NCBI GenBank assembly: GCA_934548045.1
Contig: CAKTEM010000007.1
Coordinates: 57,105 to 121,104, forward strand
Reading direction: 5' to 3'
Source of the DNA: an uncultured Faecalibacterium sp.
GTDB lineage: Bacteria > Bacillota > Clostridia > Oscillospirales > Ruminococcaceae
Length of the DNA: 64,000 nucleotides
The notes beneath the pieces were generated by a model. It ran no database searches, was not told the DNA's origin, and worked only from the letters and a program-made list of their open reading frames with translations. Of this stretch, positions 1-64,000 are shown one piece after another. Positions within the stretch are counted from its first letter, which is position 1. The number at the start of each line of letters is the position of its first letter. The translations under genes were made by a program, and so were the position numbers.

Positions 1-103
1 GCGATATGTGCTTTCATCAAAGATACCTCTTTCTAGCGGAAAATCATCTTGCTGTTGCGCAATAATAAAATAGTATACCACAGTTTGAGGGAAAAGAAAA
101 TAA

Positions 104-128
104 AAATACCCTCTCCGGAGAGAGGGCG
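104..128 (-). terminator. Intrinsic terminator downstream of aroF
   Basis: GC hairpin ccctctccggagagaggg; on the minus strand it is followed by a T-rich tract just past the aroF stop. Confidence 0.4.
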
Positions 129-140
129 GAAAAATCAGAT

Positions 141-1154
141 TCAGTTCATCTTCTTGCCGAAGAACTCGACTTCCTTATTGATGAACTGCATCAGCTCATC
201 GAACTGGTCGGGGGTCAGGCTCTGTGCGCCGTCGCACTTGGCCTTGGCCGGGTTGTTGTGGACCTCGATCATCAGGCCGTCGGCACCGGCGGCGACAGCG
301 GCCTTTGCCAACTCCGGAACCATCCATGCGTGGCCGCAGGCGTGGCTGGGGTCGACGACGACGGGCAGGTGGGTCATCTTGTGGAGCATGACGACACCGG
401 CAAGGTCGAGGGTATTCCGCATACTGGTCTCGAAGGTGCGGATGCCGCGCTCGCAGAGGATGACGTTCTCGTTGCCCTCGGCCATGATGTACTCGGCACT
501 CATGACGAACTCTTCCAACGTGTTGGCGAGGCCGCGCTTGAGCAGGACGGGCTTTTTCTGACGGCCGACCGCTTTCAGCAGCTCGAAGTTCTGCATGTTG
601 CGCGCGCCAACCTGAATGAGGTCAACGTTCTCGAAGAGGGGCAGGTGTTCGGTGTTCATGATCTCGGTGACGATGGGCGCACCGGTGGCACGGCGAGCCA
701 GCTTGAGCAGGTCAAGGCCCTCGCTCCGCATCCCCTGGAAGGAGTAGGGCGAGGTACGGGGTTTGAACGCGCCGCCGCGGAGCAGGGAAGCACCGGCGGC
801 CTTGACGCGCTGTGCGCAGTAGGTGATCTGCTCTTCGCTCTCGATGCTGCACGGGCCGGCGATGACAGCAAAGTTGCCGCCGCCGATCTTGACACCATTC
901 ACGTCGATGACACTGTCATCCGGATGGAATTTGCGGTTGGCTTTTTTGTATGGCTCGGAGACGCGGCGGCAGGTCTCGACGACCGGGTTTGCCAGAACCC
1001 AGCTCTCGGCGATGGCCTTGGTGTCGCCGATCAGGCCGAGGATGTGGGTGTCGCTGCCCTTGGAGTCGTTGATCTGCAAGCCCATCCCTTCCAGCTCACG
1101 GCAGAACTCGTGGACCTGTACGTCGGGAGCATCCTGTTTCAATACGATGATCAT
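141..1154 (-). CDS. aroF: 3-deoxy-7-phosphoheptulonate (DAHP) synthase, class I-beta with N-terminal regulatory domain
   Basis: 337-aa ORF with DAHP/KDO8P synthase motifs (GPCSIES, KPRTSPYSFQG, LVQIGARN-like) and an N-terminal ferredoxin-like extension; RBS aaggaga upstream of the ATG. Confidence 0.85.
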   Translation of the reverse strand: MIIVLKQDAPDVQVHEFCRELEGMGLQINDSKGSDTHILGLIGDTKAIAESWVLANPVVETCRRVSEPYKKANRKFHPDDSVIDVNGVKIGGGNFAVIAGPCSIESEEQITYCAQRVKAAGASLLRGGAFKPRTSPYSFQGMRSEGLDLLKLARRATGAPIVTEIMNTEHLPLFENVDLIQVGARNMQNFELLKAVGRQKKPVLLKRGLANTLEEFVMSAEYIMAEGNENVILCERGIRTFETSMRNTLDLAGVVMLHKMTHLPVVVDPSHACGHAWMVPELAKAAVAAGADGLMIEVHNNPAKAKCDGAQSLTPDQFDELMQFINKEVEFFGKKMN

Positions 1155-1365
1155 AGCGGTTTCTCCTTTGCCTTCTCAAATCTTTTTTATCGGCAAGAGG
1201 AGACATGGCCCCGTTGCCGCAAATCACTGTCCTGAACTTCATCTTCCTGAAGCATGGGCTTATCATATCACTTCAGTTTCCTGAAGTCAATAGCCTTTTG
1301 AAAGTTTTTTGAATTTTGTAGGGGAAAGTGGTAGAATAAGCCTGAACTCCCCCAGTCACAGCTTT

Positions 1366-1470
1366 GCTGTGCCAGCCCCCTCGGGGAGGGGGCCTTGACG
1401 CGTGTGACAGTCGGCTGTAAAAGGCTCTCCCTTTGGGAGAGCTGTCGGGTGAATACGAGACTGAGAGGGC
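1366..1470. repeat. Partial copy (right terminus) of CCCTCTCAG-TIR intergenic element (copy F)
   Basis: Contains ggctctccctttgggagagctg...gagactgagagggc, identical to the right ends of copies B and E; followed by TA and then the ybaK RBS. Confidence 0.5.
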
Positions 1471-1497
1471 TAGGATGCTGAAAAGAGGTAAACGATA

Positions 1498-1980
1498 ATG
1501 GCCAAAGAAGCAAAGACAAACGCGATGCGGATGCTGGACCGCGCAAAAATCTCATACACCGCGCATGAATATCCCCATGAGGAGGGCGTTGCCGTCGATG
1601 GCGTGACCGTGGCGAAGAGCATCGGCGAAGATCCGGCCTGTGTATACAAGACGCTGGTGACGCAGGGTGCAAGCAAAAACTATTTTGTCTTCGTCATTCC
1701 GGTGGCGGCAGAGCTGGACCTGAAAGCCGCTGCCCGGAGTGTGGGCGAAAAGAGCGTTGCGATGATCCACGTCGCCGACATCAACAAAGTGACCGGCTAT
1801 GTCCGGGGCGGATGCAGCCCGGTCGGCATGAAAAAACAGTACACGACCGTTTTCGACGAGAGTGTTCTTGCGCAGGAAAAGGTCTACGTCTCGGCCGGCC
1901 GCATCGGCACCCAGATCTGCTGCGCACCGGCAGACCTCATCAAAGCTGCCCGTGCGACGACCGCAAAAATTATCTTCTGA
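1498..1980 (+). CDS. ybaK: Cys-tRNA(Pro)/Cys-tRNA(Cys) deacylase, YbaK family
   Basis: 160-aa ORF with typical YbaK/ProX deacylase sequence (KTLV..., GGCSPVGMKK); RBS aagagg. Confidence 0.75.
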   Translation: MAKEAKTNAMRMLDRAKISYTAHEYPHEEGVAVDGVTVAKSIGEDPACVYKTLVTQGASKNYFVFVIPVAAELDLKAAARSVGEKSVAMIHVADINKVTGYVRGGCSPVGMKKQYTTVFDESVLAQEKVYVSAGRIGTQICCAPADLIKAARATTAKIIF

Positions 1981-2429
1981 ACCGGGGAACAGACTACGGC
2001 AGAACAAATCTTAAAATAGTTAGTCTCACAAATAAGTCATACTAAAAAAGAAAATGAATGTCGAAACTGCACAAAACTTTTGAAAGTTTTTTGGTGGGTT
2101 GAGAACACAAGGGAGAAATTGCCGAAACGCTCTTTGCAAAGCGATTTTTTTGCCGTACACTGTATGTAGCAGGCGGACGGATGCCCGATTTTTGGGGCCG
2201 TTCCGCTCCGGAACGCGAAGGACAAAAAACGGTGAGCGGAGGAAAAACGGATGTTCAAAAAGCTGCTCGGCACCATGCGCCAGAACTGTGGATACGGTCA
2301 TCAGGGGCTGGGTGTAACTTTGCGCCGGATCGCGTTCTATCCAAATCGAAAGAGTAAGGCCGTGGTGTAACTGCATCACAGCCTTTTTTGTTTGGAACCG
2401 GGTCAAAAAGGAAGAGAGGTTGGATTTCG
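1981..2429 (+). promoter_or_regulatory. Long 5' leader of pur operon with alternative antiterminator/terminator structures (candidate riboswitch or attenuator)
   Basis: 449-bp non-coding gap before purE; a terminator hairpin at 2358-2383 plus T6; the upstream segment ggggctgggtgtaact (2306-2321) shares the gtgtaact core with the terminator 5' arm, allowing mutually exclusive pairing. Confidence 0.4.
2358..2389 (+). terminator. Intrinsic terminator/attenuator immediately upstream of purE
   Basis: ggccgtggtgtaactgcatcacagcc forms a roughly 10-bp stem followed by TTTTTT. Confidence 0.5.
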
Positions 2430-2930
2430 ATGATTCGTAAAGTTGCTGTTATCATGGGTTCGGATAGTGATTGGCCGGTGGTCAAGGGGGCGTGCGCCCA
2501 GCTGAAAGCTCTGGACATCCCCTTTGAGGCACACATCCTGTCGGCACACCGCACCCCTGCGGAAGCGGCCGAGTTCGCAAAGAGCGCAAGAGCCAATGGC
2601 TTCGGCGTCATCCTCTGCGCGGCAGGCATGGCGGCACATCTTGCCGGTGCGTTTGCCGCAAACACGACTCTGCCGGTCATCGGCATCCCGATGAAGGGCG
2701 GCGCGATGGATGGCTTGGATGCTTTGCTGGCGACGGTCCAGATGCCCAGCGGCATCCCGGTCGCAACGGTCGCCCTGAACGGCGCAAAGAACGCCGCATG
2801 GCTGGCGGCAGAGATTCTGGCCCTGAGCGATGACGAGCTGGCCGAGCGGCTGGAAAAAGAGCGCGTCGCGATGGCGGAGCAGATCGCCGTCAAGGAACAG
2901 AAACTTCAGAAGGAAGTAGAGGAACTGTAA
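2430..2930 (+). CDS. purE: N5-carboxyaminoimidazole ribonucleotide mutase
   Basis: PurE hallmark MGSDSDWPVV and GIPVATVA motifs; start MIRKVAVIMGS with RBS aggaagagagg; longer ORF-track start at 2388 lacks an RBS. Confidence 0.85.
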   Translation: MIRKVAVIMGSDSDWPVVKGACAQLKALDIPFEAHILSAHRTPAEAAEFAKSARANGFGVILCAAGMAAHLAGAFAANTTLPVIGIPMKGGAMDGLDALLATVQMPSGIPVATVALNGAKNAAWLAAEILALSDDELAERLEKERVAMAEQIAVKEQKLQKEVEEL

Positions 2931-4408
2931 TGTCTGATTTTGCATATCCGCTTCACGAGGAGTGCGGCGTTTTTGGTATCTATGACCGCGCCGGTACCGA
3001 GGATGTGGCCGCTGCCGCCTACTCGGCACTCTACGCTTTGCAACATCGCGGTCAGGAGAGCTGCGGCATCGCGGTCAACGACGATGGCGTCATCCACGGC
3101 CACCGCGACCTTGGTCTGGTGAATGAGGTCTTTACCCCGGCGGTGCTGTCCAGCCTTTCCAAGCCCGGTGCGCGGATGGCGACCGGCCATGTCCGCTACG
3201 CCACCGCAGGCAGCCGCACCCGTGCCAACGCCCAGCCCATGATCGTCCGGCATGGACGCGGCACCATGGCCCTCTGCCACAACGGCAACCTGACCAACGC
3301 CATCGAGCTTCGCACCGAACTCGAAAATGAGGGAGCCATCTTCCACGGCTCCTCCGATACCGAAGTCATCTGCTACCTCGTCACCCGGTACCGTCTCAAG
3401 ACCGGCAGCATCGAGGCCGCCATCAGCGAGACGATGGACAAGCTGGAAGGCGCGTACAGCCTCGTTATCATGTCGGCAACGAAACTAATTGCCGTCCGTG
3501 ACCCGAGAGGCTATCGCCCTCTCTGCATCGGCACCCTGCCCGGCGGCGGTTACGTCTTCGCCAGTGAGAGCTGCGCACTGGATGCCGCCGGTGCGACCCT
3601 GCTCCGTGACGTGGAACCCGGTGAGATCGTCATTGCGGATTCCCGGAGCGAGGGCCTGCGGAGCATCAAGACCCACTGCGGCTGCAAGGACACCCAGATG
3701 TGCGTCTTTGAGTACATCTATTTCTCCCGTCCGGACAGCATCATTGAGGGCTGTTCCGTCCACGAGGCACGCAAGCAGGCCGGCCGGTTCCTCGCGCAGG
3801 AGCATCCGGTGGAAGCAGATGTCGTCATTGGTGTTCCGGATTCCGGTCTGGACGCTGCGCTTGGCTACTCCGAGGAGAGCGGCATCCCCTACGGCATCGG
3901 CTTTATTAAGAATAAATACATCGGACGGACGTTTATTCAGGGCAGCCAGAAGCAGCGCGAGAACAGCGTCCGCATCAAGCTGAATGTGGTGTCCAGCACT
4001 GTCCGCGGCAAACGGGTCGTGCTGGTGGATGACTCCATCGTGCGCGGCACCACATCCGCCCGTATCATCAACCTGCTCCGGGATGCCGGCGCAAAGGAAG
4101 TCCACTTCCGGGTGTCGGCACCTCCGTTCAAATATCCCTGCTACTTCGGCACGGACATCCCCGACCAGAAACTGCTGGTCGCCACCGGCCGCACCGTTGA
4201 ACAAATCAACGAGATCATCGGCGCGGATACGCTGGGCTACCTGACGACGGAGCATGTCGTCAAGCTGGCAAAGGACGCCCAATGTGGTTTCTGCACCGCC
4301 TGCTTCACCGGCAAATATGCCGTAAAGCCGGACGAAGTGCTTTCGACCGATATTCACGACCGCCACCTCAACGACCGCCCTAAGGGTGAGAAAAAGTTAG
4401 GAGAGTAA
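2930..4408 (+). CDS. purF: Amidophosphoribosyltransferase
   Basis: N-terminal nucleophile Cys (ECGVFGI), Ntn-glutaminase and PRTase motifs (VVLVDDSIVRGTT); start overlaps purE stop (taATG). Confidence 0.9.
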   Translation: MSDFAYPLHEECGVFGIYDRAGTEDVAAAAYSALYALQHRGQESCGIAVNDDGVIHGHRDLGLVNEVFTPAVLSSLSKPGARMATGHVRYATAGSRTRANAQPMIVRHGRGTMALCHNGNLTNAIELRTELENEGAIFHGSSDTEVICYLVTRYRLKTGSIEAAISETMDKLEGAYSLVIMSATKLIAVRDPRGYRPLCIGTLPGGGYVFASESCALDAAGATLLRDVEPGEIVIADSRSEGLRSIKTHCGCKDTQMCVFEYIYFSRPDSIIEGCSVHEARKQAGRFLAQEHPVEADVVIGVPDSGLDAALGYSEESGIPYGIGFIKNKYIGRTFIQGSQKQRENSVRIKLNVVSSTVRGKRVVLVDDSIVRGTTSARIINLLRDAGAKEVHFRVSAPPFKYPCYFGTDIPDQKLLVATGRTVEQINEIIGADTLGYLTTEHVVKLAKDAQCGFCTACFTGKYAVKPDEVLSTDIHDRHLNDRPKGEKKLGE

Positions 4409-4413
4409 TCAAG

Positions 4414-5460
4414 ATGGAAAAGAGCTATTCTGAAAGCTACGCAGCTGCTGGTGTGGATATCACCGCAGGCTATCGCTCCGTGGAACTGATGAAGCAGTAC
4501 GTCGCACGCACCATGAACGAGCATTGCATCGGTGGTCTGGGCGGCTTCGGCGGTCTGTTCGAGCTGGACTGCACCGGCATCCAGCACCCGGTCCTCATCT
4601 CCGGCACCGACGGCGTTGGCACCAAGCTGAAGCTGGCGATGATTCTGGACAAGCATGACACCATTGGCATCGACTGCGTGGCAATGTGCGTCAACGATGT
4701 TATCTGTGCCGGTGCAAAGCCGCTGGTTTTCCTCGATTACATCGCCTGCGGCCGGAATGTTCCGGAAAAAATCGCTGAAATTGTCAAGGGTGTCGCCGAG
4801 GGCTGTGTACAGGCAGATTGCTCTCTGGTCGGCGGTGAGACCGCTGAGCATCCGGGCATGATGCCGGAGGATGAATACGACCTCGCAGGTTTCACCGTGG
4901 GCGTGGTTGACAAAGAGAAGATTCTGAAAAATGACAGCATGATCCCCGGCGATGTCATCATCGCTCTGCCCTCTACCGGTGTCCATTCCAATGGTTTCTC
5001 GCTGGTGCGCAAGATCTTTGATATCGACGGCGACCCCGACGTCCTGAAGACTGCTCCGGCAGAGCTGGGTGGTAAGACACTGGGCGAGGCTCTGCTGGCT
5101 CCCACCAAGATCTACGTCAAGCCTGTCCTGAAGGTTCTGGAAGAGGTCGATGTTCGCGGCATCTCCCACATCACTGGCGGCGGCTTCTACGAGAACATTC
5201 CGCGCAGCCTGAAAAAGGGCTGCTGCGCACGCATCAACAAGGCAGACGTCCGCACTCCGGCACTGTTCCACCTGATGCAGAAGACCGGCAATATCTCCGA
5301 ACACGATATGTTCAACACCTTTAATATGGGCGTCGGCATGGTGCTGACCGTTCCGGCAGAGCAGGCAGACAAGGCTCTGGCAATCCTCCACGCAAATGGT
5401 GAGCCGGATGCTTACCGTCTGGGCGTCATCGCAGAAGGCGAGGGTGTTGAGCTGTGCTGA
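4414..5460 (+). CDS. purM: Phosphoribosylformylglycinamidine cyclo-ligase (AIR synthetase)
   Basis: PurM motifs (GVDIDAG-like GVDITAG, DGVGTKL); RBS aggagag. Confidence 0.9.
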   Translation: MEKSYSESYAAAGVDITAGYRSVELMKQYVARTMNEHCIGGLGGFGGLFELDCTGIQHPVLISGTDGVGTKLKLAMILDKHDTIGIDCVAMCVNDVICAGAKPLVFLDYIACGRNVPEKIAEIVKGVAEGCVQADCSLVGGETAEHPGMMPEDEYDLAGFTVGVVDKEKILKNDSMIPGDVIIALPSTGVHSNGFSLVRKIFDIDGDPDVLKTAPAELGGKTLGEALLAPTKIYVKPVLKVLEEVDVRGISHITGGGFYENIPRSLKKGCCARINKADVRTPALFHLMQKTGNISEHDMFNTFNMGVGMVLTVPAEQADKALAILHANGEPDAYRLGVIAEGEGVELC

Positions 5461-6050
5461 ACATTGCAGTTTTAGTTTCTGGCGGCGGCACCAATTTGCA
5501 GGCCCTGCTGGACAGCGAGGCACGGGGCGAAAATCCCAACGGCAAGATCAAGCTGGTGGTGGCCTCGAAACCCGGCGTCTACGCACTGGAACGCGCGGCA
5601 AACGCTGGCGTTGAGGGCGTGGTCGTCCGCCGCAAGGATTATGAGAAGAGTGAAGATTTCGACGCAGCCCTGCTGAATGTGTTGAAAAGTCACGATATCG
5701 ACCTCGTGGTTCTGGCAGGTTTCCTGTCGGTGCTGGGGCCGAGCGTCATCGAAGCTTATCCGCGCCGCATCCTGAATATCCATCCGGCACTGATCCCGTC
5801 CTTCTGCGGCCCGGGCATGTACGGCTTGAGACCTCATGAAGCGGCTCTGGCCCGGGGATGCAAGGTGACCGGCGCAACTGTCCACTTCGTCAACGAGGAG
5901 TGCGACGGCGGCCCCATCCTGCTGCAGAAGGCAGTGGATATCCTGCCCGGCGATACGCCCGAGATTTTGCAGAAGCGTGTCATGGAACAGGCCGAGTGGA
6001 AGCTGCTGCCCAAGGCGGTCGCGATGATTTGTAATGGAGAGGTAGAATAA
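5454..6050 (+). CDS. purN: Phosphoribosylglycinamide formyltransferase
   Basis: GAR transformylase motifs (VLVSGGGTNLQAL, NIHPALIP, HFV.E..D.GPI); GTG start overlapping purM stop. Confidence 0.85.
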   Translation: MLNIAVLVSGGGTNLQALLDSEARGENPNGKIKLVVASKPGVYALERAANAGVEGVVVRRKDYEKSEDFDAALLNVLKSHDIDLVVLAGFLSVLGPSVIEAYPRRILNIHPALIPSFCGPGMYGLRPHEAALARGCKVTGATVHFVNEECDGGPILLQKAVDILPGDTPEILQKRVMEQAEWKLLPKAVAMICNGEVE

Positions 6051-6844
6051 TGGAAAAAATCAACCTGAACGAGTATCTGGCTTCCAACGAGTACCCGGGC
6101 CGCGGCATTGCGGTCGCAAAGGCTCCTGATGGCCGTCAGATGTTTATCGGATATTTCATCATGGGCCGCAGCGAGAACAGCCGTAACCGCGTGTTTGACC
6201 CCATCCCGGAGCGCGGCGGCATCTGCACCATCGCAGCTGACCCCGACAAGCTGGAAGATCCCAGCCTCATCATCTATAACCCGGTGCTGACCCTCGGCAA
6301 GACCCACATCGTCACCAACGGCGACCAGACCGATACCATCTTTGACCTGATGAGTCAGGGCAAGAGCTTCGCCGATGCCCTCCGCACCCGGACCTTTGAG
6401 CCGGACGAGCCGAACTACACGCCGCGCATTTCCGCCGTCGTCTATGCAGACGGCAGCTATCAGATGAGCATCCTCAAGTCTGCGGACGGCAACGGCGAGA
6501 GCGTCCAGCGGTATTTCTTTGATTATCCCCAGCCCGTCGCCGGTGAGGGCCACTTCATCAGCACCTATAAGCACAACGGTAACCCCATCCCCAGCTTTGA
6601 GGGTGAGCCGCTCCGGTTTGCCTGCCCCCGTACCATCGGCGATTTTGCAACCGGTCTGTGGAGTAGCCTGAACATGGACAACAAGGTCAGCCTGTTCGCC
6701 CGGGTCATCGACCTCGAGACCGGCGAGAGCGGCGACATGATCTTCAACAAATACGACGCTGTGTGCAGTGATTTAGATGACCCGGAAGAACCGGAGCTGC
6801 TGCCCGAGGAGCTGGAAGCTCTGAAAGCGTTTGACGAGGAATAA
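6050..6844 (+). CDS. IMP cyclohydrolase, PurO-like (archaeal-type) stand-alone enzyme
   Basis: 264-aa ORF translationally coupled to purN (taATG), positioned where the PurH N-terminal IMPCH domain would be; sequence resembles PurO-type IMP cyclohydrolase family proteins found next to AICARFT-only purH in Clostridia. Confidence 0.6.
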   Translation: MEKINLNEYLASNEYPGRGIAVAKAPDGRQMFIGYFIMGRSENSRNRVFDPIPERGGICTIAADPDKLEDPSLIIYNPVLTLGKTHIVTNGDQTDTIFDLMSQGKSFADALRTRTFEPDEPNYTPRISAVVYADGSYQMSILKSADGNGESVQRYFFDYPQPVAGEGHFISTYKHNGNPIPSFEGEPLRFACPRTIGDFATGLWSSLNMDNKVSLFARVIDLETGESGDMIFNKYDAVCSDLDDPEEPELLPEELEALKAFDEE

Positions 6845-6856
6845 GGAGGAAGCGGA

Positions 6857-8038
6857 ATGAACGAACTGGCATTAAAGTATGGCTGCAACCCCAATCAGAA
6901 GCCCAGCCGCATTTATATGGAAGATGGCTCTGACCTGCCGGTGACTGTCCTGAACGGCAAGCCCGGCTACATCAACTTTCTGGACGCGCTGAATTCCATC
7001 CAGCTGGTAAAAGAGCTGAAAACGGCCTGCGGCCTGCCGGCAGCGGCTTCGTTCAAGCATGTTTCTCCGGCCGGTGCCGCGCTGGGCCTGCCCCTGACCG
7101 ACGTCGAGCGGAAGATGTACCACATCGCACCCGATTTTGAGCTGTCTCCGCTGGCCTGCGCTTATGCCCGTGCCCGTGGTGCGGACCGGATGTCCTCGTT
7201 CGGTGACTGGATCGCCCTCTCCGAGGTCTGCGACGTGTCCACCGCAAAGCTCATCCAGCATGAAGTCTCGGACGGCATCATTGCTCCGGGCTATGAGCCG
7301 GAAGCTCTGAAAATTCTTGCCAGCAAGAAGAAGGGCAACTACAACGTGGTCGCCATCGACCCGAACTACAAGCCCAACCCCGTCGAGCATAAGCAGGTCT
7401 ACGGCATCACCTTCGAGCAGGGCCGCAACGAGCTTGCTATCAATGCCGACACCATGCTGAACAACTTCGTCACCGAGAACAAGACCGTGACCGAGGAGCA
7501 GAAGCGTGACCTTATCATCGCCCTCATCACCCTGAAATACACCCAGTCCAACAGCGTCTGCTACACCTACAACGGCCAGACCATCGGCGTCGGCGCAGGC
7601 CAGCAGAGCCGCATCCACTGCACCCGTCTGGCCGGTCAGAAAGCCGACAACTGGCAGCTCCGCCACATGGACAAGGTGCTGAACCTGCCCTTCCGTGACG
7701 ACGTGGCAAAGCCTAACCGGGACAACGCCATTGATGTTTACATCGGCGACACCCCGGAGGATGTCATCGGCGATGATGTCTGGGCGGAGACCTTCACCGA
7801 ACAGCCCGAGCCCCTGACCGCAGAGGAGAAGAAAGCTTATCTGAGCGGCATCACCGGGGTCAGCCTTGGTTCTGATGCGTTCTTCCCCTTCGGCGACAAC
7901 ATCGAGCGCGCACGCCGTTCGGGTGTGACCGCCATTGTCCAGCCCGGCGGCTCCATCCGCGACCAGCAGGTCATCGACACCTGCAACAAGTACGGCATCG
8001 CGATGGCGTTCTGCGGCATCCGGCTGTTCCATCACTAA
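6857..8038 (+). CDS. purH: AICAR transformylase (PurH C-terminal AICARFT domain only)
   Basis: 393-aa ORF with LKYGCNPNQ (PurH LRYGENPHQ motif) and the AICARFT fold; lacks the N-terminal MGS-like IMPCH domain; RBS aaggagg. Confidence 0.8.
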   Translation: MNELALKYGCNPNQKPSRIYMEDGSDLPVTVLNGKPGYINFLDALNSIQLVKELKTACGLPAAASFKHVSPAGAALGLPLTDVERKMYHIAPDFELSPLACAYARARGADRMSSFGDWIALSEVCDVSTAKLIQHEVSDGIIAPGYEPEALKILASKKKGNYNVVAIDPNYKPNPVEHKQVYGITFEQGRNELAINADTMLNNFVTENKTVTEEQKRDLIIALITLKYTQSNSVCYTYNGQTIGVGAGQQSRIHCTRLAGQKADNWQLRHMDKVLNLPFRDDVAKPNRDNAIDVYIGDTPEDVIGDDVWAETFTEQPEPLTAEEKKAYLSGITGVSLGSDAFFPFGDNIERARRSGVTAIVQPGGSIRDQQVIDTCNKYGIAMAFCGIRLFHH

Positions 8039-8040
8039 TA

Positions 8041-8333
8041 GCCCTCTCAGTCAATGCTTCGCATTGCCAGCTCTCCCAAAGTGAGAGCCATTGGCAGGTC
8101 GGGTAAGTCTGAGCAGGTCAATAAATGCTTGACGAGACATTCAGCGCGATGGCCTTGCGGACAAGATTCACGGCATCTAAGATAGTGCAAGTTCAGTAGC
8201 TGTGAATCCAGACAGCAGGGCACTCACGCTTGCGTAAGTGAAAGCTTTGTTCAGTCAGCAGAAAGTGAGCCGATATGCCAATGCCTCTCACTTTGGGAGA
8301 GGTGGCACGCCGTTAGGCGTGACGGAGAGGGTC
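8041..8333. repeat. Full-length copy of CCCTCTCAG-TIR intergenic MITE/REP-like element (copy A)
   Basis: 293 bp between purH stop and purD RBS; left end TA|gccctctcag, internal hairpins ctctcccaaagtgagag and cctctcactttgggagagg, central gggccttgcgg and agctttgttcagtcag blocks shared with copies B, C, D, E. Confidence 0.75.
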
Positions 8334-8358
8334 AAATCGGTCAGAAGGAGAATAGAAA

Positions 8359-9663
8359 ATGTCTAAGAAAATCTTAGTTGTTGGCGGCGGCGGCCGCGAA
8401 CATGCCATCATCAAGGCGCTGAAAAAAAGCCCGGACTGCGGCGAAGTCTGGTGCGCACCCGGCAACGGCGGCATCAGCTATGACGCCCACTGCGTCAACA
8501 TCAAATCGACCGATGTGGAGAAGATGGTCGAGTTCGCCAAGAGCGAGCAGTTCGATTACGTTGTCGTGGCGCAGGACGACCCTCTGGCACTGGGCATGGT
8601 CGATGCGCTGGCGGCAGTCGGCATCCCGGCCTTTGGCCCGAACAAGGCAGCGGCGCGTATTGAAGCATCCAAGGTCTTTTCCAAAGACCTGATGAAGAAA
8701 TACGGCATCCCCACCGCAAAGTATGAGACTTTCGATGACCCGGCCAAGGTCATGGATTATATCCGCTCCGAGAACAAGTACCCGGTCGTCATCAAAGCGG
8801 ACGGTCTGGCTCTGGGCAAGGGCGTTCTCATCTGTGAGGACGAGCAGCAGGCAGCAGACGGCGTGAAGGAGATCATGCTGGACAAAAAGTTCGGCGCATC
8901 CGGCAACCACGTCGTCGTCGAAGAGTTCCTGACTGGCCCGGAGGTCAGCGTCCTGAGCTTCACCGACGGCAAAGTCGTCAAGCCGATGGTCTCTTCGATG
9001 GACCACAAGCGCGCCAACGACCACGACACCGGCCTGAATACCGGCGGTATGGGTACCGTCGCACCCAACCCCTACTACACGGCGGACATCGCTGCCGAGT
9101 GCATGGAGAAAATTTTCCTGCCCACCATCCACGCGATGAACGCCGAGGGCTGCCCCTTCAAGGGATGCCTGTACTTCGGCCTGATGCTGACTCCCGACGG
9201 CCCCAAGGTCATCGAGTACAACTGCCGCTTCGGTGACCCGGAAACACAGGTCGTCCTGCCCCTGCTGGAAAGCGATTTGCTCAAGGTCATGACCGCCTGC
9301 ACCGAGGGTACGCTGGCGGACACCGAGGTCAAGTTCTCCGATGGTGCCGCCGCCTGCGTCATTCTGGCGTCCGGCGGCTACCCGGTCAGCTACGAGAAGG
9401 GCAAGCCCATCTCGGGCTTGGTGGACGGCCAGCTGCCCGATGAGCCGGATATCACGGTCTATCACTCCGGCACCGCCATCACTGAGGACGGCCAGCTGGT
9501 AACGGCCGGCGGTCGTGTTCTGGGCGTGACGGCCACCGCTCCGGCTCTGCCCGGCGCGTTGACGAAGGCTTACGCCGCCGCCGAGAAGATCCACTTCGAC
9601 AAGCTGCATAAGCGGAGCGATATCGGCCTGAGAGCGTTGAAGGCGATTGCGGAAAAAAATTAA
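8359..9663 (+). CDS. purD: Phosphoribosylamine-glycine ligase (GAR synthetase)
   Basis: 434-aa ORF, ATP-grasp PurD motifs (KILVVGGGGREHA, VVIKADGLALGKGV); RBS aaggaga. Confidence 0.9.
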   Translation: MSKKILVVGGGGREHAIIKALKKSPDCGEVWCAPGNGGISYDAHCVNIKSTDVEKMVEFAKSEQFDYVVVAQDDPLALGMVDALAAVGIPAFGPNKAAARIEASKVFSKDLMKKYGIPTAKYETFDDPAKVMDYIRSENKYPVVIKADGLALGKGVLICEDEQQAADGVKEIMLDKKFGASGNHVVVEEFLTGPEVSVLSFTDGKVVKPMVSSMDHKRANDHDTGLNTGGMGTVAPNPYYTADIAAECMEKIFLPTIHAMNAEGCPFKGCLYFGLMLTPDGPKVIEYNCRFGDPETQVVLPLLESDLLKVMTACTEGTLADTEVKFSDGAAACVILASGGYPVSYEKGKPISGLVDGQLPDEPDITVYHSGTAITEDGQLVTAGGRVLGVTATAPALPGALTKAYAAAEKIHFDKLHKRSDIGLRALKAIAEKN

Positions 9664-9692
9664 ACGATAAAATAACAGGAGGGTCTTTCCCT

Positions 9693-12600
9693 ATGGTATA
9701 TCGTATTTATGTTGAAAAGAAGCCCGGCTTTGATGTCGAGGCAGAGGGTCTGCACAGTGAGCTGGTCTCGCTGCTGGGCATCAAGGAGCTGGCAGGTCTG
9801 CGCCTGCTGAACCGTTACGACGTCGAGGGTATCGACGAAGCACTCTTCAACCAGTGCGTCAACACGGTCTTCAGCGAGCCGCCGGTCGACCGTACCTATA
9901 ATGAGCTGCCCGAGACGGACGGTGTATCTTTCGCTGTCGAGTATCTGCCCGGCCAGTTCGACCAGCGCGCTGATTCTGCCGCCGAGTGCATCCAGCTCAT
10001 CAGTCAGGGCGAGCGTCCGCTGGTGCGCTCCGCCCGTGTCTACCTGCTGGAAGGCAAGCTGACCGACGAGCAGGTGGCGGAGATCAAGAAATACGTCATC
10101 AACCCGGTCGAGGCACGAGAGGCTTCGCTGGATACCAAGACGACCCTGAAGATGGATTACGCCGTTCCCACCGCTGTGGCAGTGCTGGACGGTTTCAACG
10201 AGCTGGACGAAGAGGGGCTGAAAAAGTTCATCGAGGACAAGGGTCTGGCGATGGACTTGGGCGACATCAAGTTCTGTCAGGAGTATTTCCGCTCTGAGCA
10301 GCGCGACCCGACCATTACGGAAATCAAGATGATCGACACCTATTGGTCGGATCACTGCCGTCATACGACCTTCGGCACCATCCTGAACAATGTCCAGATC
10401 GACGATGAGGTGGTTCAGGCCGCATTTGACCGCTACATGGCAATGCGCGAGGACCTGAACCGCACCGAGAAGCCGCGCTGCATGATGGACCTTGCCACCA
10501 TCGGCGCAAAAGAACTGAAAAAGCAGGGTATCCTGAAGAACCTCGATGAGTCCGATGAGATCAACGCCTGCACCGTGAAGATCAAGTGCGACGTCAACGG
10601 CAAGGACGAGGATTGGCTGTTTCTGTTCAAGAATGAGACCCATAACCACCCCACTGAAATTGAACCCTTCGGCGGCGCAGCGACCTGCATCGGCGGTGCC
10701 ATCCGTGACCCCCTGTCCGGCCGCAGCTATGTCTATCAGGCAATGCGTGTCACTGGCGCAGGCGACCCGTTGGTTCCGGTCAGCGAGACCATTCCCGGCA
10801 AGCTGCCCCAGCGCAAGCTGGTGACGACCGCAGCCGCCGGTTACTCTTCCTACGGCAACCAGATCGGCCTTGCCACCGGTCAGGTCGATGAAATTTATCA
10901 TCCCGGCTATGTGGCAAAGCGTATGGAGATCGGCGCAGTCGTCGGCGCAACACCGGCTTCCCATGTCCGCCGCGAGTGTCCGGCTCCGGGCGACGTCATC
11001 GTTCTGCTGGGCGGCCGCACTGGCCGTGACGGCATCGGCGGCGCGACCGGTTCCTCCAAGGCACACAACCACGAGAGTCTGGAATCCTGCGGTGCAGAGG
11101 TGCAGAAGGGCAATGCGCCCATCGAGCGCAAACTGCAGCGTCTGTTCCGCCGTGAGGACGCCTGCAAGATGATCAAACGCTGCAACGACTTCGGCGCAGG
11201 CGGCGTTTCGGTCGCCATCGGCGAGCTGGCCGACGGTCTGTACATCGACCTGAACAAGGTCACCAAGAAGTACGAAGGTCTGGACGGTACCGAGCTGGCC
11301 ATCAGTGAGAGCCAGGAGCGCATGGCCGTCGCCCTCGCACCCGAGGATGTGGACAAGTTCATCGCGCTGGCAAACGAGGAAAACCTCGAGGCGACCCCGG
11401 TGGCAAAAGTCACCGAGGAAAAGCGTCTGAACATGGTCTGGAACGGCGTTTCCATCGTCAACATCAGCCGCGAGTTCCTGAACTCCAACGGTGCCGAGAA
11501 GCATCAGGATGTCCATGTCGAGAAGATGAGCGTCTGGCAGCCCCAGTGGAAGGGCGTGACCTTCTCCCAAAAGATGAAGGACATGGTCGGCGACCTGAAT
11601 GTCTGCAGCAAGAAGGGCCTGTCCGAGCGTTTCGACTCCACCATCGGCGCGGCAACCGTCCTGATGCCCTTCGGTGGTGCATATCAGCTGACGCCGCAGA
11701 ATGCGATGGTCGCAAAGCTGCCGGTGGACGGCGAGACCACCACCTGCTCCGGCATGGCATGGGGCTACAACCCCTACCTGATGAGTGCCGACCAGTATCG
11801 CGGCGCACGTCTGGCTGTCGTCGAGAGCGTTACCAAGCTGGTGGCTTCCGGCTTCCGCTATGAGGACGCATATCTGACCTTCCAGGAGTATTTCGAGCGT
11901 CTGGGCAACAAGCCTGAACGCTGGGGTAAGCCGTTGGCTGCTCTGTTGGGCGCGCTGGATGCACAGATGGGTCTGGGCATCGCTTCCATCGGCGGCAAGG
12001 ACAGCATGTCCGGCTCCTTTGAAGACCTCGATGTTCCTCCCACGCTGGTCTCCTTCGCAACGGCCATCGGCAAGGCGAACAAGGTCGTTTCCACCGAGTT
12101 CAAGAAGCCCGAAAGCACCGTCGTCCTCCTCCGTCCGCTGATCGACGAGAAGACCGGCTGCCCCGACTTCTCTTCTCTGCGTGCAAACTATAAGATCGTC
12201 GAGCAGATGATGGAGCAGGGCATCGTGGTCGCTGCTTCCTCCATCGGCTTCGGCGGCATTGCCGAGGCTCTGTTCAAGATGGGTCTGGGCAACCACATCG
12301 GCTTCAAGATGCAGGCCGATATCACCACCAGCCAGATGTTCGCTCCCATGTACGGCGCAATGATCCTTGAGATGGTCTCCGACGCTCCGGCCGGCGAGCT
12401 GCTGGGCGTCACCACCAAGGAATATCAGTTCCAGGCCTGCGGCGACACGCTGGATATGGCTGAACTGCAGGAGATCTGGGAGTCCAAGCTGGAGCCGGTC
12501 TACCCCTACCGCAAGGCAGGCTCCACCGTGGAGAAGATCAACGGCAGTCTGACCGCTCCGGCTGCACCGAAGATCGGTGTGGCAAAACCGAAGGTCATCA

Positions 12601-13385
12601 TCCCGGTCTTCCCCGGCACCAACTGCGAGTACGACACCGCCAAGGCGTTCGCCCGTGCAGGCGCAGAGCCGCAGATCCTTGTCATCCGCAACCTGACCCC
12701 GAGCGACGTCACCGAGAGCTGCGCCGCTCTGGTAAAGGCCATCAACGAGAGCCAGATCGTCATGCTGCCCGGCGGCTTCTCCGGCGGCGACGAGCCGGAC
12801 GGCAGCGCGAAGTTCATCGCTTCCTTCTTCCGTTCCCCGGCGGTCACCGAGGCAGTCCGTGAGCTGCTGCAGAAGCGTGACGGCCTGATGCTGGGCATCT
12901 GCAACGGCTTCCAAGCACTCATCAAGCTGGGTCTGGCACAGTATGGCGATATCCGCGACATCACCGAGGACGACCCGACCCTGACCTTCAACACCATCGG
13001 CCGCCACCAAAGCATGCTGGTGCGCACCCGGATCGCTTCCACCGGCAGCCCGTGGCTGAGCAAGTGCGAAGTCGGCGACCAGTACACCGTAGCAATCAGC
13101 CACGGCGAGGGCCGCTTTGTGGCTCCGCAGTCGGTGCTGGATACCCTCATCAAGAACGGTCAGGTCGCGACCCAGTATGTCAATCTGGAAGGCGTGCCGA
13201 CCATGGACCAGAGCTACAACCCCAACGGCTCTGTCCTCGCCATCGAGGGCATCACCAGCCCGGATGGCCGTGTCTTCGGCAAGATGGGCCACTCCGAGCG
13301 CAGCGGTGAGTATCTGTACAAGAACGTCACCGGCGACAAGTACCAGCCGATTTTTGAGGGCGGCGTGGACTATTTCAAGATTTAA
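9693..13385 (+). CDS. purL: Phosphoribosylformylglycinamidine synthase, single-chain large form
   Basis: 1230-aa ORF with an N-terminal PurS-like region, AIRS-like repeats and a C-terminal class-I glutamine amidotransferase (GICNGFQAL, SHGEGRF); RBS aggaggg. Confidence 0.9.
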   Translation: MVYRIYVEKKPGFDVEAEGLHSELVSLLGIKELAGLRLLNRYDVEGIDEALFNQCVNTVFSEPPVDRTYNELPETDGVSFAVEYLPGQFDQRADSAAECIQLISQGERPLVRSARVYLLEGKLTDEQVAEIKKYVINPVEAREASLDTKTTLKMDYAVPTAVAVLDGFNELDEEGLKKFIEDKGLAMDLGDIKFCQEYFRSEQRDPTITEIKMIDTYWSDHCRHTTFGTILNNVQIDDEVVQAAFDRYMAMREDLNRTEKPRCMMDLATIGAKELKKQGILKNLDESDEINACTVKIKCDVNGKDEDWLFLFKNETHNHPTEIEPFGGAATCIGGAIRDPLSGRSYVYQAMRVTGAGDPLVPVSETIPGKLPQRKLVTTAAAGYSSYGNQIGLATGQVDEIYHPGYVAKRMEIGAVVGATPASHVRRECPAPGDVIVLLGGRTGRDGIGGATGSSKAHNHESLESCGAEVQKGNAPIERKLQRLFRREDACKMIKRCNDFGAGGVSVAIGELADGLYIDLNKVTKKYEGLDGTELAISESQERMAVALAPEDVDKFIALANEENLEATPVAKVTEEKRLNMVWNGVSIVNISREFLNSNGAEKHQDVHVEKMSVWQPQWKGVTFSQKMKDMVGDLNVCSKKGLSERFDSTIGAATVLMPFGGAYQLTPQNAMVAKLPVDGETTTCSGMAWGYNPYLMSADQYRGARLAVVESVTKLVASGFRYEDAYLTFQEYFERLGNKPERWGKPLAALLGALDAQMGLGIASIGGKDSMSGSFEDLDVPPTLVSFATAIGKANKVVSTEFKKPESTVVLLRPLIDEKTGCPDFSSLRANYKIVEQMMEQGIVVAASSIGFGGIAEALFKMGLGNHIGFKMQADITTSQMFAPMYGAMILEMVSDAPAGELLGVTTKEYQFQACGDTLDMAELQEIWESKLEPVYPYRKAGSTVEKINGSLTAPAAPKIGVAKPKVIIPVFPGTNCEYDTAKAFARAGAEPQILVIRNLTPSDVTESCAALVKAINESQIVMLPGGFSGGDEPDGSAKFIASFFRSPAVTEAVRELLQKRDGLMLGICNGFQALIKLGLAQYGDIRDITEDDPTLTFNTIGRHQSMLVRTRIASTGSPWLSKCEVGDQYTVAISHGEGRFVAPQSVLDTLIKNGQVATQYVNLEGVPTMDQSYNPNGSVLAIEGITSPDGRVFGKMGHSERSGEYLYKNVTGDKYQPIFEGGVDYFKI

Positions 13386-13421
13386 TGGTACAATAAAAGA
13401 AAAAACGCTGGAGGAAAACCA

Positions 13422-14867
13422 ATGTCTCAGCATGACCGTTATATCAGCCCGTTTTCGACCCGTTATTCCTCCGATGAGATGCAGTACATCTTCTCGGATG
13501 ACAACAAGTTCCGTACCTGGCGTCGCCTGTGGGTGGCTCTGGCACGGGCAGAGATGAAGCAGGGTCTGACGAACATCACTCCCGAGATGGTGGAAGAGCT
13601 GGAATCCCATGTCGATGATATCAACTACGATGTCGCCATCGCACGGGAAAAGCTCGTCCGCCACGACGTCATGAGCCACGTCTACGCCTACGGCCAGCAG
13701 TGCCCGAAGGCCGCCGGCATCATCCATCTGGGTGCGACCAGCTGCTACGTCGGTGACAACACCGACATCATCGTGATGCGTCAGGGTCTGGAACTTATCC
13801 GCAAGAAGCTCATCGGTGTTCTGGCAAAGCTGGGCCGCTTTGCGGAAGAGTACAAGGACATGCCCTGCATGGCCTACACCCACTGCCAGCCGGCACAGCC
13901 CACCACCGTCGGCAAGCGCGCGACCCTCTGGGCCAACGAGCTGGTGATGGACCTCGCCGAGATCGACCATCGTCTTGAGACCTTGCAGCTGCGCGGTGTC
14001 AAGGGTACCACCGGCACGCAGGCATCCTTCATGGAGCTGTTCAAGGGTGACGCAGACAAGATTCGTGCGGTGGATGCTTCCATCGCCGAGGAGATGGGCT
14101 TTGCGCCGGATGCCGTCATCCCGGTGTCGGGTCAGACGTACAGCCGCAAGGTGGACTCCTTCATCCTCAACGCTCTGGCAGGCATTGCACAGAGCTGCAT
14201 GAAGTTCGCAACCGACCTGCGTCTGCTGGCAAACTTCAAGGAGATGGAAGAGCCGTTTGAGAAGAACCAGATCGGTTCCTCGGCCATGCCCTACAAGCGC
14301 AACCCGATGCGCTGCGAGCGCATTTGTGCACTCTCCCGTTACCTGATGGTCGATGTGCTGAATCCCAGCTTCACCACCGGCACCCAGTGGTTCGAGCGCA
14401 CGCTGGACGACAGCGCGAACAAGCGCGTCGCAATGGCAGAGGGCTTCCTCGCTGCTGACGCCATCCTGAACATCATGCTGAACGTCACCGACGGCATCGT
14501 GGTCTACCCGAAGGTCATCCGCAGCCGTCTGATGGCAGAGCTGCCCTTTATGGCAAGCGAGAACATCATGATGCAGGCTGTTGAAAAGGGCGGCAACCGT
14601 CAGGAGCTGCACGAGCGTCTGCGCCAGCACGCCATTGCTGCCGGCAAGCAGGTCAAGGAAGAGGGTCTGCCCAACGATATGGTCGACCGCATCGCCGCAG
14701 ACCCGGCTTTCGGCCTGACGAAGGAAGAAATCGTTGCCGGCCTGATCCCCGAGAACTTTGTGGGCCGCGCACCGCAGCAGGTGGACGAGTTTGTGGCAAA
14801 TGTCCTCAAGCCCATCTTCGACGCGAACCCCGATGCTGTGGAGCAGCATGCAAGTTTGAGCGTGTAA
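13422..14867 (+). CDS. purB: Adenylosuccinate lyase
   Basis: 481-aa ORF; fumarase/ASL superfamily signature GSSAMPYKRNP; RBS ggagg. Confidence 0.9.
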   Translation: MSQHDRYISPFSTRYSSDEMQYIFSDDNKFRTWRRLWVALARAEMKQGLTNITPEMVEELESHVDDINYDVAIAREKLVRHDVMSHVYAYGQQCPKAAGIIHLGATSCYVGDNTDIIVMRQGLELIRKKLIGVLAKLGRFAEEYKDMPCMAYTHCQPAQPTTVGKRATLWANELVMDLAEIDHRLETLQLRGVKGTTGTQASFMELFKGDADKIRAVDASIAEEMGFAPDAVIPVSGQTYSRKVDSFILNALAGIAQSCMKFATDLRLLANFKEMEEPFEKNQIGSSAMPYKRNPMRCERICALSRYLMVDVLNPSFTTGTQWFERTLDDSANKRVAMAEGFLAADAILNIMLNVTDGIVVYPKVIRSRLMAELPFMASENIMMQAVEKGGNRQELHERLRQHAIAAGKQVKEEGLPNDMVDRIAADPAFGLTKEEIVAGLIPENFVGRAPQQVDEFVANVLKPIFDANPDAVEQHASLSV

Positions 14868-14870
14868 GAA

Positions 14871-14998
14871 AAACTCCCTCCGTCATTCTTTCAGAATGAC
14901 ACCTCCCTCAAGGAGGGAGGCTTTGGCTTTACCGTTACGAACAGGCTCCCTCCCCGAGGGAGCTGTCACCGAAGGTGACTGAGGGAGTTGCATAAAAT
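14871..14998. repeat. Short variant intergenic palindromic element (copy G) related to CCCTCTCAG family
   Basis: Starts 4 nt after the purB stop; terminal inverted repeats aactccctc / gagggagtt; four internal perfect hairpins (gtcattctttcagaatgac, cctccctcaaggagggagg, ctccctccccgagggag, gtcaccgaaggtgac). Confidence 0.55.
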
Positions 14999-15059
14999 TA
15001 TAAGCTGCGCCGTGTCCGGAAAGGGCAGGGCGCAGCTTTGCTATAAGAAGGAGAGACCC

Positions 15060-15761
15060 ATGCGTTTGGACAAATACTTAGCCGAGACGGTCCAATGCAC
15101 CCGGAGCGAGGCGAAGACGATGCTTCAGAAGGGGAGAGTGACCGTCAACGGGGCGGTCTGCAAAAAGGGCGACACCCAGCTGAAAGAGGCGGATGTAGTG
15201 TCGGTGGACGGCAGGCCGCTGAAGTATCAGAAGTTCGTCTACATCATGCTCAACAAGCCCGAGGGCGTGGTGAGTGCCAGCACCGACAAACGGGATACGA
15301 CGGTGGTGGACCTGGTCGGCAATGCCTACCCGAGACGGGAGCTGTTCCCGGCCGGGCGGCTGGACAAGACCAGCACCGGCTTTGTCCTGCTGACCGACGA
15401 CGGCGGCTTTGCCCACGACATCCTTGCACCGAAGCGGCACGTTTCCAAGACCTACACGGTCGTCATTGACACGCCGCTGACCGACGAGATGAAGGACGGT
15501 TTTGCCGGGGGCGTCACGCTGTCAGACGGAACCGAGCTTTCTCCGGCGGAGGTGGAAGCGGTCTCTGAAGACGGGCTGACCGTCCGGGTAAAACTGAAAC
15601 AGGGCGTCTATCACCAGATCAAGCGGATGTTTGGCGTATACGGCGCAGGGGTCAATGCCTTGCACCGGGATGCCATCGGCGGACTAGCTCTGGACGAGAG
15701 CCTTGCGCCGGGCGAGTGGAGAGAACTTTCGGACGATGAGGTAGCAGAAATTACCACCTGA
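15060..15761 (+). CDS. rsuA: 16S rRNA pseudouridine synthase (RsuA family) with S4 domain
   Basis: S4 RNA-binding N-terminus (RLDKYLAE) and PseudoU_synth_2 motifs (GRLD, KTYTVV); RBS aagaaggagag before ATG 15060. Confidence 0.8.
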   Translation: MRLDKYLAETVQCTRSEAKTMLQKGRVTVNGAVCKKGDTQLKEADVVSVDGRPLKYQKFVYIMLNKPEGVVSASTDKRDTTVVDLVGNAYPRRELFPAGRLDKTSTGFVLLTDDGGFAHDILAPKRHVSKTYTVVIDTPLTDEMKDGFAGGVTLSDGTELSPAEVEAVSEDGLTVRVKLKQGVYHQIKRMFGVYGAGVNALHRDAIGGLALDESLAPGEWRELSDDEVAEITT

Positions 15762-16025
15762 GAGGGTCGGCTTTTCACCCGTTTTTCAAAAAAGCATCAC
15801 AATTTCCCGGTAGAATAGAGCCAAGAACCACGCAAAAAGGCACTTTTTGAGCCGAAAATGGGGCTGGCAGATAAATTAGACAAGAAAATAGAATTTTTTT
15901 TGTTGAAATATGTTGCAAAAGTAAATTCTTTTGTGTAAAATATAAAATGTAATGCGGCGAAATTGTTGAAAATCACAATCCACGCCACCGCGGGTTTCAC
16001 AAAAGAGGAAAAGGGGTTACCATTT

Positions 16026-17111
16026 ATGGCCAATAGAGTATTTCAAAGCGTGATCTACCAGATGAAGGACGCGATCGACCGCGTAGTAGGTGTGGTGGAT
16101 GAAACCGGTGCCGTGATTTCCTGCTCGGAACTGAACCTGATCGGCGAAGTGCGCGAGGGCTTTATGGCAGAGCGTCTGACGGCAGGGGATCGTTTTGTGC
16201 GGGACGGTTACACCTATCAGCAGTTCTCCAGCGCAAAGCATAACGATTATGCTGTGTTCGTAGAGGGTGCAGACGAGACTGCCGGTCAGTTCGCAGCGGT
16301 GCTTTCCATCAGCCTGCAGAGTATCAAGCAGTATCATGACGAGAAGTTTGATAAATCCAACTTTATCAAAAACGTCGTGCTGGACAACATCCTGCCCGGC
16401 GATATCTATGCGAAGGCCCGTGAGCTGCACTTCGCGACCGATGTTTCCCGTGTTGTCTTCATCGTCCGTGTGACCAGCGGCGGCGACATCTCGGCTTACG
16501 ATGTCGTCAGCAGCCTGTTCCCGGACAAGCAGAAGGACTTCGTCTTCAACATCAGTGAGACGGACACCGTTCTGGTGAAGGAGATCCGCAAGGGCATCGA
16601 CCGCTCCGATATGGAAAAGCTGGCGGCCAGCATCGTGGACACCCTGTCCGGCGAACACTACATCAAGGCTGTTGTCGGCATCGGCACGCCCATCGCAAAC
16701 GTCAAGGATCTGGCGACCAGCTTCAAGGAAGCACAGATCGCAATGGAGGTCAGCAAGGTGTTCGACACCGAAAAGCAGATCATCCGTTACGACAACCTCG
16801 GCATCGCCCGTCTGATCTATCAGCTGCCGACCACCGTCTGCGAGATGTTCCTGCGCGAGGTCTTCAAGCAGGGCAGCATCGAGAGCCTGGATCAGGAGAC
16901 GCTGTTCACCATCCAGCGGTTCTTCGAGAACAACCTGAACGTCTCCGAGACCAGCCGCGGCCTGTTCGTCCACCGCAATACGCTGGTGTATCGTCTGGAA
17001 AAGATCAAAAAGCTTACCGGCCTGGATCTGCGTGAGTTCGATGATGCTATCGTCTTCAAGGTAGCATTGATGGTCAAGAAGTACCTGTCCAACAATCCGG
17101 CCAAATATTGA
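16026..17111 (+). CDS. PucR/CdaR-family transcriptional regulator
   Basis: C-terminal PucR-type HTH (TLFTIQRFFENNLNVSETSRGLFVHRNTLVYRLEKIKKLTGLDL); start MANRVF with RBS aagaggaaaagggg. Confidence 0.65.
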   Translation: MANRVFQSVIYQMKDAIDRVVGVVDETGAVISCSELNLIGEVREGFMAERLTAGDRFVRDGYTYQQFSSAKHNDYAVFVEGADETAGQFAAVLSISLQSIKQYHDEKFDKSNFIKNVVLDNILPGDIYAKARELHFATDVSRVVFIVRVTSGGDISAYDVVSSLFPDKQKDFVFNISETDTVLVKEIRKGIDRSDMEKLAASIVDTLSGEHYIKAVVGIGTPIANVKDLATSFKEAQIAMEVSKVFDTEKQIIRYDNLGIARLIYQLPTTVCEMFLREVFKQGSIESLDQETLFTIQRFFENNLNVSETSRGLFVHRNTLVYRLEKIKKLTGLDLREFDDAIVFKVALMVKKYLSNNPAKY

Positions 17112-17185
17112 TGAAAGCTGTCGGCTGCTGCCGCCAGCACAGAACCGGCCGCTCGACCCCGATGCTGGCCGGTTCTTTTTGGGTA

Positions 17186-17320
17186 GTCCTCTCAGTCAAT
17201 GCTCCGCATTGCCAGCTCCCCCAGAGGGAGAGCCATTGGCAGGCCGGGCAGGTCTGAGCAGAACGAGAAGGTTCAAAGCAGAATTTCAGAGCGAGGGCCT
17301 TGCGGATAAGGGCAGGTAAC
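17186..17320. repeat. Left-half copy of CCCTCTCAG-TIR element (copy C)
   Basis: tagtcctctcagtcaatgctccgcattgccagctcccccagagggagagccattggcaggccgggcaggtctgagcag...gggccttgcgg is nearly identical to the left halves of copies A and B; the right half is missing. Confidence 0.6.
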
Positions 17321-17357
17321 ATCTCCCAAAAACTATGTCAGGAGTAACAGGAATCTC

Positions 17358-18128
17358 ATGATAGACTTTATAAATGTCTCCAAAGAGTACAAGAAAGGCG
17401 GCAAGCTCGCTTTGGAGGACATCAACTTTCACGTCGACGACGGCGAGTTCGTCTTCCTGCTGGGTCACTCGGGCGCAGGCAAATCCACCCTGCTCAAGCT
17501 GATCTTAAGGGAAGAGGTACCGTCCAAGGGAATGGTGATGGTGAACGGCAAAAACGTTGCCCGGCTCCGCCGCCATCAGGTGCCGTATTTCCGGCGTCAG
17601 ATGGGCATCATCTTTCAGGATTTCCGCCTCATCCCCAGCATGACCGTGTACGAGAACGTCGCGTTCGCAATGCACGTCACCAACGTCGGACGCAAGCAGA
17701 TCAAAGAACGCGTCAACTACATGCTCGATCTGGTGCATCTGAATGACAAAGCCAAGTGCTACCCGGATTATCTGTCCGGCGGCGAACAGCAGCGCGTTGC
17801 CGTTGCCCGTGCGCTGGCACACAGCCCCAAGCTCGTCATTGCGGACGAGCCGACCGGTAACATCGACCCGGAGCTGAGCCTTGAGATGATGGAGCTGCTC
17901 GAACGGGTCAGCAAGACCGGCATCACGGTCTTGGTCGTCACCCACGAACATGAGCTGGTGCATCACTTCAACCAGCGCGTCGTCACCCTGAAGGACGGCC
18001 ATATCGTCTCGGACATCCCGGCAGGCCCGGACTCGGAAGAGCTGAAGACCGCGACGCTGGAACTGACCGACAAGCTGATTGCGAAAAAAGAGGAGCTTGA
18101 CAAGACGGGGGAGGTGCTGCTGGTATGA
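17358..18128 (+). CDS. ftsE: Cell division ATP-binding protein FtsE
   Basis: ABC ATPase with Walker [10 protein letters not shown], signature LSGGEQQR and Walker B; followed by ftsX with an overlapping stop/start. Confidence 0.9.
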
Positions 18129-19033
18129 TGAAGCCTTCCACCTTTGGCTTTCTGCTGGTGCGCGGAGTGCGCAACCTCGGCAAGCACTGGGCGATGACCA
18201 TCGCCTGCATCGCATCCCTGAGCGTCTGCATGACCCTGAACACCTTCGCCCAGCTGGTCGAAGTCAACATCGACAATCTGGTGAACTACCTCGGCCAGCA
18301 GAATGAGATGGTCGTCTACGTCGCCCCCGATGCCGACGATGCGACCATCCAGTCGGTCGGCGAGTCCATTCAGGCCATGCCGGGCATCAGCTATGTCCAG
18401 TATATGTCCAAAGAGGACGTCCTGAACCAGTACCGGGGCTACATGGCCGATTACGCCATCCTCCTCGACGAGTTCGAGAACGACAACCCCTTCAAGGCAA
18501 ACTACCGCGTTTCGCTGGCAGACCTGAGCCAGATGAAAGAGATGAGCGATGAACTCAGCAAAATCGACGGCGTGTACAGTGTGACCGCTCCCATCGAGAT
18601 GACCGAAGTCTTCGTGCAGATCCAGCAGGCAGTCAGCCGTGTGGGACGGGGTATCGTTCTTGTCCTGATGGCGGTCAGCATCATCACGGTGGGCAGCACC
18701 ATCCGCCTGAGCGTCTTTGCCCGGCGGCGTGAGATCGAGATCATGAAGTACGTCGGTGCGACCAACGGCCTCGTCACCCTGCCCTTTGTCATCGAGGGCC
18801 TGACGATGGGCCTCATCTCGGGCGGCCTGACCGCAGCGGTCAGCATCGCCGGTTACGATTATTTGTTACAGGCATCCAGCACGCTGGGCGGTCTGTGGCA
18901 GATGCTGATGGGTACCGCTCTGGTGCCGGTGGCGAACGTCTGGCAGACCATTCTGGTGTACAGTCTGATTGCCGGTGCCGTCGCCGGTGCGCTGGGCAGC
19001 ATGTTCTCCATCCGGAAACATCTGAATGTGTAA
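18125..19033 (+). CDS. ftsX: Cell division permease FtsX
   Basis: 302 aa, 4-TM FtsX-type permease with an extracellular domain after TM1; ATGA overlap with ftsE. Confidence 0.85.
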   Translation: MMKPSTFGFLLVRGVRNLGKHWAMTIACIASLSVCMTLNTFAQLVEVNIDNLVNYLGQQNEMVVYVAPDADDATIQSVGESIQAMPGISYVQYMSKEDVLNQYRGYMADYAILLDEFENDNPFKANYRVSLADLSQMKEMSDELSKIDGVYSVTAPIEMTEVFVQIQQAVSRVGRGIVLVLMAVSIITVGSTIRLSVFARRREIEIMKYVGATNGLVTLPFVIEGLTMGLISGGLTAAVSIAGYDYLLQASSTLGGLWQMLMGTALVPVANVWQTILVYSLIAGAVAGALGSMFSIRKHLNV

Positions 19034-19050
19034 GGGAAAGGAGCAGTTCC

Positions 19051-20397
19051 GTGCGTAAAGCGAAACATTCCGCAGGTTTCCGCCTGCATTTTCACTCCGC
19101 AGCCCATGCGAAGCCGGAGTCGGCACGCTCCAAAGCCATCCGGGCGGCGAGCGCGTTTCTGGCGGCAGTCGTGCTGATCTTCAGCGTGTCGGTCTACCCG
19201 GCATCGGCAGCCACCAGCATGTCCTCGCTCCAGAACAAGCTCGACAAGCTTTCCCAGTCCATCACCCAGCACAAGCAGGAGCTTTCCAACGCCAAGAAGA
19301 AAGAGCAGGCGGCGAAGGCTCTGGAATCCGAACTGAAAGAAAAGGTCACGGTCATTCAGGGGCAGATCAGCGTCCTGAAAAGCCAGATCGCTGATGTCCA
19401 GAACAGCATCGGCGTGAAGGAGCAGGAGATCGCCGCCAAGAAAGAGGAGATTTCCCAGAAGGAAGACGAGATCGCCCAGAAAGAGGTCGAGATCGCCGAC
19501 CAGTGGGATAACTTCAAACAGCACATGGCTGCGATGCAGGAACTCCGCGACGGCGGTACGGTCGCAATGCTCTCTTCGGTCAATGACCTGTATGAGCTGC
19601 TGACCTTTAACGAGGTCATGCAGGATATCTCCCTGAAAGATACTGAAATTCTGGATAACATGAAGATCGCCAAAGAGGGCCTTGAAAACGACAAGGTGTC
19701 GCTCGAAAACGATAAGACCCAGTTGGAAGCGGAGCGTGCGACCCTGAAGAGCAAGAAGAGTGAGCTGGACGCCCAGAACACCCAGATGCAGTCCAAGCAG
19801 GGCGAGCTGAATTCCAGCGTAAAGGAAGCCCAGATGAGCGCGGCCGAGGCACAGCAGGCGCAAAAAGATGCGCAGGCAGCCATCGAGTCGGACGAGATGA
19901 ACTATGAGGCCGTCAAAAAGCAGATCCAGAAGCTCATCGCAGAAGCGGCAGCGGCCAAACCGCAGCTGAGCTTTACCGGCTTCATCTGCCCTCTCAAGAG
20001 CTATAAGCGCGTTTCCAGTGAGTACGGCTGGCGCAAGAACCCGGTCACGGGCGTCAACAAGCTGCACGCCGGTATCGACCTTGCGGCCAACGGCGGCACG
20101 CCCATCTATGCGGCCGCAAGTGGTTATGTTCAGGTGGCAGGCTGGTCCAGCGGCGGCTACGGCAACTATGTGATCATCTACCACGGCAAAATGTCCGATG
20201 GCAACGCATACACTACCCTGTACGGACACATGCGGTCGGTGGCAACCTCGGCTGGCAAGTATGTCCAGCAGGGCGAACTCATCGGCTATGTCGGCAGCAC
20301 CGGCAACTCGACCGGCAACCACCTCCACCTCGAGGTCTGGAAGGGCGGCTCGAAGGCGAGTGCTGTCAATCCGAGAAGTTATATCCCATTGAAATAA
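19051..20397 (+). CDS. Coiled-coil M23 family metallopeptidase (EnvC/PcsB-like FtsEX-associated)
   Basis: GTG start with RBS gggaaaggag; signal peptide; long Q/E/K-rich coiled coil; C-terminal M23 LytM domain (HAGIDLAA, GNHLHLEV). Confidence 0.8.
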   Translation: MRKAKHSAGFRLHFHSAAHAKPESARSKAIRAASAFLAAVVLIFSVSVYPASAATSMSSLQNKLDKLSQSITQHKQELSNAKKKEQAAKALESELKEKVTVIQGQISVLKSQIADVQNSIGVKEQEIAAKKEEISQKEDEIAQKEVEIADQWDNFKQHMAAMQELRDGGTVAMLSSVNDLYELLTFNEVMQDISLKDTEILDNMKIAKEGLENDKVSLENDKTQLEAERATLKSKKSELDAQNTQMQSKQGELNSSVKEAQMSAAEAQQAQKDAQAAIESDEMNYEAVKKQIQKLIAEAAAAKPQLSFTGFICPLKSYKRVSSEYGWRKNPVTGVNKLHAGIDLAANGGTPIYAAASGYVQVAGWSSGGYGNYVIIYHGKMSDGNAYTTLYGHMRSVATSAGKYVQQGELIGYVGSTGNSTGNHLHLEVWKGGSKASAVNPRSYIPLK

Positions 20398-20436
20398 CCC
20401 TCACTGTTGTTTGTTACAAAGGAGGCCGTCTGGCTT

Positions 20437-20544
20437 ATGAACGACAAAAAACGCAAGCATCTGCTGCAAATCGGCTGTCTGCTGCTGGCAGGAGTCTTCC
20501 TGCTCTCCCTCATCGGAAGCGTGGCCCTGATGCTGCTGGTCTGA
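20437..20544 (+). CDS. Small hydrophobic membrane protein (35 aa)
   Basis: ATG preceded by aaaggagg; MNDKKRKHLLQIGCLLLAGVFLLSLIGSVALMLLV; sits between the M23 peptidase and ctpA. Confidence 0.35.
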   Translation: MNDKKRKHLLQIGCLLLAGVFLLSLIGSVALMLLV

Positions 20545-20560
20545 CGGAAGGAGCAAAGCA

Positions 20561-21955
20561 ATGAACCGTAAAGTTTCGGTCGGAATGATGGTGACCATCG
20601 TCATTCTGGCAATCACTGTGACCTTTTCCATCACCATGCTGGCGGCGATGCGGCTGTTTGACAGCACCGTTACCAGTGTCAAGGAAAAGGAGAGCATGTA
20701 CAATAAGATCGCCGAGGTCGACCGGTATGTGCGCAGCAACGACTACTATACCATCGACGAGACGACGCTGTACGACCGCCTGACGGCCGGCTATCTGCTG
20801 GGTACCGGCGACAAGTACGCCCGGTATTACACCGCCACCGCCTATGCCGAGCTGCTGGACACCCAGAACGGCACCCGGATGGGTATCGGCGTGGAACTGG
20901 GCATCAACCAGTCCGGCTATGCCAAGGTCACCAAGGTCTACGATGACTCTCCGGCACAGGAGGCAGGTATCAAGGTCGGCGATTACATCACGGCCATCGA
21001 CGGCACCGATGTCAAGAGCCTGTCCAATGTGGACGCTGTGCAGGCCCGTCTCCGCGGCGAGGCCGGTACGACGGTCAATGTGACCTGGCTGGACAGCGAG
21101 GCGGCAGAGCATACCGCTGACCTGACCCACTCCGGCTACACCTCCACCACCGTGGATTACCAGATGCTGCAGGACAACGTGGGTTACATCAAGATCCGCC
21201 AGTTCGACGGCACCACGCCCAGCGAGCTGGACTACGCCATCCGCAGCCTGACGAACAACGGTGCGCTGAGCCTTGTCTTCGACCTGCGTGATAACGGCGG
21301 CGGCCTCCTTGAGGATGCCATCACCTGCATCGACCTCATTGTGCCCGAAGGCACGCTGGCCTACGCCGAGGATAAGAACGGCAACCAGACCCTTCTGGGC
21401 AGCAGTTCCTCGGATACCACCGTTTCGCTCCCCATCGTCTGCCTTGTCAACGGCAACACCGCAAGCGCGGCAGAACTGTTCGCAAGCAGTCTGCGCACCC
21501 TGAATGACGCAAAGCTGGTCGGCACCACCACGATGGGCAAAGGCACCATCCAGAGCAGCCCTCAGCGTCTGTCGGATGGCAGCGCAGTCGTCGTCACGGT
21601 GGCAAAACTGGTCTGCGGCGACGGTTCCAGCTTTGATGGAACCGGCCTGTCGGTGGATGTGGACCGTCCGCTGACTGCCGACGAGCAGAACGCTTACTAT
21701 GATTACACCGTGGACACCGACCCCCAGATCCAGCGCGCGGTCAGCACCGCCCAGCAGATGAGCGGTACGACCACCGTCGGCGGCGTGAACGACGCGGCCA
21801 ACAGCGACGCTGCGTCCAGTGAAGCAGCCGATGGCGAGAACGCTGAAAGCGACACCACTTCCGAAAGCGAATCCACCGATGCAGCCTCCAGCGAGGAGAC
21901 GGCGGAGAGTGAAGCAGCATCGGAAGAAGCGGCGTCTTCTTCGGAAGCATCCTAG
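20561..21955 (+). CDS. ctpA: Carboxyl-terminal processing protease (S41 family) with PDZ domain
   Basis: N-terminal TM, PDZ (GIKVGDYITAIDG) and S41 motifs (DLRDNGGG, catalytic Ser in NGNTASAAE, K in TMGKGT); acidic C-terminal tail. Confidence 0.85.
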   Translation: MNRKVSVGMMVTIVILAITVTFSITMLAAMRLFDSTVTSVKEKESMYNKIAEVDRYVRSNDYYTIDETTLYDRLTAGYLLGTGDKYARYYTATAYAELLDTQNGTRMGIGVELGINQSGYAKVTKVYDDSPAQEAGIKVGDYITAIDGTDVKSLSNVDAVQARLRGEAGTTVNVTWLDSEAAEHTADLTHSGYTSTTVDYQMLQDNVGYIKIRQFDGTTPSELDYAIRSLTNNGALSLVFDLRDNGGGLLEDAITCIDLIVPEGTLAYAEDKNGNQTLLGSSSSDTTVSLPIVCLVNGNTASAAELFASSLRTLNDAKLVGTTTMGKGTIQSSPQRLSDGSAVVVTVAKLVCGDGSSFDGTGLSVDVDRPLTADEQNAYYDYTVDTDPQIQRAVSTAQQMSGTTTVGGVNDAANSDAASSEAADGENAESDTTSESESTDAASSEETAESEAASEEAASSSEAS

Positions 21956-22250
21956 CCCTCTCAGGCAAAGCCTGTCGGCTTTGCCAGCTCTCCCAGGGGG
22001 GAGAGCCATTGGCAGGCCGGGTAGGTTCTGAGCAAGTCGAAAAAGTCTAATTGAAGTTTTAAAGCGTGGGCCTTGCGGACTGGATTCACGGCAGCTAAGA
22101 TAGTGCATCTTGTTTCGCAGCTGTGAATCTGGATAGCAGGGCCCACTTGTTTGTGTAACAGATAGCTTTGTTCAGTCAGTTGCAAGTCAACCGATTCGCC
22201 AGTGGCTCTCCCTTTGGGAGAGCTGTCGAGCGGATGCGAGACTGAGAGGG
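21955..22250. repeat. Full-length copy of CCCTCTCAG-TIR intergenic element (copy B)
   Basis: 296 bp; its first G completes the ctpA TAG stop; left gccctctcag, right ctgagagggc followed by TA; internal blocks collinear with copy A. Confidence 0.75.
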
Positions 22251-22273
22251 CTATACAGGAAAGGAAGGAATCT

Positions 22274-23134
22274 ATGCCGGAGCTGACGGACCTCTCGGTC
22301 ATCCGCAACCTCTGCGAAAAATACGATTTTGCCCTCTCGAAAGGGTTCGGGCAGAACTTCATCATCAACCCGGGGCTTCCCATCAAAATTGTCGACGCCA
22401 GCGGCGTGGACAAACGCTATGGCGTGATTGAAATCGGCCCGGGCATCGGCGTTCTGACAAAGGAGCTGGCCAAGCGTGCGGCGAAGGTCGTCTCCATCGA
22501 AGTCGATGAACGTCTGCCGCCCCTGCTGGCCGAAACGATGGCCGGAGTGGATAATTTCAAGCTGGTATTACAGGATGTGTTGAAGGTCGACCTGAAAGCC
22601 CTCATCGAAGAGGAGTTCCCTGGGATGCCGGTGGCGGTCTGCGCCAACCTGCCCTATTACATCACCAGCCCCATCGTCATGAAGCTGCTGGGCGACCGGC
22701 TCCCCATCGAGAGCCTGACCGTCATGGTACAGAAGGAAGCGGCCGACCGTCTGGCGGCGGCACCCGGCACCCGGGCATCCAGTGCCATCAGCTGCGCCGT
22801 CAGTTACTACGCAACCAGCAAGATGATGTTCACGGCGGCACCGGGCAGCTTCTACCCGGCCCCCAAGGTCACCAGCGCGGTCGTCCGGATGGATATCCGC
22901 CCCACCCCTGCGGTGCAGGTCGAGGACGAGGACGGCTACTTTGCCCTCATCCGCGCGGCCTTCGGTCAGCGTCGTAAGACCGCGGCCAACGCCATCGCAG
23001 GCGGCTTGAATCTGCCTAAGGATAAGGTCATCGCCGCTATCGAAGCCGCCGGTTTCGATGCCCGTATCCGCCCCGAAGCCCTCACCCTCGAGGATTTCGC
23101 CAAAGTGCAAAAGGCGATGAAGGAACAGATGTAA
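22274..23134 (+). CDS. rsmA: 16S rRNA (adenine1518/1519-N6)-dimethyltransferase
   Basis: KsgA/RsmA motifs (GQNFI, VIEIGPGIGVLT, NLPYYITSPI); RBS aaggaagg before ATG 22274. Confidence 0.85.
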   Translation: MPELTDLSVIRNLCEKYDFALSKGFGQNFIINPGLPIKIVDASGVDKRYGVIEIGPGIGVLTKELAKRAAKVVSIEVDERLPPLLAETMAGVDNFKLVLQDVLKVDLKALIEEEFPGMPVAVCANLPYYITSPIVMKLLGDRLPIESLTVMVQKEAADRLAAAPGTRASSAISCAVSYYATSKMMFTAAPGSFYPAPKVTSAVVRMDIRPTPAVQVEDEDGYFALIRAAFGQRRKTAANAIAGGLNLPKDKVIAAIEAAGFDARIRPEALTLEDFAKVQKAMKEQM

Positions 23135-23218
23135 GGGCCTGCTGAGATAACAGAACAACAGAAAATCACCCCGTTTGCCGGGCAACAGAAGGTTGCTGAC
23201 AGACGGGGTGATTTTCTG

Positions 23219-24523
23219 TTATGCAGAGATCTCTTTCATCAGGTAGGCGATGCGAGTTGTGCTGTCTTCTTCTCGTATCGTTTCACCGGTGCGCAGGGAT
23301 TGGAGCAGATGGATCGCAGGCAGGTAACAGGCCTTGGCGGCACAGGTCAGGTAGCTGATGGCAAGCGGAGTGTCACAGGGCAAATACTCTCCGATCAGGA
23401 GAGCTATCCCGAGGTAGTAACATGCGCTCGGCGAGCCTAACCGGGAAGCATACCTCAGGTTTTTAAACCGTTCGTCCGACTCAGAAGTGATCAGAGCAAG
23501 CAAGAGATAACGGCGCGAATCGGTGGTGGGCAGCCGCTCCGCCAACCGTTTGGCGTCATTCAATTCGCCGCGCTGAAAAGCGAGAAGGGCTCTTCTGGCT
23601 CTTCTGGCATCGCTGCGCAGCTGTTCCGGGTCAGTGGTTGTCAGCAGTTTCTGAAATGCTTTTGCCGCCTGTGCCGCAGAGATACGCAGAACGGGGTTTT
23701 TCCGCAGCATCTTGAGGAGCAGGGAATACAGTGCGTCACTTTGCGTTTTTACCAAGGCGAGACAATGGTCGATTTCACGATTCAGTTCATTTTCGTCCGC
23801 GATATAAAGATACCTTCCGGTGAAGAGTTCGAGCACTGTTATTGCGAGCGAATACACGTCACCTTTGCCCGGGATACACAGCTTGTGGCGGAGTCTTTCG
23901 GGTGGGATATGCCCGGGAGCGCCGATGATGGTTTGGGCTTCTCCTGGAACTACCTCCTTCGATGCGCCCAAATCGGCGAGAACGATTTCAAACGTGCCGT
24001 CATTGTTTTTGCGAACCAGAAGATTGGGCGGCTTGATGTCTCTGTATTCGCAGTGACTTGTTTCCAAAAACTGGATGGCACAGGAAATGGTGTATCCAAC
24101 CTGAACAGCCAACTTCTGCGCAGACAGGCCCATTTCGGCAGATGCATGCTCCAATGAAGTCAGCTGCTCTTCGATAAAAATATAGACCTGCCCCGTTTTG
24201 GATGCGTTTTCCGGCATATAGACACGAGCGTCCAGCAGAGTCGGAAAAAACCGCGATGATGAGAACTTTTTTAGATGTTCCAGCTCTCGCTTGGCGTTAC
24301 GCAGCATGATCTCACGGTAGTGGGCAGCTCCGGCGTTGTCCAAGTGCACCTCAGGTGGAGGGTCGATCGCAATCATCTTGCACACTGCCGGTTGGCTTGT
24401 ATTTCTCAAAACCCAGACCGAGCCTTGTCCGCCTCCGCCAAGATAATCCGCTAATTCGTAGGAACAGTCAGGAAAGGCTTCGTGCAGTACATAGGCGGCC
24501 TGTTGGTCTGTCAAGTGTCTCAT
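23219..24523 (-). CDS. Hanks-type Ser/Thr protein kinase, cytoplasmic, with C-terminal Sel1/TPR-like repeats (no PASTA, no TM)
   Basis: G-loop LGGGGQGSVW, catalytic K in AVCKMI, catalytic loop YRDIKPPNLLV, DLG (DFG-like), PPE; C-terminal 150 aa with Sel1-like A.YYLG....G...D...A..Y...AA..G periodicity. Confidence 0.75.
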   Translation of the reverse strand: MRHLTDQQAAYVLHEAFPDCSYELADYLGGGGQGSVWVLRNTSQPAVCKMIAIDPPPEVHLDNAGAAHYREIMLRNAKRELEHLKKFSSSRFFPTLLDARVYMPENASKTGQVYIFIEEQLTSLEHASAEMGLSAQKLAVQVGYTISCAIQFLETSHCEYRDIKPPNLLVRKNNDGTFEIVLADLGASKEVVPGEAQTIIGAPGHIPPERLRHKLCIPGKGDVYSLAITVLELFTGRYLYIADENELNREIDHCLALVKTQSDALYSLLLKMLRKNPVLRISAAQAAKAFQKLLTTTDPEQLRSDARRARRALLAFQRGELNDAKRLAERLPTTDSRRYLLLALITSESDERFKNLRYASRLGSPSACYYLGIALLIGEYLPCDTPLAISYLTCAAKACYLPAIHLLQSLRTGETIREEDSTTRIAYLMKEISA

Positions 24524-24534
24524 TGATATTCCTC

Positions 24535-25251
24535 CTATTTTTCTACCTGTATTTTGATAACCGTGCAGTTGTCTGAATAGCGTCTGAGCGTGGACAGCTG
24601 AACGATTTGTTTTACGCTCAGGTTAAAACGCAGAGCCAAAGCGAGCATTTTTTCACGCATGATGCCATCGGACGCAAGCAGGATGACATCTCCGGGCTGT
24701 ATATCGAGTGTACCATAAACAAACTCTGGTTCTCGAAAAGTTCCGGCATAAGCGAGAAGCCGGTTGCCATCATGCATCGGTTTAAAAAGAGGGTGGAGCG
24801 TGTGTTTCCTGTATAAAAGGAGTGGGGAGTCACCGATGCAACAAAAGTGCATTTTATTATTTTTCAATGCGATGGCACTGATCGTTGTTGCGGTTGCAAT
24901 ACAGCCGAAAGAGCGATTTAGAGCGGAGAGCTTTTCGCTGGCATCGGAACAGGCATTTGCGATCTTTTGCTTTACAATTTCAGGGTCACTCATGTCGCCG
25001 CACCAGTCTTCTTTCGTGTAAAATGAACGCTGGACTTCGGATGCGGCCATGTTTGAACCTAATGCGGCATGAGAACAACTGCCTACACCGTCACAGACCC
25101 CCAAAACGATGGGCTCTGCATCTGTGTCGAGAATCACAGGCGATACAGTCTGTTCCGGGGCGGCGTCGATGGGCCGTTCGCCCAAGAAAAACACATCATC
25201 CTGACTGGCACGGCTTCCCTTGCTGGTGGCAGCTTCGATTTTAAGCTTCAT
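24535..25251 (-). CDS. PP2C-family Ser/Thr phosphatase
   Basis: 238 aa, metal-binding motifs DDVFF, GVCDGVGS (DGxGG-like), LLASDGI; ATGA overlap with upstream PBP gene stop. Confidence 0.75.
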   Translation of the reverse strand: MKLKIEAATSKGSRASQDDVFFLGERPIDAAPEQTVSPVILDTDAEPIVLGVCDGVGSCSHAALGSNMAASEVQRSFYTKEDWCGDMSDPEIVKQKIANACSDASEKLSALNRSFGCIATATTISAIALKNNKMHFCCIGDSPLLLYRKHTLHPLFKPMHDGNRLLAYAGTFREPEFVYGTLDIQPGDVILLASDGIMREKMLALALRFNLSVKQIVQLSTLRRYSDNCTVIKIQVEK

Positions 25252-26633
25252 ACGATATTTTTCTCCTCTTCTAAAATATAGTTGATGAATTCTGCAGCGA
25301 TTGGCTTCAATTGGTTGGACGAGCCATCGACGTTTTCTCGGGAAATTGCACCGGCAAATCGCCTTCCGCTGGGGCTTTGCAATGCAAATGCGAGAAAAAC
25401 ATTTGATTTATCGCTGTTTTCTTTTGTTGCTGTGCCTGTCTTGGCGACAACGATGCCGCCGGGAACGCTCAGATGATAACCAGCGGCGGTCTCTGCCAGT
25501 GCCTGAAGCAACTGTTGCCGAACAACGTCGTCTGGGAGAGCTGTGCTGAGACTGTTGCCGCCATCCTCATGATGGACGACAAGACCGCTCTCCCGTGTGA
25601 CTTGCTGCACCATAAAAGGCTGGGTCATCTGCCCTTCCGGATGCAGGACGCTGCCGAGCATAAGGGCCATGTGCAGCGGCGAAGTCTGAACCGCTCCTTG
25701 ACCTATACAAAGCTGACTCCAACCCCCGATATCGTCTGGATCAAAAATGATTCTCGGATTTAATGTTGCTCCCCAGTCCAAGACGACAGTTTTATTGTAA
25801 CAAAATTCTTCGAGCGTTCTTAAAAAACATTCACTCCCGACGCGAGGTGTCATGTCGGCTGCGTATGTGTTTACGCTCTTCACAAGCATGGTTTTAAGCC
25901 CCATGTCGCCATACACCGAATGACCGGCGTTCTGGATTCCTGTTTGTGAGACCCCGGTATCTGTGTAATTTTGGGGAATGTTTGACGAGATGATCGCCGC
26001 AGCATCGACAACTTTTTGCACGCTGCCGGGTTGAAGACAGCATGTCGTCGAAGGAGGATACCAGAAGTTTGGCTGATTATTGTACGCTGCCATTTTGTCT
26101 GCGGTGATGCCGTTTGCGTTAAATTCTACAGTTTCGCTGGGGCGGTCGGCCAATGTGATAACGGCTCCGGAATCGACATCGAGAAGAATGACGGAACTCC
26201 GATACCCGGCGGTCAGTCCATACGCTTTTCGTTGAAGATTTGCACAAATTGTCGTTGTCAGAGTGGAACCGTGTCCGTGAGCTTTCTCCGCATAACAGAG
26301 TTCATTTTCATACAGCTTTCGCAGCCCAGCCAGGCCAAAACTCTTGGAACGGTAGCCGCAGATGTTCGTGTAGCTGTTATCAAGAACCATTGCCGGATAA
26401 CCCTCCTGAGAGGCTTGTGTAAAGGGCGTGCCGTCTGCGGCAGTAATGATACCCTCATAACTTTGGCCTCGGAGCTGTTCGCGTGCGTATGCGTTTTTCC
26501 GTGCGTCCACGGCAGGGTCTGCACCCGGAAAGAGTCCGCTCTGCTTGATGGTAGTAAAGCCCAATCCAATTGTAGCGGCCATGGAACTGAGAGCAAGGAG
26601 AAAGGCTCTTCTGGAAAAATATTCATTCTTCAT
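25248..26633 (-). CDS. Penicillin-binding protein (class-B-like transpeptidase domain, membrane/Tat-like anchored)
   Basis: SxxK (SVQK), SxN (SVN) and KTG (AKTGTA) motifs in order; N-terminal RRAFLLALSSMAATIGLG anchor; preferred start MKNEYF at 26633 (GAGG 9 nt upstream), alternative ORF-track start 26729. Confidence 0.7.
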   Translation of the reverse strand: MKNEYFSRRAFLLALSSMAATIGLGFTTIKQSGLFPGADPAVDARKNAYAREQLRGQSYEGIITAADGTPFTQASQEGYPAMVLDNSYTNICGYRSKSFGLAGLRKLYENELCYAEKAHGHGSTLTTTICANLQRKAYGLTAGYRSSVILLDVDSGAVITLADRPSETVEFNANGITADKMAAYNNQPNFWYPPSTTCCLQPGSVQKVVDAAAIISSNIPQNYTDTGVSQTGIQNAGHSVYGDMGLKTMLVKSVNTYAADMTPRVGSECFLRTLEEFCYNKTVVLDWGATLNPRIIFDPDDIGGWSQLCIGQGAVQTSPLHMALMLGSVLHPEGQMTQPFMVQQVTRESGLVVHHEDGGNSLSTALPDDVVRQQLLQALAETAAGYHLSVPGGIVVAKTGTATKENSDKSNVFLAFALQSPSGRRFAGAISRENVDGSSNQLKPIAAEFINYILEEEKNIV

Positions 26634-28047
26634 TTTTTGTACCTCGTTTATAAAAGAATCGCGGCGTAGCTGGTGCAATATCCGACGACGAAGCCAGTAA
26701 AATACCAGATAAAAAGAACGTACAAACAAGAGAAGTTCCGCCGAGGCTCAGGAATGGACATGTCAGACCCATGATAGCGCCGATCCCCAGAGCAGAAAGG
26801 CTATTCAGAAAGAAGTGCGCTTCTATCGTTATGATACAACCCAGACTCAAAACACCGGGAAAGCTTGGACGGCTGATGTTTACCAAAGCCCAGAGCAAAA
26901 GAGCAAAGAAGACGAGCAGGAGAACAATGAAAAAGGCGTAGCCGAATTTTCTGATAGTAGTTACGATTATGAAATCGTTCCTGGCTGCTGGAACAAAGAC
27001 CTCGCTGTCCGTGCCAAACCAACCGCTTAACAACAGACTCTTGCGAGCAGCATCGAGTTGATAGGTGTCTGTTGCCTGCGAAGGGTCGATACGGGTGATA
27101 ACTTTAGTGTAGATGAGACTGCCGAGCCGAAAAAAACCACGGCCGCCAAGCTGCGAACAGACCTTGCAAACCAAGTAGCCAGCATATACACCGAAGCCCA
27201 TGACGGCACAGCCTAGGGTGGGCCATCTTAACTGGCGAACAGACAGGAAGAGAATACAGATGGATGTGAAAAGAATCAGGACAGCCGTTGAAAGCTCATT
27301 CACACAGGCGAGAAAAACCATGTGCAGAGCCACCGTCTCGAAAGCGATGAGGGTTCGTTGCTTGTCGCTCTTTTCCGGCATGGTACAAGCTCGCGCGACG
27401 GAAATCACAGAGAGAAGCCGGGTCACTTCTGTCAATTGGAGACTGGTACTCCCAATATAGACCCAGTTTTTTGTTCCATGGCTGGCCGGCATCAGAAACA
27501 AAACTCCGTACATGAGAGAGGAAAGGGTGTTCAGAAGCCTTACACTGCAGCGAGGTTCGAGCCGGGATAAATAGAAATAACTAATCGCGCCGACCAGACC
27601 GGCACCAGTAGCAGCGAAATGATGACGGAGCAATTCAGCTGCCGTTGAGGTGTCCAGCGAGGTCTGGATCATCAGACCGGCGACAACAAGGATAAAAACC
27701 AAACGAAAAGCGATGAAATCCACGTTATAAATTGCAGCTAAAATAGCAGCTGTGAGAGCCAATGGGAGCAGGTAACGGAGCATCACAAGATATACACTTC
27801 CTGCCCAAACACTGCATTTAAAGACCAGCGCACCGCCGAGGGCATAAGCTGCAAGGACAAAAATCATGTTTCGGAAGATATTGTGCCGAACCTTTTTTGC
27901 GAGAAGCTTCCGGATGATATAAATAGGCTGCTCCCACAGCCCGTGGAAAAGAAACCGGATCAGCTCGGAAAGTGCGAGCCTGAGGTCTTTCATGAACTGG
28001 CAAAACCATTGTGCTGCCAGTTTTGCAAAGGCAGTGAGAGCAGCCAT
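26623..28047 (-). CDS. SEDS-family peptidoglycan glycosyltransferase (RodA/FtsW/SpoVE-like)
   Basis: 474-aa polytopic (about 10 TM) protein with FtsW/RodA family sequence and a large extracytoplasmic loop near the C-terminus; 11-bp overlap with the PBP start. Confidence 0.75.
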   Translation of the reverse strand: MAALTAFAKLAAQWFCQFMKDLRLALSELIRFLFHGLWEQPIYIIRKLLAKKVRHNIFRNMIFVLAAYALGGALVFKCSVWAGSVYLVMLRYLLPLALTAAILAAIYNVDFIAFRLVFILVVAGLMIQTSLDTSTAAELLRHHFAATGAGLVGAISYFYLSRLEPRCSVRLLNTLSSLMYGVLFLMPASHGTKNWVYIGSTSLQLTEVTRLLSVISVARACTMPEKSDKQRTLIAFETVALHMVFLACVNELSTAVLILFTSICILFLSVRQLRWPTLGCAVMGFGVYAGYLVCKVCSQLGGRGFFRLGSLIYTKVITRIDPSQATDTYQLDAARKSLLLSGWFGTDSEVFVPAARNDFIIVTTIRKFGYAFFIVLLLVFFALLLWALVNISRPSFPGVLSLGCIITIEAHFFLNSLSALGIGAIMGLTCPFLSLGGTSLVCTFFLSGILLASSSDIAPATPRFFYKRGTKNEE

Positions 28048-28082
28048 TTTTCAATCAACTCCTAAAATTTGTAATGTGTTTC

Positions 28083-28946
28083 TCAGTGACGTGCCTGCAT
28101 ACCGACAGCGTTGTTGTTCTCACTCTTGGGAGCGGCGGACGGCAACGGTTCGTCTAAGATAATGCTTTCGCCACGCTTGTCTGAAAAATCAATAATAATC
28201 GGATTCCCGTTATTTTCAGCATACTTGTGATTGATCGACAAGGCCAAAGGGAGTCCGTTCACATAGAACACCGGCTCGTGGCAATATTCGGTAATACTGG
28301 AGACTTCAATATCCTTCGTTGTGTCGTAGGGCCGGAGATCCGGTTTGTGGTTCGAGCCTATGTCCTGCCGAATCACATTAGAGGAAGAAAAACGCAGGTA
28401 AAATTTTTTGTCGGTAATATCACGGAAGAGATAGATGGGGGTCGTGAGGTTCTTTGCCAATGCACCACAATTGTAGCGAGAGAGCGTGATCTCCTGCTTG
28501 CAGTGGGGGTCCTGCTTGGTCATCTTCAAATTATGGTAAGAGATAGAAATGAAATCTCCCGGATTCAGGTTGCCGTCGTTGAGTTCAATGATAGTGCGAT
28601 GTTTTTTGTAATCGAAGACATTCAGCAGATACCTCCCGTAGGCTTCGGGCTGGATGGGCTGGCGAGGTTCTTCATCGTAGTCATACGGTGCATCCGGGGT
28701 GTCGTCAGAAGTGTCATCGCTGCTGTCCAGAACGAGATCCTTCAGCTTGTTAAAAAAATTCTGGAACAGGCTCTGGATACTGAAATCTGCGCTAGACTTA
28801 CGATGCTTTTCGAGAAAGATTACAAAAATTACTGCAACAACAATCACCAAAAACAGCTGGAAGAGGGTCATGCCGGCACCGGAGCTGCTGCGTGCGGCGG
28901 TCTCCGTGATGGAAGAAGCGGTGGATTCGATACTGGAAGCGTCCAT
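28083..28946 (-). CDS. Hypothetical single-pass membrane protein with acidic linker and about 180-aa C-terminal domain (first gene of kinase/PBP operon)
   Basis: TM helix LFQLFLVIVVAVIFVIFL, D/S-rich linker (SSDDTSDDTPDAPYDYDEE), C-terminal globular region; no recognisable family. Confidence 0.5.
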   Translation of the reverse strand: MDASSIESTASSITETAARSSSGAGMTLFQLFLVIVVAVIFVIFLEKHRKSSADFSIQSLFQNFFNKLKDLVLDSSDDTSDDTPDAPYDYDEEPRQPIQPEAYGRYLLNVFDYKKHRTIIELNDGNLNPGDFISISYHNLKMTKQDPHCKQEITLSRYNCGALAKNLTTPIYLFRDITDKKFYLRFSSSNVIRQDIGSNHKPDLRPYDTTKDIEVSSITEYCHEPVFYVNGLPLALSINHKYAENNGNPIIIDFSDKRGESIILDEPLPSAAPKSENNNAVGMQARH

Positions 28947-29359
28947 AAGGTTATTCTCCTTTTTATTTAGTAGACTTGCCCTTGACTTCTTTTTGGAGCA
29001 CCTTTATCATAGCAAAAAATTCCGACAGGAATTCAAAAAAGATTGAACACTATAAAGTTGTTGCTGACGCAGATTTGAACAATGATGTGGCGCGAAAACC
29101 AGCGTTGACTTCGGAAAAAAGAAAAATACCCTGCTTTTCGAGCGTAGAAGTTCTAACCACGTTCTAAAAACAGGGAGAATTATTTTGAAATGCAAGATAA
29201 CAAAATAGGCAGCTAAGGCATAAACAAAAAGCCCCTTGGGAATCTGCCGCAAAATGAGAATGTCACTGACAAGTTCATTCGCGGCCCCCTAAGGAGCATT
29301 TTGGATGTTATATACTTTTAGAAATTGCTCAAATGATCGTCTTGACCGATGTTTCTTCC

Positions 29360-30367
29360 TCATTCATAATCAATCGGCAAAGTCGGCAGGCCATTGAGGT
29401 CGAGGCCGGCGGTATGACCGGCGATGTATTGATAATAGCCCTGAGCGGCGATCATGGCACCATTATCCCCACAGAACTTGAGTTCGGGCAGGTAGACTTT
29501 CGCGCCGAGCTTCTGGGCTCCGTCGTTGACGAGCTGGCGCAGGCGGCCGTTCGCAGCGACACCGCCGGCCAGACAGACCTGTTTTGCGCCGGTGTCGGCT
29601 GCAGCCAGCAGAAGCTTTTCGGCGAGGATGCCTGCGATGCGCTCCTGAAAGCTTGCGGCGAGGTCAGGCACATTGACCTCGGTGCCCTTCATCTGTGCCT
29701 GATTGACTTCGTTCAGGACGGCGGTTTTGAGGCCGGAGAAGCTGACGTTATACTTACCCTCGACGTGCGGCACCGGCAGGCGGTAGGCCTTCGGGTTGCC
29801 GGTCTTGGCGGCGTTGGCGACGCTCGGGCCGCCGGGATAGGGCAGGCCCAGCGTCCGCGCCACCTTGTCGAACGCCTCACCTGCGGCGTCATCGACGGTG
29901 TGGCCGAGGATATGATAGTGGGTGTAGTCCAGCACCTCAACGATGTGGCTGTGTCCGCCCGACGCCACAAGGCAGAGGAAGGGCGGTTTCAGCTCCGGGT
30001 GGGTCAGGTAGAGGGCGGCGATGTGGCCGCGCAGGTGATGCACCGGGACCAGCGGCTTGTTTGCGGAGTAGGCCAGCCCCTTGGCGAAATTGACGCCCAC
30101 CAGCACCGCACCAATCAGGCCGGGCGCAAAGGTGACGGCGACAGCATCCACGTCGTCGATGGTCTTGCCTGCGTCCAGCAGAGCCTTTTTGACGGTGGCA
30201 CTGATGAACTCGCAGTGACGGCGGCTTGCGATTTCGGGAACGACACCGCCGTAAAGTGCCTGTTCCTTCACGCTGGTCGAGATGACGTTGCTCAGCAGCT
30301 TTCTGCCATCCTCGACCAGTGCTGCGGCGGTCTCGTCGCAGGTGGATTCGATACCTAAGATGATCAT
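29360..30367 (-). CDS. tsaD: tRNA N6-adenosine threonylcarbamoyltransferase
   Basis: Kae1/TsaD family (ILGIESTCDET, HHLRGH, VAASGGHS, CGDNGAMIA). Confidence 0.9.
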   Translation of the reverse strand: MIILGIESTCDETAAALVEDGRKLLSNVISTSVKEQALYGGVVPEIASRRHCEFISATVKKALLDAGKTIDDVDAVAVTFAPGLIGAVLVGVNFAKGLAYSANKPLVPVHHLRGHIAALYLTHPELKPPFLCLVASGGHSHIVEVLDYTHYHILGHTVDDAAGEAFDKVARTLGLPYPGGPSVANAAKTGNPKAYRLPVPHVEGKYNVSFSGLKTAVLNEVNQAQMKGTEVNVPDLAASFQERIAGILAEKLLLAAADTGAKQVCLAGGVAANGRLRQLVNDGAQKLGAKVYLPELKFCGDNGAMIAAQGYYQYIAGHTAGLDLNGLPTLPIDYE

Positions 30368-30371
30368 ATTT

Positions 30372-32939
30372 TTAATGGGCCTCCAGCCAGTTTTTGCCCT
30401 CGTGGACTTCGGTACTCAGCGGAACCGCGTACTGCACGCAGCCTTCCATCTCTTCGCGCAGGATGGTTGCGGCCTTTTCCGCTTCGGCCTCGGGTGCTTC
30501 AACAATGAGTTCGTCGTGGACGGTCAGGATGAGGCGGCTCTCCATCTTTTCATCTCGGAGACGACGCCAGACACGGACCATCGCCAGCTTGATGACGTCG
30601 GCGGCGGTTCCCTGAATGGGCGTGTTGCGCGCCATCCGTTCGCCGCTGGCCCGGATGTTCCGGTTGGAACTTGCCAGCTCCGGCAGGGAGCGGCGGCGTC
30701 CGAACAGGGTGGAAACATAGCCGCAGGTCTTTGCATCGGCGATGGTCTTGTCCATGTAGCCGCTGACCTTCGGGAAGGCGGCGAGGTAGTTTTTCAGGAA
30801 CGCATCGGCTTCCTTGACCGACACGCCGATGTCCTTGGACAGGCTGTACGCGCCTTTGCCGTACATGATGCCGAAGTTGATGGCCTTTGCCGAGGAGCGG
30901 AGACGGGGCGTGACCTGTTCCACGGGCAGGTTATAGATTTTTGCGGCGGTGCTGCGGTGGATGTCCTCGCCGCTCTTGAACGCCTGCTGCATGTGTTCGT
31001 CGCCGGTGATGTGGGCGAGGATGCGCAGCTCGATCTGGCTGTAATCGGCGTCCACCAGCACACAGCCGGGCTTTGCGATAAAGTATGCCCGGAGCTGGCT
31101 TCCCAGCTCGGTGCGGATGGGGATGTTCTGCAGGTTGGGGTTATCCGAAGAGAGTCGGCCGGTGCGCGCCTCGGTCTGGTTGAACCGGGTGTGGATGCGT
31201 CCATCCGGCGCGATGACCTTCAGCAGGCCCTCGACGTAGGTCGAGTTCAGCTTCTGGTAAGCACGGTACTGTAAGATGTCCTCCACCAGCGGATAATCGC
31301 GCAGATTTTCCAGCGTCTCGGCGTCGGTCGACCAGCCGCGCTGGGTCTTTTTGCCGTGGGGCAGGCCAAGGGTGTCAAAGAGCATCTCGCCCAACTGTTT
31401 GGGGCTGTTCGGATTGAAGCTGGTGCTTCCGGTCTCCATCTGGATACGGGTCAAAACCTGCTCCAGTTCCGAGCGCATCCGGACGCCGAACTCCTCGATG
31501 CCGTTCTTGTCGACCAGAATACCGGTACGGGTCATATCGGCCAGCACCTGTGCCAGAGGAAACTCGATCTCATTATAAAGAGCATCCTCGTTCCGGGCGG
31601 TGATCTCCCGTTTCATCCGGGCGAACAAGTCCGCCAGATAACCGGCATCCGGCCAATCGGCGGACGAGAACGCGGCCTCGGCACGGTAAGCCGTTGCCAG
31701 TTCACCGACCTGATATTTGGACGCCGAGGCATCCAGCAGGTAAGCGGCCAGCTTGCCATCCCAGACGATGCTGCTGCCCCAGCCGTCTGCGGCCATCGCA
31801 CGGGCGTAAAGGGGCGCGGAGTCGAAGACATCCAGCGTGACATCGGGGTTGTCGAGCAGACGGGTGAAGTCGCCCTCTTCCAGCGGATAGACCGTCTTGT
31901 CCTGCACGGCGTACCACGCTTCCGGCTGGGTGATAATATTTCTCGTTCCCTGCTTGCCCATGACCGCCGGACGCGTTGCCAGCAGGTAGTGGCCGGTGGG
32001 CTTTTCAGGCAGAGCGGCAACGGCGGCTTCTTCCACGGGAGCGGCTTCCGGGTCGGGTGCCGGTGCCACGCCGTCCAGACCAAAGCGAGGAATCAGAGAA
32101 TGAATCTCCAGCTCCTGTAACAGCCGGACAGCGGCGGCCTTGTCGCCCTCGCCGACTTTGTAGGCTCCCTCTTCGGTGTCGATGGGTGCGTCGGTGCGGA
32201 TGGTGCCGAGGACATGGCTCAGCTCCGCGTCCGCCTTGCACTCAATGAGGTGTTCGCGCTGCTTCGGCTTGATGATGGGGTCGTCGATGTTGGCATAGAC
32301 GTTTTCCAGCGTGCCGAACTTCTGGACGAGGTTCAGAGCGGTCTTTTCGCCGATGCCCTTGACGCCCGGGATGTTGTCCGAGGTATCGCCCATCAGGCTC
32401 TTGACCTCGATGAGCTGGTGCGGCTCGATGCCGTACTTCTCGTGGATGGCGTCCACGTCCATCGTCACGGTCTTGCTCCGGCCCATGACGGTCGCCGCCA
32501 GCAGCACGGTGGTGCTCTCGCTGACGAGCTGCAGGCTGTCGCGGTCTCCGGTGGCAAGGAAACAGTCGTCCTTCCGGGCATTGCAGGCCGCGGCCAGCGT
32601 ACCCAGAATGTCGTCTGCCTCCCAACCCTCGGCTGTCACCTGACGGTAGCCGAGGTCGGCCAGAAGTTCTTTCAGCACCGGCATCTGCTGTGCCAGCTCC
32701 TCGGGCATCCCGTGCCGGGTGGCCTTGTAGCCGTCGTACATCTTGTGCCGGAAGGTCGGCGCGCGCAGGTCGAACGCAATGGCGACCTCGTCGGGCTGGG
32801 TGTCTTTCAGCAGGGAGAGCAGGATATTCAAAAAGCCATAGATGGCGTTGGTGTAGCGGCCGTCCTTGGTGGTCAGCAGCTTGATGCCAAAGAACGCTCT
32901 GTTGGCGATGCTGTTGCCGTCGATGACCAGTAAACGCAT
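30372..32939 (-). CDS. polA: DNA polymerase I
   Basis: 5'-3' exonuclease N-terminus (LLVIDGNS), family A polymerase motifs A (DYSQIELR), B (RRSAKAINFGIMYG) and C (VHDE); start MRLLVIDG with RBS ggaggag. Confidence 0.9.
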   Translation of the reverse strand: MRLLVIDGNSIANRAFFGIKLLTTKDGRYTNAIYGFLNILLSLLKDTQPDEVAIAFDLRAPTFRHKMYDGYKATRHGMPEELAQQMPVLKELLADLGYRQVTAEGWEADDILGTLAAACNARKDDCFLATGDRDSLQLVSESTTVLLAATVMGRSKTVTMDVDAIHEKYGIEPHQLIEVKSLMGDTSDNIPGVKGIGEKTALNLVQKFGTLENVYANIDDPIIKPKQREHLIECKADAELSHVLGTIRTDAPIDTEEGAYKVGEGDKAAAVRLLQELEIHSLIPRFGLDGVAPAPDPEAAPVEEAAVAALPEKPTGHYLLATRPAVMGKQGTRNIITQPEAWYAVQDKTVYPLEEGDFTRLLDNPDVTLDVFDSAPLYARAMAADGWGSSIVWDGKLAAYLLDASASKYQVGELATAYRAEAAFSSADWPDAGYLADLFARMKREITARNEDALYNEIEFPLAQVLADMTRTGILVDKNGIEEFGVRMRSELEQVLTRIQMETGSTSFNPNSPKQLGEMLFDTLGLPHGKKTQRGWSTDAETLENLRDYPLVEDILQYRAYQKLNSTYVEGLLKVIAPDGRIHTRFNQTEARTGRLSSDNPNLQNIPIRTELGSQLRAYFIAKPGCVLVDADYSQIELRILAHITGDEHMQQAFKSGEDIHRSTAAKIYNLPVEQVTPRLRSSAKAINFGIMYGKGAYSLSKDIGVSVKEADAFLKNYLAAFPKVSGYMDKTIADAKTCGYVSTLFGRRRSLPELASSNRNIRASGERMARNTPIQGTAADVIKLAMVRVWRRLRDEKMESRLILTVHDELIVEAPEAEAEKAATILREEMEGCVQYAVPLSTEVHEGKNWLEAH

Positions 32940-33032
32940 GGTTGATACTCCTCCGTTCGATAATTTCACATATTAAGTATAGCACAAAAACCGCACAAGC
33001 AAAAGAGCCGCTGCACGCAACGGCTCTTTTCC

Positions 33033-33227
33033 TCACTCAATTATTTCAATCGCGCTTACGGGGCAGGTCTGGGCGGCCTCGACGGCCTGCGGAATGGTAT
33101 CGGGCGGAAGCTCCCCGGGGATGGCGACAGCGAGCGTTCCCTCCATCGTGAACACTTCGGGGCAGATACCGGCGCACTGGGTGCAGCCGATGCAGAGGTC
33201 CGGGTCAACAAAGGCTTTCATAAACAA
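33033..33227 (-). CDS. Small [4Fe-4S] ferredoxin
   Basis: 64 aa, CIGCTQCAGICP cluster motif plus distal CP; RBS aggagg. Confidence 0.75.
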   Translation of the reverse strand: MFMKAFVDPDLCIGCTQCAGICPEVFTMEGTLAVAIPGELPPDTIPQAVEAAQTCPVSAIEIIE

Positions 33228-33342
33228 AATCCTCCTGTCTGAAACAGCGTTGCGGATAGTTTGAGCTGTCGGAGACTGAAATATACCTATGCTTTTGGGC
33301 GCAAGTATGATACAATAAAAAGAGTTTCAGGAGGGTAAAACG

Positions 33343-33684
33343 ATGAACATTCAGATTTTTGGCACAAGCAAGTGTTTCGATACCAAAAAAGCCCAGCGGT
33401 ATTTCAAGGAACGGGGCATCAAGTTCCAGATGATCGACCTCAAGGAAAAAGAGATGAGCCGCGGCGAGTTCGACAACGTCGCCCGTGCGCTGGGCGGCTG
33501 GGAAAATCTGGTGAACCCGGCGGCAAAGGACAAGCAGACGCTGGCTCTGCTGGACGCCCTCATCGACTGGCAGAAAGAGGACAAGCTCTTCGAGAACCAG
33601 CAGCTCTTTAAAACGCCTATCGTCCGGAACGGCCGTCAGGCGACCGTCGGCTATCAGCCCGACATCTGGAAGACCTGGGAATAA
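33343..33684 (+). CDS. ArsC/Spx-family (YffB-like) thioredoxin-fold protein
   Basis: 113 aa, family-typical N-terminus MNIQIFGTSKCFDTKKAQRYF and C-terminal PIVRNG motif; RBS aggaggg. Confidence 0.7.
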   Translation: MNIQIFGTSKCFDTKKAQRYFKERGIKFQMIDLKEKEMSRGEFDNVARALGGWENLVNPAAKDKQTLALLDALIDWQKEDKLFENQQLFKTPIVRNGRQATVGYQPDIWKTWE

Positions 33685-33792
33685 TTTTGGCTTTCACAAA
33701 AAATCCACGGGCGGAATTTTGCGTCCGGAAGCGATTTGTGTTATACTAAGCGTTGGAGCAGTCTGCTCCCATAAAACGAATTCTTGGAGACG

Positions 33793-34728
33793 ATGAATCT
33801 TATGAAAATCTATATGACTCCAGAAGAACATGCCCGGCATCACCGCCGCCGCGCGCGTCAGGCGTTGGGCTTTGTCATCGCGCTGCTTGTTCTCATCGGC
33901 ATGGTAACGGTGGTACACGCAGGCGTCAATATCGTGGCAAACCTCTTCGACGATACCCAGCAGAAGGAAGAATACCAGGACAAGCTGGAAGGCCTTGTCA
34001 TGTTCGACCCGGTGCCGTTCGACGGCATCGAGAACATCGACGACCTGACCCTGCGTGAAGCGGCGGTCTGGGGCTGCGTGTACAGTATTCAGGACACGCA
34101 GGGCGGCTTCGACAACTACAACACCGACCCGGATACCGAACAGCTGCTCCTGCCGTCGGTCGACGTGGATGCCTACCTCGCAAAGCTGGTCGGCCCCAGC
34201 TTCAAGATGACCCACAAGACCTTTGAGATGGAAGACATGACCGTCGAGTTCGACGAAGCGACCCAGTGCTACAAAATCCCCGTCACCGGCACCGTTGGCA
34301 GCTATCGCGCGGTCGTCACCAAGCTGTTCAAGAAGGGCGGCCAGCTCCACGTCACTGTGGGCTATATCCCGACCCAGAGCACCGATGACACCATCCTGTC
34401 CACCACCTCGGACGAGCCGACCAAGTATATGGATTACCTGTTCAGCCGTCAGAGTGGCAGCTGGTACCTCACTGGCCTGACCGACAGCGAAACGAAGCCT
34501 GTCGCTTCGGATTCGACTGCACCGGTCAGTGAGCCGGAACCGCTGGCCGAAAGCGATGTGCAGGACGCGATCCTCGCCACCACCGGCGATTCCGCCGCTG
34601 AGAGCGATGCCGCTTCGGAGGAAGCCGCTTCTCAGGATGCGGAGGCCGCGGACGAGACAGAGAACGGCGAGGCCGACAGCACAGCGGCAGATTCTGCCGC
34701 AGCCTCTTCGGAAAACGCAGCAGCTTAA
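33793..34728 (+). CDS. Hypothetical membrane-anchored protein with acidic low-complexity C-terminus
   Basis: N-terminal basic stretch then TM (ALGFVIALLVLIGMVTVV), central domain, D/E/A/S-rich tail; start ambiguous (33784 TTG, 33793 or 33802 ATG). Confidence 0.5.
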   Translation: MNLMKIYMTPEEHARHHRRRARQALGFVIALLVLIGMVTVVHAGVNIVANLFDDTQQKEEYQDKLEGLVMFDPVPFDGIENIDDLTLREAAVWGCVYSIQDTQGGFDNYNTDPDTEQLLLPSVDVDAYLAKLVGPSFKMTHKTFEMEDMTVEFDEATQCYKIPVTGTVGSYRAVVTKLFKKGGQLHVTVGYIPTQSTDDTILSTTSDEPTKYMDYLFSRQSGSWYLTGLTDSETKPVASDSTAPVSEPEPLAESDVQDAILATTGDSAAESDAASEEAASQDAEAADETENGEADSTAADSAAASSENAAA

Positions 34729-34917
34729 AAGCAAAAACAAAGCAGTTCAAACGGTCTGAGTCCTGTATCGTGCAGGATTCGGGCCGTTTTACTTTTTGTG
34801 CACTGTCTTTATTTTGTGAAAACAAAAGTCACGTCCTTGCTGTTCGGGGGTGGGTGTGCTAAACTGAAAGAAACTGGAAATCTGCGCCCGGAGGCGCAAA
34901 ACTGGGAGGATAGAAGA

Positions 34918-35982
34918 TTGAAACGTTCAACATTTATCCGTGGTACGGCGGCGATGATGCTGGGAGCGGTGCTGTTTGGCGAAACGATACCGCTGGCATC
35001 TGCCGAGACGCCCGAATCATCCGAAGAGCCTGTCGCCGCAGCGACGACCATCGGCGGCGCAAATACCACCCTCATCCCGGCGGAAGAGGAAAACTGTCTG
35101 TCGTGGCTGTTCGGCTTTGGCAAGACCATCACCATGCCCTACCTGAACATCAAGGGGCAGGGCCTGAAAAAGAACGTCACCCTGAACCTTGTCGATTGTC
35201 TGGTCGGCATCACCTATACAGAACTTGGCTCCATCGGCAGCTTTGTCAGCGCGTCGGCGGCACAGCAGGCGTGGAAGGCACAGGCCGTCGCTATTCACTC
35301 TTACTTGGAGTACCATAAACAGTATGGCTCTTCGGCAAATGCGTTGATCTATACCCCGGTCGACCAGATCCCGGACTCGGCCCGTGCGGCCATCAAAAAG
35401 GCTGTGGAGTCGGTCAAAAATGAGATCGTGACCTACAACGGCAGCGTCATCGACGCGGTGTGGTCGGCCAGCGCAGGCTACAATACCCAGACCGGAAAAT
35501 ACGGCAGCTGTGCGAGTCTGGACGCATGGGGAACCGAGGTTCCATATCTGCAGAGCGTCGAAAGCCCCTATGAAGAGCTGTATCATAACAAGATGCGGCG
35601 CATTGTCGGAAAAGACTATACCTATATTGAATACACCGACAGCCGCACCGGACAGCTCTATGAGAGTGCGGACACGACCCACAAAGATTTGGGTGGATTT
35701 GTTCAATACAATACGTTCGTCTCCAACGGCCGGAGCTACCGCTGCATCAGCCAGTTCGTCAGCTCCCGGTACTGCTTCGATTTTGGCACCGACGCCAACG
35801 GTACGCCGGCCATGACCTACTACGGCTTCGGCCACGGCGTCGGGATGAGCCAGTGCGGAGCGGTGGGCTATGCTGCCGAAAAGGGATGGAGCTATAAAAA
35901 GATTCTGAAACACTACTATAAAGGGGTCTCCATCAGCAAGGCAAAGAGCGGCGGACTGTTCGGCTGGCTGTTTGGTGGCTGA
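34918..35982 (+). CDS. SpoIID/LytB-domain protein (amidase-enhancer/lytic transglycosylase-like), secreted
   Basis: SpoIID family signature GHGVGMSQCGA; signal peptide ending ASA; TTG start with RBS gggagga (ORF-track GTG at 34798 lacks an RBS). Confidence 0.65.
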   Translation: MKRSTFIRGTAAMMLGAVLFGETIPLASAETPESSEEPVAAATTIGGANTTLIPAEEENCLSWLFGFGKTITMPYLNIKGQGLKKNVTLNLVDCLVGITYTELGSIGSFVSASAAQQAWKAQAVAIHSYLEYHKQYGSSANALIYTPVDQIPDSARAAIKKAVESVKNEIVTYNGSVIDAVWSASAGYNTQTGKYGSCASLDAWGTEVPYLQSVESPYEELYHNKMRRIVGKDYTYIEYTDSRTGQLYESADTTHKDLGGFVQYNTFVSNGRSYRCISQFVSSRYCFDFGTDANGTPAMTYYGFGHGVGMSQCGAVGYAAEKGWSYKKILKHYYKGVSISKAKSGGLFGWLFGG

Positions 35983-36113
35983 GAAAAATCATACGCTGGA
36001 AAGCGAAAGAAAATCCGGGAAACCGCTTCTCAAATGAGTTCGGATTTGGTATACTATACACGTTTGTAAGAAAGTTGATGGTGGAGTATTGTCCATCGGA
36101 GTGGAGAATCGAA

Positions 36114-38537
36114 ATGCAGTTGGATAAGGAAAAGGAACTCAAGCAGGAGCAGGAACGCTGCCGTGTGCTGGCCCGGCAGGTCGCCCGGGAGCTGGCACCC
36201 AAGACGGTCAGGCTGATGGGAGAAAACAAGCTTCTGGAAGAGGCTCTGAAAGAGGAAAAGTTCGTGTTTGCGGCAGAGAAGGAGACGCCGGAACTTTTCA
36301 TCGTCGTGGAGCCGGAAGCCGCAGAGCTGCCGCTGTTTGAGAACGCAAAGGTGTTGCTGTATGGCACCCACGCGGAGGATGTGGCCTCCTGCGCCAAAAA
36401 GCTGGCGGAACAGGGGATCTATCGCAATTTCCGCTGGAAGTGGCATGACCGCGCGATGGCGAGCGCATTGTTCTGCGCGCAGGCAGAGGCACCCGAGGCG
36501 GTGGAGATGGTGAACGGTTACGAGCAGGAGTGTGCTTACCTGCACGACCAGACCCTTCGTGCGGAACGGGTCAGCACTGAGACGGTGGCGACCATCGAGC
36601 GTCTGCGCAGCGACCTTGCCCTCAGCCGCAATCACGAGCAGCAGCTGGAAACGACCCTGAACAATGTCACCAACTCGACCTTCTGGAAGATGACATGGCC
36701 GATGCGGTACATCGTCAGCAAGAGCCGCCAGATCTGGCACACCTTCCCCTTGTTCGTCTTCTTCAAGACCCTGCACCAGATCGGCATCTCCGGCGTCATG
36801 GAGCAGGCAAAGGCACGCCGGGAGTATGGCAAGCTCTTCCCGGGAAAGGTCATGTCGGCCGACCGGTTCGCAACGCCGGAACTGCTGGTGAAACAGGCTG
36901 GAAACCAGCCCAATGGCCCGAAGATCAGCATCGTGGTGCCGCTTTACAACACGCCGCAGAACTTCCTTGAGGAGCTGCTGGATTCCGTCCAGAACCAGAC
37001 CTACCGCAACTGGGAACTCTGCATGGTGGATGCCGGTCAGGATGAGAACGTTGCGCGCATCGTCAAGGCACGCGCCCGGACGGACAGCCGCATCCGTTAC
37101 CAGAAGCTGGCCGAGAACGAGGGCATCGCTGGCAACACCAACCACGGCTTCGAGATGGTGCAGGGCGATTACATCGCTCTGCTCGACCACGACGACATCC
37201 TGCATCCCTGCGCACTCTGGTATGTGGCACAGGCTGTCGCCGAGCAGGGCGCGGACTTTGTCTACACCGACGAGGTGACCTTTGAGGGCGATATCGACCA
37301 CCTGACGGTCTACCACTTCAAGCCGGACTATATGCTGGACAACCTCCGCTCTAACAACTACATCTGCCACCTGAGCGTCTTCAAGACCAGCCTGCTGGCA
37401 AAGGTCGGCGGCGGTGAGCGTGCCGAGTACAACGGCAGTCAGGATTACGACCTCTACCTCCGCCTGACCGAACAGGCCGAGAAGGTCGTCCACATTCCGC
37501 ACCTGCTCTACTACTGGCGTTCCAGCCCCACCAGCGTGGCAAGCAACATCTCGGCCAAGCTGTACTGTCTGGAAGCGGCGGTCAAGGCCCTGTATGCCCA
37601 CTATGAGCGCGTCGGCGTGCCGGTGGATGCGGTCACCATGATCCCCAACACCCCGGGCTTCTACAAGACCGATTACACCATCACCAAGCCCGGCCGGGTG
37701 AGCATCCTCATCCCGACCTGCGACCACATCGACGACCTTGAGACCTGCATCGAGTCCATCTATGACCGGACGACCTATCCGGATTTTGAGGTCATCCTCA
37801 TCGAGAACAACAGCAAGGATCCCGAGACCTTCCGCACCTATGAGCGGATGCGGAAAGAGCATCCGGACAACCTCAAGGTCATTATCTGGGAGGGCAAGGG
37901 CTTCAATTACAGCGCGCTGAACAACTTCGGCGAGAAGTATGCCACCGGCGAATACATCCTCCTGCTCAACAACGACACCGAGGTCATCACCCCGAAGTGG
38001 CTGGAAGAGATGGTCATGTACGCCCAGCAGGAGCGCGTCGGCTGTGTCGGCGTCAAGCTGCTCTATCCGGATGACACCATCCAGCACGCAGGCATCGGCT
38101 TTGGTTTCCTGACGCTGGCCGGCCACATGCACAAGAACTTCCCGGCAGGCCACCCCGGTTATATGGGCCGTCTGGTCTATGCACAGGACGTCTACGCCGT
38201 CACTGCAGCCTGCCTGATGGTACGCAAGGATGTTTACGAGCAGGTGGGCGGCCTCGACGAGAGCTTTGCCGTCGCCTTCAACGATGTGGATTTCTGTGTC
38301 CGTGTCCGTGAGGCTGGTTACACCAACATCTTCACCCCGTTCGCGCAGCTCTACCACTACGAGAGCAAGAGCCGTGGTCTGGACGAAAGCCCCGAAAAGC
38401 GGAAGCGTTTCGTCTCCGAGGTGGAGCGGTTCCAGAAACGCTGGAAAGCACAGCTGGAAGCAGGCGACCCCTGCATGAACCCGAACTTCGACCTGATGAA
38501 GGAGGACTTTACCTTCGACATCAAGCCGCTGGAATAA
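36114..38537 (+). CDS. Two-domain family-2 glycosyltransferase with N-terminal coiled-coil region (rhamnosyl/glycosyl polymerase-like)
   Basis: Two consecutive GT2 modules (ISIVVPLYNT...DHDD and VSILIPTCDH...NNDT...QHAG) after a roughly 240-aa coiled-coil/helical N-terminus; preferred start MQLDKEK (RBS ggaga), alternative 36075/36078. Confidence 0.7.
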   Translation: MQLDKEKELKQEQERCRVLARQVARELAPKTVRLMGENKLLEEALKEEKFVFAAEKETPELFIVVEPEAAELPLFENAKVLLYGTHAEDVASCAKKLAEQGIYRNFRWKWHDRAMASALFCAQAEAPEAVEMVNGYEQECAYLHDQTLRAERVSTETVATIERLRSDLALSRNHEQQLETTLNNVTNSTFWKMTWPMRYIVSKSRQIWHTFPLFVFFKTLHQIGISGVMEQAKARREYGKLFPGKVMSADRFATPELLVKQAGNQPNGPKISIVVPLYNTPQNFLEELLDSVQNQTYRNWELCMVDAGQDENVARIVKARARTDSRIRYQKLAENEGIAGNTNHGFEMVQGDYIALLDHDDILHPCALWYVAQAVAEQGADFVYTDEVTFEGDIDHLTVYHFKPDYMLDNLRSNNYICHLSVFKTSLLAKVGGGERAEYNGSQDYDLYLRLTEQAEKVVHIPHLLYYWRSSPTSVASNISAKLYCLEAAVKALYAHYERVGVPVDAVTMIPNTPGFYKTDYTITKPGRVSILIPTCDHIDDLETCIESIYDRTTYPDFEVILIENNSKDPETFRTYERMRKEHPDNLKVIIWEGKGFNYSALNNFGEKYATGEYILLLNNDTEVITPKWLEEMVMYAQQERVGCVGVKLLYPDDTIQHAGIGFGFLTLAGHMHKNFPAGHPGYMGRLVYAQDVYAVTAACLMVRKDVYEQVGGLDESFAVAFNDVDFCVRVREAGYTNIFTPFAQLYHYESKSRGLDESPEKRKRFVSEVERFQKRWKAQLEAGDPCMNPNFDLMKEDFTFDIKPLE

Positions 38538-38568
38538 GCGAACTGATTCAACGAAAAGAGGTACACCC

Positions 38569-39360
38569 GTGGAGTTATCCGCATGTATCGTGACTTATAA
38601 CTGCTGCGAGGAGGCCGTCCGCGCGGCGCAGACGATTTTGCAATACACCCGGCGGCATCCGCTGACCCTCTATCTGGTGGACAATGCCAGCCCGGACGGG
38701 AGCGGCGTGCAGCTGAAAAAGGCCGTGGAGAATGGCACGCTGACCTGTGCCGAGAACCAGCAGGTAAAAGTCATCTGCCGGGAGACGAACGGCGGCTTTG
38801 GCACCGGACACAACACCGTCCTGCCGATGCTGACGAGCGATTATCATTTCATCCTGAACCCGGATATCCAGCTGACGGTGGACACCCTCAGTGACCTTGC
38901 CGACTGGATGGCACAGCACCCGGACGTGGTGATGGCCCGGCCAAACCTGAGATTCCCGGATGGACGGGAGCAGCGGCTTCCGCTCCGGCGGTGCAGTCTC
39001 CGCCCGATGGTCTACCGGCAGCTGTCCTTCCTGAAATTCCTCGAGAAGTATAACGAACAGTATCTCATGGCCGACAAAGACCTGTCGCATCCGACCGAGA
39101 TCGAGTTCTGTACCGGCAGCTTCTCGGCGGTGCGGACGAAGGAGTTCAAGGCCGTGGGCGGCTTCGATGAGCATTACTTCATGTACGTCGAGGACGCCGA
39201 CCTGACCCAGAAGATGCGCACCACCGGCAAGGCGTATCTCGTGCCGCAGTTCACCGCCATCCACGCATGGCACCGGGCGGCGCACCGCAGCCTGAGACCG
39301 GCCCTCTGGCAGACCGGCAGCCTGCTCCGCTATTTCGCGAAGTGGGGCTTCAAATTCTGA
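38569..39360 (+). CDS. Family-2 glycosyltransferase (WbbL-like rhamnosyltransferase candidate)
   Basis: GT2 N-terminus LSACIVTYNC, DxD-like YVEDAD; GTG start; adjacent to rml genes. Confidence 0.65.
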   Translation: MELSACIVTYNCCEEAVRAAQTILQYTRRHPLTLYLVDNASPDGSGVQLKKAVENGTLTCAENQQVKVICRETNGGFGTGHNTVLPMLTSDYHFILNPDIQLTVDTLSDLADWMAQHPDVVMARPNLRFPDGREQRLPLRRCSLRPMVYRQLSFLKFLEKYNEQYLMADKDLSHPTEIEFCTGSFSAVRTKEFKAVGGFDEHYFMYVEDADLTQKMRTTGKAYLVPQFTAIHAWHRAAHRSLRPALWQTGSLLRYFAKWGFKF

Positions 39361-39608
39361 TATCCAAACGGCTTTTGCAGAAAATTTTCTGTAAAGGCCG
39401 TTCTTTTCTTGCTTTTTTGTGATTTTGATAGTAAAATAAAGTGTAAAACTATCTCATCATGCCCGGATAAGGACGATCGCGAGACGTTTTCCCTAACTAT
39501 GTTGACAGCGGACGCAGCTCCGCTTTGAATCCATACGAAGTTTGGAAAACTGAACTTCGTAAAGCTGCACAACTTTTTTTTCATAATCAATTAAAGGAGT
39601 GCGCAAAA

Positions 39609-40496
39609 ATGAAAGGTATTATTCTGGCCGGCGGTGCCGGCACCCGGCTCTATCCGTTGACGATGGTCACCAGCAAACAGCTGCTGCCCGTCTACGATAA
39701 GCCCATGATCTACTATCCTCTGTCTACCCTTATGCTGGCAGGCATCCAGGATATCCTGATCATCTCGACCCCGACCGATACGCCTCGTTTCGAGGCTCTG
39801 CTGGGCGATGGCAGCCAGTACGGCATCCATCTCCAGTATAAAGTTCAGCCCTCTCCGGACGGCCTGGCACAGGCGTTCATTCTGGGCGAAGAGTTCATCG
39901 GCGACGACTGCTGCGCCATGATCCTGGGCGACAACATCTTCTACGGCAACGGCTTCTCCAAGATCCTGAAGACCGCCGCTTCCAACGCAGAGAACAAGGG
40001 CCGCTGCACCGTCTTCGGCTACTATGTCTCTGACCCGGAGCGTTTCGGCATCGTCGAGTTCGACAAGGACGGCAAGGTGCTGAGCGTCGAGGAAAAGCCC
40101 CAGAACCCGAAGTCCAACTACGCCATCACTGGCCTGTACTTCTACAACAAGGAAGTCGTCCAGATGGCAAAGCAGGTCAAACCCTCCGCCCGTGGTGAGC
40201 TGGAGATCACGACCCTGAACGATATGTACCTCAAGAAGGACGAGCTGGATGTTCAGCTGCTGGGCCGCGGCTTTGCATGGCTGGATACCGGAACGATGGA
40301 CAGCCTCGTTGAGGCAGCTGACTTCGTCCAGATGATCGAGAAGCGTCAGGGCATCAAGATCAGCGCACCGGAGGAGATCGCCTTCAAGTACGGCTGGATC
40401 GACCGTGACACCCTGCTCGAGAGTGCGGCTCGCTACGGCAAGAGCCCCTATGGTCAGCACCTGAAGAACGTTGCTGACGGCAAACTGAAATACTAA
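39609..40496 (+). CDS. rmlA: Glucose-1-phosphate thymidylyltransferase
   Basis: [18 protein letters not shown] hallmark; 296 aa; RBS aaaggagtg. Confidence 0.9.
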
Positions 40497-40512
40497 TCGA
40501 AAGAGGCATCCT

Positions 40513-41427
40513 ATGAAAATCATTGTTACAGGCTGCAAGGGTCAGCTGGGTACCGAGATCATCAAGCAGCTGCGCGAGGGCAAGAGCGAGATCGGCACGA
40601 TCCCCGAAAAGCTGCTGAACGCGACCGTCATCCCGGTAGACCTGCCCGAGCTGGATATTTCCAACTATAAGATGGTGGACGAGTTCATCCGCCGTCAGCG
40701 TCCGGATGTCATCATCAACTGCGCTGCGTTCACCAACGTGGACGGCTGCGAGGTCAACCACGACGCCGCTTTCAAGGCAAACGCCCTCGGCCCTCGCAAC
40801 CTTGCACAGGCTGCAGAAAAGACCGGCGCACGTCTGGTGCATGTCTCGACCGACTACGTCTTCTCCGGCCGCGAGAACGGCGGCGTCGCACAGGACGAGG
40901 CCACCATTCCCGGCCCCATCAGTGCCTACGGTTCCACCAAGCTGATGGGCGAGAAGTACGTCGAGCAGTTCTGCCACCGTCACTTCATCATCCGCACCGC
41001 ATGGCTGTACAGCTACTATGGCAAGAACTTCGTCAAGACCATCGTCAACGCTGGCCGCAAGTTCGGCAAGCTGGAAGTCGTCAACGACCAGTGCGGCAAC
41101 CCGACCAACGCGGTCGATCTGGCACACGAAATTCTCCAGCTCTGCGTGACCCACGAATACGGCCTGTATCACTGCACCGGCGAGGGCATCTGCTCCTGGT
41201 ATGATTTCGCATCCGAGATCATCCGTCTGTCCGGCGTGGATGCAACGGTTGCTCCCTGCACCAGCGAGGAGTACAAGACCAAGCACCCGGAGAGCGCAGA
41301 CCGCCCGAAGTGGAGCGCACTGGACAACCGGATGCTTCGCTGCACCGTCGGCAACGATGTCCGCCCCTGGCAGGACGCCCTCAAGTGCTTCTTTGAGCAT
41401 TGGGATGGCGACAATGGAATGAAATAA
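40513..41427 (+). CDS. rmlD: dTDP-4-dehydrorhamnose reductase
   Basis: MKIIVTGCKGQLG Rossmann N-terminus, SxxxK with YGSTK, 304 aa. Confidence 0.85.
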   Translation: MKIIVTGCKGQLGTEIIKQLREGKSEIGTIPEKLLNATVIPVDLPELDISNYKMVDEFIRRQRPDVIINCAAFTNVDGCEVNHDAAFKANALGPRNLAQAAEKTGARLVHVSTDYVFSGRENGGVAQDEATIPGPISAYGSTKLMGEKYVEQFCHRHFIIRTAWLYSYYGKNFVKTIVNAGRKFGKLEVVNDQCGNPTNAVDLAHEILQLCVTHEYGLYHCTGEGICSWYDFASEIIRLSGVDATVAPCTSEEYKTKHPESADRPKWSALDNRMLRCTVGNDVRPWQDALKCFFEHWDGDNGMK

Positions 41428-41527
41428 CCCTCTCAGACGCTTCGCGCCAGCTCCCCCAGAGGGGGAGCCTTTGGCATGTCGGTTCACATCTGCGCCATAC
41501 GGCAGAGCGTGGGCCTTGCGTGTGAGG
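41428..41527. repeat. Truncated copy (left portion) of CCCTCTCAG-TIR element (copy D)
   Basis: Begins immediately after the rmlD TAA: ccctctcagacgcttcgcgccagctcccccagagggggagcc...gggccttgcg. Confidence 0.55.
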
Positions 41528-41560
41528 AAAACAAGATATACAATTGAGGATAAATAAAAG

Positions 41561-42625
41561 ATGAAAACTTATCTTATTACTGGCTGCGCCGGCTTTATCG
41601 GCTCCAACTTTGTCCACTATATGCTGAAAAAGTACCCCGAGATCCTGCTCGTCAACCTCGACAAGCTGACCTATGCAGGCAACCTCGAGAACCTGAAGGA
41701 CGTCGAGGGCGACCCTCGCCATGTCTTCGTTCAGGGCGACATCTGCGACAAGGAACTGGTCGAGGGCCTGTTCGCAAAGTATGATTTCGATTATGTCATC
41801 AACTTTGCTGCTGAGAGCCACGTTGACCGCTCCATCAAGAACCCCGAGATCTTCGTCCAGAGCAATGTCATGGGTACCGTGAACCTGCTCCAGCGCGCCA
41901 AGGAAGCCTGGTACGACGCAGACGCAAAGACTTGGAAAGAGGGCAAGAAGTACGTTCAGGTCTCGACCGATGAGGTCTACGGCGCACTGGGTGCCGAGGG
42001 CTACTTCATGGAGACCACTCCGCTCTGCCCCCACAGCCCCTACTCTTCCTCCAAGGCAAGCGCAGATATGTTCGTTATGGCGTTCCACGATACCTACGGT
42101 ATGCCCATCAACATCACTCGCTGCTCCAACAACTACGGCCCCTATCAGTTCCCTGAGAAGCTGATCCCCCTGATGATCAACAATGTCAAGCACCACAAGC
42201 AGCTGCCTGTCTACGGTGACGGTATGCAGATCCGCGACTGGCTGTATGTTGAGGATCACTGCAAGGCCATCGACATGGTCACCAACGGCGGCAAGATCGG
42301 CGAAGTCTACAACGTCGGCGGTCACAACGAGCGTCCGAACATCTTCATCGTCAAGACCATCATCAGCCAGCTGCATGACCGTCTGCAGGATGAGGGCATC
42401 AGCGAAGATCTTATCAAGCACGTCGCTGACCGTCTGGGCCACGACCGCCGCTACGGCATCGACCCCACCAAGATCAAGAACGATCTGGGCTGGTATCCCG
42501 AGACTCCGTTCGAAAAGGGCATTGTCCTGACCATCGACTGGTACCTCAACCACGAGGAGTGGATGGAGCATATCACCAGCGGCAACTACCAGAAATACTA
42601 TGAGGAAATGTACAAGAATAAGTAA
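41561..42625 (+). CDS. rmlB: dTDP-glucose 4,6-dehydratase
   Basis: ITGCAGFIGSNFV, YSSSKASAD (YxxxK), 354 aa. Confidence 0.9.
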   Translation: MKTYLITGCAGFIGSNFVHYMLKKYPEILLVNLDKLTYAGNLENLKDVEGDPRHVFVQGDICDKELVEGLFAKYDFDYVINFAAESHVDRSIKNPEIFVQSNVMGTVNLLQRAKEAWYDADAKTWKEGKKYVQVSTDEVYGALGAEGYFMETTPLCPHSPYSSSKASADMFVMAFHDTYGMPINITRCSNNYGPYQFPEKLIPLMINNVKHHKQLPVYGDGMQIRDWLYVEDHCKAIDMVTNGGKIGEVYNVGGHNERPNIFIVKTIISQLHDRLQDEGISEDLIKHVADRLGHDRRYGIDPTKIKNDLGWYPETPFEKGIVLTIDWYLNHEEWMEHITSGNYQKYYEEMYKNK

Positions 42626-42723
42626 TCGTTCCTGAACATTCCGATACGATAAAAACCAGCTCCTGCTTGGGCTATCCCGGCAGGAGCTGGTTTTGTTATT
42701 GATTCAGATAGATTGGGGAAAGG

Positions 42724-43557
42724 TCAGGACAGAGCCTGAGCTGCGATGATCACATAAGAATCATAATGGCTGGGTTCACGCGCAGCGGTGACCTCGAAGG
42801 AAGAGATTGCACCGGCTTTTAGCTGACTGATATAAGTGCTTTCGCCTGCCAGCAATTTGTCTCCTACCCGGTAGAAAATACGAATCGTGACATTCAAACT
42901 TCTGGAGCTTGTGTTTTCAATTTCGCCGGTAAAAGTTGTAAAAGGATTGTCATAAGGACTGCCATCATGACGGGAAGTGTTAGAAATCTTCAGTGCAGAT
43001 TGTTTTGGATAAGTAGGTTTTTCCATGCAATAACTGGGGTAACTGACTTTATAGCTGAGCGTTGAAGGAACACCGTTATCAACAATGATTTCTCCACCAA
43101 ATGTAATGGTATCGCCGGGTGCAACAGGAGGAATAAAGGATTGACTGGTACGAAGAACAGCACCGCTTGTGCTTTTTACGGTAAAGTTGAGGTTAGCATA
43201 GTTGAAAGACTTATAACGATTCGTATTTGTAACGATAAAAGTGTAGAAGACATGGTAATGCCCATTGCTGTCTATCGTGGAATAATAATCATAACTGTCA
43301 ATTCGCAGCTTTGTTGCAGTGCTTTCAGCGGTGGTCGAATCACTGGATGAGCTTGGAGAGCTGGAATTATTGGAAGACGAGTTATTCTCAGAAGAAGAAG
43401 CAGAGTTTGCCGTCGAGCTGGAATTGCTGGTAGATGAGCCATTAGACGGCGTGGAAGAGCTTGGGAGGGAAGAGGATGCCGGAGAGTCAGAACAGCCCGT
43501 GAAAACAGCGCAAGCCATTGCAGCCGCTAACACGGCTGCCGCAATCTTTTTTCGCAT
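42724..43557 (-). CDS. Lipoprotein with Ser-rich low-complexity linker and C-terminal beta-rich domain
   Basis: Signal plus lipobox MRKKIAAAVLAAAMACAVFTGC; about 70-aa S/N/T-rich linker; RBS aaggagg; lower GC than flanks. Confidence 0.65.
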   Translation of the reverse strand: MRKKIAAAVLAAAMACAVFTGCSDSPASSSLPSSSTPSNGSSTSNSSSTANSASSSENNSSSNNSSSPSSSSDSTTAESTATKLRIDSYDYYSTIDSNGHYHVFYTFIVTNTNRYKSFNYANLNFTVKSTSGAVLRTSQSFIPPVAPGDTITFGGEIIVDNGVPSTLSYKVSYPSYCMEKPTYPKQSALKISNTSRHDGSPYDNPFTTFTGEIENTSSRSLNVTIRIFYRVGDKLLAGESTYISQLKAGAISSFEVTAAREPSHYDSYVIIAAQALS

Positions 43558-43805
43558 GAAAAGTACCTCCTTGTATTTGCTGAAAAACAACAGAAAACTT
43601 ACCATTAACTTCATTATAGCAGAGTAGAAATAATAGCTCAAGAATGAAAAAATAGCAGAGATAACAAAAATCATATCGAAATTTAATGCAGGATAACAAA
43701 AAGGAGCCGCTGTCTCAGCACAGAGGTCTTTTTTTGTTGTGCGGTGGGCGGTGGTTTCTGGCGGCGAAGTGCTTTCTTCAGGTTGCCCTCTGGGGTGAAG
43801 TTATC

Positions 43806-43976
43806 TGATAAAGTTGCACTTTATTTTCGCTGATACGTTTAAAAAGCATCTTTATCAGGGTGATAAACTTCGGATATGCTGATAAAGTTGGAACTTTATC
43901 AAACAGAGCAACTTTTGCAAACTGATAAAGTTCAATATTTAAACATAGCTAAGTAATTATTCTCGAACTTTATCAC
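43806..43976. repeat. Array of 10-bp TGATAAAGTT motifs in direct and inverted orientation (iteron/operator-like)
   Basis: Direct copies at 43806, 43880 and 43923; inverted AACTTTATCA at 43891 and 43967; palindromic variant ctttatcagggtgataaactt at 43851-43871. Confidence 0.6.
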
Positions 43977-44010
43977 ATGATTCTCCACAGTACAGATACG
44001 AATACCACCG

Positions 44011-44181
44011 ATGGCAAACTTTTTCTACATCTGCGAGTATCTTCATATCACGCCGAAGGAGTTCTTCGAGGATGGCAACACCGACCCGGAAGCTCTCCGG
44101 GCGATGGTCGAAAACCTGAAAAAGCTCGATAAGGAACAGGTGGATGCCCTCTCACAAATCGTGGATGGGCTGGTAAAGTAA
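44011..44181 (+). pseudogene. 5'-truncated XRE-family HTH gene remnant
   Basis: 56-aa ORF MANFFYICEYLHITPKEFFEDGNTD... corresponds only to the C-terminal helix and tail of XRE/Cro-type regulators; no RBS; DNA-recognition helices absent. Confidence 0.45.
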
Positions 44182-44262
44182 GAAAAAGCTTTTAGTTTCG
44201 AGAGATTTAGAAACAGAAGCTTTTACAAATCGGGAATGACAACCGGATGAAGAAAATAAAAC

Positions 44263-44291
44263 ATTGACAATATCGGTTTAATCCGATAAAA
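44263..44291 (+). promoter_or_regulatory. Sigma-70-type promoter of the toxin-antitoxin operon with operator palindrome in spacer
   Basis: TTGACA, 17 nt, TAAAAT; spacer contains the inverted repeat atcggtttaatccgat. Confidence 0.5.
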
Positions 44292-44323
44292 TAGAGATAG
44301 GAAAATGTGCGGCGGAGGATAAA

Positions 44324-44683
44324 ATGCGAGAGTACGATGTTGACTTCTTCATAAAGGAAAACGGAGACTGCCCGGTTCGGGAGTTTTTGGCATCCCTTGA
44401 TAAAAAGATGAGGGCGAAACTTTTGATGGACATCGACCTGCTGGAAGAAAACGGCCCACTGCTGAGAGAACCGTATTCAAAACATTTGGACGATGGGATT
44501 TTTGAGATTCGAGCGAAACAGGGAAGTGACATCACAAGAGTTCTGTATTTCTTCTTTGTTGGCAAGAAAATCATCCTCACAAATGGCTTTACCAAAAAGA
44601 CACAGAAAACACCGCAGTCGGAAATAGCGACAGCAAAGAAATACCGTGCAGAGTATTTAGAGCGAAAGGAGAAGATCTCATGA
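44324..44683 (+). CDS. Type II toxin, RelE/ParE superfamily (HigB/Gp49-like, DUF891 type)
   Basis: 119 aa; family-typical motifs FEIR...RVLYFF and GKKIILTNGFTKKTQKTP; encoded upstream of and overlapping a small HTH gene. Confidence 0.7.
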   Translation: MREYDVDFFIKENGDCPVREFLASLDKKMRAKLLMDIDLLEENGPLLREPYSKHLDDGIFEIRAKQGSDITRVLYFFFVGKKIILTNGFTKKTQKTPQSEIATAKKYRAEYLERKEKIS

Positions 44684-44970
44684 GCGATTTCAGAAAATAC
44701 CTTGAAGAACAGCTGGAAGACCCCGAATTCAAGGCGGAGTGGGATGCTTTGCAGCCGGAGCGTGCGCTTGTGCAGGCGATGATCGACGCACGGAAGCGGA
44801 CGGGAATGACCCAGAAACAGCTGGCAGAGAAGACGGGAATCTCTCAGTCGGATATCAGCAAGTTTGAGACTGGCGGAGGAAATCCGTCCATTAAGACGTT
44901 GCAGAGACTGGCCGCTGGAATGGGAATGGTTTTGCAGGTGGAGTTCAAACCGGCAACAGGCACCCGATAA
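44680..44970 (+). CDS. XRE-family HTH antitoxin (HigA-like)
   Basis: 96 aa; HTH MTQKQLAEKTGISQSDISKFETG; 4-bp overlap with the toxin gene. Confidence 0.7.
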   Translation: MSDFRKYLEEQLEDPEFKAEWDALQPERALVQAMIDARKRTGMTQKQLAEKTGISQSDISKFETGGGNPSIKTLQRLAAGMGMVLQVEFKPATGTR

Positions 44971-44996
44971 GACAAATTCTGTAATTAAATAAGCGC

Positions 44997-45030
44997 AAAA
45001 AGGCCGCTGCGGAGATGCAGCGGCCTTTAA
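44997..45030. terminator. Bidirectional intrinsic terminator between higA-like gene and pfkA
   Basis: ggccgctgc ggagat gcagcggcc 9-bp stem, flanked by A-run and T-run. Confidence 0.55.
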
Positions 45031-45065
45031 TGGTTTCAGAAAACCTTATTTCTAAGAGATATTCT

Positions 45066-46145
45066 TTAGCCCAGGCTGACACCCATGCGACGGGCGGCGG
45101 TGAGCAGCTCGCAGTTTTCGGGAACGTTCCGGGTCTTGCCGGCGATGTCGTCGAGGCGGTTCTGGGTGACGCGGCCGTTCACCATGGCGACGGTCACGCC
45201 GTAACGCTCGATCTCGACCAGCTTTGCGGCGTAGGTGCCGAACTCGGTCGCCAAAACACGGTCGTATGCGCTGGGGCTGCCGCCGCGCTGCATGTGACCC
45301 GGGATGCAGACACGGGTCTCCATGCCGGTCTTCTTCTGGATGGCGGCAGCGATGCGGTTGGTGGCGGTGACGCCGTAACCGGCCTCGGCACGCTTTGCCA
45401 TCCACTCCTTGCGCTTCATCTTGGCCTCCTCGACGTTGTATGCGCCCTCAGCGACGGCGAGGATGGAGAAGTTGGAACCCTTCTTTGCGCGGCGTTCTAC
45501 GGCCTCGCAGACATGGTCGATGTCATAGGGCATCTCGGGCAGCAGGATGATGTCTGCGCCGCCTGCAATGCCTGCGTAGAGGGTCAGCCAGCCGGCCTTG
45601 TTGCCCATCAGCTCGATGCACATCACGCGGCTGTGGCTGCCTGCGGTGGTGTGGATGCGGTCGATGACGTCGGTCGCGATGTCAACGGCGGTATGGAAGC
45701 CGAAGGTCACATCGGTGCCGTAGATATCGTTGTCGATGGTCTTGGGCAGGCCGATGATGTTCAGGCCCTCCTGCGAGAGCAGGTTTGCGGTCTTGTGGGT
45801 GCCGTTGCCGCCCAGACAGAGCAGACAGTCGAGCTTGGCGTCCTTGTAGGTCTTCTTCATGGCGGCAACTTTGTCGATCTTGTCCTCTTCGACCACGCGC
45901 ATCATCTTGAACGGGGTGCGCTTTGTGCCGAGGATCGTGCCGCCCAGAGTCAGGATGCCACGGAAATCGTCCTCGGTCATCTCCTTGTACTCGCCGGTGA
46001 TGAGGCCATGGTAGCCGTTCAGGATGCCGACGATCTCCACATTGTCGCCCATACGGGCATACAGTGCCTTTGCCACGCCGCGGATGGTCGCGTTCAGACC
46101 CGGGCAGTCGCCGCCGGAAGTCAGGATGCCAACACGTTTTTTCAT
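45066..46145 (-). CDS. pfkA: 6-phosphofructokinase
   Basis: GILTSGGDCPGLNA, GGNGT, PKTIDNDI, MGR-like motifs; start MKKRVGIL with RBS gaggga. Confidence 0.85.
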   Translation of the reverse strand: MKKRVGILTSGGDCPGLNATIRGVAKALYARMGDNVEIVGILNGYHGLITGEYKEMTEDDFRGILTLGGTILGTKRTPFKMMRVVEEDKIDKVAAMKKTYKDAKLDCLLCLGGNGTHKTANLLSQEGLNIIGLPKTIDNDIYGTDVTFGFHTAVDIATDVIDRIHTTAGSHSRVMCIELMGNKAGWLTLYAGIAGGADIILLPEMPYDIDHVCEAVERRAKKGSNFSILAVAEGAYNVEEAKMKRKEWMAKRAEAGYGVTATNRIAAAIQKKTGMETRVCIPGHMQRGGSPSAYDRVLATEFGTYAAKLVEIERYGVTVAMVNGRVTQNRLDDIAGKTRNVPENCELLTAARRMGVSLG

Positions 46146-46333
46146 CTTAAAATCCCTCATTTCCTAAGATTCCCCGCACAAAGCGAGTGTTTCAGATACT
46201 ATTAGAGTATTCCCAAAGCAGGCAGGTGTCAAGAGTGAGAAGCAAAAAAGAACGTCCGGATGCAGAAGGTTTTGTCCGGATGACAGGAAAAATACCGCCC
46301 GAAAAAATCAGACAAAAAATTTTGAAAAAAGTG

Positions 46334-46362
46334 TTGACAATCGGTGCTAAGGGTAGTATAAT
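46334..46362 (+). promoter_or_regulatory. Consensus sigma-70 promoter for tRNA operon
   Basis: TTGACA (46334-46339), 17-nt spacer, TATAAT (46357-46362), about 55 nt upstream of tRNA-Gln. Confidence 0.6.
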
Positions 46363-46418
46363 ATCCCCTGTCAGCAGCGAACGACAAACAAACGAAAGCT
46401 CCTGACGAACCAAAATAT

Positions 46419-46492
46419 TGGGGATTTGCATAGTGGTAGTGCGGTAGACTCTGACTCTACTTGTGGGAGTTCGATTCTCTCATCCCCAACCA
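46419..46492 (+). tRNA. tRNA-Gln (anticodon CUG), CCA encoded
   Basis: Manual fold: acceptor TGGGGAT/ATCCCCA, D-arm GCAT/GTGC, anticodon stem GTAGA/TCTAC with loop CTCTGAC (U33, CTG, A37), T-arm GGGAG-TTCGATT-CTCTC, discriminator A, CCA. Confidence 0.8.
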
Positions 46493-46520
46493 GACCGCAG
46501 CCGAAAAGCTGCGGTATTTT

Positions 46521-46596
<76 letters not shown>

Positions 46597-46597
46597 A

Positions 46598-46637
46598 AAA
46601 GAACCAGTACACATTTGTGTGCTGGTTCTTTTTTACG
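46598..46637 (+). terminator. Intrinsic terminator after tRNA-Pro
   Basis: gaaccagtacacatttgtgtgctggttc hairpin followed by TTTTTT. Confidence 0.6.
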
Positions 46638-46800
46638 TTCCAATAAAGACGGTAGAGTGTCATTTAGTCCAAGACCTTACGGAACGTCTGCCGGGGTGAC
46701 TGCCGCTAGGTGTGTTGCGTACAAACGCATTTATTTGACATTTCGACGAACGGATTTTGAAAAGTTCCAAAAATCTTCCCAAAATGATTCCAGACAAAAA

Positions 46801-46853
46801 ACGACCCTGCCCGGCTTGTGCATAGAGGAACACGAGCCGGGCAGGGCTTTTTT
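46801..46853. terminator. Bidirectional intrinsic terminator (3' of ABC permease gene on minus strand)
   Basis: ccctgcccggc ... gccgggcaggg 11-bp stem with T-runs on both strands. Confidence 0.6.
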
Positions 46854-46999
46854 GCGGTATTTGGTTTGGTGTAGGAGGAATCATGTCCAAGAAGGTGGTT
46901 TGCGGCCTCACTTTCTTGTGGCTCTAAGATACCAGAGAAATGATACGGGATTATGCCTTTTTGATGAAGGATTTATGAATTTGCCGAACCTTTGCCGGG

Positions 47000-49900
47000 T
47001 CATTCAGGGGCCTTCATGCTTTCGACCATGCTGATCCGCTTGACGTGGCGGCGCATGATGAGGCAGACGGCGAAGTTGAAGACCATCGTCAGGGCAACGC
47101 TGATGAGGTAGCTGCGCGGAGCGATGGAGCGGATGAACATCATACGGTCCATCTCGATGGTGCGGACGATGAACTGATGGAGCGGTATGCCCAGCCCCAG
47201 ACCGACCAGCGAACCGATGAAAGCCAGCAGGTCGATCTCCCGGAAGATATACCGGTAGACCTCTTTGTCGTAGAAACCGAGGACTTTGATGGTCGCCAGC
47301 TCCTTTTTGCGCTCGGCAAGGTTGACCGAGATGAGATTGTACAGGACGACGGCGGCCAGCGCACCGGCACAGATGATGACAAGGCCAACGACGTAGTTCA
47401 GGCAGCTGATGAGGTTGGAGAGCATCCCGGTGGTGTCGGCGGTAAAGGTCACGCTGGAAATGTAGTTGCAGGCCAGCAGCTTGGCGCGGAGGGCGTCGGT
47501 GTCATCCGTCGTCTCGCAGGAGGTCTGGCCGAAGACGGTGTTCCATTCCAGCGGCGCGGAGCCGAGGTAGGCGTCGAAGTTCTCCTGCGACAGGTAGAGC
47601 CGGGCGTAGATGTAGTTCTCGGTGATGCCGGTCAGGGTCAGCTCCAGCCGTCCGCCGGACGGAGTGTCCACCCAGAAGTGGTCGCCGACTGACAGACCCA
47701 GCTGCGTTGCGGTCTTCTCGGTCAGGATGGCACTGTCAGAGCCAAATGCGATGGCGTGGTGGCCTTTCCGGGTGCGGAAGGTGTTGTACTTCGTCATGAG
47801 GCTGTCGTCCTCCGCAGCGACCAGAGAGACGGTCTCGGCGGTGTTGTCGGCGTTGTAGACCGAGACGGACTTGGTGTAGAACTTGCCCCAGCTCTTGACC
47901 TCGCTGCTGGAATCCAGCACATCGGCAAGGCCGTTCTCGGTGGTGAGGGCCTTCTCGCTGCTCAGGGAGATGGTGAGGTCGTTGTGGGTCAATTCGGCAG
48001 ACTGTTTATCCACGATGGGGAGCAGGGCATCCTGAATACCAAAACCAATCAACAGCAGAGCCGTGCAGCCTGCCACGCCCAGAACGGTCATGAAGAAGCG
48101 TTTCTTGTACCGGAAGAGGTTCCGGGCGGTGGTCTTCTGGGAGAAGGACATGTGCTTCCAGAGCGGCGTGATGTACTCGAGCAGGATGCGCTTGCCGGCC
48201 ACCGGAGCGCGCGGCAGGAGCAGGGAAGCGGTCTTCTCGTGCAGGGAGGAACGGCAGGCGAGAAGGGTCGTCAGGCCGATGACCGCCGAGCTGATGAGCA
48301 GGCTTGCCGCCGCCATGCCGGGATAGAAAGTCAGCTGGAAGGTGGGAACATCGAAGATCATCCCGAAGGCGTTCCAGATGATGATGGGAAAGACCGTGAA
48401 GCCCACTGCCATGCCGGCAAAACTGCCGAGGATGCTGGCGGAAAGGGCATAGAAGAGGTACTTTGCGGCGATCTGGCCGTTGGAGTAGCCCAGAGCCTTG
48501 AGCGTACCCATCTGCAGGCGGTTCTCGTCCACCATACGGGTCATGGTGGTGGACGCCACCAGAGCCGCCACGAGGAAGAAGAACACCGGGAAGACTCGGG
48601 CGATAGCAGTCATGCGGTCGGTGTACTGCTCAAAGGTGACAAAGCTCATGGTGCTGGTGCGGTCGAGGACGTACCACTCGCCGTTCTGGATGTCCGAAAT
48701 TTGCTCCTCGGCATCCGTGATCTGCTTCTGGCCGTCGGCAAGCTGCTGCTCGGCGTCGGTTTTCTGGGTCTCGTACTCGGCACGGGAGTCGGCGAGCTGC
48801 TGGACGCCGGAGTTGTACTCTTCCCAGCCGGAATCAAGCTTCGTCCGGGCATCCTCGAGCTGCTGCTGTGCGGCGGCAAAGGCAGAGTAAGCCGTCGCCG
48901 TGCCGGTGTTCATCGAGAGCTGACCCTGCATCAGGGCGAGCTTCATCTTCCGCAGAGCGGCCTTTGCCTCGGTCACAAGGGATTCGTTGGAGAGGGTAGG
49001 CGAGGAGATAAGGCCCTGCGCGTACATCTGCTGTTTGCCGGCGTCGAGCTGCTGCTGGTAGCCGTCCAGCTGGTTCTTGATGCTGTCGTATCCCTCCTGT
49101 GCTTTGGCGAGAGCATCCCGAAGCTCGACGTAATCCTCGTCCTCGGGTTCGGCTTCGTCGAGGGCTTTCTGGGCGTTGTCCAGCGCGGTCTGCGCATAGC
49201 CGAGAAGGGGCTGAGCGACCTTCTGAACGTTGACGAGAAGCTCGATCTGCTGGAGTTGGTCTTCAAACTCCAACACCTGTTCCTGACTGGTGAGGAGTTG
49301 GTCGGCACCGCTCTGCATGGTATCGGGGAGAGCGGCCTGCTGCTGGGCAAGCTGCTCCTTGCCGGAGGTGTACTCGGCTTCGCCCTGCTCCAGCTGGGCT
49401 TTGGCGGCGTCCAGCTGGGCCTGCGCCTCGTCGAGCTGACGTTCCGCGTCGGCGAACTGGGCTTCTGCCTCGGCCTTTTTGTCGTTGTAGGTCTGCTTGG
49501 CCTCGTCCAGCTTGGCGTTGGCGGTGTCGATAAGCTGCGCCCGGCGTGTCTCACACTGGGCGTCGCTGATGGCGGTCAGCCGGTCGGCCACGGCATCCAC
49601 GGCCTGCTGGTATTCGTCTGAGAAATTGTCATACTGGTCGGCATTTTCGGCCTTGATATAACAAACTGTGTAGTAATCGGCCGTCAAATCCCCGTCCGGA
49701 ACGAACAGGATGACGTCCAGCGTGCCGTCACCGGCGGTGGTGGACTCGGCATCGGTGGAGAAGTGGATGGGGTCCTGCACGTTTCCGACGACGGTATATT
49801 TCTTGCATTTTAAACCGTCGGTATCGTCCGGAACGGTCAAAGTCGTACCCAGCTCGATGGCGTCGGCGTATCCGAGGACATGGACGACACATTCATCGTC

Positions 49901-50320
49901 GGCCTCGGGCATCCGGCCATTCCGGAGGATGAGCTGATTCATGTTGTCCTCGGTGTCGGCGTCCGGGTCGGCAGGAAGCTGCTGGATGCGGACGACGGCC
50001 GGTTCATCGCTGTTCGACCACTGGGCCGTGGTGTCCAGATATTTTACGGGCTGGACAGCCTCGACGCCCTCGGTGGAGCGGATGGCGGAGATGTCGTCTT
50101 CCGACAGACCCAGCGTGGACAGAACCCGGATGTCGAAGACGTTCTGCTGGATATAGTATTTCTGGGCGGCGGTGCGCATACTGGGCGCGATGCTGACAAG
50201 GCCGGTGAGCATCATGACGCCCAGCAGCACGATGCCGAACAGGGAGACGACCCGGCTCATGCTGCCTTTCATTTCCCGGAGGATATTTTTACGATAACTT
50301 TTCCGCACTGTAATCACCAC
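47000..50320 (-). CDS. ABC transporter permease, FtsX/MacB-type with duplicated FtsX domains and long extracytoplasmic coiled-coil
   Basis: 1106 aa; TM1 then a roughly 470-aa external region containing a roughly 270-aa Q/A/E/L-rich coiled coil, 3 TM, a second large loop, C-terminal 3-4 TM FtsX domain; overlaps the downstream ATPase gene. Confidence 0.75.
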   Translation of the reverse strand: MVITVRKSYRKNILREMKGSMSRVVSLFGIVLLGVMMLTGLVSIAPSMRTAAQKYYIQQNVFDIRVLSTLGLSEDDISAIRSTEGVEAVQPVKYLDTTAQWSNSDEPAVVRIQQLPADPDADTEDNMNQLILRNGRMPEADDECVVHVLGYADAIELGTTLTVPDDTDGLKCKKYTVVGNVQDPIHFSTDAESTTAGDGTLDVILFVPDGDLTADYYTVCYIKAENADQYDNFSDEYQQAVDAVADRLTAISDAQCETRRAQLIDTANAKLDEAKQTYNDKKAEAEAQFADAERQLDEAQAQLDAAKAQLEQGEAEYTSGKEQLAQQQAALPDTMQSGADQLLTSQEQVLEFEDQLQQIELLVNVQKVAQPLLGYAQTALDNAQKALDEAEPEDEDYVELRDALAKAQEGYDSIKNQLDGYQQQLDAGKQQMYAQGLISSPTLSNESLVTEAKAALRKMKLALMQGQLSMNTGTATAYSAFAAAQQQLEDARTKLDSGWEEYNSGVQQLADSRAEYETQKTDAEQQLADGQKQITDAEEQISDIQNGEWYVLDRTSTMSFVTFEQYTDRMTAIARVFPVFFFLVAALVASTTMTRMVDENRLQMGTLKALGYSNGQIAAKYLFYALSASILGSFAGMAVGFTVFPIIIWNAFGMIFDVPTFQLTFYPGMAAASLLISSAVIGLTTLLACRSSLHEKTASLLLPRAPVAGKRILLEYITPLWKHMSFSQKTTARNLFRYKKRFFMTVLGVAGCTALLLIGFGIQDALLPIVDKQSAELTHNDLTISLSSEKALTTENGLADVLDSSSEVKSWGKFYTKSVSVYNADNTAETVSLVAAEDDSLMTKYNTFRTRKGHHAIAFGSDSAILTEKTATQLGLSVGDHFWVDTPSGGRLELTLTGITENYIYARLYLSQENFDAYLGSAPLEWNTVFGQTSCETTDDTDALRAKLLACNYISSVTFTADTTGMLSNLISCLNYVVGLVIICAGALAAVVLYNLISVNLAERKKELATIKVLGFYDKEVYRYIFREIDLLAFIGSLVGLGLGIPLHQFIVRTIEMDRMMFIRSIAPRSYLISVALTMVFNFAVCLIMRRHVKRISMVESMKAPE

Positions 50321-51018
50321 TCGATCTGTTCCACGGGGATGGGATGGGCGTTGACCTGATTCGAGACGATCTGACCGCTCCGCACCTGAATGATGCGGTC
50401 AGCCATGCCGGTCAGGGCCGTGTTGTGGGTGATGACGATGACGGTGCGGCCCGTCTCCCGGCAGGTCTTCTGGAGCAGGGCCAGCACCTGTTTGCCGGTC
50501 TTGTAGTCCAGCGCACCGGTCGGCTCGTCGCAGAGCAGAAGCTTCGGGTTCTTGGCGAGGGCGCGTGCGATGGAGACGCGCTGCTGCTCGCCGCCGGACA
50601 GCTGGGCCGGGAAGTTGTTCAGCCGCTCGCCAAGGCCCACCTGACGCAGCGTCTCGGTCGGGTCGAGAGGGTCACGACAGATCTCGCTGGCAAGTTCGAC
50701 GTTCTCAAGGGCCGTGAGGTTCTGCACGAGGTTATAGAACTGGAACACGAAACCCACGTCGTACCGGCGGTAGGTCGTCAGCTCCCGTTCGGTGAAGTGG
50801 CTGACGTTCTGGCCGTCCAGCCAGACGTTTCCCTCGTCGCAGGTGTCCATGCCGCCAAGGATGTTCAGCAGGGTGGTCTTGCCTGCGCCGGATGGCCCGA
50901 CGATGATGCAGAACTCGCCCTTGTCGACGTAAAAGTTCAGATGGTCGGCTGCGGCGATCTTCACGCTGCCGGTCTGATAGTACTTGGAAACACCTTCAAA
51001 CTCAACAAAATGCTCCAT
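50314..51018 (-). CDS. ABC transporter ATP-binding protein (MacB/LolD-type)
   Basis: Walker [10 protein letters not shown], signature LSGGEQQR, Walker [13 protein letters not shown]; 234 aa. Confidence 0.85.
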
Positions 51019-51205
51019 AGTGTGCCTCCCTTAGATGATATTTTTCTATCTTCTATCATAGCATAATTTTGCGTGGGTGCGCCAGTGGGCAGAGGGCAAA
51101 TTTGCAAAATCTTAATAAGTGAACAACAAGAAAACGGAAGCCGTTTCCAGCTTCCGTTTTCTTGTCCAAGGGAAATTATTTGGGAAACGCTATCGTCGAG
51201 GGAAA

Positions 51206-53254
51206 TCAGGCGGTAGCGGCGTCAAATGCTGCGGCAAATTTCTCGTAATCTGCGGTGGTATAAGCGTCCTCGCTGGTCTCCCAGTTGACGTACTTATAGT
51301 TGCAGGGGCCGAACATTGCGTTGATCTTGCTGTACTCGTTGACGTGGGTCAGGCACCAGCGGACATCATAGTAGCAGGGAACGGCCAGAGAGTGATTGAT
51401 CATGTAAGCCTCGGCCTTTGCGAACGCCTCATAGCGTGCATCGGTGTCGTCGACGATGGCGTTTGCCTCGTTGACAAGGTCGGTAAACTCCTCATAAGAG
51501 GCGACCAGATCCTTCTGGTAATCCTCGGGAGCGTCGGCAACGATGGGGATGTTGGAATAAGCGACAGCATAGTAAGCGTTGTCGTCGTGCAGGATCTCCT
51601 GACCGACGAAGTTGACCGGGTCACCGAAGTCTGCGCCCCAGCCGTTGATGACGAAAGCGTGCATCTTCGGGGTACGGACCTCCTTAGCGAAGGAAGAAAC
51701 GTAAGTGCGCAGGTCAAGCTGGATGAAGTCATCGCCGAAGCTGTCGATGAAGCACTGCTTCAGGACAGTTGCATTATCCTGTGCGACGGTGTTGCCAGCA
51801 ACGAAGTAGAACGGAGGCTTGACCGGGAAGGTAACGCCGACAGCAGTCAGCTCCTCAATGGCCTTGTCTCTCAGAGCCTTGATGGAATCCTCGGAAGAGT
51901 CACGCAGGTGAACCATCGTCTCACCGTCGTAAGCGTACTTCTCGCCGTCGATGCCCAGCTCTTTGGCGACCAGAGAGGTGTAATCTTCGCCCTTGGAGTT
52001 GTAGCAGACACCCTTCATGGTGTAGAAGTTGTTCTCACACTTCAGGGGGTTGATCTTGTTGAAACGTGCGTAATAGGGGATCAGGTTGACGCCCTCCTGG
52101 AAGCAGCGGCGGAAGCTCTCGTTGGCGATAGCCTTGTTCCAGTTCTCGTTGGGGGTGCCGTCCTCGTTCAGGCAGTAGTAGTTGAAGTGGAAGTCGTAAG
52201 CGTACTTGGTCGGACGCTTCTCGCAGAGCTGGTCGTTGTACTCATTGCTGGGGTCAGCCTGAATGGTGGTCAGGGTGCTTTCGCTCAGCTCCAGCTCATC
52301 CAGCTCACGGTTCTGATACAGCTGATAGCCGACGGTCAGGTCGGAGATCATATTGACGGTGACACGGTCGAAACGGGTCACATTGTCAGCGTCATAGTAG
52401 TTGGGGTTGGGAACATAGCTCTTGGTGTTGTCCTGCACGAACTCCTCGATGAGGTAGGGGCCGCAGCTCCACATCTGGTCATAGTTGACACCACGGAAGC
52501 CGTCAATGCCCAGCTCGTCGATCAGAGCCGGAGGTGCCGGGTAGCAGCAGACGTAGCTGGCGACCGTGTCGAAGTAGGGGCAGGGGTTCATGCAGGTAAA
52601 GACGACCGTGTAATCATCGGGTGCTTCGATGCCGACACCGGCGGCCAGCATATCCTCATAGGTCAGGGCGTATGCGGCATCGTTGTCCAGAGCATCGGTC
52701 TTATCATAGTAATCTGCTGCGCCGACCACGGTGGTGGAAGGCATGGAGGTGTTGGCCGCCTCATTCTTCTTGGCGTTCAGGACCCACTCGAAACCGACCA
52801 GAAAATCTTTGGAGGTCAGGTGGTCTTTCACTTCGCCATTGATATCGACCCAGTCGACATCATCACGCAGATGGAAGGTCCAGACGGAAGCGTCGTCGTT
52901 GTGTTCCCAGCTCTTTGCGATAGCCGCGACCGGCTTGCCGTAAGAATCAAAGCTGAGAAGGCCATCCCAAGTATTGGTGGTGACGTTGAAGTTGGTTGCC
53001 AGCTGGCTGTACAGCATGTTCCAGCTCTCGATCTCACGGCCGGAAGTCTCATAGGTGATGAGTTCGGTCAGCGGCTTGCCGGAATTTGCGGCTGCTGCGC
53101 TGGAAGAAGCCGATGCGCTGGCAGATGCAGAAGCGGAACCAGCAGTGCTGGAAGAGCCGCCGCAGGCAGCCAGCAGACCAGCTGCACCCACGACACCTGC
53201 GCCCTTGAGGAAGCTCCGGCGGTTGATGGTACGGTTCTCGAAGTCGATGTTCAT
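51206..53254 (-). CDS. ABC transporter substrate-binding lipoprotein, family 5 (peptide/oligosaccharide-type), twin-arginine-like signal
   Basis: 682 aa; N-terminus NRRSFLKGAGVVGAAGLLAACGG (RR motif plus lipobox), SBP_bac_5-like body; paralog of 53875-55908. Confidence 0.7.
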   Translation of the reverse strand: MNIDFENRTINRRSFLKGAGVVGAAGLLAACGGSSSTAGSASASASASASSSAAAANSGKPLTELITYETSGREIESWNMLYSQLATNFNVTTNTWDGLLSFDSYGKPVAAIAKSWEHNDDASVWTFHLRDDVDWVDINGEVKDHLTSKDFLVGFEWVLNAKKNEAANTSMPSTTVVGAADYYDKTDALDNDAAYALTYEDMLAAGVGIEAPDDYTVVFTCMNPCPYFDTVASYVCCYPAPPALIDELGIDGFRGVNYDQMWSCGPYLIEEFVQDNTKSYVPNPNYYDADNVTRFDRVTVNMISDLTVGYQLYQNRELDELELSESTLTTIQADPSNEYNDQLCEKRPTKYAYDFHFNYYCLNEDGTPNENWNKAIANESFRRCFQEGVNLIPYYARFNKINPLKCENNFYTMKGVCYNSKGEDYTSLVAKELGIDGEKYAYDGETMVHLRDSSEDSIKALRDKAIEELTAVGVTFPVKPPFYFVAGNTVAQDNATVLKQCFIDSFGDDFIQLDLRTYVSSFAKEVRTPKMHAFVINGWGADFGDPVNFVGQEILHDDNAYYAVAYSNIPIVADAPEDYQKDLVASYEEFTDLVNEANAIVDDTDARYEAFAKAEAYMINHSLAVPCYYDVRWCLTHVNEYSKINAMFGPCNYKYVNWETSEDAYTTADYEKFAAAFDAATA

Positions 53255-53349
53255 TTTTCTTTCCCTCCCAAAGTTCTAAAAGCGGTTCTGTGGGCGTGTG
53301 ACCCGGTGCATCTTGTTCCTCTTTCCCCAAGGAACCGACAAATGGATGC

Positions 53350-53395
53350 AAAAAAAGGCGCAGAGACAGATTTTTACTACCTGTTCCTGCGCCTT
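53350..53395 (-). terminator. Intrinsic terminator between tandem SBP genes (minus strand)
   Basis: aggcgcag ... ctgcgcct stem; minus-strand reading gives the hairpin followed by TTTTTTT. Confidence 0.45.
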
Positions 53396-53529
53396 TACAG
53401 AACCCTTTCGGTGACTGCATTTTAACACGCTAAAGTGCAGTTGTCAAGAAAGCCGAAGGGTTTTTGAGACTGAAAATATTAAGTTCGATGCTTTTCAAAA
53501 ATGAAGAAACTTCATTTTGGTAAGTAATA

Positions 53530-53871
53530 GCCCTCTCAGTCGCTCGCGCGACAGCTGTCCTCCCTCTGTCGCCTTGCGACATCTCCCTCCGACCGGAGGG
53601 AGTCTTTCCCAAAGGGGGAGCCACTGGCGTGTCGGGCAAGTCTGAGCAGGACGAAAAAGAGGTCATTTCTGGTAAAAGCGTGGGCCTTGCTGTCTACGGC
53701 AGCGGCTTCAAAATAAAAACAGCCCCACTGAATCGACTCAGAAGCATCTGAATCGAGACAGCGAGGCTATCATGCTTTATCTTATATTAAAGCTTGTTCA
53801 GTTTTGGCAAACTGTTCCGGCCTGCCAAGGGCTCTCCCTTTGGGAGAGCTGCCGCGAAGCGGCTGAGAGGG
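53530..53871. repeat. Full-length copy of CCCTCTCAG-TIR intergenic element (copy E)
   Basis: 342 bp; TA|gccctctcag ... ctgagagggc|TA; right end abuts the stop codon of the upstream SBP paralog (minus-strand reading taatagccctctcag, as at purH). Confidence 0.75.
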
Positions 53872-53874
53872 CTA

Positions 53875-55908
53875 TTAGCCCTGAGAAGCCTGATCGAACG
53901 CCTTTGCGAATGCCTCGTACTGGACGGTGGTGTAAGCCTCTTCGCTGGTCTCCCAGTTGACAGCCTTGTAGTTGCAGGGACCATACATAGCGTTGATCTT
54001 GCTGTACTCGTTGGCGTGGGTCAGGCACCAGGACACGTCGTAGACGGTCGGGCAGGTGAGGTTGTTCTCGATGAAGTAAGCCTCAGCCTTTGCAAATGCA
54101 GCGTAACGTGCGTCGGTATCGTCGACGATGGCCTTAGCCTCGTTGACCATATCGGTGAACTGCTCGAACTCGCTGACCAGATCGGCCTGATAATCTGCCG
54201 GATTCTCGGCGACGGAAGCGATGTTGGTCAGGTTGCAGCTGTAATAGGCGTTGTCGTCGTGCAGGACTTCCTGCGTGAGGAAGTTGACGGGGTCGCCGAA
54301 GTCTGCGCCCCAGCCCATGTGGATGAAGCACTGCTGCTGGGGAGCGACGATCTCCTTCATGACGGAGGAAACATAGGTATCGATGTCCAGCACGATGAAG
54401 TCATCGCCAAAGCTGTCGGTGAAGCACTGCTTCAGGATGGTGGCGTTGTCCAGCGCAGAGGTGCTGCCGGCAACGATGTGGTAATGGCAGTGGATGGGGA
54501 AGGTGACGCCGATGGCGGTCAGCTCGTCCATAGCCTGCTTCTTCAGGTCGTCGATGCCGCTGCCATTGCGCATACGGATCATGGTCTTGCCGTCGTAGGC
54601 CTCGCCGTCCAGACCCAGCTCACGGGCGACCAGAGTGGTGTAATCGGTGCCGTCGGAGGTGTAGGACAGGCCCTTCATGGTGAAGAAGTCGTTCTCGCAC
54701 TTCAGGGGGTTGATCTTGTTGTAGCGTGCGTAGAAGCTGGTCAGGTCGAGACCCTTGTAGAAGCACTGACGGAATGCGGTGTTGGCGATGGCCTTGTTCC
54801 AGTTCTCGTCGGGGGTGCCGTCCTCGTTGTTGCGCTGATAGTTGAAGATGAAGCAATAGCTGAACTTCTTGGCGCGCTTCTCGCACAGCTGGCTGTAATA
54901 CTCGCTGTTGGTGTCAGCGGTGATGGTGGTCAGGGTGCTTTCGCCCAGATCGACCTCGTCCAGCTCGCGGTTCTGATACAGCTGGAAGCTGATGGAACCA
55001 TCGGAGATGATGGTGATGGTCAGACGCTCGAAACGGCTGACGTTGGCAGCATCGTAGTAGTTAGGGTTGGGAACATAGCTCTTGGTGTTGCCCTGGATAT
55101 ACTCCTCAACGAGGTAGGGGCCGCAGTACCACATGTTGGTGTAATCGCAGCCACGGAAGCCCTCGATACCCAGCTCGTTGATCAGGTCCTCAGATGCCGG
55201 ATAGAAGCTGTTGTAAGCTGCAACGGTATCGAAGTAGGGGCAGGGATTCGGGCAGGTGAAGACCAGAGTGTAGTCGTCCGGTGCCTCAACGCCGATGCCG
55301 TAAGCCAGCATATCCTCGTAGGTCAGGTCGGCAGCAGCGTCGCCCAGCTCCTTGGTATGCTCGTAGTACTCAGCAGCACCCACGACGTTTTCGTTGGGCA
55401 TGGAGGTGTTGTTAGCCTCGTTCTTGTAGGCGTTCATGACCCACTCGAAGCCGACCAGAAAGTCCTTGCTGGTGATGTGGCCCTTGACCTCGCCGTTGAC
55501 GTCGACCCAATCGACATCGTCGCGCAGGTGGAAGGTCCAGACGGTGGAGTCCTCGTTGGTCTCCCAGCTGGAAGCGATAGCCGGAGCGACCTTGCCGTAC
55601 TTGTCGAAGCTCAGCAGGCCATCCCACAGGTTGGTGATGACGTTTGCATCGGAAGCCTGCTGCGTGTACAGCATATTCCAGTTCTCGATCTCACGGTTGG
55701 AGCTTTCCCAGCTGATGAACTCGGTCAGCGGAGTGCCGCCGGTGGAGTTGGGAGCGGAAGCAGCACCGGAAGCTGCGGAGCTTGCGGTAGAGCTGCTGCT
55801 GTTGGAATTGCCGCCGCAGGCAGCCAGCAGGCCAGCTGCGCCGACGACACCGGCACCCTTCAGGAAGGAGCGGCGGTTGACTTTGTGAGATTCAAAATTG
55901 ATGCTCAT
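53875..55908 (-). CDS. ABC transporter substrate-binding lipoprotein, family 5, paralog
   Basis: 677 aa; same N-terminus NRRSFLKGAGVVGAAGLLAACGG and collinear similarity (roughly 70-75% identity by eye) with 51206-53254. Confidence 0.7.
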   Translation of the reverse strand: MSINFESHKVNRRSFLKGAGVVGAAGLLAACGGNSNSSSSTASSAASGAASAPNSTGGTPLTEFISWESSNREIENWNMLYTQQASDANVITNLWDGLLSFDKYGKVAPAIASSWETNEDSTVWTFHLRDDVDWVDVNGEVKGHITSKDFLVGFEWVMNAYKNEANNTSMPNENVVGAAEYYEHTKELGDAAADLTYEDMLAYGIGVEAPDDYTLVFTCPNPCPYFDTVAAYNSFYPASEDLINELGIEGFRGCDYTNMWYCGPYLVEEYIQGNTKSYVPNPNYYDAANVSRFERLTITIISDGSISFQLYQNRELDEVDLGESTLTTITADTNSEYYSQLCEKRAKKFSYCFIFNYQRNNEDGTPDENWNKAIANTAFRQCFYKGLDLTSFYARYNKINPLKCENDFFTMKGLSYTSDGTDYTTLVARELGLDGEAYDGKTMIRMRNGSGIDDLKKQAMDELTAIGVTFPIHCHYHIVAGSTSALDNATILKQCFTDSFGDDFIVLDIDTYVSSVMKEIVAPQQQCFIHMGWGADFGDPVNFLTQEVLHDDNAYYSCNLTNIASVAENPADYQADLVSEFEQFTDMVNEAKAIVDDTDARYAAFAKAEAYFIENNLTCPTVYDVSWCLTHANEYSKINAMYGPCNYKAVNWETSEEAYTTVQYEAFAKAFDQASQG

Positions 55909-56297
55909 TGGGGGTTTCCTCCTGACACAGAGAAACGTTCCTGTGTCCTTTTTCTTGATTCTTCATGTGTTGTATCCGGCTTTTTGTGTTCGCGGCCCCT
56001 GCACAAAACGGGGCCAAAAGTCAGACCATTGCGTATTCTAGCACCCGAAAGAAAAGAAGTCAAACCCGGTTAGCCACAAATCGGAAACCCGGTCCTCTTG
56101 TATTCTTCTTAAAAAATTAGCTTTTTGCCCGGGATGCTTTTCTTTTCAAAAGACTGTACGCCGGAAACGGACAGCGAAACTTCCGAAAGAAAAGCGAAAC
56201 GGTTTCGTGCGAGCGTATCGAGTATTCAAAAAGTTTCACCTGAATTTGGGCAAGTTGCCGGAAATTGACCATGAGACAAAAAATCCTTCAAAACGGT

Positions 56298-56326
56298 CTT
56301 GACGCCATGCCGGAAATGTGGTATTT
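56298..56326 (+). promoter_or_regulatory. Candidate promoter of glcT-ptsG leader
   Basis: TTGACG, 17 nt, TATTTT. Confidence 0.35.
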
Positions 56327-56387
56327 TATTGCTGGAAATTTTGCATTTCCTGTGATAAGTTTTTACATGTACGTGAGCAGCGTCGTT

Positions 56388-56415
56388 GGATTGTTACCGT
56401 TTGGCGGGCTAGACC
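56388..56415 (+). promoter_or_regulatory. RAT (ribonucleic antiterminator) element for BglG/LicT-family antiterminator
   Basis: GGATTGTTACCGTTTGGCGGGCTAGACC matches RAT consensus GGATTGTTACTG...GCAGGCAAAACC; partly overlaps the 5' arm of the downstream terminator. Confidence 0.6.
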
Positions 56416-56490
56416 AACTCTGCACAGCAAAAGCCGAAAGTGTTTCAAAGCCTTCGGTGTTGTTTGTTGTGGTGAGTGTGGTCTTTTTTA
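56410..56490 (+). terminator. Leader terminator overlapping RAT
   Basis: Extended imperfect hairpin (gctagaccaactctgcacagc ... gttgtggtgagtgtggtc) ending in TTTTTT at 56484-56489. Confidence 0.45.
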
Positions 56491-56531
56491 TTGCCATTTT
56501 TTGCCTTGCATTGGTTTGGAGGAACGAAAAG

Positions 56532-57374
56532 ATGCAGTATACCGTCAAGAAAGCAATCAATAATAACATCCTGCGCGTCATCGACCCGACGGGAACGGAA
56601 CTTATCGTCACCGGCAGGGGCCTCGGCTTCGGGGTCAAGACCGGCCAGCACATCGACCCGGAAAAGGTCGAGCGGAGCTACCGGATGACGAGCCCGGCGG
56701 TGCAGCAGAAGCTGGTGGAGCTGTTGGAACAGATCCCGTATGAGCATCTGCTGCTGACGGATGAGCTGGTGGAAAAAATCAAAGCCAGCCTCAGGTATCC
56801 GCTGAACGAGAGCCTGCTCATCACGCTGGCCGACCATATCAGCTTCGCCATCCAGCGGAGCGAACAGGGGATCCACTTTTCCAATCCGCTGATGGGGCCC
56901 ATCCGGGAGTTCTACCCAGAGGAGTACCGTCTGGGGCAGAAATGCCTTGCTGAGATCCGGGAAAAGCTCAGCGTCGACCTTTCGGACGACGAGGGCGGAT
57001 TTATTGCCCTTCACATCGTGAACGCAGAACTGAACACCACCATGAGCGCGGTGAACGATATCACCCGGTTCGTAGATGGCTGCGTGCAGGTGGTGGAATA
57101 CTATTATGGAAAGACCTTCGACCGGAGTTCGCTGGATTTCAGCCGGTTCGCGGTGCATCTGCGGTATTTTGCGCAGAGAGTCTTTCAGGGCAAGCAGGAG
57201 CAGGACAGCCACGATGAAATGTTCCTCTCCCTCATCGCGCGCAATTGCAGTGAACATTATAGATGTGCCAAGTGCATTGCCGAGTATGTGGAAAAAACGT
57301 GGCACAAAGTGTTGTCTGACGAGGAGCTGGTCTTCCTGACCATCCACCTCAAGCGGATCAACCTGAGCAAATAA
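56532..57374 (+). CDS. glcT: BglG/LicT/GlcT-family transcription antiterminator (CAT RNA-binding domain plus two PRDs)
   Basis: N-terminal CAT domain MQYTVKKAINNNILRV, two PRD regions with conserved His; RBS ggagg; start at 56532, not the ORF-track 56265. Confidence 0.8.
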   Translation: MQYTVKKAINNNILRVIDPTGTELIVTGRGLGFGVKTGQHIDPEKVERSYRMTSPAVQQKLVELLEQIPYEHLLLTDELVEKIKASLRYPLNESLLITLADHISFAIQRSEQGIHFSNPLMGPIREFYPEEYRLGQKCLAEIREKLSVDLSDDEGGFIALHIVNAELNTTMSAVNDITRFVDGCVQVVEYYYGKTFDRSSLDFSRFAVHLRYFAQRVFQGKQEQDSHDEMFLSLIARNCSEHYRCAKCIAEYVEKTWHKVLSDEELVFLTIHLKRINLSK

Positions 57375-57455
57375 GGTTCGTTCACGCTGGTAACAGCTGG
57401 CTGGCGTGTCTGGATAAATTTTCGAACATCCTCAAAGGAAAGAATAGGAGAAATT

Positions 57456-59573
57456 ATGAAGGACAAGATCTTCGGCGTGCTGCAGCGTGTCGGACGCAGC
57501 TTTATGCTGCCCATCGCGCTTCTGCCCGTTGCCGGCCTGCTGCTGGGTATCGGCAGTTCGTTCACCAATGAGACCATGCTGGCGGCCTACGGGCTGGACA
57601 GCTTCATCCATCAAGGCACTATTATTTATACCATTCTGGACGTCATGAGCCAGACCGGCAGTGCGGTCTTCAACAACCTGCCTCTGCTGTTCGCGATGGG
57701 TGTCGCCATCGGCATGGCACGCAAGGAAAAAGAGGTCGCCGCTCTGTCGGGTGCTGTGGCCTATATCATCATGAACACCGCCATTCAGGCCATGATCAAC
57801 GCCGCTGGCGGTGTGGACGCCATGCCTGCCAACTCCACCACTGAGATGCTGGGCATCACAACGTTGCAGATGGGCGTTTTCGGCGGCATCATCGTCGGTC
57901 TGGGTGTTGCGGCACTCCACAACAAATTCTATAAGATCGAGCTTCCGCAGGTGCTGGCGTTCTTTGGCGGCACCCGGTTCGTTCCCATCGTCAGCTCCAT
58001 CACCTACCTCATCGTCGGCATTGCGATGTTCTATATCTGGCCGGTCGTCCAGACGGGTATCGCTGCGCTGGGCAGTCTGGTTCTGGCTTCCGGTTACGCA
58101 GGCACCTTCCTGTACGGTCTGCTGGAGCGTTCCCTCATCCCCTTCGGCCTGCACCACGTCTTCTATATGCCGTTCTGGCAGACGGCGGTCGGCGGCACTG
58201 CCATCATCGACGGTGTGACCGTCACCGGTGCGCAGAACATCTTCTTCGCCGAGCTGGCCTCCAAGTCCACCACCGTCTTCTCGGTCGAGGCGACCCGTTT
58301 CATGGCCGGTAAGTTCCCCTTCATGATGTTCGGTCTTCCCGGCGCAGCTCTGGCAATGTACCAGTGTGCAAAGCCGGAAAAGAAGAAGGTCGCAGGCGGT
58401 CTGCTCCTGTCGGCTGCTCTGACCGCTTTCCTGACCGGCATCACCGAGCCGCTGGAATTCACCTTCATCTTTGTCGCACTCCCGATGTACGTGGTCCACT
58501 GCGTGCTGGCCGGCCTGTCCTTTATGCTGATGCACATCCTGAACGTCGGTGTCGGCATGACCTTCTCGGGCGGTCTCATCGACCTGGTTCTGTTCGGAGT
58601 GATGCAGGGCAACGCAAAGACCCACTGGATCTGGGTCGTCGTGGTCGGTCTGGTCTACTTTGTGCTGTACTACTTCATCTTCCGTTTTATGATCATGAAG
58701 TTCGACTTCAAGACCCCGGGCCGTGACGATTCCGAGGAAGTCAAGCTCTATACCCGTGCGGACGTCAACGCCCGTGACGCCGCTTCTTCCAACCCGGCCG
58801 CTGCCGCTGACCCGGTGAGCGCGCTCATCGTCGAGGGTCTGGGTGGTGCGTCCAACCTGAGCGATGTCGACTGCTGTGCCACCCGTCTCCGTGTGACTGT
58901 CAAGGATGCCGCCCTCGTCAAGAACGATGTCCTGAAGCAGTCCGGTGCATCCGGCGTCATCTGCAAGGGCAACGGCGTGCAGGTCGTGTACGGCCCGAAG
59001 GTCGCTGTCATCAAGGCAAAGCTGGAAGACTACCTCGAAAACGCACCCAAGACCCCGGCTCCAGCCGCTCCGGTCGCGGCTGAGACTGCACAGGCCGCAA
59101 ACATCTCCGACGCAAAAGACACCGTCCTGTCCGCCTGCCTGAATGGTACGGTGGTTCCGCTGGCTGAGGTCAAGGACGAAGCTTTCTCCAGCGGCGCACT
59201 GGGCGACGGCATTGCCATCGAGCCTTCCGACGGCGAGCTGGTTGCTCCGGCAGACGGCGAAATCTCCTCTACCTTTGATACCCACCATGCAGTCGGCCTG
59301 ACCACCGATGACGGCGCAGAGCTGCTGATGCACATCGGCATCGACACCGTGAAGCTGGGCGGAAAACACTTCACCTATCTGGTGAAGGAGGGCGACAAGG
59401 TCAAGAAGGGCCAGCCCCTCATCCGGTTCGAGCTGGATGCCATCAAGGCCGAGGGCTACCCGGTCACGACGCCCCTCATCGTCTGCAATACCGACGAGTA
59501 CGCCTCTGTCACCCCGAAGGCCAGCGGCACCGTCAAGCAGGGCGACGCATTGCTGGAACTGAAAAAGTCCTGA
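57456..59573 (+). CDS. ptsG: PTS glucose-family EIICBA component
   Basis: 705 aa; N-terminal EIIC (glucose/maltose/NAG family), EIIB motif DCCATRLR, C-terminal EIIA-Glc (GDGIAI...HIGIDTV, two His). Confidence 0.8.
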   Translation: MKDKIFGVLQRVGRSFMLPIALLPVAGLLLGIGSSFTNETMLAAYGLDSFIHQGTIIYTILDVMSQTGSAVFNNLPLLFAMGVAIGMARKEKEVAALSGAVAYIIMNTAIQAMINAAGGVDAMPANSTTEMLGITTLQMGVFGGIIVGLGVAALHNKFYKIELPQVLAFFGGTRFVPIVSSITYLIVGIAMFYIWPVVQTGIAALGSLVLASGYAGTFLYGLLERSLIPFGLHHVFYMPFWQTAVGGTAIIDGVTVTGAQNIFFAELASKSTTVFSVEATRFMAGKFPFMMFGLPGAALAMYQCAKPEKKKVAGGLLLSAALTAFLTGITEPLEFTFIFVALPMYVVHCVLAGLSFMLMHILNVGVGMTFSGGLIDLVLFGVMQGNAKTHWIWVVVVGLVYFVLYYFIFRFMIMKFDFKTPGRDDSEEVKLYTRADVNARDAASSNPAAAADPVSALIVEGLGGASNLSDVDCCATRLRVTVKDAALVKNDVLKQSGASGVICKGNGVQVVYGPKVAVIKAKLEDYLENAPKTPAPAAPVAAETAQAANISDAKDTVLSACLNGTVVPLAEVKDEAFSSGALGDGIAIEPSDGELVAPADGEISSTFDTHHAVGLTTDDGAELLMHIGIDTVKLGGKHFTYLVKEGDKVKKGQPLIRFELDAIKAEGYPVTTPLIVCNTDEYASVTPKASGTVKQGDALLELKKS

Positions 59574-59662
59574 CCCCTTGGCAACGGCTCTCCAAAAGAG
59601 TATACTGGAAGCAAGAAAAACTCTGATTACTATAATATACTATAATAAAGGAGAGCAAAGCG

Positions 59663-60544
59663 ATGCAGGCAACGATCCAGAACGAATATTTGACCCTGAC
59701 GGTGGACACCCACGGTGCCGAGGCCGTCAGCCTGAAAAACGCGGCAGGCGAGGAGCTGCTCTGGCAGGCAGACCCGGAGGTCTGGAAACGCCACGCGCCC
59801 ATCCTGTTCCCGTGGACGGGCAAGCTGCCCGGCGGCACCTTCTCCCACGAGGGTAAGACCTACAAGGGCGGTCAGCACGGCTTCGCCCGGGATGTGGAAC
59901 ACACCCTGCTCAAGGCCGAGGGTGATACCATCCAGCTGGAACTGCGCCCGGACGACGCGATGAAGGCCGAGCGGTTCCCGTTTGACTTTGTGCTGGTAAG
60001 CACCTTCAAGCTGGACGGCAAGACGGTGCATCATACCCTGACCGTCAAGAACCCCGGCGACACCGAGCTGCGGTTTGGCATCGGCTACCATCCAGCGTTC
60101 AACATCCCCTTTGATGCCAACCACACCACCGAGGATTACGAGTTCCGCTTCGACCAGCCCGAAAGCCCAATGATCCTAGATGCCTATCCGAACGGCCTGC
60201 TGACCGGCAAGTGCCGCTATGTCTGGAAGAACCAGCAGGTCATTCCGCTGACCGATGAGCTGTTCGAGAATGACAGCTTCTGCATGGCCGGCCTGCGCAC
60301 CAAGACCCTCGGCATCTACGAGAAGGACACCGGCAAGAGCATCGTCTGCGACGTGGCGGATTATCCCTACTCTCTGATTTGGAGCGCGCCTGCAAAGCCG
60401 GTGCGGTTCGTCTGCATCGAGCCGTGGCAGTCTCTGCCCGGTGCCGAGGTCGACCCTCAGGAGTGGAATGAGCGCGCAGCCGCCGCCTGCCTCAAGCCCG
60501 GCGAGGAGTATTCGACAACTCTCAGTACCACCTTTGAGCGGTAA
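59663..60544 (+). CDS. Aldose 1-epimerase family protein
   Basis: 293 aa, aldose epimerase/galactose mutarotase-like fold motifs (GYHPAFN, catalytic His/Glu positions). Confidence 0.65.
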   Translation: MQATIQNEYLTLTVDTHGAEAVSLKNAAGEELLWQADPEVWKRHAPILFPWTGKLPGGTFSHEGKTYKGGQHGFARDVEHTLLKAEGDTIQLELRPDDAMKAERFPFDFVLVSTFKLDGKTVHHTLTVKNPGDTELRFGIGYHPAFNIPFDANHTTEDYEFRFDQPESPMILDAYPNGLLTGKCRYVWKNQQVIPLTDELFENDSFCMAGLRTKTLGIYEKDTGKSIVCDVADYPYSLIWSAPAKPVRFVCIEPWQSLPGAEVDPQEWNERAAAACLKPGEEYSTTLSTTFER

Positions 60545-60555
60545 AAAAGCCTCCC

Positions 60556-60584
60556 TTGACATTTTTCAGGGGAGACTCTATAAT
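60556..60584 (+). promoter_or_regulatory. Consensus sigma-70 promoter of a short convergent transcript (candidate RNA antitoxin)
   Basis: TTGACA (60556-60561), 17 nt, TATAAT (60579-60584); a terminator hairpin lies only about 100 nt downstream. Confidence 0.55.
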
Positions 60585-60590
60585 AAGTTA

Positions 60591-60690
60591 TAGAAAAGGT
60601 GCTGTCCTGCAATGGGTCAGTTCCCGTACCCTATGCAATCAAAAAGATTGACCGCACGAGTTTCCGAGGCTGGGCGGTCAATCTTTTTTG
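60591..60690 (+). ncRNA. Candidate small RNA of about 100 nt (type I antitoxin candidate) ending at bidirectional terminator
   Basis: Bracketed by a perfect -35/-10 and a gattgaccgc ... gcggtcaatc TTTTTT terminator; no credible ORF (only a 13-codon ORF with weak RBS); 3' end overlaps the 3' end of the minus-strand small toxin-like ORF. Confidence 0.4.
60646..60690. terminator. Bidirectional intrinsic terminator shared by convergent small RNA and small ORF
   Basis: AAAAA gattgaccgc (10-nt loop) gcggtcaatc TTTTTT. Confidence 0.6.
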
Positions 60691-60797
60691 TTATGCTTCT
60701 CATCAATGTACTGCATGATCTTCAACGTGATGTCGACGGCCTCGTAGATCACAGTGAACACGAGCGTCAGCAACGCCAGAACTTCCAGCAGAGTCAT
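60678..60797 (-). CDS. Small hydrophobic peptide (39 aa), Fst/Ldr-like type I toxin candidate
   Basis: MTLLEVLALLTLVFTVIYEAVDITLKIMQYIDEKHNKKD: single TM plus charged tail; RBS ggaagg; minus-strand promoter TTGCCA-17-TATAAT at about 60967-60996 gives a roughly 160-nt 5' UTR. Confidence 0.45.
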   Translation of the reverse strand: MTLLEVLALLTLVFTVIYEAVDITLKIMQYIDEKHNKKD

Positions 60798-61019
60798 CGT
60801 GCATCCCCCCCTCGCCTTCCGGCACCGGGAAGATTCGCTTTTCAAAAAAGTCCTTTTCCCCGGTATACCGGTTCATTCCGTGGAATGGTTTGGTATCTGG
60901 GTACGGGAGCATGACCACCTGTATTGCAGGCAGCACCTTACCGCCCTTTATCCGGGCGGTATTTTTATTATAACATCGTTTGTACCGCTTGGCAATCGCG
61001 CTTTTTTGCGGCTTTCCTC

Positions 61020-61060
61020 TTGACAGCTCTGTATCTACTGTGTATACTGTACATGTACAG
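61020..61060 (+). promoter_or_regulatory. Promoter with overlapping palindromic operator for GntR(YtrA)-ABC operon
   Basis: TTGACA (61020-25), 17 nt, TATACT (61043-48); perfect 14-bp palindrome CTGTACATGTACAG (61047-61060) overlaps -10 and the TSS. Confidence 0.55.
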
Positions 61061-61090
61061 ACTGTGCAGCGTATCACAAGGAGACTTGTT

Positions 61091-61462
61091 ATGAATCTGT
61101 TTATCGACAACAAAAGCGGCGCGCCCATCTATGAGCAGCTCTATGACCAGATCAAGAGCCAGATATTGAGCGGCGCGCTCCAGACCGACGAGGCGTTGCC
61201 CTCCATCCGGGGGCTGGCGAGAGACCTGCGAATCAGCGTCATCACCACCAAGCGCGCCTACGACGAGCTGGAAAAAGAGGGATTTTTATACGCAATACCA
61301 GCAAAAGGGTTTTTCGTGGCGGCAAAAAACACCGAGCTGCTGCGCGAAGAGAACCTGAAAAACATCGAGAGCCATCTCACCGAGGCTGTCCACCTTGCGG
61401 CCTCCTGTGGGCTGGACAAAGAGCAGCTGGCCGAAATGCTCGACCTGTTATGGGAGGATTGA
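61091..61462 (+). CDS. GntR-family transcriptional regulator, YtrA subfamily
   Basis: 123 aa; wHTH RGLARDLRISVITTKRAYDELEKEG and a short C-terminal helical region typical of YtrA; RBS aaggaga. Confidence 0.75.
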   Translation: MNLFIDNKSGAPIYEQLYDQIKSQILSGALQTDEALPSIRGLARDLRISVITTKRAYDELEKEGFLYAIPAKGFFVAAKNTELLREENLKNIESHLTEAVHLAASCGLDKEQLAEMLDLLWED

Positions 61463-61466
61463 TTTC

Positions 61467-62318
61467 ATGAACGCATTGGAAATTCGCGGCCTGACAAAAC
61501 ACTATAAGGGTTTCACTCTTGGGCCGCTGGACCTGACGGTTCCCGGCGGAACAATCTGCGGTCTGGTGGGCGAGAATGGCGCAGGCAAAAGCACCACGAT
61601 GAAGCTTATCCTCGGCGTCTGCGAGGCTGACAGCGGCAGTGTGACCGTCCTCAGCAGGGATAATCACGCGGAGGCCTTCATCCGGACAAAAGCGGATTTA
61701 GGCGTTGTGCTGGACGACCCGGGGATTCCGCAGTGCCTGACCGCTCTGCAGGTCGGAAAAATCATGGCTGGCATCTATCCGAACTGGGATGCGGATGCTT
61801 ATGCGGAATTATGCCGCAAATTTGCACTGCCGACGAATAAAAAGTTCAAGGACTATTCTCGTGGCATGAAGATGAAGCAGGGGCTGGCCGTTGCGCTGGC
61901 CCACCACCCGAAGCTTCTCCTTCTGGACGAAGCGACCAGCGGCCTTGACCCGGTGGTGCGCGATGAACTTATTGACATGCTGCTGGATTTTGCCCGGGAT
62001 GAAGACCATGCCGTGCTGGTTTCATCGCATATCGTCAGCGACTTGGAAAAGCTCTGCGACACCATCGCCTTTCTGCATAAGGGAAAGTTGCTGCTCTGCG
62101 AGGACAAGGACGCACTGCGTGACGAATACGCGCTCTGGCATGGCACGGCGGAACAGCTGGCAGAGCTGGACGATTCGGCCATCCTGAGCCGCCGGACGAC
62201 CCCCTACGGTGCCGAGGCACTTGTCCGTCGTGATGGCGTTCCGGCTGGCAGTCCGCTGACGCCGGTGAGCATCGAGGAACTGTTCGTTCAGATGGTGAAA
62301 GGAGAGACGCGCGCATGA
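61467..62318 (+). CDS. ABC transporter ATP-binding protein (YtrB-like)
   Basis: Walker A GENGAGKST, Walker B LLLLDEATSGLD, signature-like YSRGMKMKQG; start MNALEIRG. Confidence 0.8.
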   Translation: MNALEIRGLTKHYKGFTLGPLDLTVPGGTICGLVGENGAGKSTTMKLILGVCEADSGSVTVLSRDNHAEAFIRTKADLGVVLDDPGIPQCLTALQVGKIMAGIYPNWDADAYAELCRKFALPTNKKFKDYSRGMKMKQGLAVALAHHPKLLLLDEATSGLDPVVRDELIDMLLDFARDEDHAVLVSSHIVSDLEKLCDTIAFLHKGKLLLCEDKDALRDEYALWHGTAEQLAELDDSAILSRRTTPYGAEALVRRDGVPAGSPLTPVSIEELFVQMVKGETRA

Positions 62319-62950
62319 AAGGCTTATTGTTAAAGGAATGGTATCAGTTGGTCGCACAGGGAAAGTTCATCCTGCTGTCGGCGGTCATCATGTTTGGAGC
62401 GTCGGCCGTCACGCTGGCAAATGGCAAGGGGCTTCCGGGATTTCTGGTCTACGCCTGCTTCCTGCTGGGAATTTTCCCTATGACATTATTCACTTATGAC
62501 GAACTCGCAGGCTGGGTGGAGTACAGCTACGCCTTCCCGGTCAGCAAGGCGCAGCTGACCGGTGTGAAGTACCTGCTCGGCCTGCTCTGCACGGCAGTCG
62601 GTACGCTTTGCACTGCGGTGGTCTTAGCCATTTGGGGCGGCGGACTTGACCGCAATTACACCACCCTGCTCCTTGTCGAGTCGGTCTGCGCACCTCTTCT
62701 CGCGAACGCCGGGCTGCTGCTCCTGAGCTTCCGGTTCGGCTCGACCAAGGCGCGCTATCTCTACTTTGTCATCGTGGCACTGTTCGCCGGACTGCTGGGC
62801 TTTGGTGTTTCCAGCGACGACGAGCTGGGCCATGCGATGGCGGAGGCTCCGCTGCCTGCCCTGCTGGGCGTCGTCGTCCTCAGCCTCGTGTTGTACGCCG
62901 CTTCGTGGAAGCTCTCGACGGTGTGGTATGGGAAGTCCAGAGATATCTGA
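62315..62950 (+). CDS. ABC-2-type transporter permease (YtrC/D-like)
   Basis: 211 aa, 5-6 TM helices, overlapping start with the ATPase stop. Confidence 0.6.
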   Translation: MKGLLLKEWYQLVAQGKFILLSAVIMFGASAVTLANGKGLPGFLVYACFLLGIFPMTLFTYDELAGWVEYSYAFPVSKAQLTGVKYLLGLLCTAVGTLCTAVVLAIWGGGLDRNYTTLLLVESVCAPLLANAGLLLLSFRFGSTKARYLYFVIVALFAGLLGFGVSSDDELGHAMAEAPLPALLGVVVLSLVLYAASWKLSTVWYGKSRDI

Positions 62951-63043
62951 ACGCAAAATAAAAAGTCTCTCTTGAGGTCAGTACAGCCGTCTTGAAGAAA
63001 TCATCGTTCTATGGTAAAATAAAATTGCAAAGAGCATTGATAA

Positions 63044-63244
63044 ACCGGATCTGGTGCTGACGACCTGCGAAATGAGAGCTATGCTGAGGGCATAGAAGAT
63101 GGAATCGAACAGGGCAAGCTTGAGCAGGCCAAAGTGATGGCAATGAAGCTCTGGCTGAAAGGTGAGCCGGTCGAAGAAATCGCCGACTTGGTCGGGTTCA
63201 GTGTGTCAACTGTTGAAAAATGGCTCACCCCGAAAACTGCATGA
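63044..63244 (+). pseudogene. Remnant of Rpn/YhgA-like (PD-(D/E)XK, transposase_31) family gene, C-terminal fragment only
   Basis: In-frame segment EGIEDGIEQGKLEQAKVMAMKLWLKGEPVEEIADLVGFSVSTVEKWL matches the conserved C-terminal repeat region of the Rpn family; no start codon; the preceding nuclease domain is absent. Confidence 0.4.
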
Positions 63245-63263
63245 CCTCGCATTTTGATGGCCG

Positions 63264-63292
63264 TCCGGCAAAAAGCTGGACGGTTTTTTATT
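63264..63292 (+). terminator. Intrinsic terminator
   Basis: ccgtcc ggcaaaaagct ggacgg followed by TTTTTTATTT. Confidence 0.45.
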
Positions 63293-63541
63293 TGGTTGAC
63301 CTGTCCTCTCACAACGCACACTGTCCTTTCGATTTTACTTTATCCATGAACAATTTGTGACTTTTCATAGATGCGGAGAATAAATATTCAATAGTCCATG
63401 CATGAAAATTTCACAACTTCATTGACGCAAAGTGCTGCTTCTGTTAAGCTATATTCTGTTACTTCGCCAGCTTGTGGGCTGGCAGAGGGGCAGGATATTG
63501 GACATCTGCCGCAAGGCGGACGTTAAGAGAGGAGCAACACA

Positions 63542-64000
63542 ATGCAAAAACATTCATCCGTATTCATTACGAGAGCATGTTCTCTGGTCGTGACGCTTGC
63601 ACTGATGCTGTCGGTGGTCATCATCCCGGCATCGGCTGTCAACGCCAGCGCAAAGGACATGAACCCGACCGACGATCCGCTGCTGGGTACTCAGTTCGCG
63701 GTGGACGCTGTCATTCCGCTGGTCTCCACCGGTGACGGCAAGGACATCTCCCTGACCGTTCCGGTGCAGGGTGTCGACAAGGACGCTCTGGAGGCTGCTG
63801 TCGCGGCCGGTCAGGTCAGCGTCGCCCTCAACCGTGACGAGACCCGTCCGTATGTCAATGAGGAAATCTATCCCAACCAGTACGACGGCGGCGCGCTCGA
63901 CGACTGGAAGACCCAGAAGGCCGATGAGAATGAGTTCACCGACCTGCAGCTCTCCGTGACAGAGGCCGACGGTGCAGTTGTCCTGAACGTGTCCTTCCAC
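63542..64000 (+). CDS. Secreted protein, 5' partial (continues beyond window)
   Basis: ATG with RBS agaggag; signal peptide MQKHSSVFITRACSLVVTLALMLSVVIIPASAVNA; open frame to the window end. Confidence 0.55.
   Translation, partial: MQKHSSVFITRACSLVVTLALMLSVVIIPASAVNASAKDMNPTDDPLLGTQFAVDAVIPLVSTGDGKDISLTVPVQGVDKDALEAAVAAGQVSVALNRDETRPYVNEEIYPNQYDGGALDDWKTQKADENEFTDLQLSVTEADGAVVLNVSFH

Follow-up and report, generated by a model that had tools for sequence, protein, structure and literature searches.

REP, BIME and REPIN elements are short structured extragenic units that occur singly or as inverted dimers with alternative linkers, and they are located after stop codons. The REP unit is one imperfect palindrome with a GTAG head, and its sequence co-varies with the clade of RAYT, a single-copy HUH Y1 transposase gene of the IS200/IS605 superfamily that is bracketed by inverted REP units. 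These elements and RAYT were reportedly described by Nunvar (2010), Bertels and Rainey (2011), and Ton-Hoang (2012).

A second repeat class is BoxC, which is said to be the same as the potential intrastrand triplex (PIT) elements of Hoyne, Maher and colleagues (2000). The E. coli BoxC/PIT repeats were studied as TM_ECO by Holder et al. (2015), who showed that TM_ECO single-stranded DNA folds as a triplex in vitro; in vivo DMS footprinting detected no TM_ECO triplex in E. coli (PMC4666352). According to the same paper, purine-motif triplexes are not formed by RNA, PIT elements have neither promoter nor terminator activity in E. coli, and no mobility functions were found close to TM_ECO (PMC4666352).

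Here, we analyzed a 64-kb Faecalibacterium-like stretch of DNA (the window) and found 12 modules at seven intergenic loci. A preliminary description of this DNA had proposed an interspersed intergenic REP-like family with elevated copy number, and this proposal is borne out by the 12 modules per 64 kb. Its heading gave eight copies, but seven loci were listed and seven were found. The genes had been named correctly (purH, purD, purB, ksgA, ybaK, rmlD, the S41 peptidase and the SBP_bac_5 paralogues). The three full copies, A (8041-8331), B (21955-22251) and E (53530-53872), are real: they align with each other at a mean column identity of 73%, and each forms a long imperfect palindrome (RNA-fold z-scores −8.5, −11.5 and −10.9). 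Within the window, a profile built from A, B and E also recovered the partial copies C (17184-17313, E = 3e-30), D (41423-41520, E = 3e-11) and F (1416-1476, E = 7e-12), and copy G weakly (E = 1e-3). The sequence GCCCTCTCAG occurs 16 times with at most one mismatch, compared with 6.3 ± 2.5 times in shuffles. The subterminal hairpins and the conserved blocks GGGCCTTGCGG and TTGTTCAGT reported earlier are present.

A gathering-threshold scan of the whole window against Rfam 15 returned only two tRNAs, and the best match of copy A in an E-value scan was MIR7533, at 33 bits against a threshold of 230. In the literature outside subscription-only papers, we found no link between Faecalibacterium and these repeats, and the hairpin sequence appeared in none. 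The genome scan gave at least 120 module-bearing stretches, with up to 10 contigs from one MAG. Modules are often located at contig ends, so they probably break metagenome assemblies.

The conserved unit is a DNA module of about 50 nt, and the repeats of about 300 bp are inverted pairs of this module. On its purine strand, the module consists of 5'-(C)TTG, a first hairpin (hp1), a T, a second hairpin (hp2) and a purine tail; CTTGGCTCTCCCTTTGGGAGAGCTGTCACCGCAGGTGACTGAGAGGGC is an example of 48 nt. Hairpin hp1 has 7-8 bp, its 5' strand being all pyrimidine and its 3' strand all purine, and hp2 has 4-8 bp of free, variable sequence closed by a GNA or GNRA loop. The purine tail is the mirror image of the hp1 purine strand. 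Of 232 modules, 156 have CTTG as the 4 nt preceding hp1; in Faecalibacterium, these 4 nt read AAGG, AAAG or AATG. The copies in the window are composed as follows (positions, strand, feature).

1347-1392, minus strand: copy F, left module of another class; hp1 purine strand GAGGGGG-C, tail T-GGGGGAG
1424-1479, plus strand: copy F, right module, class I variant 1; tail end at 1469, then extension CTAGGATGCT; ybaK ATG at 1498
8036-8038: purH stop codon TAA, then TAG at 8039-8041, at the left end of copy A
8041-8089, minus strand: copy A, left arm, class I variant 1 module with its purine strand on minus; tail CCCTCTCA 8042-8049, hp2 8051-8066, hp1 8068-8089
8090-8283, plus strand: copy A, core, a long head-to-head linker with GGCCTTGCGG, central hairpin GATTCACGGC...GCTGTGAATC, and TTGTTCAGTCAG
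8284-8331, plus strand: copy A, right arm, class I variant 2 module; hp1 CCTCTCAC ttt GGGAGAGG, TG, hp2 GCACGCCGTTAGGCGTGA, tail C-GGAGAGGG; purD ATG at 8359
14874-14987, unstranded: copy G, head-to-head pair of class II modules, starting 6 nt past the purB TAA
14874-14920, minus strand: copy G, first module, AGGGAGG>GGAGGGA
14945-14987, plus strand: copy G, second module, GAGGGAG>GAGGGAG
17186-17305, minus strand: copy C, long-unit monomer, degenerate class I module with tail GTCCTCTCAG; head extension ends at GGGCCTTGCGG (17295-17305); between a PucR-type regulator gene and ftsE
21953-22253, unstranded: copy B, full head-to-head dimer; left module 21956-22006 (minus), right module 22205-22250 (plus); left tail extension holds the last codons and TAG of the S41 peptidase gene (..GAA GCA TCC TAG, ending at 21955); ksgA ATG follows at 22274
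41428-41520, minus strand: copy D, long-unit monomer; module 41428-41467, hp1 GGGGGAG, tail GAGAGGG; directly adjoins the rmlD TAA (41425-41427); extension reaches GGGCCTTGCG
53525-53877, unstranded: copy E, full dimer with ends TAATAG/CTATTA
53531-53625, minus strand: copy E, left module, split by a nested module of another class at 53559-53602 (GGAGGGA>AGGGAGG)
53832-53871, plus strand: copy E, right module
53875-55908, minus strand: SBP gene, its stop being the TTA at 53875-53877, the end of copy E

Copies A, B and E are thus head-to-head dimers whose tails point outward around a lineage-specific core of about 170 nt, C and D are monomers, and F and G are pairs of other classes. The core of copy A was found only in this species, in locus L083 and, weakly, in a few other loci. 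The left tail extension of copy B is identical in sequence to the extension of copy F. Copy G, first described as a short variant, falls into a separate sequence class (GAGGGAG/AGGGAGG), and yet another class (GAGGGGG) is represented by the left part of F; the window carries at least four module classes. Across the loci, modules occur singly, tail-to-tail, head-to-head with differing linkers, nested, or sharing one hairpin.

The architecture is marked by covariation. In 30 distinct modules, 97.6% of hairpin cells are paired, and double-sided changes number 42, compared with 12.5 ± 3.2 in shuffles (none of 500 shuffles was as high). The tail covaries with the hairpin as a third strand: in 232 modules, the closing pair of hp1 and the first tail base are G:C with T in 172 cases and C:G with G in 50, with 10 exceptions. 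The mirror rule itself is G for G, and A or T for A, and about 18 sequence classes obey it. Exact 7+7+7 mirror matches number 12 in the window and 0-1 in Markov shuffles. For non-symmetric Y/R hairpins in 1.95 Mb of loci, a mirror tail with A or T for A lies downstream in 462 of 1338 strand-readings; in the same readings, a direct copy downstream was counted 87 times, a mirror upstream 58 times and a direct copy upstream 77 times. These exact and A/T-degenerate counts with three controls replaced a best-tail table allowing two mismatches or fewer, which was dominated by register noise in G-rich sequence and had G>A as its commonest change.

The recurrent departures from the mirror are A>T, for example GAGGGGT, GAGAGGT, GAGGGAT, GGTGGGG and GGGTGAG. 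They fit a reverse-Hoogsteen T*A:T triple and would disrupt a pyrimidine-motif triplex on the opposite strand. The hp2 loops, read on the purine-tail strand, are GAA (25), GCA (14) and also GNNA, and the complements are rare (TTC 3, TGC 0). In the computed single-stranded DNA fold, which allows Watson-Crick pairs only, hp1 and hp2 are paired and the tail is unpaired.

Among the 120 genome loci listed, the only small gene repeatedly bracketed by modules is a DUF559 gene, which lies between two modules in nine of them and takes its last codons from the reverse module. Its product matches PF04480 (E = 5e-30), 3HRL (E = 2e-24) and 3R3P (E = 4e-4), and it has the invariant acidic and histidine residues D51, E62, D64 and H68 (alignment A3). 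To our knowledge, no function is known for DUF559/YcjD, although structures have been solved for this large family. With PADLOC, no assignment to a defence system was obtained.

We then considered 80 metagenome DUF559 loci picked by protein homology alone (86-45% identity). A module lies within 120 nt of the gene in 55 of them, and module density is 4.6 per kb near the gene and 0.23 per kb in the flanks, a 20-fold enrichment. Tail-inward modules were found upstream in 42 loci, downstream in 34 and on both sides in 26. The other 25 loci have no module within 120 nt, many of these being on short contigs and the finder being strict. The module class shifts with the divergence of the DUF559 protein. 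On viral contigs, the linkage was found for full-length small homologues, but in only four of 49 cases for partial, distant DUF559 matches. A tblastn search gave no DUF559 match in the 64-kb window. The core was also considered as a decayed DUF559 gene, and this was rejected: besides the missing tblastn match, the core lies between heads and the gene between tails, and the core is lineage-restricted.

A related arrangement exists in E. coli K-12, where the last bases of ycjD are CCCTCTCCC-TGA and the gene is followed, 168 nt downstream, by a canonical TM_ECO. The layout is not the same, however: the block that overlaps the stop codon is degenerate, and the intact TM_ECO is directed away from the gene. 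With the published TM_ECO pattern, the BoxC beside ycjD is recovered; our generic finder missed it because the pyrimidine block of that copy contains G. In the literature outside subscription-only papers, BoxC or intrastrand triplexes were never linked to ycjD or DUF559.

We consider it probable that the repeats are BIME/REPIN-like composites of a triplex-folding module of about 50 nt, with a YcjD-like DUF559 endonuclease as candidate partner. In single-stranded DNA, both hairpins would fold, and the tail would then enter the major groove of hp1, antiparallel to the purine strand, forming the triples G*G:C, A*A:T or T*A:T, with T*C:G at the closing pair. The predicted fold is a class II purine-motif intrastrand triplex, as in BoxC/PIT/TM_ECO, with a hairpin replacing the 3-nt second loop. 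The elements sit with the tail against a stop codon and about 25 nt before the next start. Their cognate protein is most likely a small YcjD-like DUF559 endonuclease (Vsr/EDxHD-fold, PD-(D/E)XK), whose gene would occupy one fixed locus in another part of the genome, flanked by two tail-inward modules. This nuclease may recognise and nick the folded or extruded module, which would give rise to module copying and turnover, as RAYT does for REP. Against this reading count the lack of a DUF559 match in the window, the 25 loci with no nearby module, the different layout in E. coli and the negative in vivo DMS footprinting of TM_ECO. In addition, one nuclease may not serve all of the classes in the window, adjacency and co-variation do not tell which partner acts on the other, and host relatedness alone would give some co-variation.

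The direction could be reversed if DUF559 were a selfish homing-type endonuclease gene, inserted in or targeting tail-to-tail junctions as a parasite of the repeats, with the modules moved by other means or only through recombination and replication errors. The gene lies exactly between two tails, and tail-to-tail dimers with spacers of 0-20 nt exist, which resemble empty sites. The match to 3R3P is to the catalytic domain of I-Bth0305I, and the profile of the bracketed protein weakly matches PHROG families annotated as homing or HNH endonucleases. Frameshifted copies of the gene occur in L084 and L110, many homologues are on very short contigs, and E. coli ycjD occupies the site of a lost operon (PMC12817139). 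However, across 10 samples of one Faecalibacterium species the gene keeps to one fixed position within the shikimate operon, the E. coli locus is single and conserved, and no sampled MAG has more than one copy of the gene, while the same MAGs have up to 10 module-bearing contigs. This pattern resembles that of a resident gene in single copy (RAYT, for example) more than that of a homing gene that spreads, and we consider homing unlikely.

The position of the modules relative to genes is also regular. For the 232 modules, which come from other genomes, the stops of ORFs with 100 or more codons cluster 1-30 nt before the tail end (55 cases, against a background of about five per 10-nt bin), and the head end of the same modules has no stop-codon peak. 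The abutment on stop codons claimed for the window is real: TAA-TAG-CCCTCTC follows both purH and the SBP gene, the TAG of the S41 peptidase gene lies within the tail extension, and the rmlD TAA runs directly into CCCTCTC. Copy G is close behind the purB TAA as described, but the gap is 6 nt rather than 4. It had also been suggested that the elements supply stop codons, and in places they do provide the stop and the last codons, as in the S41 peptidase gene of the window and the DUF559 gene elsewhere. The spacing of 20-40 nt before the RBS was not reproduced; the elements end about 23-28 nt upstream of the next ATG, which leaves 10-15 nt to the RBS.

Such positions could mean that the elements act mainly as RNA, as co-transcribed structures between cistrons or at 3' ends, by stabilising upstream mRNA, tuning translation of the flanking genes or attenuating transcription, with their DNA features secondary. 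Some E. coli REP/BIME elements have mRNA-level roles of this kind. Copies lie within operons, such as copy A between purH and purD, with no preceding terminator, and their tails abut stops and their ends precede the next ATG by about 25 nt. The RNA folds are very stable, and it is the pyrimidine strand that the genes read into; as RNA, this strand could adopt a pyrimidine-motif triplex. Nevertheless, several results make a mainly RNA-level function improbable. Both orientations are present in each dimer, the GNA triloops and the tail's alternation of A and T agree with a purine strand in DNA, not RNA, form, no Rfam family matches, and PIT elements lack promoter and terminator activity in E. 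coli. The terminator role proposed in the preliminary description is unsupported, as the hairpins have no T-run. In consensus scans no T-run follows the hairpins and no terminator-like site was found in A, C or F; the one weak terminator-like match is the hairpin of G (14902-14920). A terminator or promoter role was rejected, as the consensus scans lent it no support. An mRNA-level side effect of co-transcribed hairpins is possible.

Variation between relatives also argues against a mainly RNA-level role. Related strains and species have different elements at orthologous sites, where presence, class and linker vary. Polymorphism was observed in L002, L083 and L105, which differ from the window at the same sites; across purH-purD, the window has the long-core dimer, L083 a dimer with a short linker, and L002 an unrelated spacer. 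All contigs with an identical KsgA carry copy B, and none has an empty site. For contigs with an identical PurH, one alternative allele was found (L002), which is an unrelated palindrome and not an empty site.

DNA-level mobility of modules driven by the DUF559 nuclease, the reading that we prefer, has to be distinguished from that of a classical REP/REPIN moved by RAYT. Both would involve short structured units outside genes that stand alone or as inverted pairs next to gene ends, and the strand-specific hairpins suggest a single-stranded DNA form in either case. However, the conserved GTAG head is absent, REPs do not have two hairpins and a mirror tail, and the small gene repeatedly bracketed among the 120 loci listed is DUF559 and not a Y1 transposase, so a RAYT origin is very improbable.

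Finally, the preliminary description had proposed terminal inverted repeats with TA flanks, which are inconsistent: copies B and E are flanked by TA at either end, C and F at a single end, and A on its left but not on its right. In 232 modules, the base following GAGAGGG is C in 142 cases and T in 71, and CTA follows in eight. The TA is part of a lineage-specific tail extension GGGC[G/A/T]AG... that is absent in most copies, and it belongs to the element because this position varies as C[G/A/T]AG within Faecalibacterium. A comparison of filled (L105) and empty (window) orthologous sites gave no target-site duplication and no clean junction, and the filled purF junction also has a new RBS. No transposase-like ORF family recurs beside modules among the 120 loci listed, so the suggested IS630 transposase partner has no counterpart among them. 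An IS630/Tc1-mariner-derived MITE, with TIRs GCCCTCTCAG bound by a transposase in trans and with insertion at and duplication of TA, would share with the window copies a length of about 300 bp, long inverted arms and an intergenic, noncoding nature, but it is close to refuted, because the TA belongs to the tail extension, no duplication was found, no matching transposase was found in these loci, and there is no fixed unit: the arms are self-contained modules that also occur alone, in tail-to-tail pairs, and in shared-hairpin and nested forms.

These results describe an abundant unannotated repeat family of major gut commensals, namely Faecalibacterium and other Oscillospirales. With the composite triplex-folding module as the preferred reading, the third-strand covariation, which follows triplex pairing rules in the classes described above, would be one of few cases of sequence-level evidence for selection on an intramolecular DNA triplex. 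The BoxC/PIT class would be extended to Firmicutes and to a hairpin-linker architecture overlooked by existing triplex finders. DUF559/YcjD would gain a candidate substrate, and a repeat class that has had no protein partner since the 1990s (E. coli BoxC) would gain a candidate one.

More tentatively, and at slightly less than an even chance, intrastrand-triplex repeats, with BoxC/PIT and the hairpin-linker modules among them, may form a second, cross-phylum system of the REP/RAYT type together with YcjD-like DUF559 nucleases. If this is true, a Vsr-fold endonuclease recognises a one-strand DNA triple helix and maintains or spreads a triplex repeat, and the reverse-Hoogsteen covariation across many sequence classes is evidence from evolution that bacteria form DNA triplexes in vivo and that these are of importance to them.

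On the protein side, Vsr, I-Bth0305I (an EDxHD homing endonuclease, PDB 3R3P) and NGO0050 (DUF559, PDB 3HRL) are fold kin of the bracketed protein. Unlike them, it is a stand-alone protein of about 120 aa with no additional DNA-binding domain, and its gene is outside any intron or intein and has no adjacent cytosine methyltransferase.

Compared with REP/RAYT, the modules have the same unit types, the same placement after stop codons, a bracketed single-copy gene, co-variation of unit and protein, and a strand-specific fold that points to single-stranded DNA. They differ in that the bracketed gene encodes a Vsr-fold PD-(D/E)XK nuclease (DUF559) in place of an HUH Y1 transposase, the head is (C)TTG or CCAAxG in place of GTAG, and the unit is two hairpins with a mirror, predicted triplex-forming tail in place of a single imperfect palindrome.

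Compared with BoxC/PIT/TM_ECO, the modules share the class II layout of pyrimidine block, loop, purine block, connector and mirror purine block on one strand, and a G/A-rich alphabet (CCCTCTCCC / GGGAGAGGG / GGGTGAGGG in BoxC, CTCTCCC / GGGAGAG / GAGAGGG in the modules). Both tolerate T opposite A:T, are strictly intergenic, form palindromic dimers and occupy strain-variable loci, and in both the function and the mobiliser are not known. However, the window modules do not match the TM_ECO consensus CCCTCNCCC N3-6 GGGNGAGGG N3 GGGNGAGGG. Their blocks are 7-8 nt and not 9 nt, and the 3-nt second loop of BoxC is replaced by a connector of 12-25 nt, with 14-25 nt in the window modules, that is itself a covarying hairpin; because of this connector, an ITxF search with loops of 1-6 nt would miss them. 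The closing pair has a conserved T*C:G or G*G:C position, many sequence classes exist within one genome, and the hosts are Oscillospirales (Firmicutes), whereas those of BoxC are Proteobacteria and Cyanobacteria. The linkage with DUF559, which is absent from the BoxC paper, was observed here.

The true unit of this repeat family is a module of about 50 nt, whose purine strand carries a pyrimidine/purine hairpin (hp1), a variable hairpin (hp2) and a mirror purine tail. Modules with the tail GAGAGGG are called class I, other classes are named by purine block and tail, and the hp1 end is called the head. The preliminary description of the sequence at 8041–8333 matches the actual reading, and the flanking gene names that it gave also hold (purH, purD, purB, S41 peptidase, ksgA, rmlD, the two SBP_bac_5 paralogues and ybaK); an rsuA-like gene, a PucR-type regulator, ftsE, rmlB and DAHP synthase likewise stand beside copies. 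Eight copies had been claimed, and we found seven loci. Copies A, B and E align end to end with 73% mean column identity, and each is a long imperfect palindrome (RNA-fold z-scores −8.5 to −11.5). A profile built from these three was searched against the window and recovered two left halves (C, D) and one right half (F), with copy G as a weak relative. The motif GCCCTCTCAG (at most one mismatch) had 16 occurrences compared with 6.3 ± 2.5 in shuffles.

Repeat loci and neighbouring features of the window
1416–1476: right half of copy F as matched by the profile; the whole copy combines a GAGGGGG-class module and a class I module
8041–8331: copy A, head-to-head dimer, tails outward, core of about 170 nt between
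17184–17313: copy C, left half; monomer
21955–22251: copy B, dimer as copy A
41423–41520: copy D, left half; monomer with the same head extension as copy C
53530–53872: copy E, dimer as copy A
53559–53602: nested module of yet another class in the left arm of copy E
after purB: copy G, a pair of the GAGGGAG/AGGGAGG class
51206–53254 and 53875–55908, minus strand: tandem SBP_bac_5 paralogues with TAT signal peptides, 73–77% nucleotide identity, copy E between them
46419–46489 and 46521–46593: two tRNA genes, the sole Rfam matches in the window
24000–30000 and 42000–44000: lower G+C (0.50 and 0.46, vs about 0.57–0.60 elsewhere); possibly acquired by horizontal transfer, or genes for surface polysaccharides

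The window is syntenic with two Faecalibacterium MAG loci, L105 and L083, at 85–89% nucleotide identity, and PurH proteins identical to that of the window were found on human gut contigs; the host is thus a gut bacterium of Faecalibacterium type. Outside the window species and L083, the core of about 170 nt gave only weak matches, at a small number of loci. A nested module of the same kind as that in copy E lies around 240–300 of L083, in the copy that follows purB, within its right arm and at the same hp1/hp2 junction. In both copies the interrupted modules belong to class I and the nested class is gaaagaCTCCCTCC..GGAGGGAG..AGGGAGG. Such same-class nesting in two independent copies suggests that one module class targets another.

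We scanned genomes, one per species, with the 21-mer GCTCTCCCTTTGGGAGAGCTG and obtained at least 120 stretches; the scan results reported here come from the matches listed, on small locus windows. Among them, the hosts were Faecalibacterium, Faecousia, other Oscillospiraceae, Acutalibacteraceae, Lawsonibacter, Christensenellaceae and unclassified Clostridia, sampled from humans, ruminants and termites. Matches listed were frequently at contig ends, with up to 10 contigs of a single MAG matched, and the 300-nt profile aligned only pieces of about 50 nt in these loci. The module begins with 5'-(C)TTG, hp1 ([G/C]CTCTCCC-TTT-GGGAGAG[C/G]) and TG, and ends with hp2, (A)C, the tail [T/G]GAGAGGG and then C or T. 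For hp2, 145 distinct sequences with stems of 4–8 bp were collected. In 30 distinct equal-length modules, 97.6% of the hairpin cells were paired, and 42 double-sided changes were counted compared with 12.5 ± 3.2 in shuffles, none of 500 reaching 42. The hp2 loops on the purine-tail strand were GAA (25), GCA (14), GTAA, GCAA and similar, while their complements were rare (TTC 3, TGC 0); this strand specificity indicates that one particular strand folds. C-GNA-G triloops are classic, very stable DNA mini-hairpins. At L105:1795–1900 there is a minimal palindromic element of about 100 nt, in which a single hp1 serves tails on both strands (tail'-hp2'-hp1-hp2-tail).

Relative to the purine strand of hp1, the tail is a mirror image (GGGAGAG-C/G to T/G-GAGAGGG), not a direct copy or a complement. 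The closing pair of hp1 and the first tail base covary three ways (G:C with T, 172; C:G with G, 50), with exceptions in 10 of 232 modules. The same rule was found in GAGGGGG>GGGGGAG, AGGGAGG>GGAGGGA, GGAGGGA>AGGGAGG, GGGGGAA>AAGGGGG, GGGGAGG>GGAGGGG and AGGGGGG>GGGGGGA, and about 18 sequence classes show it. Exact 7+7+7 mirror matches numbered 12 in the window vs 0–1 across ten Markov shuffles. In all fetched loci (1.95 Mb; non-symmetric homopyrimidine/homopurine hairpins, A or T accepted for A), a mirror tail lay downstream in 462 of 1338 hairpin strand-readings. The control counts were lower: a direct copy stood downstream in 87, and upstream there were 58 mirrors and 77 direct copies. The recurrent exception is T for A (GAGGGGT, GAGAGGT, GAGGGAT, GGTGGGG, GGGTGAG). 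Judged from sequence, the mirror rule and this exception correspond to antiparallel purine-motif triplex pairing (G*G:C, A*A:T or T*A:T). Only the purine strand is compatible with the alternation of A and T, since on the complementary strand it would disrupt a triplex of the pyrimidine motif. RNA is reported not to form purine-motif triplexes (PMC4666352), and a Watson-Crick fold of the single-stranded DNA contains the hp1 and hp2 stems and an unpaired tail. Taken together, these points argue for a single-stranded DNA fold, in which both hairpins of the module would form and the tail would lie on hp1 as a third strand.

All ORFs of the 120 listed genome loci were clustered. Only one small family recurred directly beside modules, a DUF559 protein of about 125 aa (PF04480, E 5e-30), in 9 of the 120. 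The tail of the upstream module points at its ATG, and a reverse downstream module encodes its final codons (..SPLSHLR*). At L094, a 51%-identical homologue has a module of another class upstream. An alignment of eight DUF559 proteins including E. coli YcjD was then used as a metagenome query, and 80 loci among the matches listed were picked by protein homology alone (86–45% identity). A module lay within 120 nt of the gene in 55 of them, and module density was 4.6/kb near the gene vs 0.23/kb in the remaining flanks. Tail-inward modules stood upstream in 42, downstream in 34 and on both sides in 26; block-shuffled loci gave no Y/R hairpins. The module class shifts with protein divergence, and includes BoxC-like short-loop forms in G+C-rich lineages. 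Tandem module arrays flank the gene on both sides at L145 and L146 (period 188 nt) and L160 (period 130 nt). On viral contigs, modules accompanied 16 of 31 full-length small homologue matches at ≥40% identity and only 4 of 49 partial, distant ones. The exact class I 21-mer occurs on 41 putative viral contigs from IMG/VR (L291–L331), several with DUF559 homologues and modules.

These results are probably best explained by non-autonomous triplex-forming modules that are maintained or spread by a resident YcjD-like putative nuclease, which would recognise the folded module. The DUF559 family is large (5101 matches at E ≤ 1e-5), and no place was found for the protein in any PADLOC defence system. 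By sequence it matches a Neisseria endonuclease-like protein (PDB 3HRL, E 2e-24) and, at E 4e-4, the catalytic domain of the homing endonuclease I-Bth0305I (3R3P). The latter resemblance and the frameshifted DUF559 copies favour our main rival, that with otherwise the same parts the gene is a homing-type parasite of tail-to-tail module junctions. We consider this unlikely, however, since the gene keeps a single fixed place in one Faecalibacterium species (L332–L341), in the shikimate operon aroC-aroE/K-aroQ-[modules]-DUF559-DAHP synthase-aroA. In the window, the corresponding position ahead of DAHP synthase (1155–1497) is taken by copy F; no DUF559 gene stands there, and none was found in the 64 kb.

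The proposed placement of copies at stop codons was borne out: for ORFs of at least 100 codons, 55 stops fall 1–30 nt before the tail end of the 232 modules, against a background of about 5 per 10-nt bin, with no peak at the head end. The other tail in the window ends 23–28 nt ahead of the next ATG. A role of the co-transcribed copies at the RNA level, possible as a side effect, is quite improbable as the explanation. A terminator function had also been proposed, but no T-runs follow the hairpins in a scan of the window elements, so they are not intrinsic terminators; Rfam searches with the window and copy A gave no family matching the elements. Module behaviour is similar to that of REP/BIME/REPIN with RAYT. 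A classical RAYT-type system is nevertheless poorly supported and very unlikely, as the modules lack the GTAG head of REP and bracket a DUF559 gene in place of a Y1 transposase such as RAYT.

The weakest candidate, the IS630-type MITE of the preliminary description, has hardly any probability left, because the TA flanks are element-internal and no TA duplication is visible at the sites compared. The base after GAGAGGG was C in 142 and T in 71 of 232 modules, and CTA followed in only 8. Faecalibacterium tails run on as C[G/A/T]AG[G/C]..., so that the CTA of the window is one variant of an element-internal extension. The extension ..AGCATCCTAG is common to copy F and the left end of copy B, where it encodes the final codons and stop codon of the S41 peptidase gene; the right end of copy A has no TA. 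Between the window and its relatives (L105, L083, L002), no target-site duplication was visible at any orthologous site compared.

Orthologous junctions in the window and relatives
preceding gene/purF: window empty (ctgTAATGtct); L105, 130-nt dimer and new RBS
purN/IMP cyclohydrolase: window empty; L105, about 205 nt of another class
downstream of ybaK: window empty; L105, 100-nt element, one hp1 for two tails
purH-purD: window, long-core dimer; L083, short-linker dimer; L002, unrelated palindrome
after purB: window, copy G; L083, full long-core dimer abutting TAA

Copy B is fixed within the species. In a strain with identical PurH, an unrelated palindrome of about 140 nt (GCGGAAGCTTTCTCCTCGGAC...GTCCTCGGAGAAACTTCCGC) replaces copy A at L002:4183–4335; the purH stop there is TGA, vs TAA-TAG in the window. 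The palindrome seems to belong to another element family that uses this site too.

The repeat class itself is already known as E. coli BoxC, found anew as PIT elements and then as TM_ECO. The TM_ECO consensus is CCCTCNCCC N3-6 GGGNGAGGG N3 GGGNGAGGG, and in vitro the element, as a single strand, adopts a class II purine-motif triplex, whereas DMS detected no triplex in vivo (PMC4666352). The E. coli elements lack promoter and terminator activity, differ in location among strains, and had no mobility function found nearby (PMC4666352). Compared with TM_ECO, the clostridial modules have different hosts and shorter blocks, and a covarying hairpin takes the place of the 3-nt second loop; an ITxF search (loops 1–6 nt) would therefore miss them. 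Our literature search found no paper linking BoxC or triplex repeats with ycjD or DUF559. The sole DUF559 gene of E. coli K-12 is ycjD, ending ..TCA CCC TCT CCC TGA; in phylogroups A, B1 and C it is reported to occupy the site of the eefRABCD operon (PMC12817139). [quoted passage not shown] Although the arrangement does not match the clostridial one exactly, a perfect TM_ECO stands 168 nt downstream of ycjD, and from 23 copies in 4.6 Mb (PMC4666352) we estimate the chance of such proximity at roughly 0.004.

Follow-up and report, generated by a model that had tools for sequence, protein, structure and literature searches.

The gap between rmlB (stop codon at 42625) and pfkA (stop codon at 45066) was analysed in a 64,000-nucleotide stretch of DNA from an uncultured Faecalibacterium sp., which we call the window. 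The 2.44-kb gap has a GC content of 44.2%, as compared to 56.3% for the whole window, 57.2% for the left flank and 61.7% for pfkA. A preliminary description had reported an AT-rich accessory patch with four features, i.e. a lipoprotein gene, a repeat array, a truncated XRE-family gene and a toxin-antitoxin (TA) pair. The difference in composition (44% GC versus 57-62% in the flanks) bears this out, all four features are present, and the patch is indeed accessory in that it is structurally variable among sister contigs. The features are as follows (position in the window, strand, description).

42695..43749, minus strand: variable cassette with the lipoprotein gene and its promoter; homology to allele B (L003) ends at 42694 and resumes at 43750
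42724-43557, minus strand: lipoprotein gene, with signal peptide and lipobox VFTGC
43641-43613, minus strand: -35/-10 promoter of the lipoprotein gene (promoter scan)
43786..44010, minus strand: iteron-array unit of ~225 bp, a putative orphan, based on blastn to a rep-linked array and on an eight-context alignment
43806..43815, plus strand: site 1, exact TGATAAAGTT; with the preceding GTTATC it gives TTATC-T-GATAA
43848..43857, minus strand: site 2, one mismatch, TGATAAAGAT as read on the minus strand
43861..43870, plus strand: site 3, TGATAAACTT, a variant that is the usual site 3 form in the A and E array types
43880..43901, no strand: sites 4 and 5, which together make up the perfect 22-bp palindrome TGATAAAGTTggAACTTTATCA in the middle of the array; symmetry centre at 43890.5
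43910..43919, minus strand: site 6, degenerate, AACTTTTGCA, two mismatches
43923..43932, plus strand: site 7, exact TGATAAAGTT
43933..43965, no strand: 33-bp spacer, 76% A+T, on the rep-proximal side of the array
43966..43975, minus strand: site 8, exact TGATAAAGTT; in rep-linked copies it encodes ..DKV.. of the Rep C-terminal tail
44011..44181, plus strand: XRE-family gene stump, the C-terminal 56 of ~98-107 codons by comparison with homologues, HTH helices gone
44264..44997, plus strand: self-contained TA module (promoter, operator candidate, toxin, antitoxin)
44264-44292, plus strand: TA promoter TTGACA-17-TAAAAT, 11/12 consensus matches (promoter scan)
44271-44288, between -35 and -10: imperfect palindrome TATCGGTTT/AATCCGATA, operator candidate
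44324-44683, plus strand: Gp49/HigB-like toxin (PF05973, E 2e-28)
44680-44970, plus strand: antitoxin (HTH_3, E 3e-14)
45002..45027, no strand: hairpin ggccgctgc/gcagcggcc, lying 3' of pfkA as well as of higA

The lipoprotein carries a stretch rich in S, T and N at residues 22-84, in agreement with the linker described earlier (these three residues make up 66% of positions 23-95), and a C-terminal FxLYD domain (NF038353, E 3.5e-6). In other strains a 277-aa PDDEXK_2 gene (PF12784) is found in place of the lipoprotein cassette. The 56-aa ORF of the XRE stump shares 77-80% identity with the last 56 residues of 98-aa HTH_19/HTH_3 proteins, and the first 42 residues, i.e. the helix-turn-helix part, have no counterpart upstream in any frame. 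No Shine-Dalgarno sequence was found upstream of the stump, its variation (9 of 171 columns) is at the non-coding rate, and the sister allele L007/L017 has a 2-bp frameshift in it. The stump is probably a pseudogene; the 5' truncation proposed before is confirmed by the loss of the 42 residues, and in one sister allele the frameshift is added to it. The idea that the many "56-aa" XRE clusters reflect recurrent truncation was rejected: L026 has a complete gene whose GTG start codon escaped the gene callers. The hairpin is presumably a terminator. Its 5' edge, CAAAAAGGCCGCTG, repeats CAAAAAGGAGCCGCTG at 43698-43713, and these short direct repeats bracket a block that is missing from contig L021.

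The 10-mer TGATAAAGTT occurs in five exact copies within 170 bp, at 43806(+), 43880(+), 43892(-), 43923(+) and 43966(-), as against 0.08 expected in the window; no shuffle reached 6. Further copies have one mismatch (43848(-) and 43861(+)) or two (43910-43919(-)). The preliminary description was right about the five exact copies in both orientations in 170 bp; they do not form a loose set, however, but belong to eight 10-bp sites in a fixed layout, > < > > < < > <, with a start spacing of 42-13-19-12-18-13-43, that is mirror-symmetric to within 1 bp about 43890.5. The central palindrome is single-copy in the window even if 3 mismatches are allowed. The A+T-rich parts of the array are the two outer spacers (66% and 76% A+T), of which the one at 43933-43965 keeps the motif AACGTA..GTA and its AT-richness across the aligned contexts; it may be viewed as a candidate DNA-unwinding region. 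The left end of the unit has the motif CCTCTGGGG..GTTATC and the right end is a relic of rep 3' codons with a degenerate palindrome, TCTCCACAGTACAGA (43982-43996). In this orientation the absent rep would read on the minus strand, coming in from the right.

The array DNA gave no blastn match in sequenced phages and plasmids. The central palindrome had a single chance match in IMG/VR, on an AT-rich contig, and a genome scan returned 34 matches, i.e. 32 isolated palindromes in unrelated phyla and two arrays. Rfam yielded one sub-threshold chance match to a miRNA, so the array is not a known RNA. To our knowledge the motif fits none of the consensus boxes of Fur, DnaA, LexA and IHF. Literature searches with the 10-mer in either orientation returned primers and unrelated sequences only, those for Faecalibacterium and iterons found nothing, and a wider search on the genus with inversions, repeats and prophages had nothing relevant among the 12 titles listed.

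Among ~115 metagenomic arrays of this kind, about 21 abut a gene for an AAA_25 ATPase (PF13481, E 1.5e-26) of 473-493 aa, which we call Rep. The rep-linked arrays start inside the last codons of the gene, these codons, ..NDKVPN and the stop, being located in site 8. The window array is 75% identical to the rep-linked array of L087 over 209 bp (43802-44008; blastn, E 2e-31). Site order and start spacing (42-13-19-12-18-13-42/43) are the same in 8 of 8 contexts. Between contexts, site identity is 0.90-1.00 and spacer identity 0.48-0.87, where 20 of the 80 site columns of the metagenome set are fixed by the search pattern itself. In the window's own species 2 of 80 site columns and 3 of 90 spacer columns are variable, i.e. 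the sites are no better kept there, the variation being too little to judge by. The lipoprotein beside the rep-linked arrays showed no similarity to that of the window.

The layout is also conserved in more distant relatives. Rep homologues with 73-74% identity (L194 and L196) have the 10-mers TGATAAAGTG and TGAGAAAGTG in the same layout, and those with 54-61% identity, on the viral contigs L190-L193, have TGATACAGTG-like, TGACCAAGTT/TGGCGAAGTT and mixed 10-mers. Five distinct 10-mer types thus go with Reps of 54-74% identity while the layout is unchanged; at the level of the aligned sequences, the 10-mer covaries with its Rep protein. The linkage of Rep and array comprises the ~21 chromosomal copies and the four viral contigs. 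The latter bear integrases; the two whose gene content was examined, L190 and L192, each have an integrase, an XRE repressor, rep and the array, L192 has a head protein gene as well, and an XRE repressor/cro pair lies just upstream of rep and its array in the viral relatives.

Rep resembles the RSF1010 RepA helicase both in sequence (E 2e-3) and in fold, RepA (1nlf) being the best fold match (E 4e-5), followed by KaiC and DnaB. A further match is to the helicase portion of primase/helicase families of phages. In relatives of 600-750 aa it is the C-terminal half that aligns with Rep. Sequenced phages contain distant Rep relatives only (~28% identity). The structural model is poor as a whole (mean pLDDT 58), confidence being confined to the C-terminal domain and some of the core. 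Residues 390-462 (pLDDT 76-88) are modelled as helix-strand-helix-helix-strand-strand, a topology like that of a winged helix, i.e. Rep is predicted to carry a C-terminal winged-helix domain.

We suggest, with a probability of about 0.75 for this reading as a whole, that the AAA_25 rep gene and the eight-site array form a rep-plus-iteron-origin module analogous to the Rep-ori of SaPI/PICI elements, and that the window array would be an orphan copy of such an iteron-type replication origin. The word origin rests here on architecture and analogy. A tblastn search of the 64-kb window found no rep gene, and a relic of ~35 nt of the rep 3' end remains; rep residues 477-491 match 44010-43966 weakly (tblastn, E 0.14). 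As only this short relic lies beside it, the window array is classed as an orphan derivative and not as a working module. Similar orphans occur at at least four other chromosomal loci, so that at least five unrelated core-gene neighbourhoods are represented (the ftsH side, uvrD/OAD-beta, rmuC/fprA-like, the fabZ side and rmlB/pfkA), and an orphan of the TGATAAAGTG lineage likewise has TGATAAAGTG. We also asked if the arrays are multi-copy repeats that break contigs; 15 lie within 300 bp of a contig end versus 15.4 expected, and hence there is no multi-copy signal. Some contigs combine array flanks in new ways (A-I, B-E and D-E, where A is the ftsH-side flank and E the rep-linked one), which may reflect either true inversions or chimeras of short reads.

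By analogy with SaPI/PICI Rep-ori, the winged helix of Rep would read the eight sites, Rep would assemble on the symmetric array, DNA would open within one of the two outer spacers (32-33 bp, A+T-rich), and the integrated element would then be replicated from the array. In the window, the 3'-terminal ~35 nt of rep (minus strand) would have become fused, by a deletion or rearrangement, to a resident XRE gene (plus strand) at its codon 43, and neither gene would have survived this event intact. Two of the eight window sites are degenerate. The copy would be unable to fire alone, and at most it might bind Rep that a rep-linked copy at another place in the genome, if there is one, provides in trans.

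Four alleles were found on contigs whose rmlB or pfkA proteins are identical, and in these three modules are present or absent independently, namely the cassette (lipoprotein or PDDEXK_2), the array plus stump, and the TA module. The preliminary description had instead taken the whole 2.3-kb patch for the eroded remnant of one integrated element (a plasmid, ICE or phage), stabilised by the TA pair; on this view array, stump and TA pair would have come jointly. The GC content is low throughout the patch, the viral relatives have their XRE repressor/cro pair next to the rep-ori, and block 43702-44997 (array, stump and TA pair) is missing as a unit in L016 and L021, with short direct repeats around it, all of which would suit a single element. 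However, in L023 neither array nor stump accompanies the TA module, the junction falling precisely at the -35 hexamer (44264), and in a sister species (rmlB 96% identical) an intact XRE gene closely follows rmlB, within a patch of low GC that has no array and no TA pair. Moreover, the cro-like protein encoded on viral contig L190 has no similarity to this XRE family, the rmlB-pfkA gap has neither an integrase nor an att site, and it is filled in 24 of 24 sister contigs by 2.2-3.0 kb of low GC, i.e. the empty site expected in sister strains was not found among them. The single element is not borne out by the independent variation of the modules and we regard it as quite improbable. Nor is the suggested plasmid or phage source borne out, the array DNA having no match among plasmids or sequenced phages. 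Since the neighbours are separate, swappable modules, the rmlB-pfkA gap appears to be a recombination hot spot that gathers such modules.

The earlier description left open whether the repeats are iterons or an operator, and it is the iteron reading that agrees better with homologous arrays lying 3' of an AAA_25 helicase gene and with their covarying 10-mers. An operator with several sites, serving the truncated XRE regulator or the HigA antitoxin nearby, would account for the position directly upstream of the stump, for the inverted repeats and for dyad-centre spacings near whole helical turns. It is contradicted by the comparative data and has hardly any probability left: no copy of TGATAAAGTT within one mismatch is present in the loci of intact XRE homologues (L025-L034), neither an XRE gene nor a TA pair lies next to the ~115 arrays elsewhere, and the TA pair has a different palindrome of its own and occurs without the array. 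Alternatively, the array could be a non-autonomous mobile unit, like a MITE or REP, that spreads as a ~225-bp piece and owes its likeness to the rep-linked copies to its source only. The variety of orphan neighbourhoods fits this. Most copies end at similar places, with CTCTGAGAG as the left end and CTACnnCAGTAGAG as the right end, in two cases the array ends give the neighbouring gene its C-terminal codons and stop codon, and there is an empty site between the same two genes in a distant species (flanking protein 64% identical; the sole empty site found). Mobility of this kind is nevertheless an improbable explanation, as no terminal inverted repeats beyond the sites were seen, no target-site duplications were noticed on informal inspection of the flank alignments, no transposase is found in the neighbourhoods examined, the copy number is low, and the rep relic varies in length by locus, being longer at the C flank. 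The apparent ends may merely mark the limit of selective constraint.

If the window array is an orphan origin copy, one may ask if such copies are debris. That they are instead working chromosomal sites for a resident AAA_25 Rep is possible but improbable. Two observations fit such a role, i.e. spacers differ by as much as half whereas the eight sites stay the same, as does their exact spacing, and the 10-mers of orphans change in step with the rep-linked copy. Working sites could be secondary Rep-dependent origins that amplify adjacent accessory genes, or decoys titrating or handcuffing the Rep that related satellites and phages bring in, which would amount to incompatibility or immunity. They could also be preferred crossover points, reshuffling the chromosome and loading accessory cassettes alongside.

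The nearest known parallel is the Rep-ori of SaPIs, where a winged helix in the C-terminal domain of Rep binds 6-12 iterons in opposite orientations immediately downstream of rep (PMC9371898). The rep-linked family likewise has its repeats immediately 3' of the rep ORF, whereas the window copy has no rep. The eight sites of the window compare with 6-12 short repeats in SaPI/PICI, at least two per side in opposing directions; the covariation of Rep and iterons is a further similarity, so are the integrase and the upstream XRE repressor of the viral relatives, and the predicted winged helix may be another. There are also differences. SaPI/PICI Rep is an SF3 AAA+ helicase and the Rep described here is RecA-fold, AAA_25/RepA-like; the iterons are 5-6 bp there and 10 bp here; the centre of the iteron cluster is A+T-rich there, whereas here the centre is the 22-bp palindrome and A+T-rich stretches are in the outer spacers. 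Unlike in SaPI/PICI, the first site of rep-linked arrays is inside the rep coding sequence.

As regards its ATPase core, the best match of Rep in sequence and fold is the hexameric helicase RepA of RSF1010 (IncQ), likewise a member of Pfam family PF13481. RSF1010 RepA is not known to possess a domain for DNA recognition, and the iterons of RSF1010, which are direct repeats, are bound by a distinct initiator, RepC, whereas here the ATPase itself ends in the predicted winged-helix tail and the repeats are inverted. Iteron plasmid origins of the R6K, RK2 and pPS10 type share with the array a cluster of (here putative) initiator-binding repeats by an A+T-rich stretch, but their iterons are direct repeats of 17-22 bp and their initiators are Rep_3-type winged-helix proteins without a helicase. 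Extra iteron copies titrate or handcuff the initiator in iteron plasmids. REP/BIME, ERIC and Correia-type MITEs are also short imperfect-dyad units that lie between unrelated core genes or in their 3' ends, and their copies may serve as recombination junctions. In contrast to these, the array family keeps only the eight 10-mers and their spacing, with spacers diverging up to ~50%, and is low-copy with a clear protein-linked parent copy.

The orphan-origin reading provides a concrete interpretation for an anonymous repeat in a highly abundant human gut genus. The SaPI design of a self-loading helicase plus iterons would have a second structural counterpart in a RepA-like (AAA_25) helicase to which a winged helix is fused. 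Gene-less origin copies would persist at several positions of the core genome, evolving in concert with the gene-linked copy. Should the orphans bind Rep, this would bear on interference between satellites and prophages, on local gene amplification, and on why certain intergenic gaps are hot spots for TA and surface-protein cassettes.

The TA module is intact and has its own promoter and an operator-like palindrome, as the preliminary description had predicted from the sequence. It resembles type II TA systems of the HigB/HigA type (a toxin of the Gp49/RelE-ParE superfamily with an XRE antitoxin) in that the toxin gene comes first and shares 4 bp with the antitoxin gene (ATGA at 44680-44683), in its PF05973 toxin and HTH_3 antitoxin, and in the palindrome within the promoter. 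The name HigB is a family-level label only, as the toxin scores 23 bits against the TIGR02683 equivalog, whose cut-off is 63. The predicted pair probably represses its own transcription via the palindrome that lies between its -35 and -10, and TATCGGTTTAATCCGATA is a candidate target of HigA. A truncated, 85-aa variant of the toxin occurs in other contigs.

The rmlB-pfkA interval, counted from stop codon (42625) to stop codon (45066), has a GC content of 44%, compared with 57-62% in the flanks and 56% over the whole window; the patch is thus AT-richer than its flanks. The four features named in the preliminary description (a lipoprotein gene, a repeat array, a truncated XRE-family gene and a toxin-antitoxin (TA) pair) were all recovered together with the low GC, which confirms that observation. 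Apart from the array, they are:

42724-43557 (-), lipoprotein gene: lipobox VFTGC, S/T/N-rich linker (residues 22-84), C-terminal FxLYD domain
44011-44181, 56-codon XRE-family ORF (the stump), from homologue comparison
44324-44970, TA operon: Gp49/HigB-like toxin and HTH_3 antitoxin, near-consensus promoter in front

Sequence inspection places the palindrome TATCGGTTT/AATCCGATA inside the TA promoter. There is nothing unusual about the pseudogene, the TA pair or the lipoprotein cassette; what deserves attention is the array.

The array has eight 10-bp sites. The consensus TGATAAAGTT is present in five exact copies (0.08 expected), two copies with one mismatch and one with two. The sites follow the order > < > > < < > < with start-to-start spacings of 42-13-19-12-18-13-43, and are nearly mirror-symmetric about a perfect 22-bp palindrome (43880-43901). 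Alignment of the array's various contexts defines an oriented unit of ~225 bp with the left end CTCTGAGAG..GGTTATC and the right end CTACnnCAGTAGAG; sites 2 and 6 of the window array are degenerate relative to the family consensus. The 64 kb contain one further exact TGATAAAGTT, the sixth, located in coding sequence (16349-16369) within the near-palindrome TTGATAAATCCAACTTTATCAA; it is probably there by chance.

The central palindrome was found 34 times in 185,579 species genomes, and only 2 of the 34 matches were arrays, both in Faecalibacterium MAGs and in unrelated neighbourhoods. A metagenome scan, with a pattern built to skip the window's own locus, gave at least 120 matches, of which at least about 115 are genuine arrays of 7-8 sites; these all lie on contigs of ~60% GC, most of which are labelled human gut. 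The flanks cluster into at least seven contexts: the ftsH side with CmpB/hisS, the ftsH side with an Na-Pi transporter/MATE, PcrA/UvrD with OAD-beta, rmuC with an fprA-like gene, a fabZ-side site, the window's own rmlB-pfkA site, and an array adjoining a gene for a 473-493-aa AAA_25 (PF13481) protein, here called Rep. Several core-genome sites of Faecalibacterium retain copies of the array that lack the gene.

Where the array adjoins the AAA_25 gene, its right end is coding: the protein ends in ..FLYCSRTNDKVPN*, so that site 8 encodes DKV. Rep homologues likewise have an array of the same architecture directly after, and overlapping, the stop codon, with different 10-mers:

Rep homologues and their 10-mers (Rep identity to the L096 protein)
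L194/L195: ~73%, TGATAAAGTG
L196: ~74%, TGAGAAAGTG
L190/L191 (viral): 60-61%, TGATACAGTG-like
L192 (viral): 54%, TGACCAAGTT / TGGCGAAGTT
L193 (viral): 59%, mixed

The term iteron-like in the preliminary description was therefore right in kind, as the window array is homologous to arrays that adjoin a rep gene and whose 10-mers covary with Rep. Gene content was inspected in L190 and L192 of the four viral contigs; both have an integrase, an XRE repressor, rep and the array, L190 with an additional cro-like gene and L192 with a head protein gene. Rep is similar to the helicase portion of phage primase/helicase families, and RSF1010 RepA is both a sequence match and the best fold match. The family comprises 374 representative clusters at E <= 1e-30, and many relatives of 600-750 aa match via their C-terminal halves. 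Structure prediction gave helix-strand-helix-helix-strand-strand for Rep residues 390-462, i.e. a winged helix, with good local confidence. SaPI Reps use a C-terminal winged helix to bind 6-12 iterons, which are found in opposite orientations directly after the rep gene (PMC9371898). The AAA_25 family resembles them in its predicted winged-helix C-terminus and in the opposed repeats directly 3' of rep, but differs in ATPase class, in its 10-bp site length, and in having a palindrome at the array centre with A+T-rich stretches outside. By its architecture, the AAA_25 gene with its array would constitute a rep-ori module and the array family putative origins of RepA-like helicases, of which we found no published description.

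Rep dN/dS is 0.28-0.53. Truncated or chimeric variants are numerous, and an internal-deletion form occurs in one complete F. prausnitzii genome; rep is thus not uniformly maintained and, judged from these sequences, disrupted or rearranged copies are common in the population. Among the Faecalibacterium variants, P0104, P0116, P0118 and P0328-P0348 are cut short, have internal deletions or carry fused, unrelated domains (ABC_tran, PF07470), and their retained Rep part is still 90-98% identical. Around the rep-linked array there is also a second repeat family (~330 bp, 70-85% identity), at 5094-5425, 2269-2601, 6494-6675 and 426-604 of L087 and again in L096 and L098; it was not found in the window. 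In one lineage (L194) a YafQ/MazE-type TA pair (3780-4309) sits a short way upstream of the locus with the rep-linked array, a further case of a TA cassette next to an array.

The rep-linked array aligns to window positions 43802-44008 (75% identity, E 2e-31). No rep gene is present in the window, only a weak 15-residue match to the Rep tail at 44010-43966, and by this alignment the window array is an orphan copy. The rep relic adjoins the XRE stump at ~44010; a single deletion or rearrangement therefore seems to have cost two divergently oriented genes their 5' parts.

Between contexts the sites are 0.90-1.00 identical and the spacers 0.48-0.69 (0.87 for ftsH-side versus rep-linked arrays), with invariant site spacing. 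Within contexts, 24 of 80 site columns and 67 of 94 spacer columns are variable, summed across contexts and with 20 of the site columns fixed by the search pattern. The ftsH-side orphan of the TGATAAAGTT lineage is 89% identical to its own rep-linked array. That of another lineage, with TGATAAAGTG sites, shares 84% identity with the rep-linked TGATAAAGTG array but only 66% with the TGATAAAGTT orphan at the same position, which points to concerted evolution or repeated replacement. In a more distant species the ftsH-side position is an empty 156-bp gap. In some contigs (A-I, B-E and D-E, where A is the ftsH side and E rep-linked) the two flanks of the array are ones that otherwise belong to different arrays, and the homology to both parents overlaps exactly across the array. 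This re-assortment looks like inversion by recombination between array copies; short-read chimeras are a possible alternative, since stretches of ~75 bp are identical between the ftsH-side array and the rep-linked one. We consider a real trans-acting function of the orphan copies unlikely.

The XRE gene had been described as decapitated, and this was borne out: the stump corresponds to the last 56 residues (77-80% identical) of 98-aa homologues with HTH_19/HTH_3 domains, and the other 42 have no coding counterpart upstream in the window. Among alleles of the window's own species, the stump changes as fast as non-coding DNA, and one of them has a 2-bp frameshift, so by its variation the stump is a pseudogene. 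Recurrent truncation, suggested by many "56 aa" database entries, was dropped; these are gene-calling artefacts, because the gene in L026 is intact (107 aa, GTG start). This sister species, whose rmlB is 96% identical, likewise has its intact XRE gene just behind rmlB, within a patch of 48% GC. The suggestion that the array was the operator of the lost regulator finds no support, as TGATAAAGTT is absent, even with one mismatch allowed, from L026 and the other full-length XRE loci. In L026 (3127-5677) and L025 (830-2931) small genes of no known function precede the intact XRE gene and a convergent gene for a 195-aa AAA_18/zeta-toxin-like kinase follows it, i.e. different accessory content at the same hot spot downstream of rmlB.

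Contigs encoding exactly the window's HigB, PfkA or RmlB protein (24 loci) showed four structures:

Alleles of the rmlB-pfkA gap
A (window, L001, L002, L019): lipoprotein, array, stump, TA
B (L003): as A, with a PDDEXK_2 gene replacing the lipoprotein
C (L016, L021): PDDEXK_2 and 296-aa lipoprotein allele; array, stump and TA missing
D (L023): PDDEXK_2, 296-aa lipoprotein and TA; array and stump missing

The cassette swap has breakpoints at 42695-43749. Allele C lacks the block 43702-44997, which is bracketed by CAAAAAGG(AG)CCGCTG repeats, and in allele D the TA module starts exactly at its own -35 hexamer (44264). No sister contig has an empty rmlB-pfkA site, every gap being 2.2-3.0 kb long with 44-46% GC. 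The modules are present or absent independently; these alleles show a patch assembled from separate modules and do not support the initial proposal of a single eroded element kept in place by the TA pair.

The slot beside the left end of the array (window 42695-43749; L003 8481-9314; L021 8169-9059) holds alternative cassettes in strains whose rmlB or pfkA proteins are identical: a 277-aa lipoprotein, a 277-aa PDDEXK_2 protein (Rpn-like nuclease/"transposase"), or the latter with the 296-aa lipoprotein. The two lipoproteins have the same signal peptide and linker start, but overall identity is just 47%, suggesting that this surface protein is diversifying. A shortened, 85-aa toxin (P0287, P0291, HigB cluster) occurs on at least 24 contigs, an NCBI record among them, so some strains have this form.

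Within the profiled 36000-52000, the cumulative GC skew is lowest at the patch's left edge (~42450-42600), where plus-strand genes (rml operon) meet minus-strand genes (pfkA, ABC transporter); as the coding strand is C-rich on both sides, the switch tracks gene orientation and not necessarily replication. A second low-GC stretch (46050-47000) just past pfkA contains tRNA-Gln(CTG) and tRNA-Pro(CGG) at 46419-46596. A second variable spot separates pfkA from the ABC-transporter gene: L007 and L017 have ~1.3 kb extra there, which includes ORFs of 177 aa and 39 aa.

Follow-up and report, generated by a model that had tools for sequence, protein, structure and literature searches.

Layout of the locus

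The window analysed here, a 64-kb stretch of DNA taken as a whole, contains a small intergenic locus in which two promoters converge on one terminator. An aldose 1-epimerase gene (PF01263) flanks it on one side. On the other lies the gene of a GntR regulator, with ABC transporter genes behind it. [quoted passage not shown] On the plus strand, the promoter TTGACA-17-TATAAT (60556–60584) matches the consensus at 12 of 12 positions, as that annotation had it. This promoter would produce a candidate antitoxin small RNA (sRNA) of about 100 nt (60591–60692, plus strand), whose ends are placed from the promoter and the terminator. On the minus strand, a promoter earlier located at about 60967–60996 was found at 60967–60995 (TTGCCA-17-TATAAT, with a TG extension), and it matches the consensus at 11 of 12 positions. 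A scan of 2.5 kb returned five promoter-like sites compared to 1.3 expected from shuffled sequences.

The predicted toxin mRNA of about 325 nt (60636–60960, minus strand), likewise placed from its promoter and terminator, has a leader of 163 nt, close to the roughly 160 nt first proposed. It contains the open reading frame (ORF) of a 39-aa peptide, the candidate toxin (60678–60797 including the stop codon, minus strand), and the ribosome-binding site described with this ORF is a Shine-Dalgarno (SD) sequence of seven G residues, GGGGGGG (60805–60811, minus strand). Further upstream on the same strand, the leader features a local anti-SD element, CUUCCCGG (60825–60832), a purine-rich element T, CCGGGGAAAAGG (60852–60863), which is an alternative partner of the anti-SD, and a 5′-terminal hairpin (60939–60961), which looks like a terminator hairpin when read on the plus strand. 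In addition, a motif of approximately 35–41 nt occurs in the same sense in the leader (AAGGUGCUG...GGUCAUGCUCCCGUACCC, 60899–60939, minus strand) and in the 5′ domain of the sRNA (AAGGUGCUG...GGUCAGUUCCCGUACCC, 60596–60631, plus strand).

The two RNAs have in common a bidirectional intrinsic terminator (60641–60688, both strands), whose coordinates are refined here from 60646–60690. Its stem is a perfect 15-bp inverted repeat, in which 60641–60655 pairs with 60674–60688 around a loop of 18 nt, and because an A-run and a T-run flank the stem, termination is possible on both strands. The last codons of the peptide (N-K-K-D-stop) are encoded within the terminator, so the convergent transcripts overlap through the toxin stop codon, as had been claimed. 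This common terminator makes the toxin mRNA and the sRNA perfectly complementary over about 50–57 nt at their 3′ ends. From 5′ to 3′, the predicted sRNA consists of a hairpin, a single-stranded C-rich linker, and the terminator. Both RNAs are predicted to fold more stably than shuffled sequences, at −38.2 kcal/mol (z = −4.2) for the sRNA and −119.5 kcal/mol (z = −4.0) for the toxin mRNA. An Rfam covariance-model scan of the 2.5 kb (E ≤ 1) gave chance matches only, the best at 15–21 bits against thresholds of 40–50.

Conservation of the module and its peptide

Comparison with about 60 related loci reveals that the locus is conserved as a self-contained module, about 440 nt long. Conservation begins at the −35 box of the toxin promoter at one end and stops at the −35 box of the sRNA promoter at the other, and the flanking sequences are unrelated. 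The module is found in at least eight chromosomal contexts that are unrelated to one another, sometimes as two or three modules in tandem and in some cases as several copies on a single contig, while the window contains one copy. The family of the window module comprises 19 peptide variants, and at least 10 further divergent families have the same architecture. A profile search with the sRNA retrieved every module, including those whose toxins lie beyond the reach of the peptide search, which makes the invariant sRNA promoter and 5′ domain an effective probe for further such loci. A plasmid search gave no match to the module, the only phage-linked match was to one unverified phage scaffold, and a pattern scan of viral contigs gave no match.

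The first-pass annotation had proposed looking for both promoters in related genomes. The sRNA promoter is retained throughout, with the −35 box TTGACA in 41 of 41 unique modules and a −10 box of TATAAT or TATACT. The toxin promoter is retained in part: its extended TGn −10 box and 17-nt spacing are kept, and its −35 box is poor and variable. The terminator is present in all modules, its stem changing in a compensatory manner in relatives (CG to UA, GC to AU), and its loop occurs as 16 distinct sequences among the modules. Disrupted natural alleles have also arisen, among them an insertion that replaces the SD, an in-frame insertion in the ORF, and frameshifts in A-tracts.

Other roles for the plus-strand transcript were considered. 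That its promoter drives a longer mRNA into a downstream gene can be ruled out, since conservation of the sRNA promoter and of the terminator follows that of the module and not that of any downstream gene, and the sRNA has its own terminator in each of eight contexts. It is not a coding gene either: no ORF is kept in relatives, 10 of 19 variants lack an ATG ORF altogether, and a further one has only a bare start codon, in agreement with the first-pass description of an RNA of about 100 nt without a credible ORF. Apparent “orphan” sRNA matches, wherever the flank was sufficient for inspection, all turned out to have a divergent toxin encoded on the other strand. The 5′ hairpin of the toxin mRNA, considered as a conserved plus-strand terminator of a long antisense RNA, was rejected, as a T-run follows it in only about 11 of 18 representatives (alignment read by eye).

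The peptide (MTLLEVLALLTLVFTVIYEAVDITLKIMQYIDEKHNKKD, 39 aa) is, to judge from these comparisons, under purifying, frame-specific selection. The ratio pN/pS of its ORF is 0.32 in frame compared to 0.70 and 1.66 off-frame, and all indels within it are multiples of three. AlphaFold predicts a single helix over residues 3–38 (pLDDT 89), and hydropathy reaches its maximum of 2.64 at residues 3–17. The peptide has the form of its presumed class, whose members are hydrophobic, shorter than 60 aa, and combine a predicted transmembrane helix with a charged C-terminus. Two caveats apply: the longest uncharged run of the window peptide is only 13 residues, and its tail, KHNKKD, is net neutral (net charge of the peptide −2). 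Typical type I toxins have cationic tails. Thus, of the hydrophobic helix with a charged tail that was first described, the single helix is upheld by prediction, while the tail is net neutral and not cationic.

The peptide had also been termed Fst-like. Members of the Fst/Ldr superfamily feature P/D/S/T-xxx-G(C) within the transmembrane helix and a conserved Trp that separates this helix from the charged tail (PMC7472228). Where Fst-like peptides have Trp and Gly, the window peptide has Leu (DITLK) and Thr (T11-LVF-T15, without Gly), and so it carries neither signature. Even the Fst prototype departs from this pattern, with Val in place of the Trp. Divergent relatives of the window peptide carry both TxxxG and Trp (e.g., MTFEEVAILLTLLGGAIYVTFQITWTV..., MGWNDVLTLLTAIGGAVYMTFQITWTI...), so a distant relationship to the superfamily is conceivable. 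Profile searches with 25 peptide variants against Pfam and NCBIfam (E ≤ 10), which the first-pass annotation had suggested for type I toxin families, matched no toxin family, although HMMER filters may conceal very weak matches of this kind. A profile search of PDB sequences (E ≤ 10), a set in which the solved peptides are expected, found no match to Fst or PepA1. The label therefore finds no support in Pfam, NCBIfam or PDB sequences, or in the residues of the peptide itself.

The toxin leader and the same-sense motif

The folds predicted for the toxin leader sequester the SD. The SD is paired in the minimum free energy (MFE) fold of 28 of 29 modules, and opening the SD and AUG would require about 9.4 kcal/mol on average. 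In the consensus fold, the anti-SD CUUCCC is predicted to pair with the SD in 18 of 18 sequences. Element T offers this anti-SD a second partner, and the helix between T and the anti-SD covaries in five families, as CCGGGAA/UUCCCGG, CCGGGGAAG/CUCCCCGG, CCGGGAGGG/CUCCCCGG, UCGGGAG/CUCCCGA, and UCGGGAAGGCG/UGCCCCCGA. The 5′-terminal hairpin of the toxin mRNA is also conserved, with compensatory changes in relatives, and is absent in family L081. In the MFE folds of 11 of 29 modules, including the window module, the SD partner is instead the 3′ half of the leader motif, CCCGUACCC. This motif was rejected as the main lock of the SD, because predicted SD accessibility rises from 0.10 to just 0.25 or 0.20 when the motif is deleted or mutated, and its removal from the window module leaves predicted accessibility unchanged. 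Neither the same-sense motif nor the predicted SD-sequestering switch had been remarked upon in the first-pass annotation.

The sRNA carries toxin-leader sequence instead of its complement, which is unusual for such an RNA. In the window, the motif pattern has two matches compared to 0.00 expected, and the same-sense similarity score of the module is 39 compared to 12 for antisense (z = 13.8); a weak nhmmer self-match supports the pair. The motif is significant in all 10 testable peptide families (z = 2.7–13.8), with same-sense scores of 18–39 and antisense scores of 11–18, the latter at background level and lower in every case. In each of these families, the sRNA and leader copies evolve in concert. 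The motif includes a C-rich block that resembles an anti-SD, and AAGGYGCUG together with a hairpin is present in both RNAs in 10 of 10 families. Both copies are predicted to be able to form a similar stem, GGUGCUG/CAGCUCC, and their central parts differ systematically, being GGUGGUCAUGC in one and GGUCAGC in the other. A closing helix of the motif, GGUGC:GUACC, was also considered, but family L071, where the two sides read GGCGC and CUACC, refutes it.

Pairing of the sRNA in trans with the toxin leader was assessed in several ways. When the sRNA 5′ domain is paired with the region around the SD and start codon, RNAduplex gives −31.7 to −33.6 kcal/mol, yet shuffled sequences do equally well (z of about 0), and this pairing was rejected. 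One seemingly compensatory change within it, GGGUCA:UGACUC compared to AGGUCA:UGACUU, is not kept in modules M23, M34, and M12. Duplexes of the C-rich linker with the SD are modestly better than those of shuffled sequences, with a mean z of −0.97 and 4 of 29 modules at p ≤ 0.05. Permutation tests detected no cognate specificity (p = 0.87, 0.76, and 0.85). For linker:SD pairing, a borderline signal across families, seen with 7 representatives (p = 0.056), disappeared once 10–11 were used (the last two of these values). Pairing of the linker with element T gave p = 0.26 across families. A cis-helix used as the positive control is likewise missed (p = 0.14), which indicates low power for permutation tests of this kind. 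Outside the terminator, complementarity between the sRNA and the mRNA is short and generic, pairing C-rich with G-rich sequence.

Interpretation and relation to known systems

We consider it probable, from the comparative evidence above, that the locus is a chromosomal type I TA-like module with a par-like layout that operates broadly by the mechanism proposed here. The earlier reading of the locus as a candidate type I TA system is supported by its conservation as a unit, the coding selection on the peptide, and the non-coding sRNA with an invariant promoter, and it has withstood all computational tests applied here. As in other members of the class, the locus encodes a non-coding RNA, presumably transcribed, that is complementary to the toxin mRNA. 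In this model, in which we infer transcription, toxicity, and all RNA–RNA interactions, the weak promoter would give rise to the toxin mRNA (about 325 nt), encoding a membrane peptide of 39 aa and one helix, and the long leader of this mRNA would keep the G-rich SD paired, either through the local C-rich anti-SD or through the similar C-rich block further upstream. The convergent promoter of consensus strength would produce the non-coding RNA of about 100 nt. The likeliest route to repression would be contact between the complementary, module-specific terminator loops, leading to a duplex and then to degradation, to a locked and untranslatable mRNA, or to both. The C-rich linker of the sRNA, as a sense copy of the inhibitory block of the leader, may also occupy the SD or element T in trans.

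A bolder version of this model, which we offer tentatively and hold to be doubtful as a whole, takes the motif as the center of regulation. The antitoxin would act chiefly by mimicking the inhibitory element of the leader, with classical antisense pairing secondary. The leader motif would normally occupy element T or the SD and keep translation off, and once the leader is removed or refolded, for instance by 5′ processing, the sRNA would supply the element in trans. Alternatively, sRNA and leader would compete for a common protein or RNase. The element is generic across the superfamily, so one sRNA could silence several paralogous toxins, while the module-specific terminator loops would give cognate recognition.

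Other explanations of the motif must be weighed against this mimicry. The motif could be a binding site for a common protein (chaperone or RNase) or a ligand that co-regulates both RNAs, which would be compatible with a TA module. Its conservation well outside the C-rich block, with AAGGYGCUG and the hairpin in all 10 families, is in keeping with such a site, as are the similar stem available to both copies and the failure to detect a cognate-specific RNA partner. Changes in that stem, however, are one-sided without compensatory pairs, the predicted structural contexts of the two copies differ, no Rfam riboswitch or protein-binding family matches, and the proposed closing helix does not hold in L071; on balance such a site seems unlikely. 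Still less probable is that the motif has no function of its own and is left over from an ancestral duplication, in inverted orientation, of toxin promoter and leader, which gave rise to the sRNA gene, with copies about 300 bp apart kept alike by gene conversion. The near-symmetry of the module (promoter-motif-terminator-motif-promoter) and the family-specific variants common to both copies of one module are what such a history would give. Yet in both RNAs few parts are as well conserved as the motif, across at least 10 families in which peptide identity over the first 30 residues has fallen to <60%, the 3′ half of the motif is a predicted SD partner, and repeated conversion should have erased the systematic central difference between the copies.

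The nature of the peptide and of the module as a whole can also be read differently. The peptide could be a regulated small membrane protein with a non-toxic role, for example in transporter modulation or stress response, whose level is tuned by the sRNA through antisense. Its atypical charge (net −2, neutral tail, short uncharged run), its chromosomal loci beside housekeeping genes and not on plasmids, and the purifying selection, which shows that the peptide sequence matters, all suit this explanation. Against it stand diverged paralogues in multi-copy and tandem arrays, at least eight unrelated contexts, the conserved asymmetry between a strong antitoxin and a weak toxin promoter, the heavy translational sequestration that is predicted, and the naturally disrupted alleles (SD replacement, in-frame insertion, and A-tract frameshifts). 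These features are typical of type I toxin loci and unexpected for a housekeeping micro-protein, and we judge a non-toxic role to be improbable. That the module is a selfish MITE-like repeat, in which the ORF and promoters are incidental, is hardly credible. Inverted repeats do lie near both ends and insertion contexts are many, but the repeats are inside the conserved unit and not terminal, the promoters are conserved with their asymmetry of strength, the ORF is under frame-specific purifying selection with in-frame indels only, and copy number is low, with one in the 64-kb window.

Type I TA systems are hard to find by homology. In Clostridia, they have been described almost only from C. difficile (PMC6563280). 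The peptide and sRNA families of the present module are absent from Pfam, NCBIfam, and Rfam, and are previously unnamed families of human-gut Clostridia. They add a candidate superfamily from abundant human-gut Oscillospiraceae (Lawsonibacter-like), comprising at least 10 peptide families and a matching sRNA family. If the same-sense element is functional, RNA antitoxins would here follow a new regulatory logic, the mimicry of a cis-inhibitory element, and cross-talk among paralogous modules would be predicted.

The type I TA modules of Clostridioides difficile, CD2517.1-RCd8 and CD0956.2-RCd10 among them, come from the same bacterial class and likewise consist of convergent, overlapping genes. 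Their toxins are small and hydrophobic with charged C-termini and no homology to toxins of other genera (PMC6563280); unlike the module peptides, these toxins have 50–53 aa and lysine-rich tails, and their genes are located in prophages or close to CRISPR arrays. The searches revealed no sequence relationship between them and the module peptides, and the passages of PMC6563280 consulted make no mention of a shared same-sense motif.

In the txpA/RatA, bsrG/SR4, bsrE/SR5, and yonT/SR6 systems of B. subtilis, as in the module, convergent RNAs pair at their 3′ ends and the SD is partly sequestered. These four loci are prophage-borne, with txpA in the skin element, bsrG and yonT in SPbeta, and bsrE in P6. 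Among 14 potential type I systems of B. subtilis, five lie in prophage regions (PMC6562991). SR4 represses its target by promoting decay and by tightening SD sequestration (PMC6562991), a dual mechanism of the kind proposed for the module sRNA. The geometry of txpA/RatA and bsrG/SR4 had originally been ascribed to the locus, but complementarity in the B. subtilis systems extends over 100–140 bp (PMC6562991) and goes with RNase III-dependent decay, whereas the overlap of about 50–57 nt in the module resembles that of par, between Fst and RNA II (PMC7472228). Pfam and NCBIfam searches detected no homology of the module peptides to the TxpA/BsrG-type peptides.

The closest precedent for a C-rich linker acting on the SD is SprA1/SprA1AS of Staphylococcus aureus. 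The non-overlapping 5′ domain of SprA1AS pairs with the translation initiation region. The trans-acting domain of SprA antitoxins is specific to its cognate target, whereas the complementarity in the module is generic and lacks cognate specificity. [quoted passage not shown]

The defining features of par-like loci are two convergent promoters, a terminator that works in both directions, a stem-loop that sequesters the SD, and protection of the 5′ end (PMC7472228). The layout of the module is closer to par (Fst/RNA II) than to txpA/RatA. In both par of pAD1 and the module, convergent promoters flank a terminator common to both RNAs, and the overlap is essentially this terminator. An intramolecular stem-loop sequesters the toxin SD, here according to predicted folds, and the small peptide has a single helix, here likewise predicted, and a charged C-terminus. 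Par-like loci also have chromosomal copies in Firmicutes. In par, an upstream helix protects the 5′ end of the toxin mRNA; the terminal hairpin of the module, a different structure, may play a similar part. Owing to the direct repeats DRa and DRb, the two par RNAs are complementary to each other in their 5′ regions, SD and start codon included, whereas the repeat of the module is inverted, so sRNA and leader are identical in sense and their antisense similarity is at background level. The superfamily would thus keep a par-like chassis in which a sense-identical element, evolving in concert, replaces the complementary direct repeats.

Architecture of the locus and its peptide

All the sequence elements listed for this candidate type I toxin-antitoxin locus in the first-pass annotation are present. 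On the plus strand, a promoter scan finds a perfect TTGACA-17-TATAAT match at 60556-60584, followed by a predicted sRNA of ~100 nt (60591-60692). On the minus strand, it finds TTGCCA-17-TATAAT with a TG extension at 60995-60967, upstream of a 39-aa ORF, MTLLEVLALLTLVFTVIYEAVDITLKIMQYIDEKHNKKD (60797-60678), which is preceded by a G7 Shine-Dalgarno (SD) sequence at 60811-60805. The predicted toxin mRNA is ~325 nt long, with a leader of 163 nt. The scan returns 5 promoter-like sites in 2.5 kb, where 1.3 would be expected. The strong bidirectional terminator, which serves both strands, is a perfect inverted repeat of 15 bp (arms at 60641-60655 and 60674-60688) bordered by an A-run and a T-run, and it contains the ORF's final four codons and stop codon. 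Both predicted RNAs fold more stably than shuffles (z = -4.2 for the sRNA and -4.0 for the mRNA). As annotated, the locus is flanked on one side by an aldose 1-epimerase gene and on the other by a GntR regulator gene with ABC transporter genes behind it. The GntR-ABC transporter operon has a TTGACA-17-TATACT promoter at 61020-61048 (+), whose -10 box is overlapped by a perfect 14-bp palindrome, CTGTACATGTACAG (61047-61060, +), which probably serves as the operator through which the GntR-family protein, encoded immediately downstream, regulates its own expression.

The 39-aa ORF is a gene, while the sRNA is not a gene for a peptide. In-frame pN/pS is 0.32, compared to 0.70 and 1.66 in the shifted frames, and every indel in the ORF alignment is a multiple of three. 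A conserved ORF was sought in the sRNA across module variants and not found, in keeping with the earlier view that no credible ORF separates the plus-strand promoter from the terminator. AlphaFold models the peptide, which has a net charge of -2, as one helix (residues 3-38, pLDDT 89). This helix and the strongly hydrophobic N-terminal half agree with the type I toxin architecture first proposed, but an uncharged run of just 13 residues and a net neutral tail make the peptide less typical than claimed.

AACAAAAAAGATTGA, the sequence encoding the conserved C-terminus (N-K-K-D-stop), doubles in all modules as the 5′ arm of the terminator stem (window 60681-60692), and the A-run of this arm forms, on the opposite strand, the U-tract of the sRNA terminator. 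The tail is therefore under both RNA-level and protein-level constraint. In many database versions (P0003, P0008, P0016, P0027, P0029, P0034) the peptide extends by 14-17 residues, because the A6 run shared by the KK codons and the terminator stem (corresponding to the A-tract at 60681-60692) is one base longer or shorter. This variation could be sequencing error or a phase-variable C-terminal extension. P0034 also carries a ~77-aa in-frame insertion mid-peptide.

Conservation and distribution of the module

Close homologues of the peptide exist in a large protein collection, and their neighbourhoods are unrelated: DUF3793 and peptidase M20, YitT and P-II, or, in the window, epimerase and GntR. 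A degenerate pattern of the RNA motif described below retrieved 57 metagenomic loci, mostly from human gut, comprising 38 full-length unique modules (44 with contig-end copies included) and 19 peptide variants. In the alignment, the conserved block extends from the toxin -35 box to the sRNA -35 box, with unrelated sequence on either side; the 34 modules whose flanks could be used represent 8 distinct contexts. A screen of 185,579 species-representative genomes finds the window-type peptide only in Lawsonibacter asaccharolyticus, pointing to a related gut member of the Oscillospiraceae as the probable source of the window. Extension of the family by an exhaustive peptide-profile search, contig look-ups and an nhmmer search with a profile built from the sRNA promoter and 5′ domain yielded many further modules, which keep the architecture and have progressively more divergent toxins. 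The module is real and conserved, type I toxin-antitoxin-like in character and par-like in layout, and is part of an undescribed superfamily in gut Clostridia. The locus is quite probably a peptide/antisense-RNA module of toxin-antitoxin type, with transcription, toxicity and RNA-RNA contacts predicted.

Conservation of both promoters in relatives, suggested at the outset as a check, holds in part. In 41/41 unique modules the -35 box of the sRNA promoter reads TTGACA, and the -10 box is TATAAT or TATACT. The -35 box of the toxin promoter varies and is of poor quality (TTTTCT, TTGTAG and others), for which an extended TGn -10 box, conserved at fixed spacing, compensates. A strong antitoxin promoter and a weak toxin promoter are the usual arrangement in toxin-antitoxin systems.

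Some fetched loci contain tandem triplets of modules (L037, L053, L030, L040, L081), and others two or three modules per contig (L027, L031, L035, L056, L006, L010). These diverged paralogues are arranged head-to-tail or spaced a few kb apart, and each combines a toxin family and a terminator loop of its own with a near-identical sRNA 5′ domain. Cross-talk between modules, or its avoidance, would be important in clusters of this kind. In L031 (7377-7493) and L041 (8046-8162), a 117-nt insertion with a very stable fold (-62 kcal/mol) replaces the toxin gene's SD and leaves the remainder intact. The corresponding module is intact in L065, and the insertion, absent from the other fetched loci, looks like a natural knock-out allele. 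Beside a divergent module in L082 (MT838975.1, an unverified human-faecal scaffold labelled 'Bacteriophage sp.') there is a second sRNA-like gene, at 986-1105. Its promoter is TTGACA-18-TATACT, its 5′ domain (AGAAGGCACUG...GGUCAGCCCUUUUGG) is related, and it has a terminator of its own. The strand opposite contains no hydrophobic ORF, and this gene may be an orphan relative of the antitoxin that acts in trans.

Leader structure and an element shared by both RNAs

Consensus folding reveals compensatory changes in two helices, the terminator (CG to UA, GC to AU) and the 5′-terminal hairpin of the mRNA, and pairs an upstream CUUCCC with the SD in 18/18 sequences. When modules are folded singly, 28/29 have a paired SD, at a mean opening cost of ~9.4 kcal/mol. 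This anti-SD could alternatively pair with an upstream partner, the purine-rich element T (CCGGGGAAAAGG, 60863-60852, minus strand). The anti-SD:SD and anti-SD:T states have comparable predicted energies, and the T:anti-SD helix covaries across five families. As modelled, alternation of the anti-SD between SD and T looks like a translational switch. The 5′-terminal hairpin (60939-60961) also resembles an intrinsic terminator when read on the plus strand, with an 8-bp stem followed by TTTTTATTAT, so that sRNA read-through would end exactly at the toxin transcription start and yield a full-length antisense RNA. As read from the alignment, only ~11 of 18 representative modules have the T-run of this terminator.

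The distinctive trait of the module is a sense-identical, concertedly evolving element in the toxin leader and the antitoxin. Its copies lie at 60596-60631 (+) in the sRNA and 60939-60899 (-) in the leader, and the common sequence, AAGGUGCUG...GGUCA(U)GYUCCCGUACCC, is an inverted repeat in the DNA. The sRNA 5′ domain has significant sense similarity to its own toxin leader in 10/10 testable families (z = 2.7-13.8), with sense scores of 18-39 compared to a background of 11-18 in antisense. Each family carries its own variant in both RNAs, such as CUCCCUACC (L071/L074), GCUUUCCAUCCCGCA (L027), GCUCCUUACC (L040) and CACCUUUCCGG (L081), which means that the motif evolves in concert.

The C-rich 3′ half of the motif is the SD partner in the MFE fold of 11/29 modules, including the window's, and in the consensus structure of the sRNA the same block lies within the single-stranded linker separating the 5′ hairpin from the terminator. 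These models suggest that the sRNA could supply a copy of the leader's own anti-SD in trans, and tests of this reading are mixed. The linker:SD duplex averages -15.5 kcal/mol, compared to about -12.5 when sequences are shuffled and -7.8 with a control window taken from inside the ORF. Negative z values occur in 25/29 modules, with p <= 0.05 in only 4. The looser whole-domain sRNA:mRNA duplex has no advantage over shuffles, nor do cognate over non-cognate linker:SD pairs in the window family (p = 0.87). A marginal cross-family cognate signal (p = 0.056) was lost with more families (p = 0.76 and 0.85), and linker:T pairing showed no preference for cognate partners (p = 0.26). The positive control, a cis helix, fails as well (p = 0.14), and the cognate permutation tests are therefore low in power. 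Predicted SD accessibility averages 0.10 and rises to 0.25 or 0.20 when the cis motif is deleted or mutated, respectively, but stays the same in the window module. Trans anti-SD action of the sRNA is plausible on these predictions, and would be generic across the superfamily. The only extended, module-specific sRNA:mRNA complementarity is the terminator overlap of ~50-57 nt, and terminator loops vary among modules (16 variants). It is rather unlikely that the shared element acts by mimicry or competition.

Relationship to known systems

The peptide family, represented by 25 variants, matches no toxin family in Pfam, NCBIfam or PHROG, and no match to the peptide was found among PDB sequences. 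An exhaustive search of 1.84 billion representatives returned just 32 proteins, all of the window peptide's own family. Fst/Ldr toxins are marked by T-xxx-G in the helix and a Trp preceding the charged tail (PMC7472228). Both elements occur in several divergent members, e.g., MTFEEVAILLTLLGGAIYVTFQITWTV... and MGWNDVLTLLTAIGGAVYMTFQITWTI..., whereas in the window peptide the Trp and Gly positions are occupied by Leu and Thr. The Fst-like character first assigned to the window peptide is supported neither by the profile searches nor by its own residues at these positions. Judged from these residues, a distant kinship of the superfamily with Fst/Ldr would be possible, though unproven.

The criteria for par-like loci include convergent promoters, a bidirectional terminator that is the pairing start site, an SD-sequestering 5′ stem-loop and a 5′-end-protecting helix (PMC7472228). 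The module shares the convergent promoters, the bidirectional terminator and, by prediction, the SD-sequestering stem-loop, but a structure of another kind takes the place of the protecting helix. It also lacks the third par-like feature, direct repeats (DRa, DRb) making the 5′ regions of the two RNAs complementary, because its own repeat is inverted. The geometry was initially equated with that of txpA/RatA and bsrG/SR4 in Bacillus, but those systems pair over 100-140 bp (PMC6562991), compared to ~50-57 nt here, and are thus a poorer geometric match. The SprA-type antitoxins of S. aureus overlap at their 3′ ends and yet act in trans (PMC6393315), and provide the best precedent for the function proposed for the linker.
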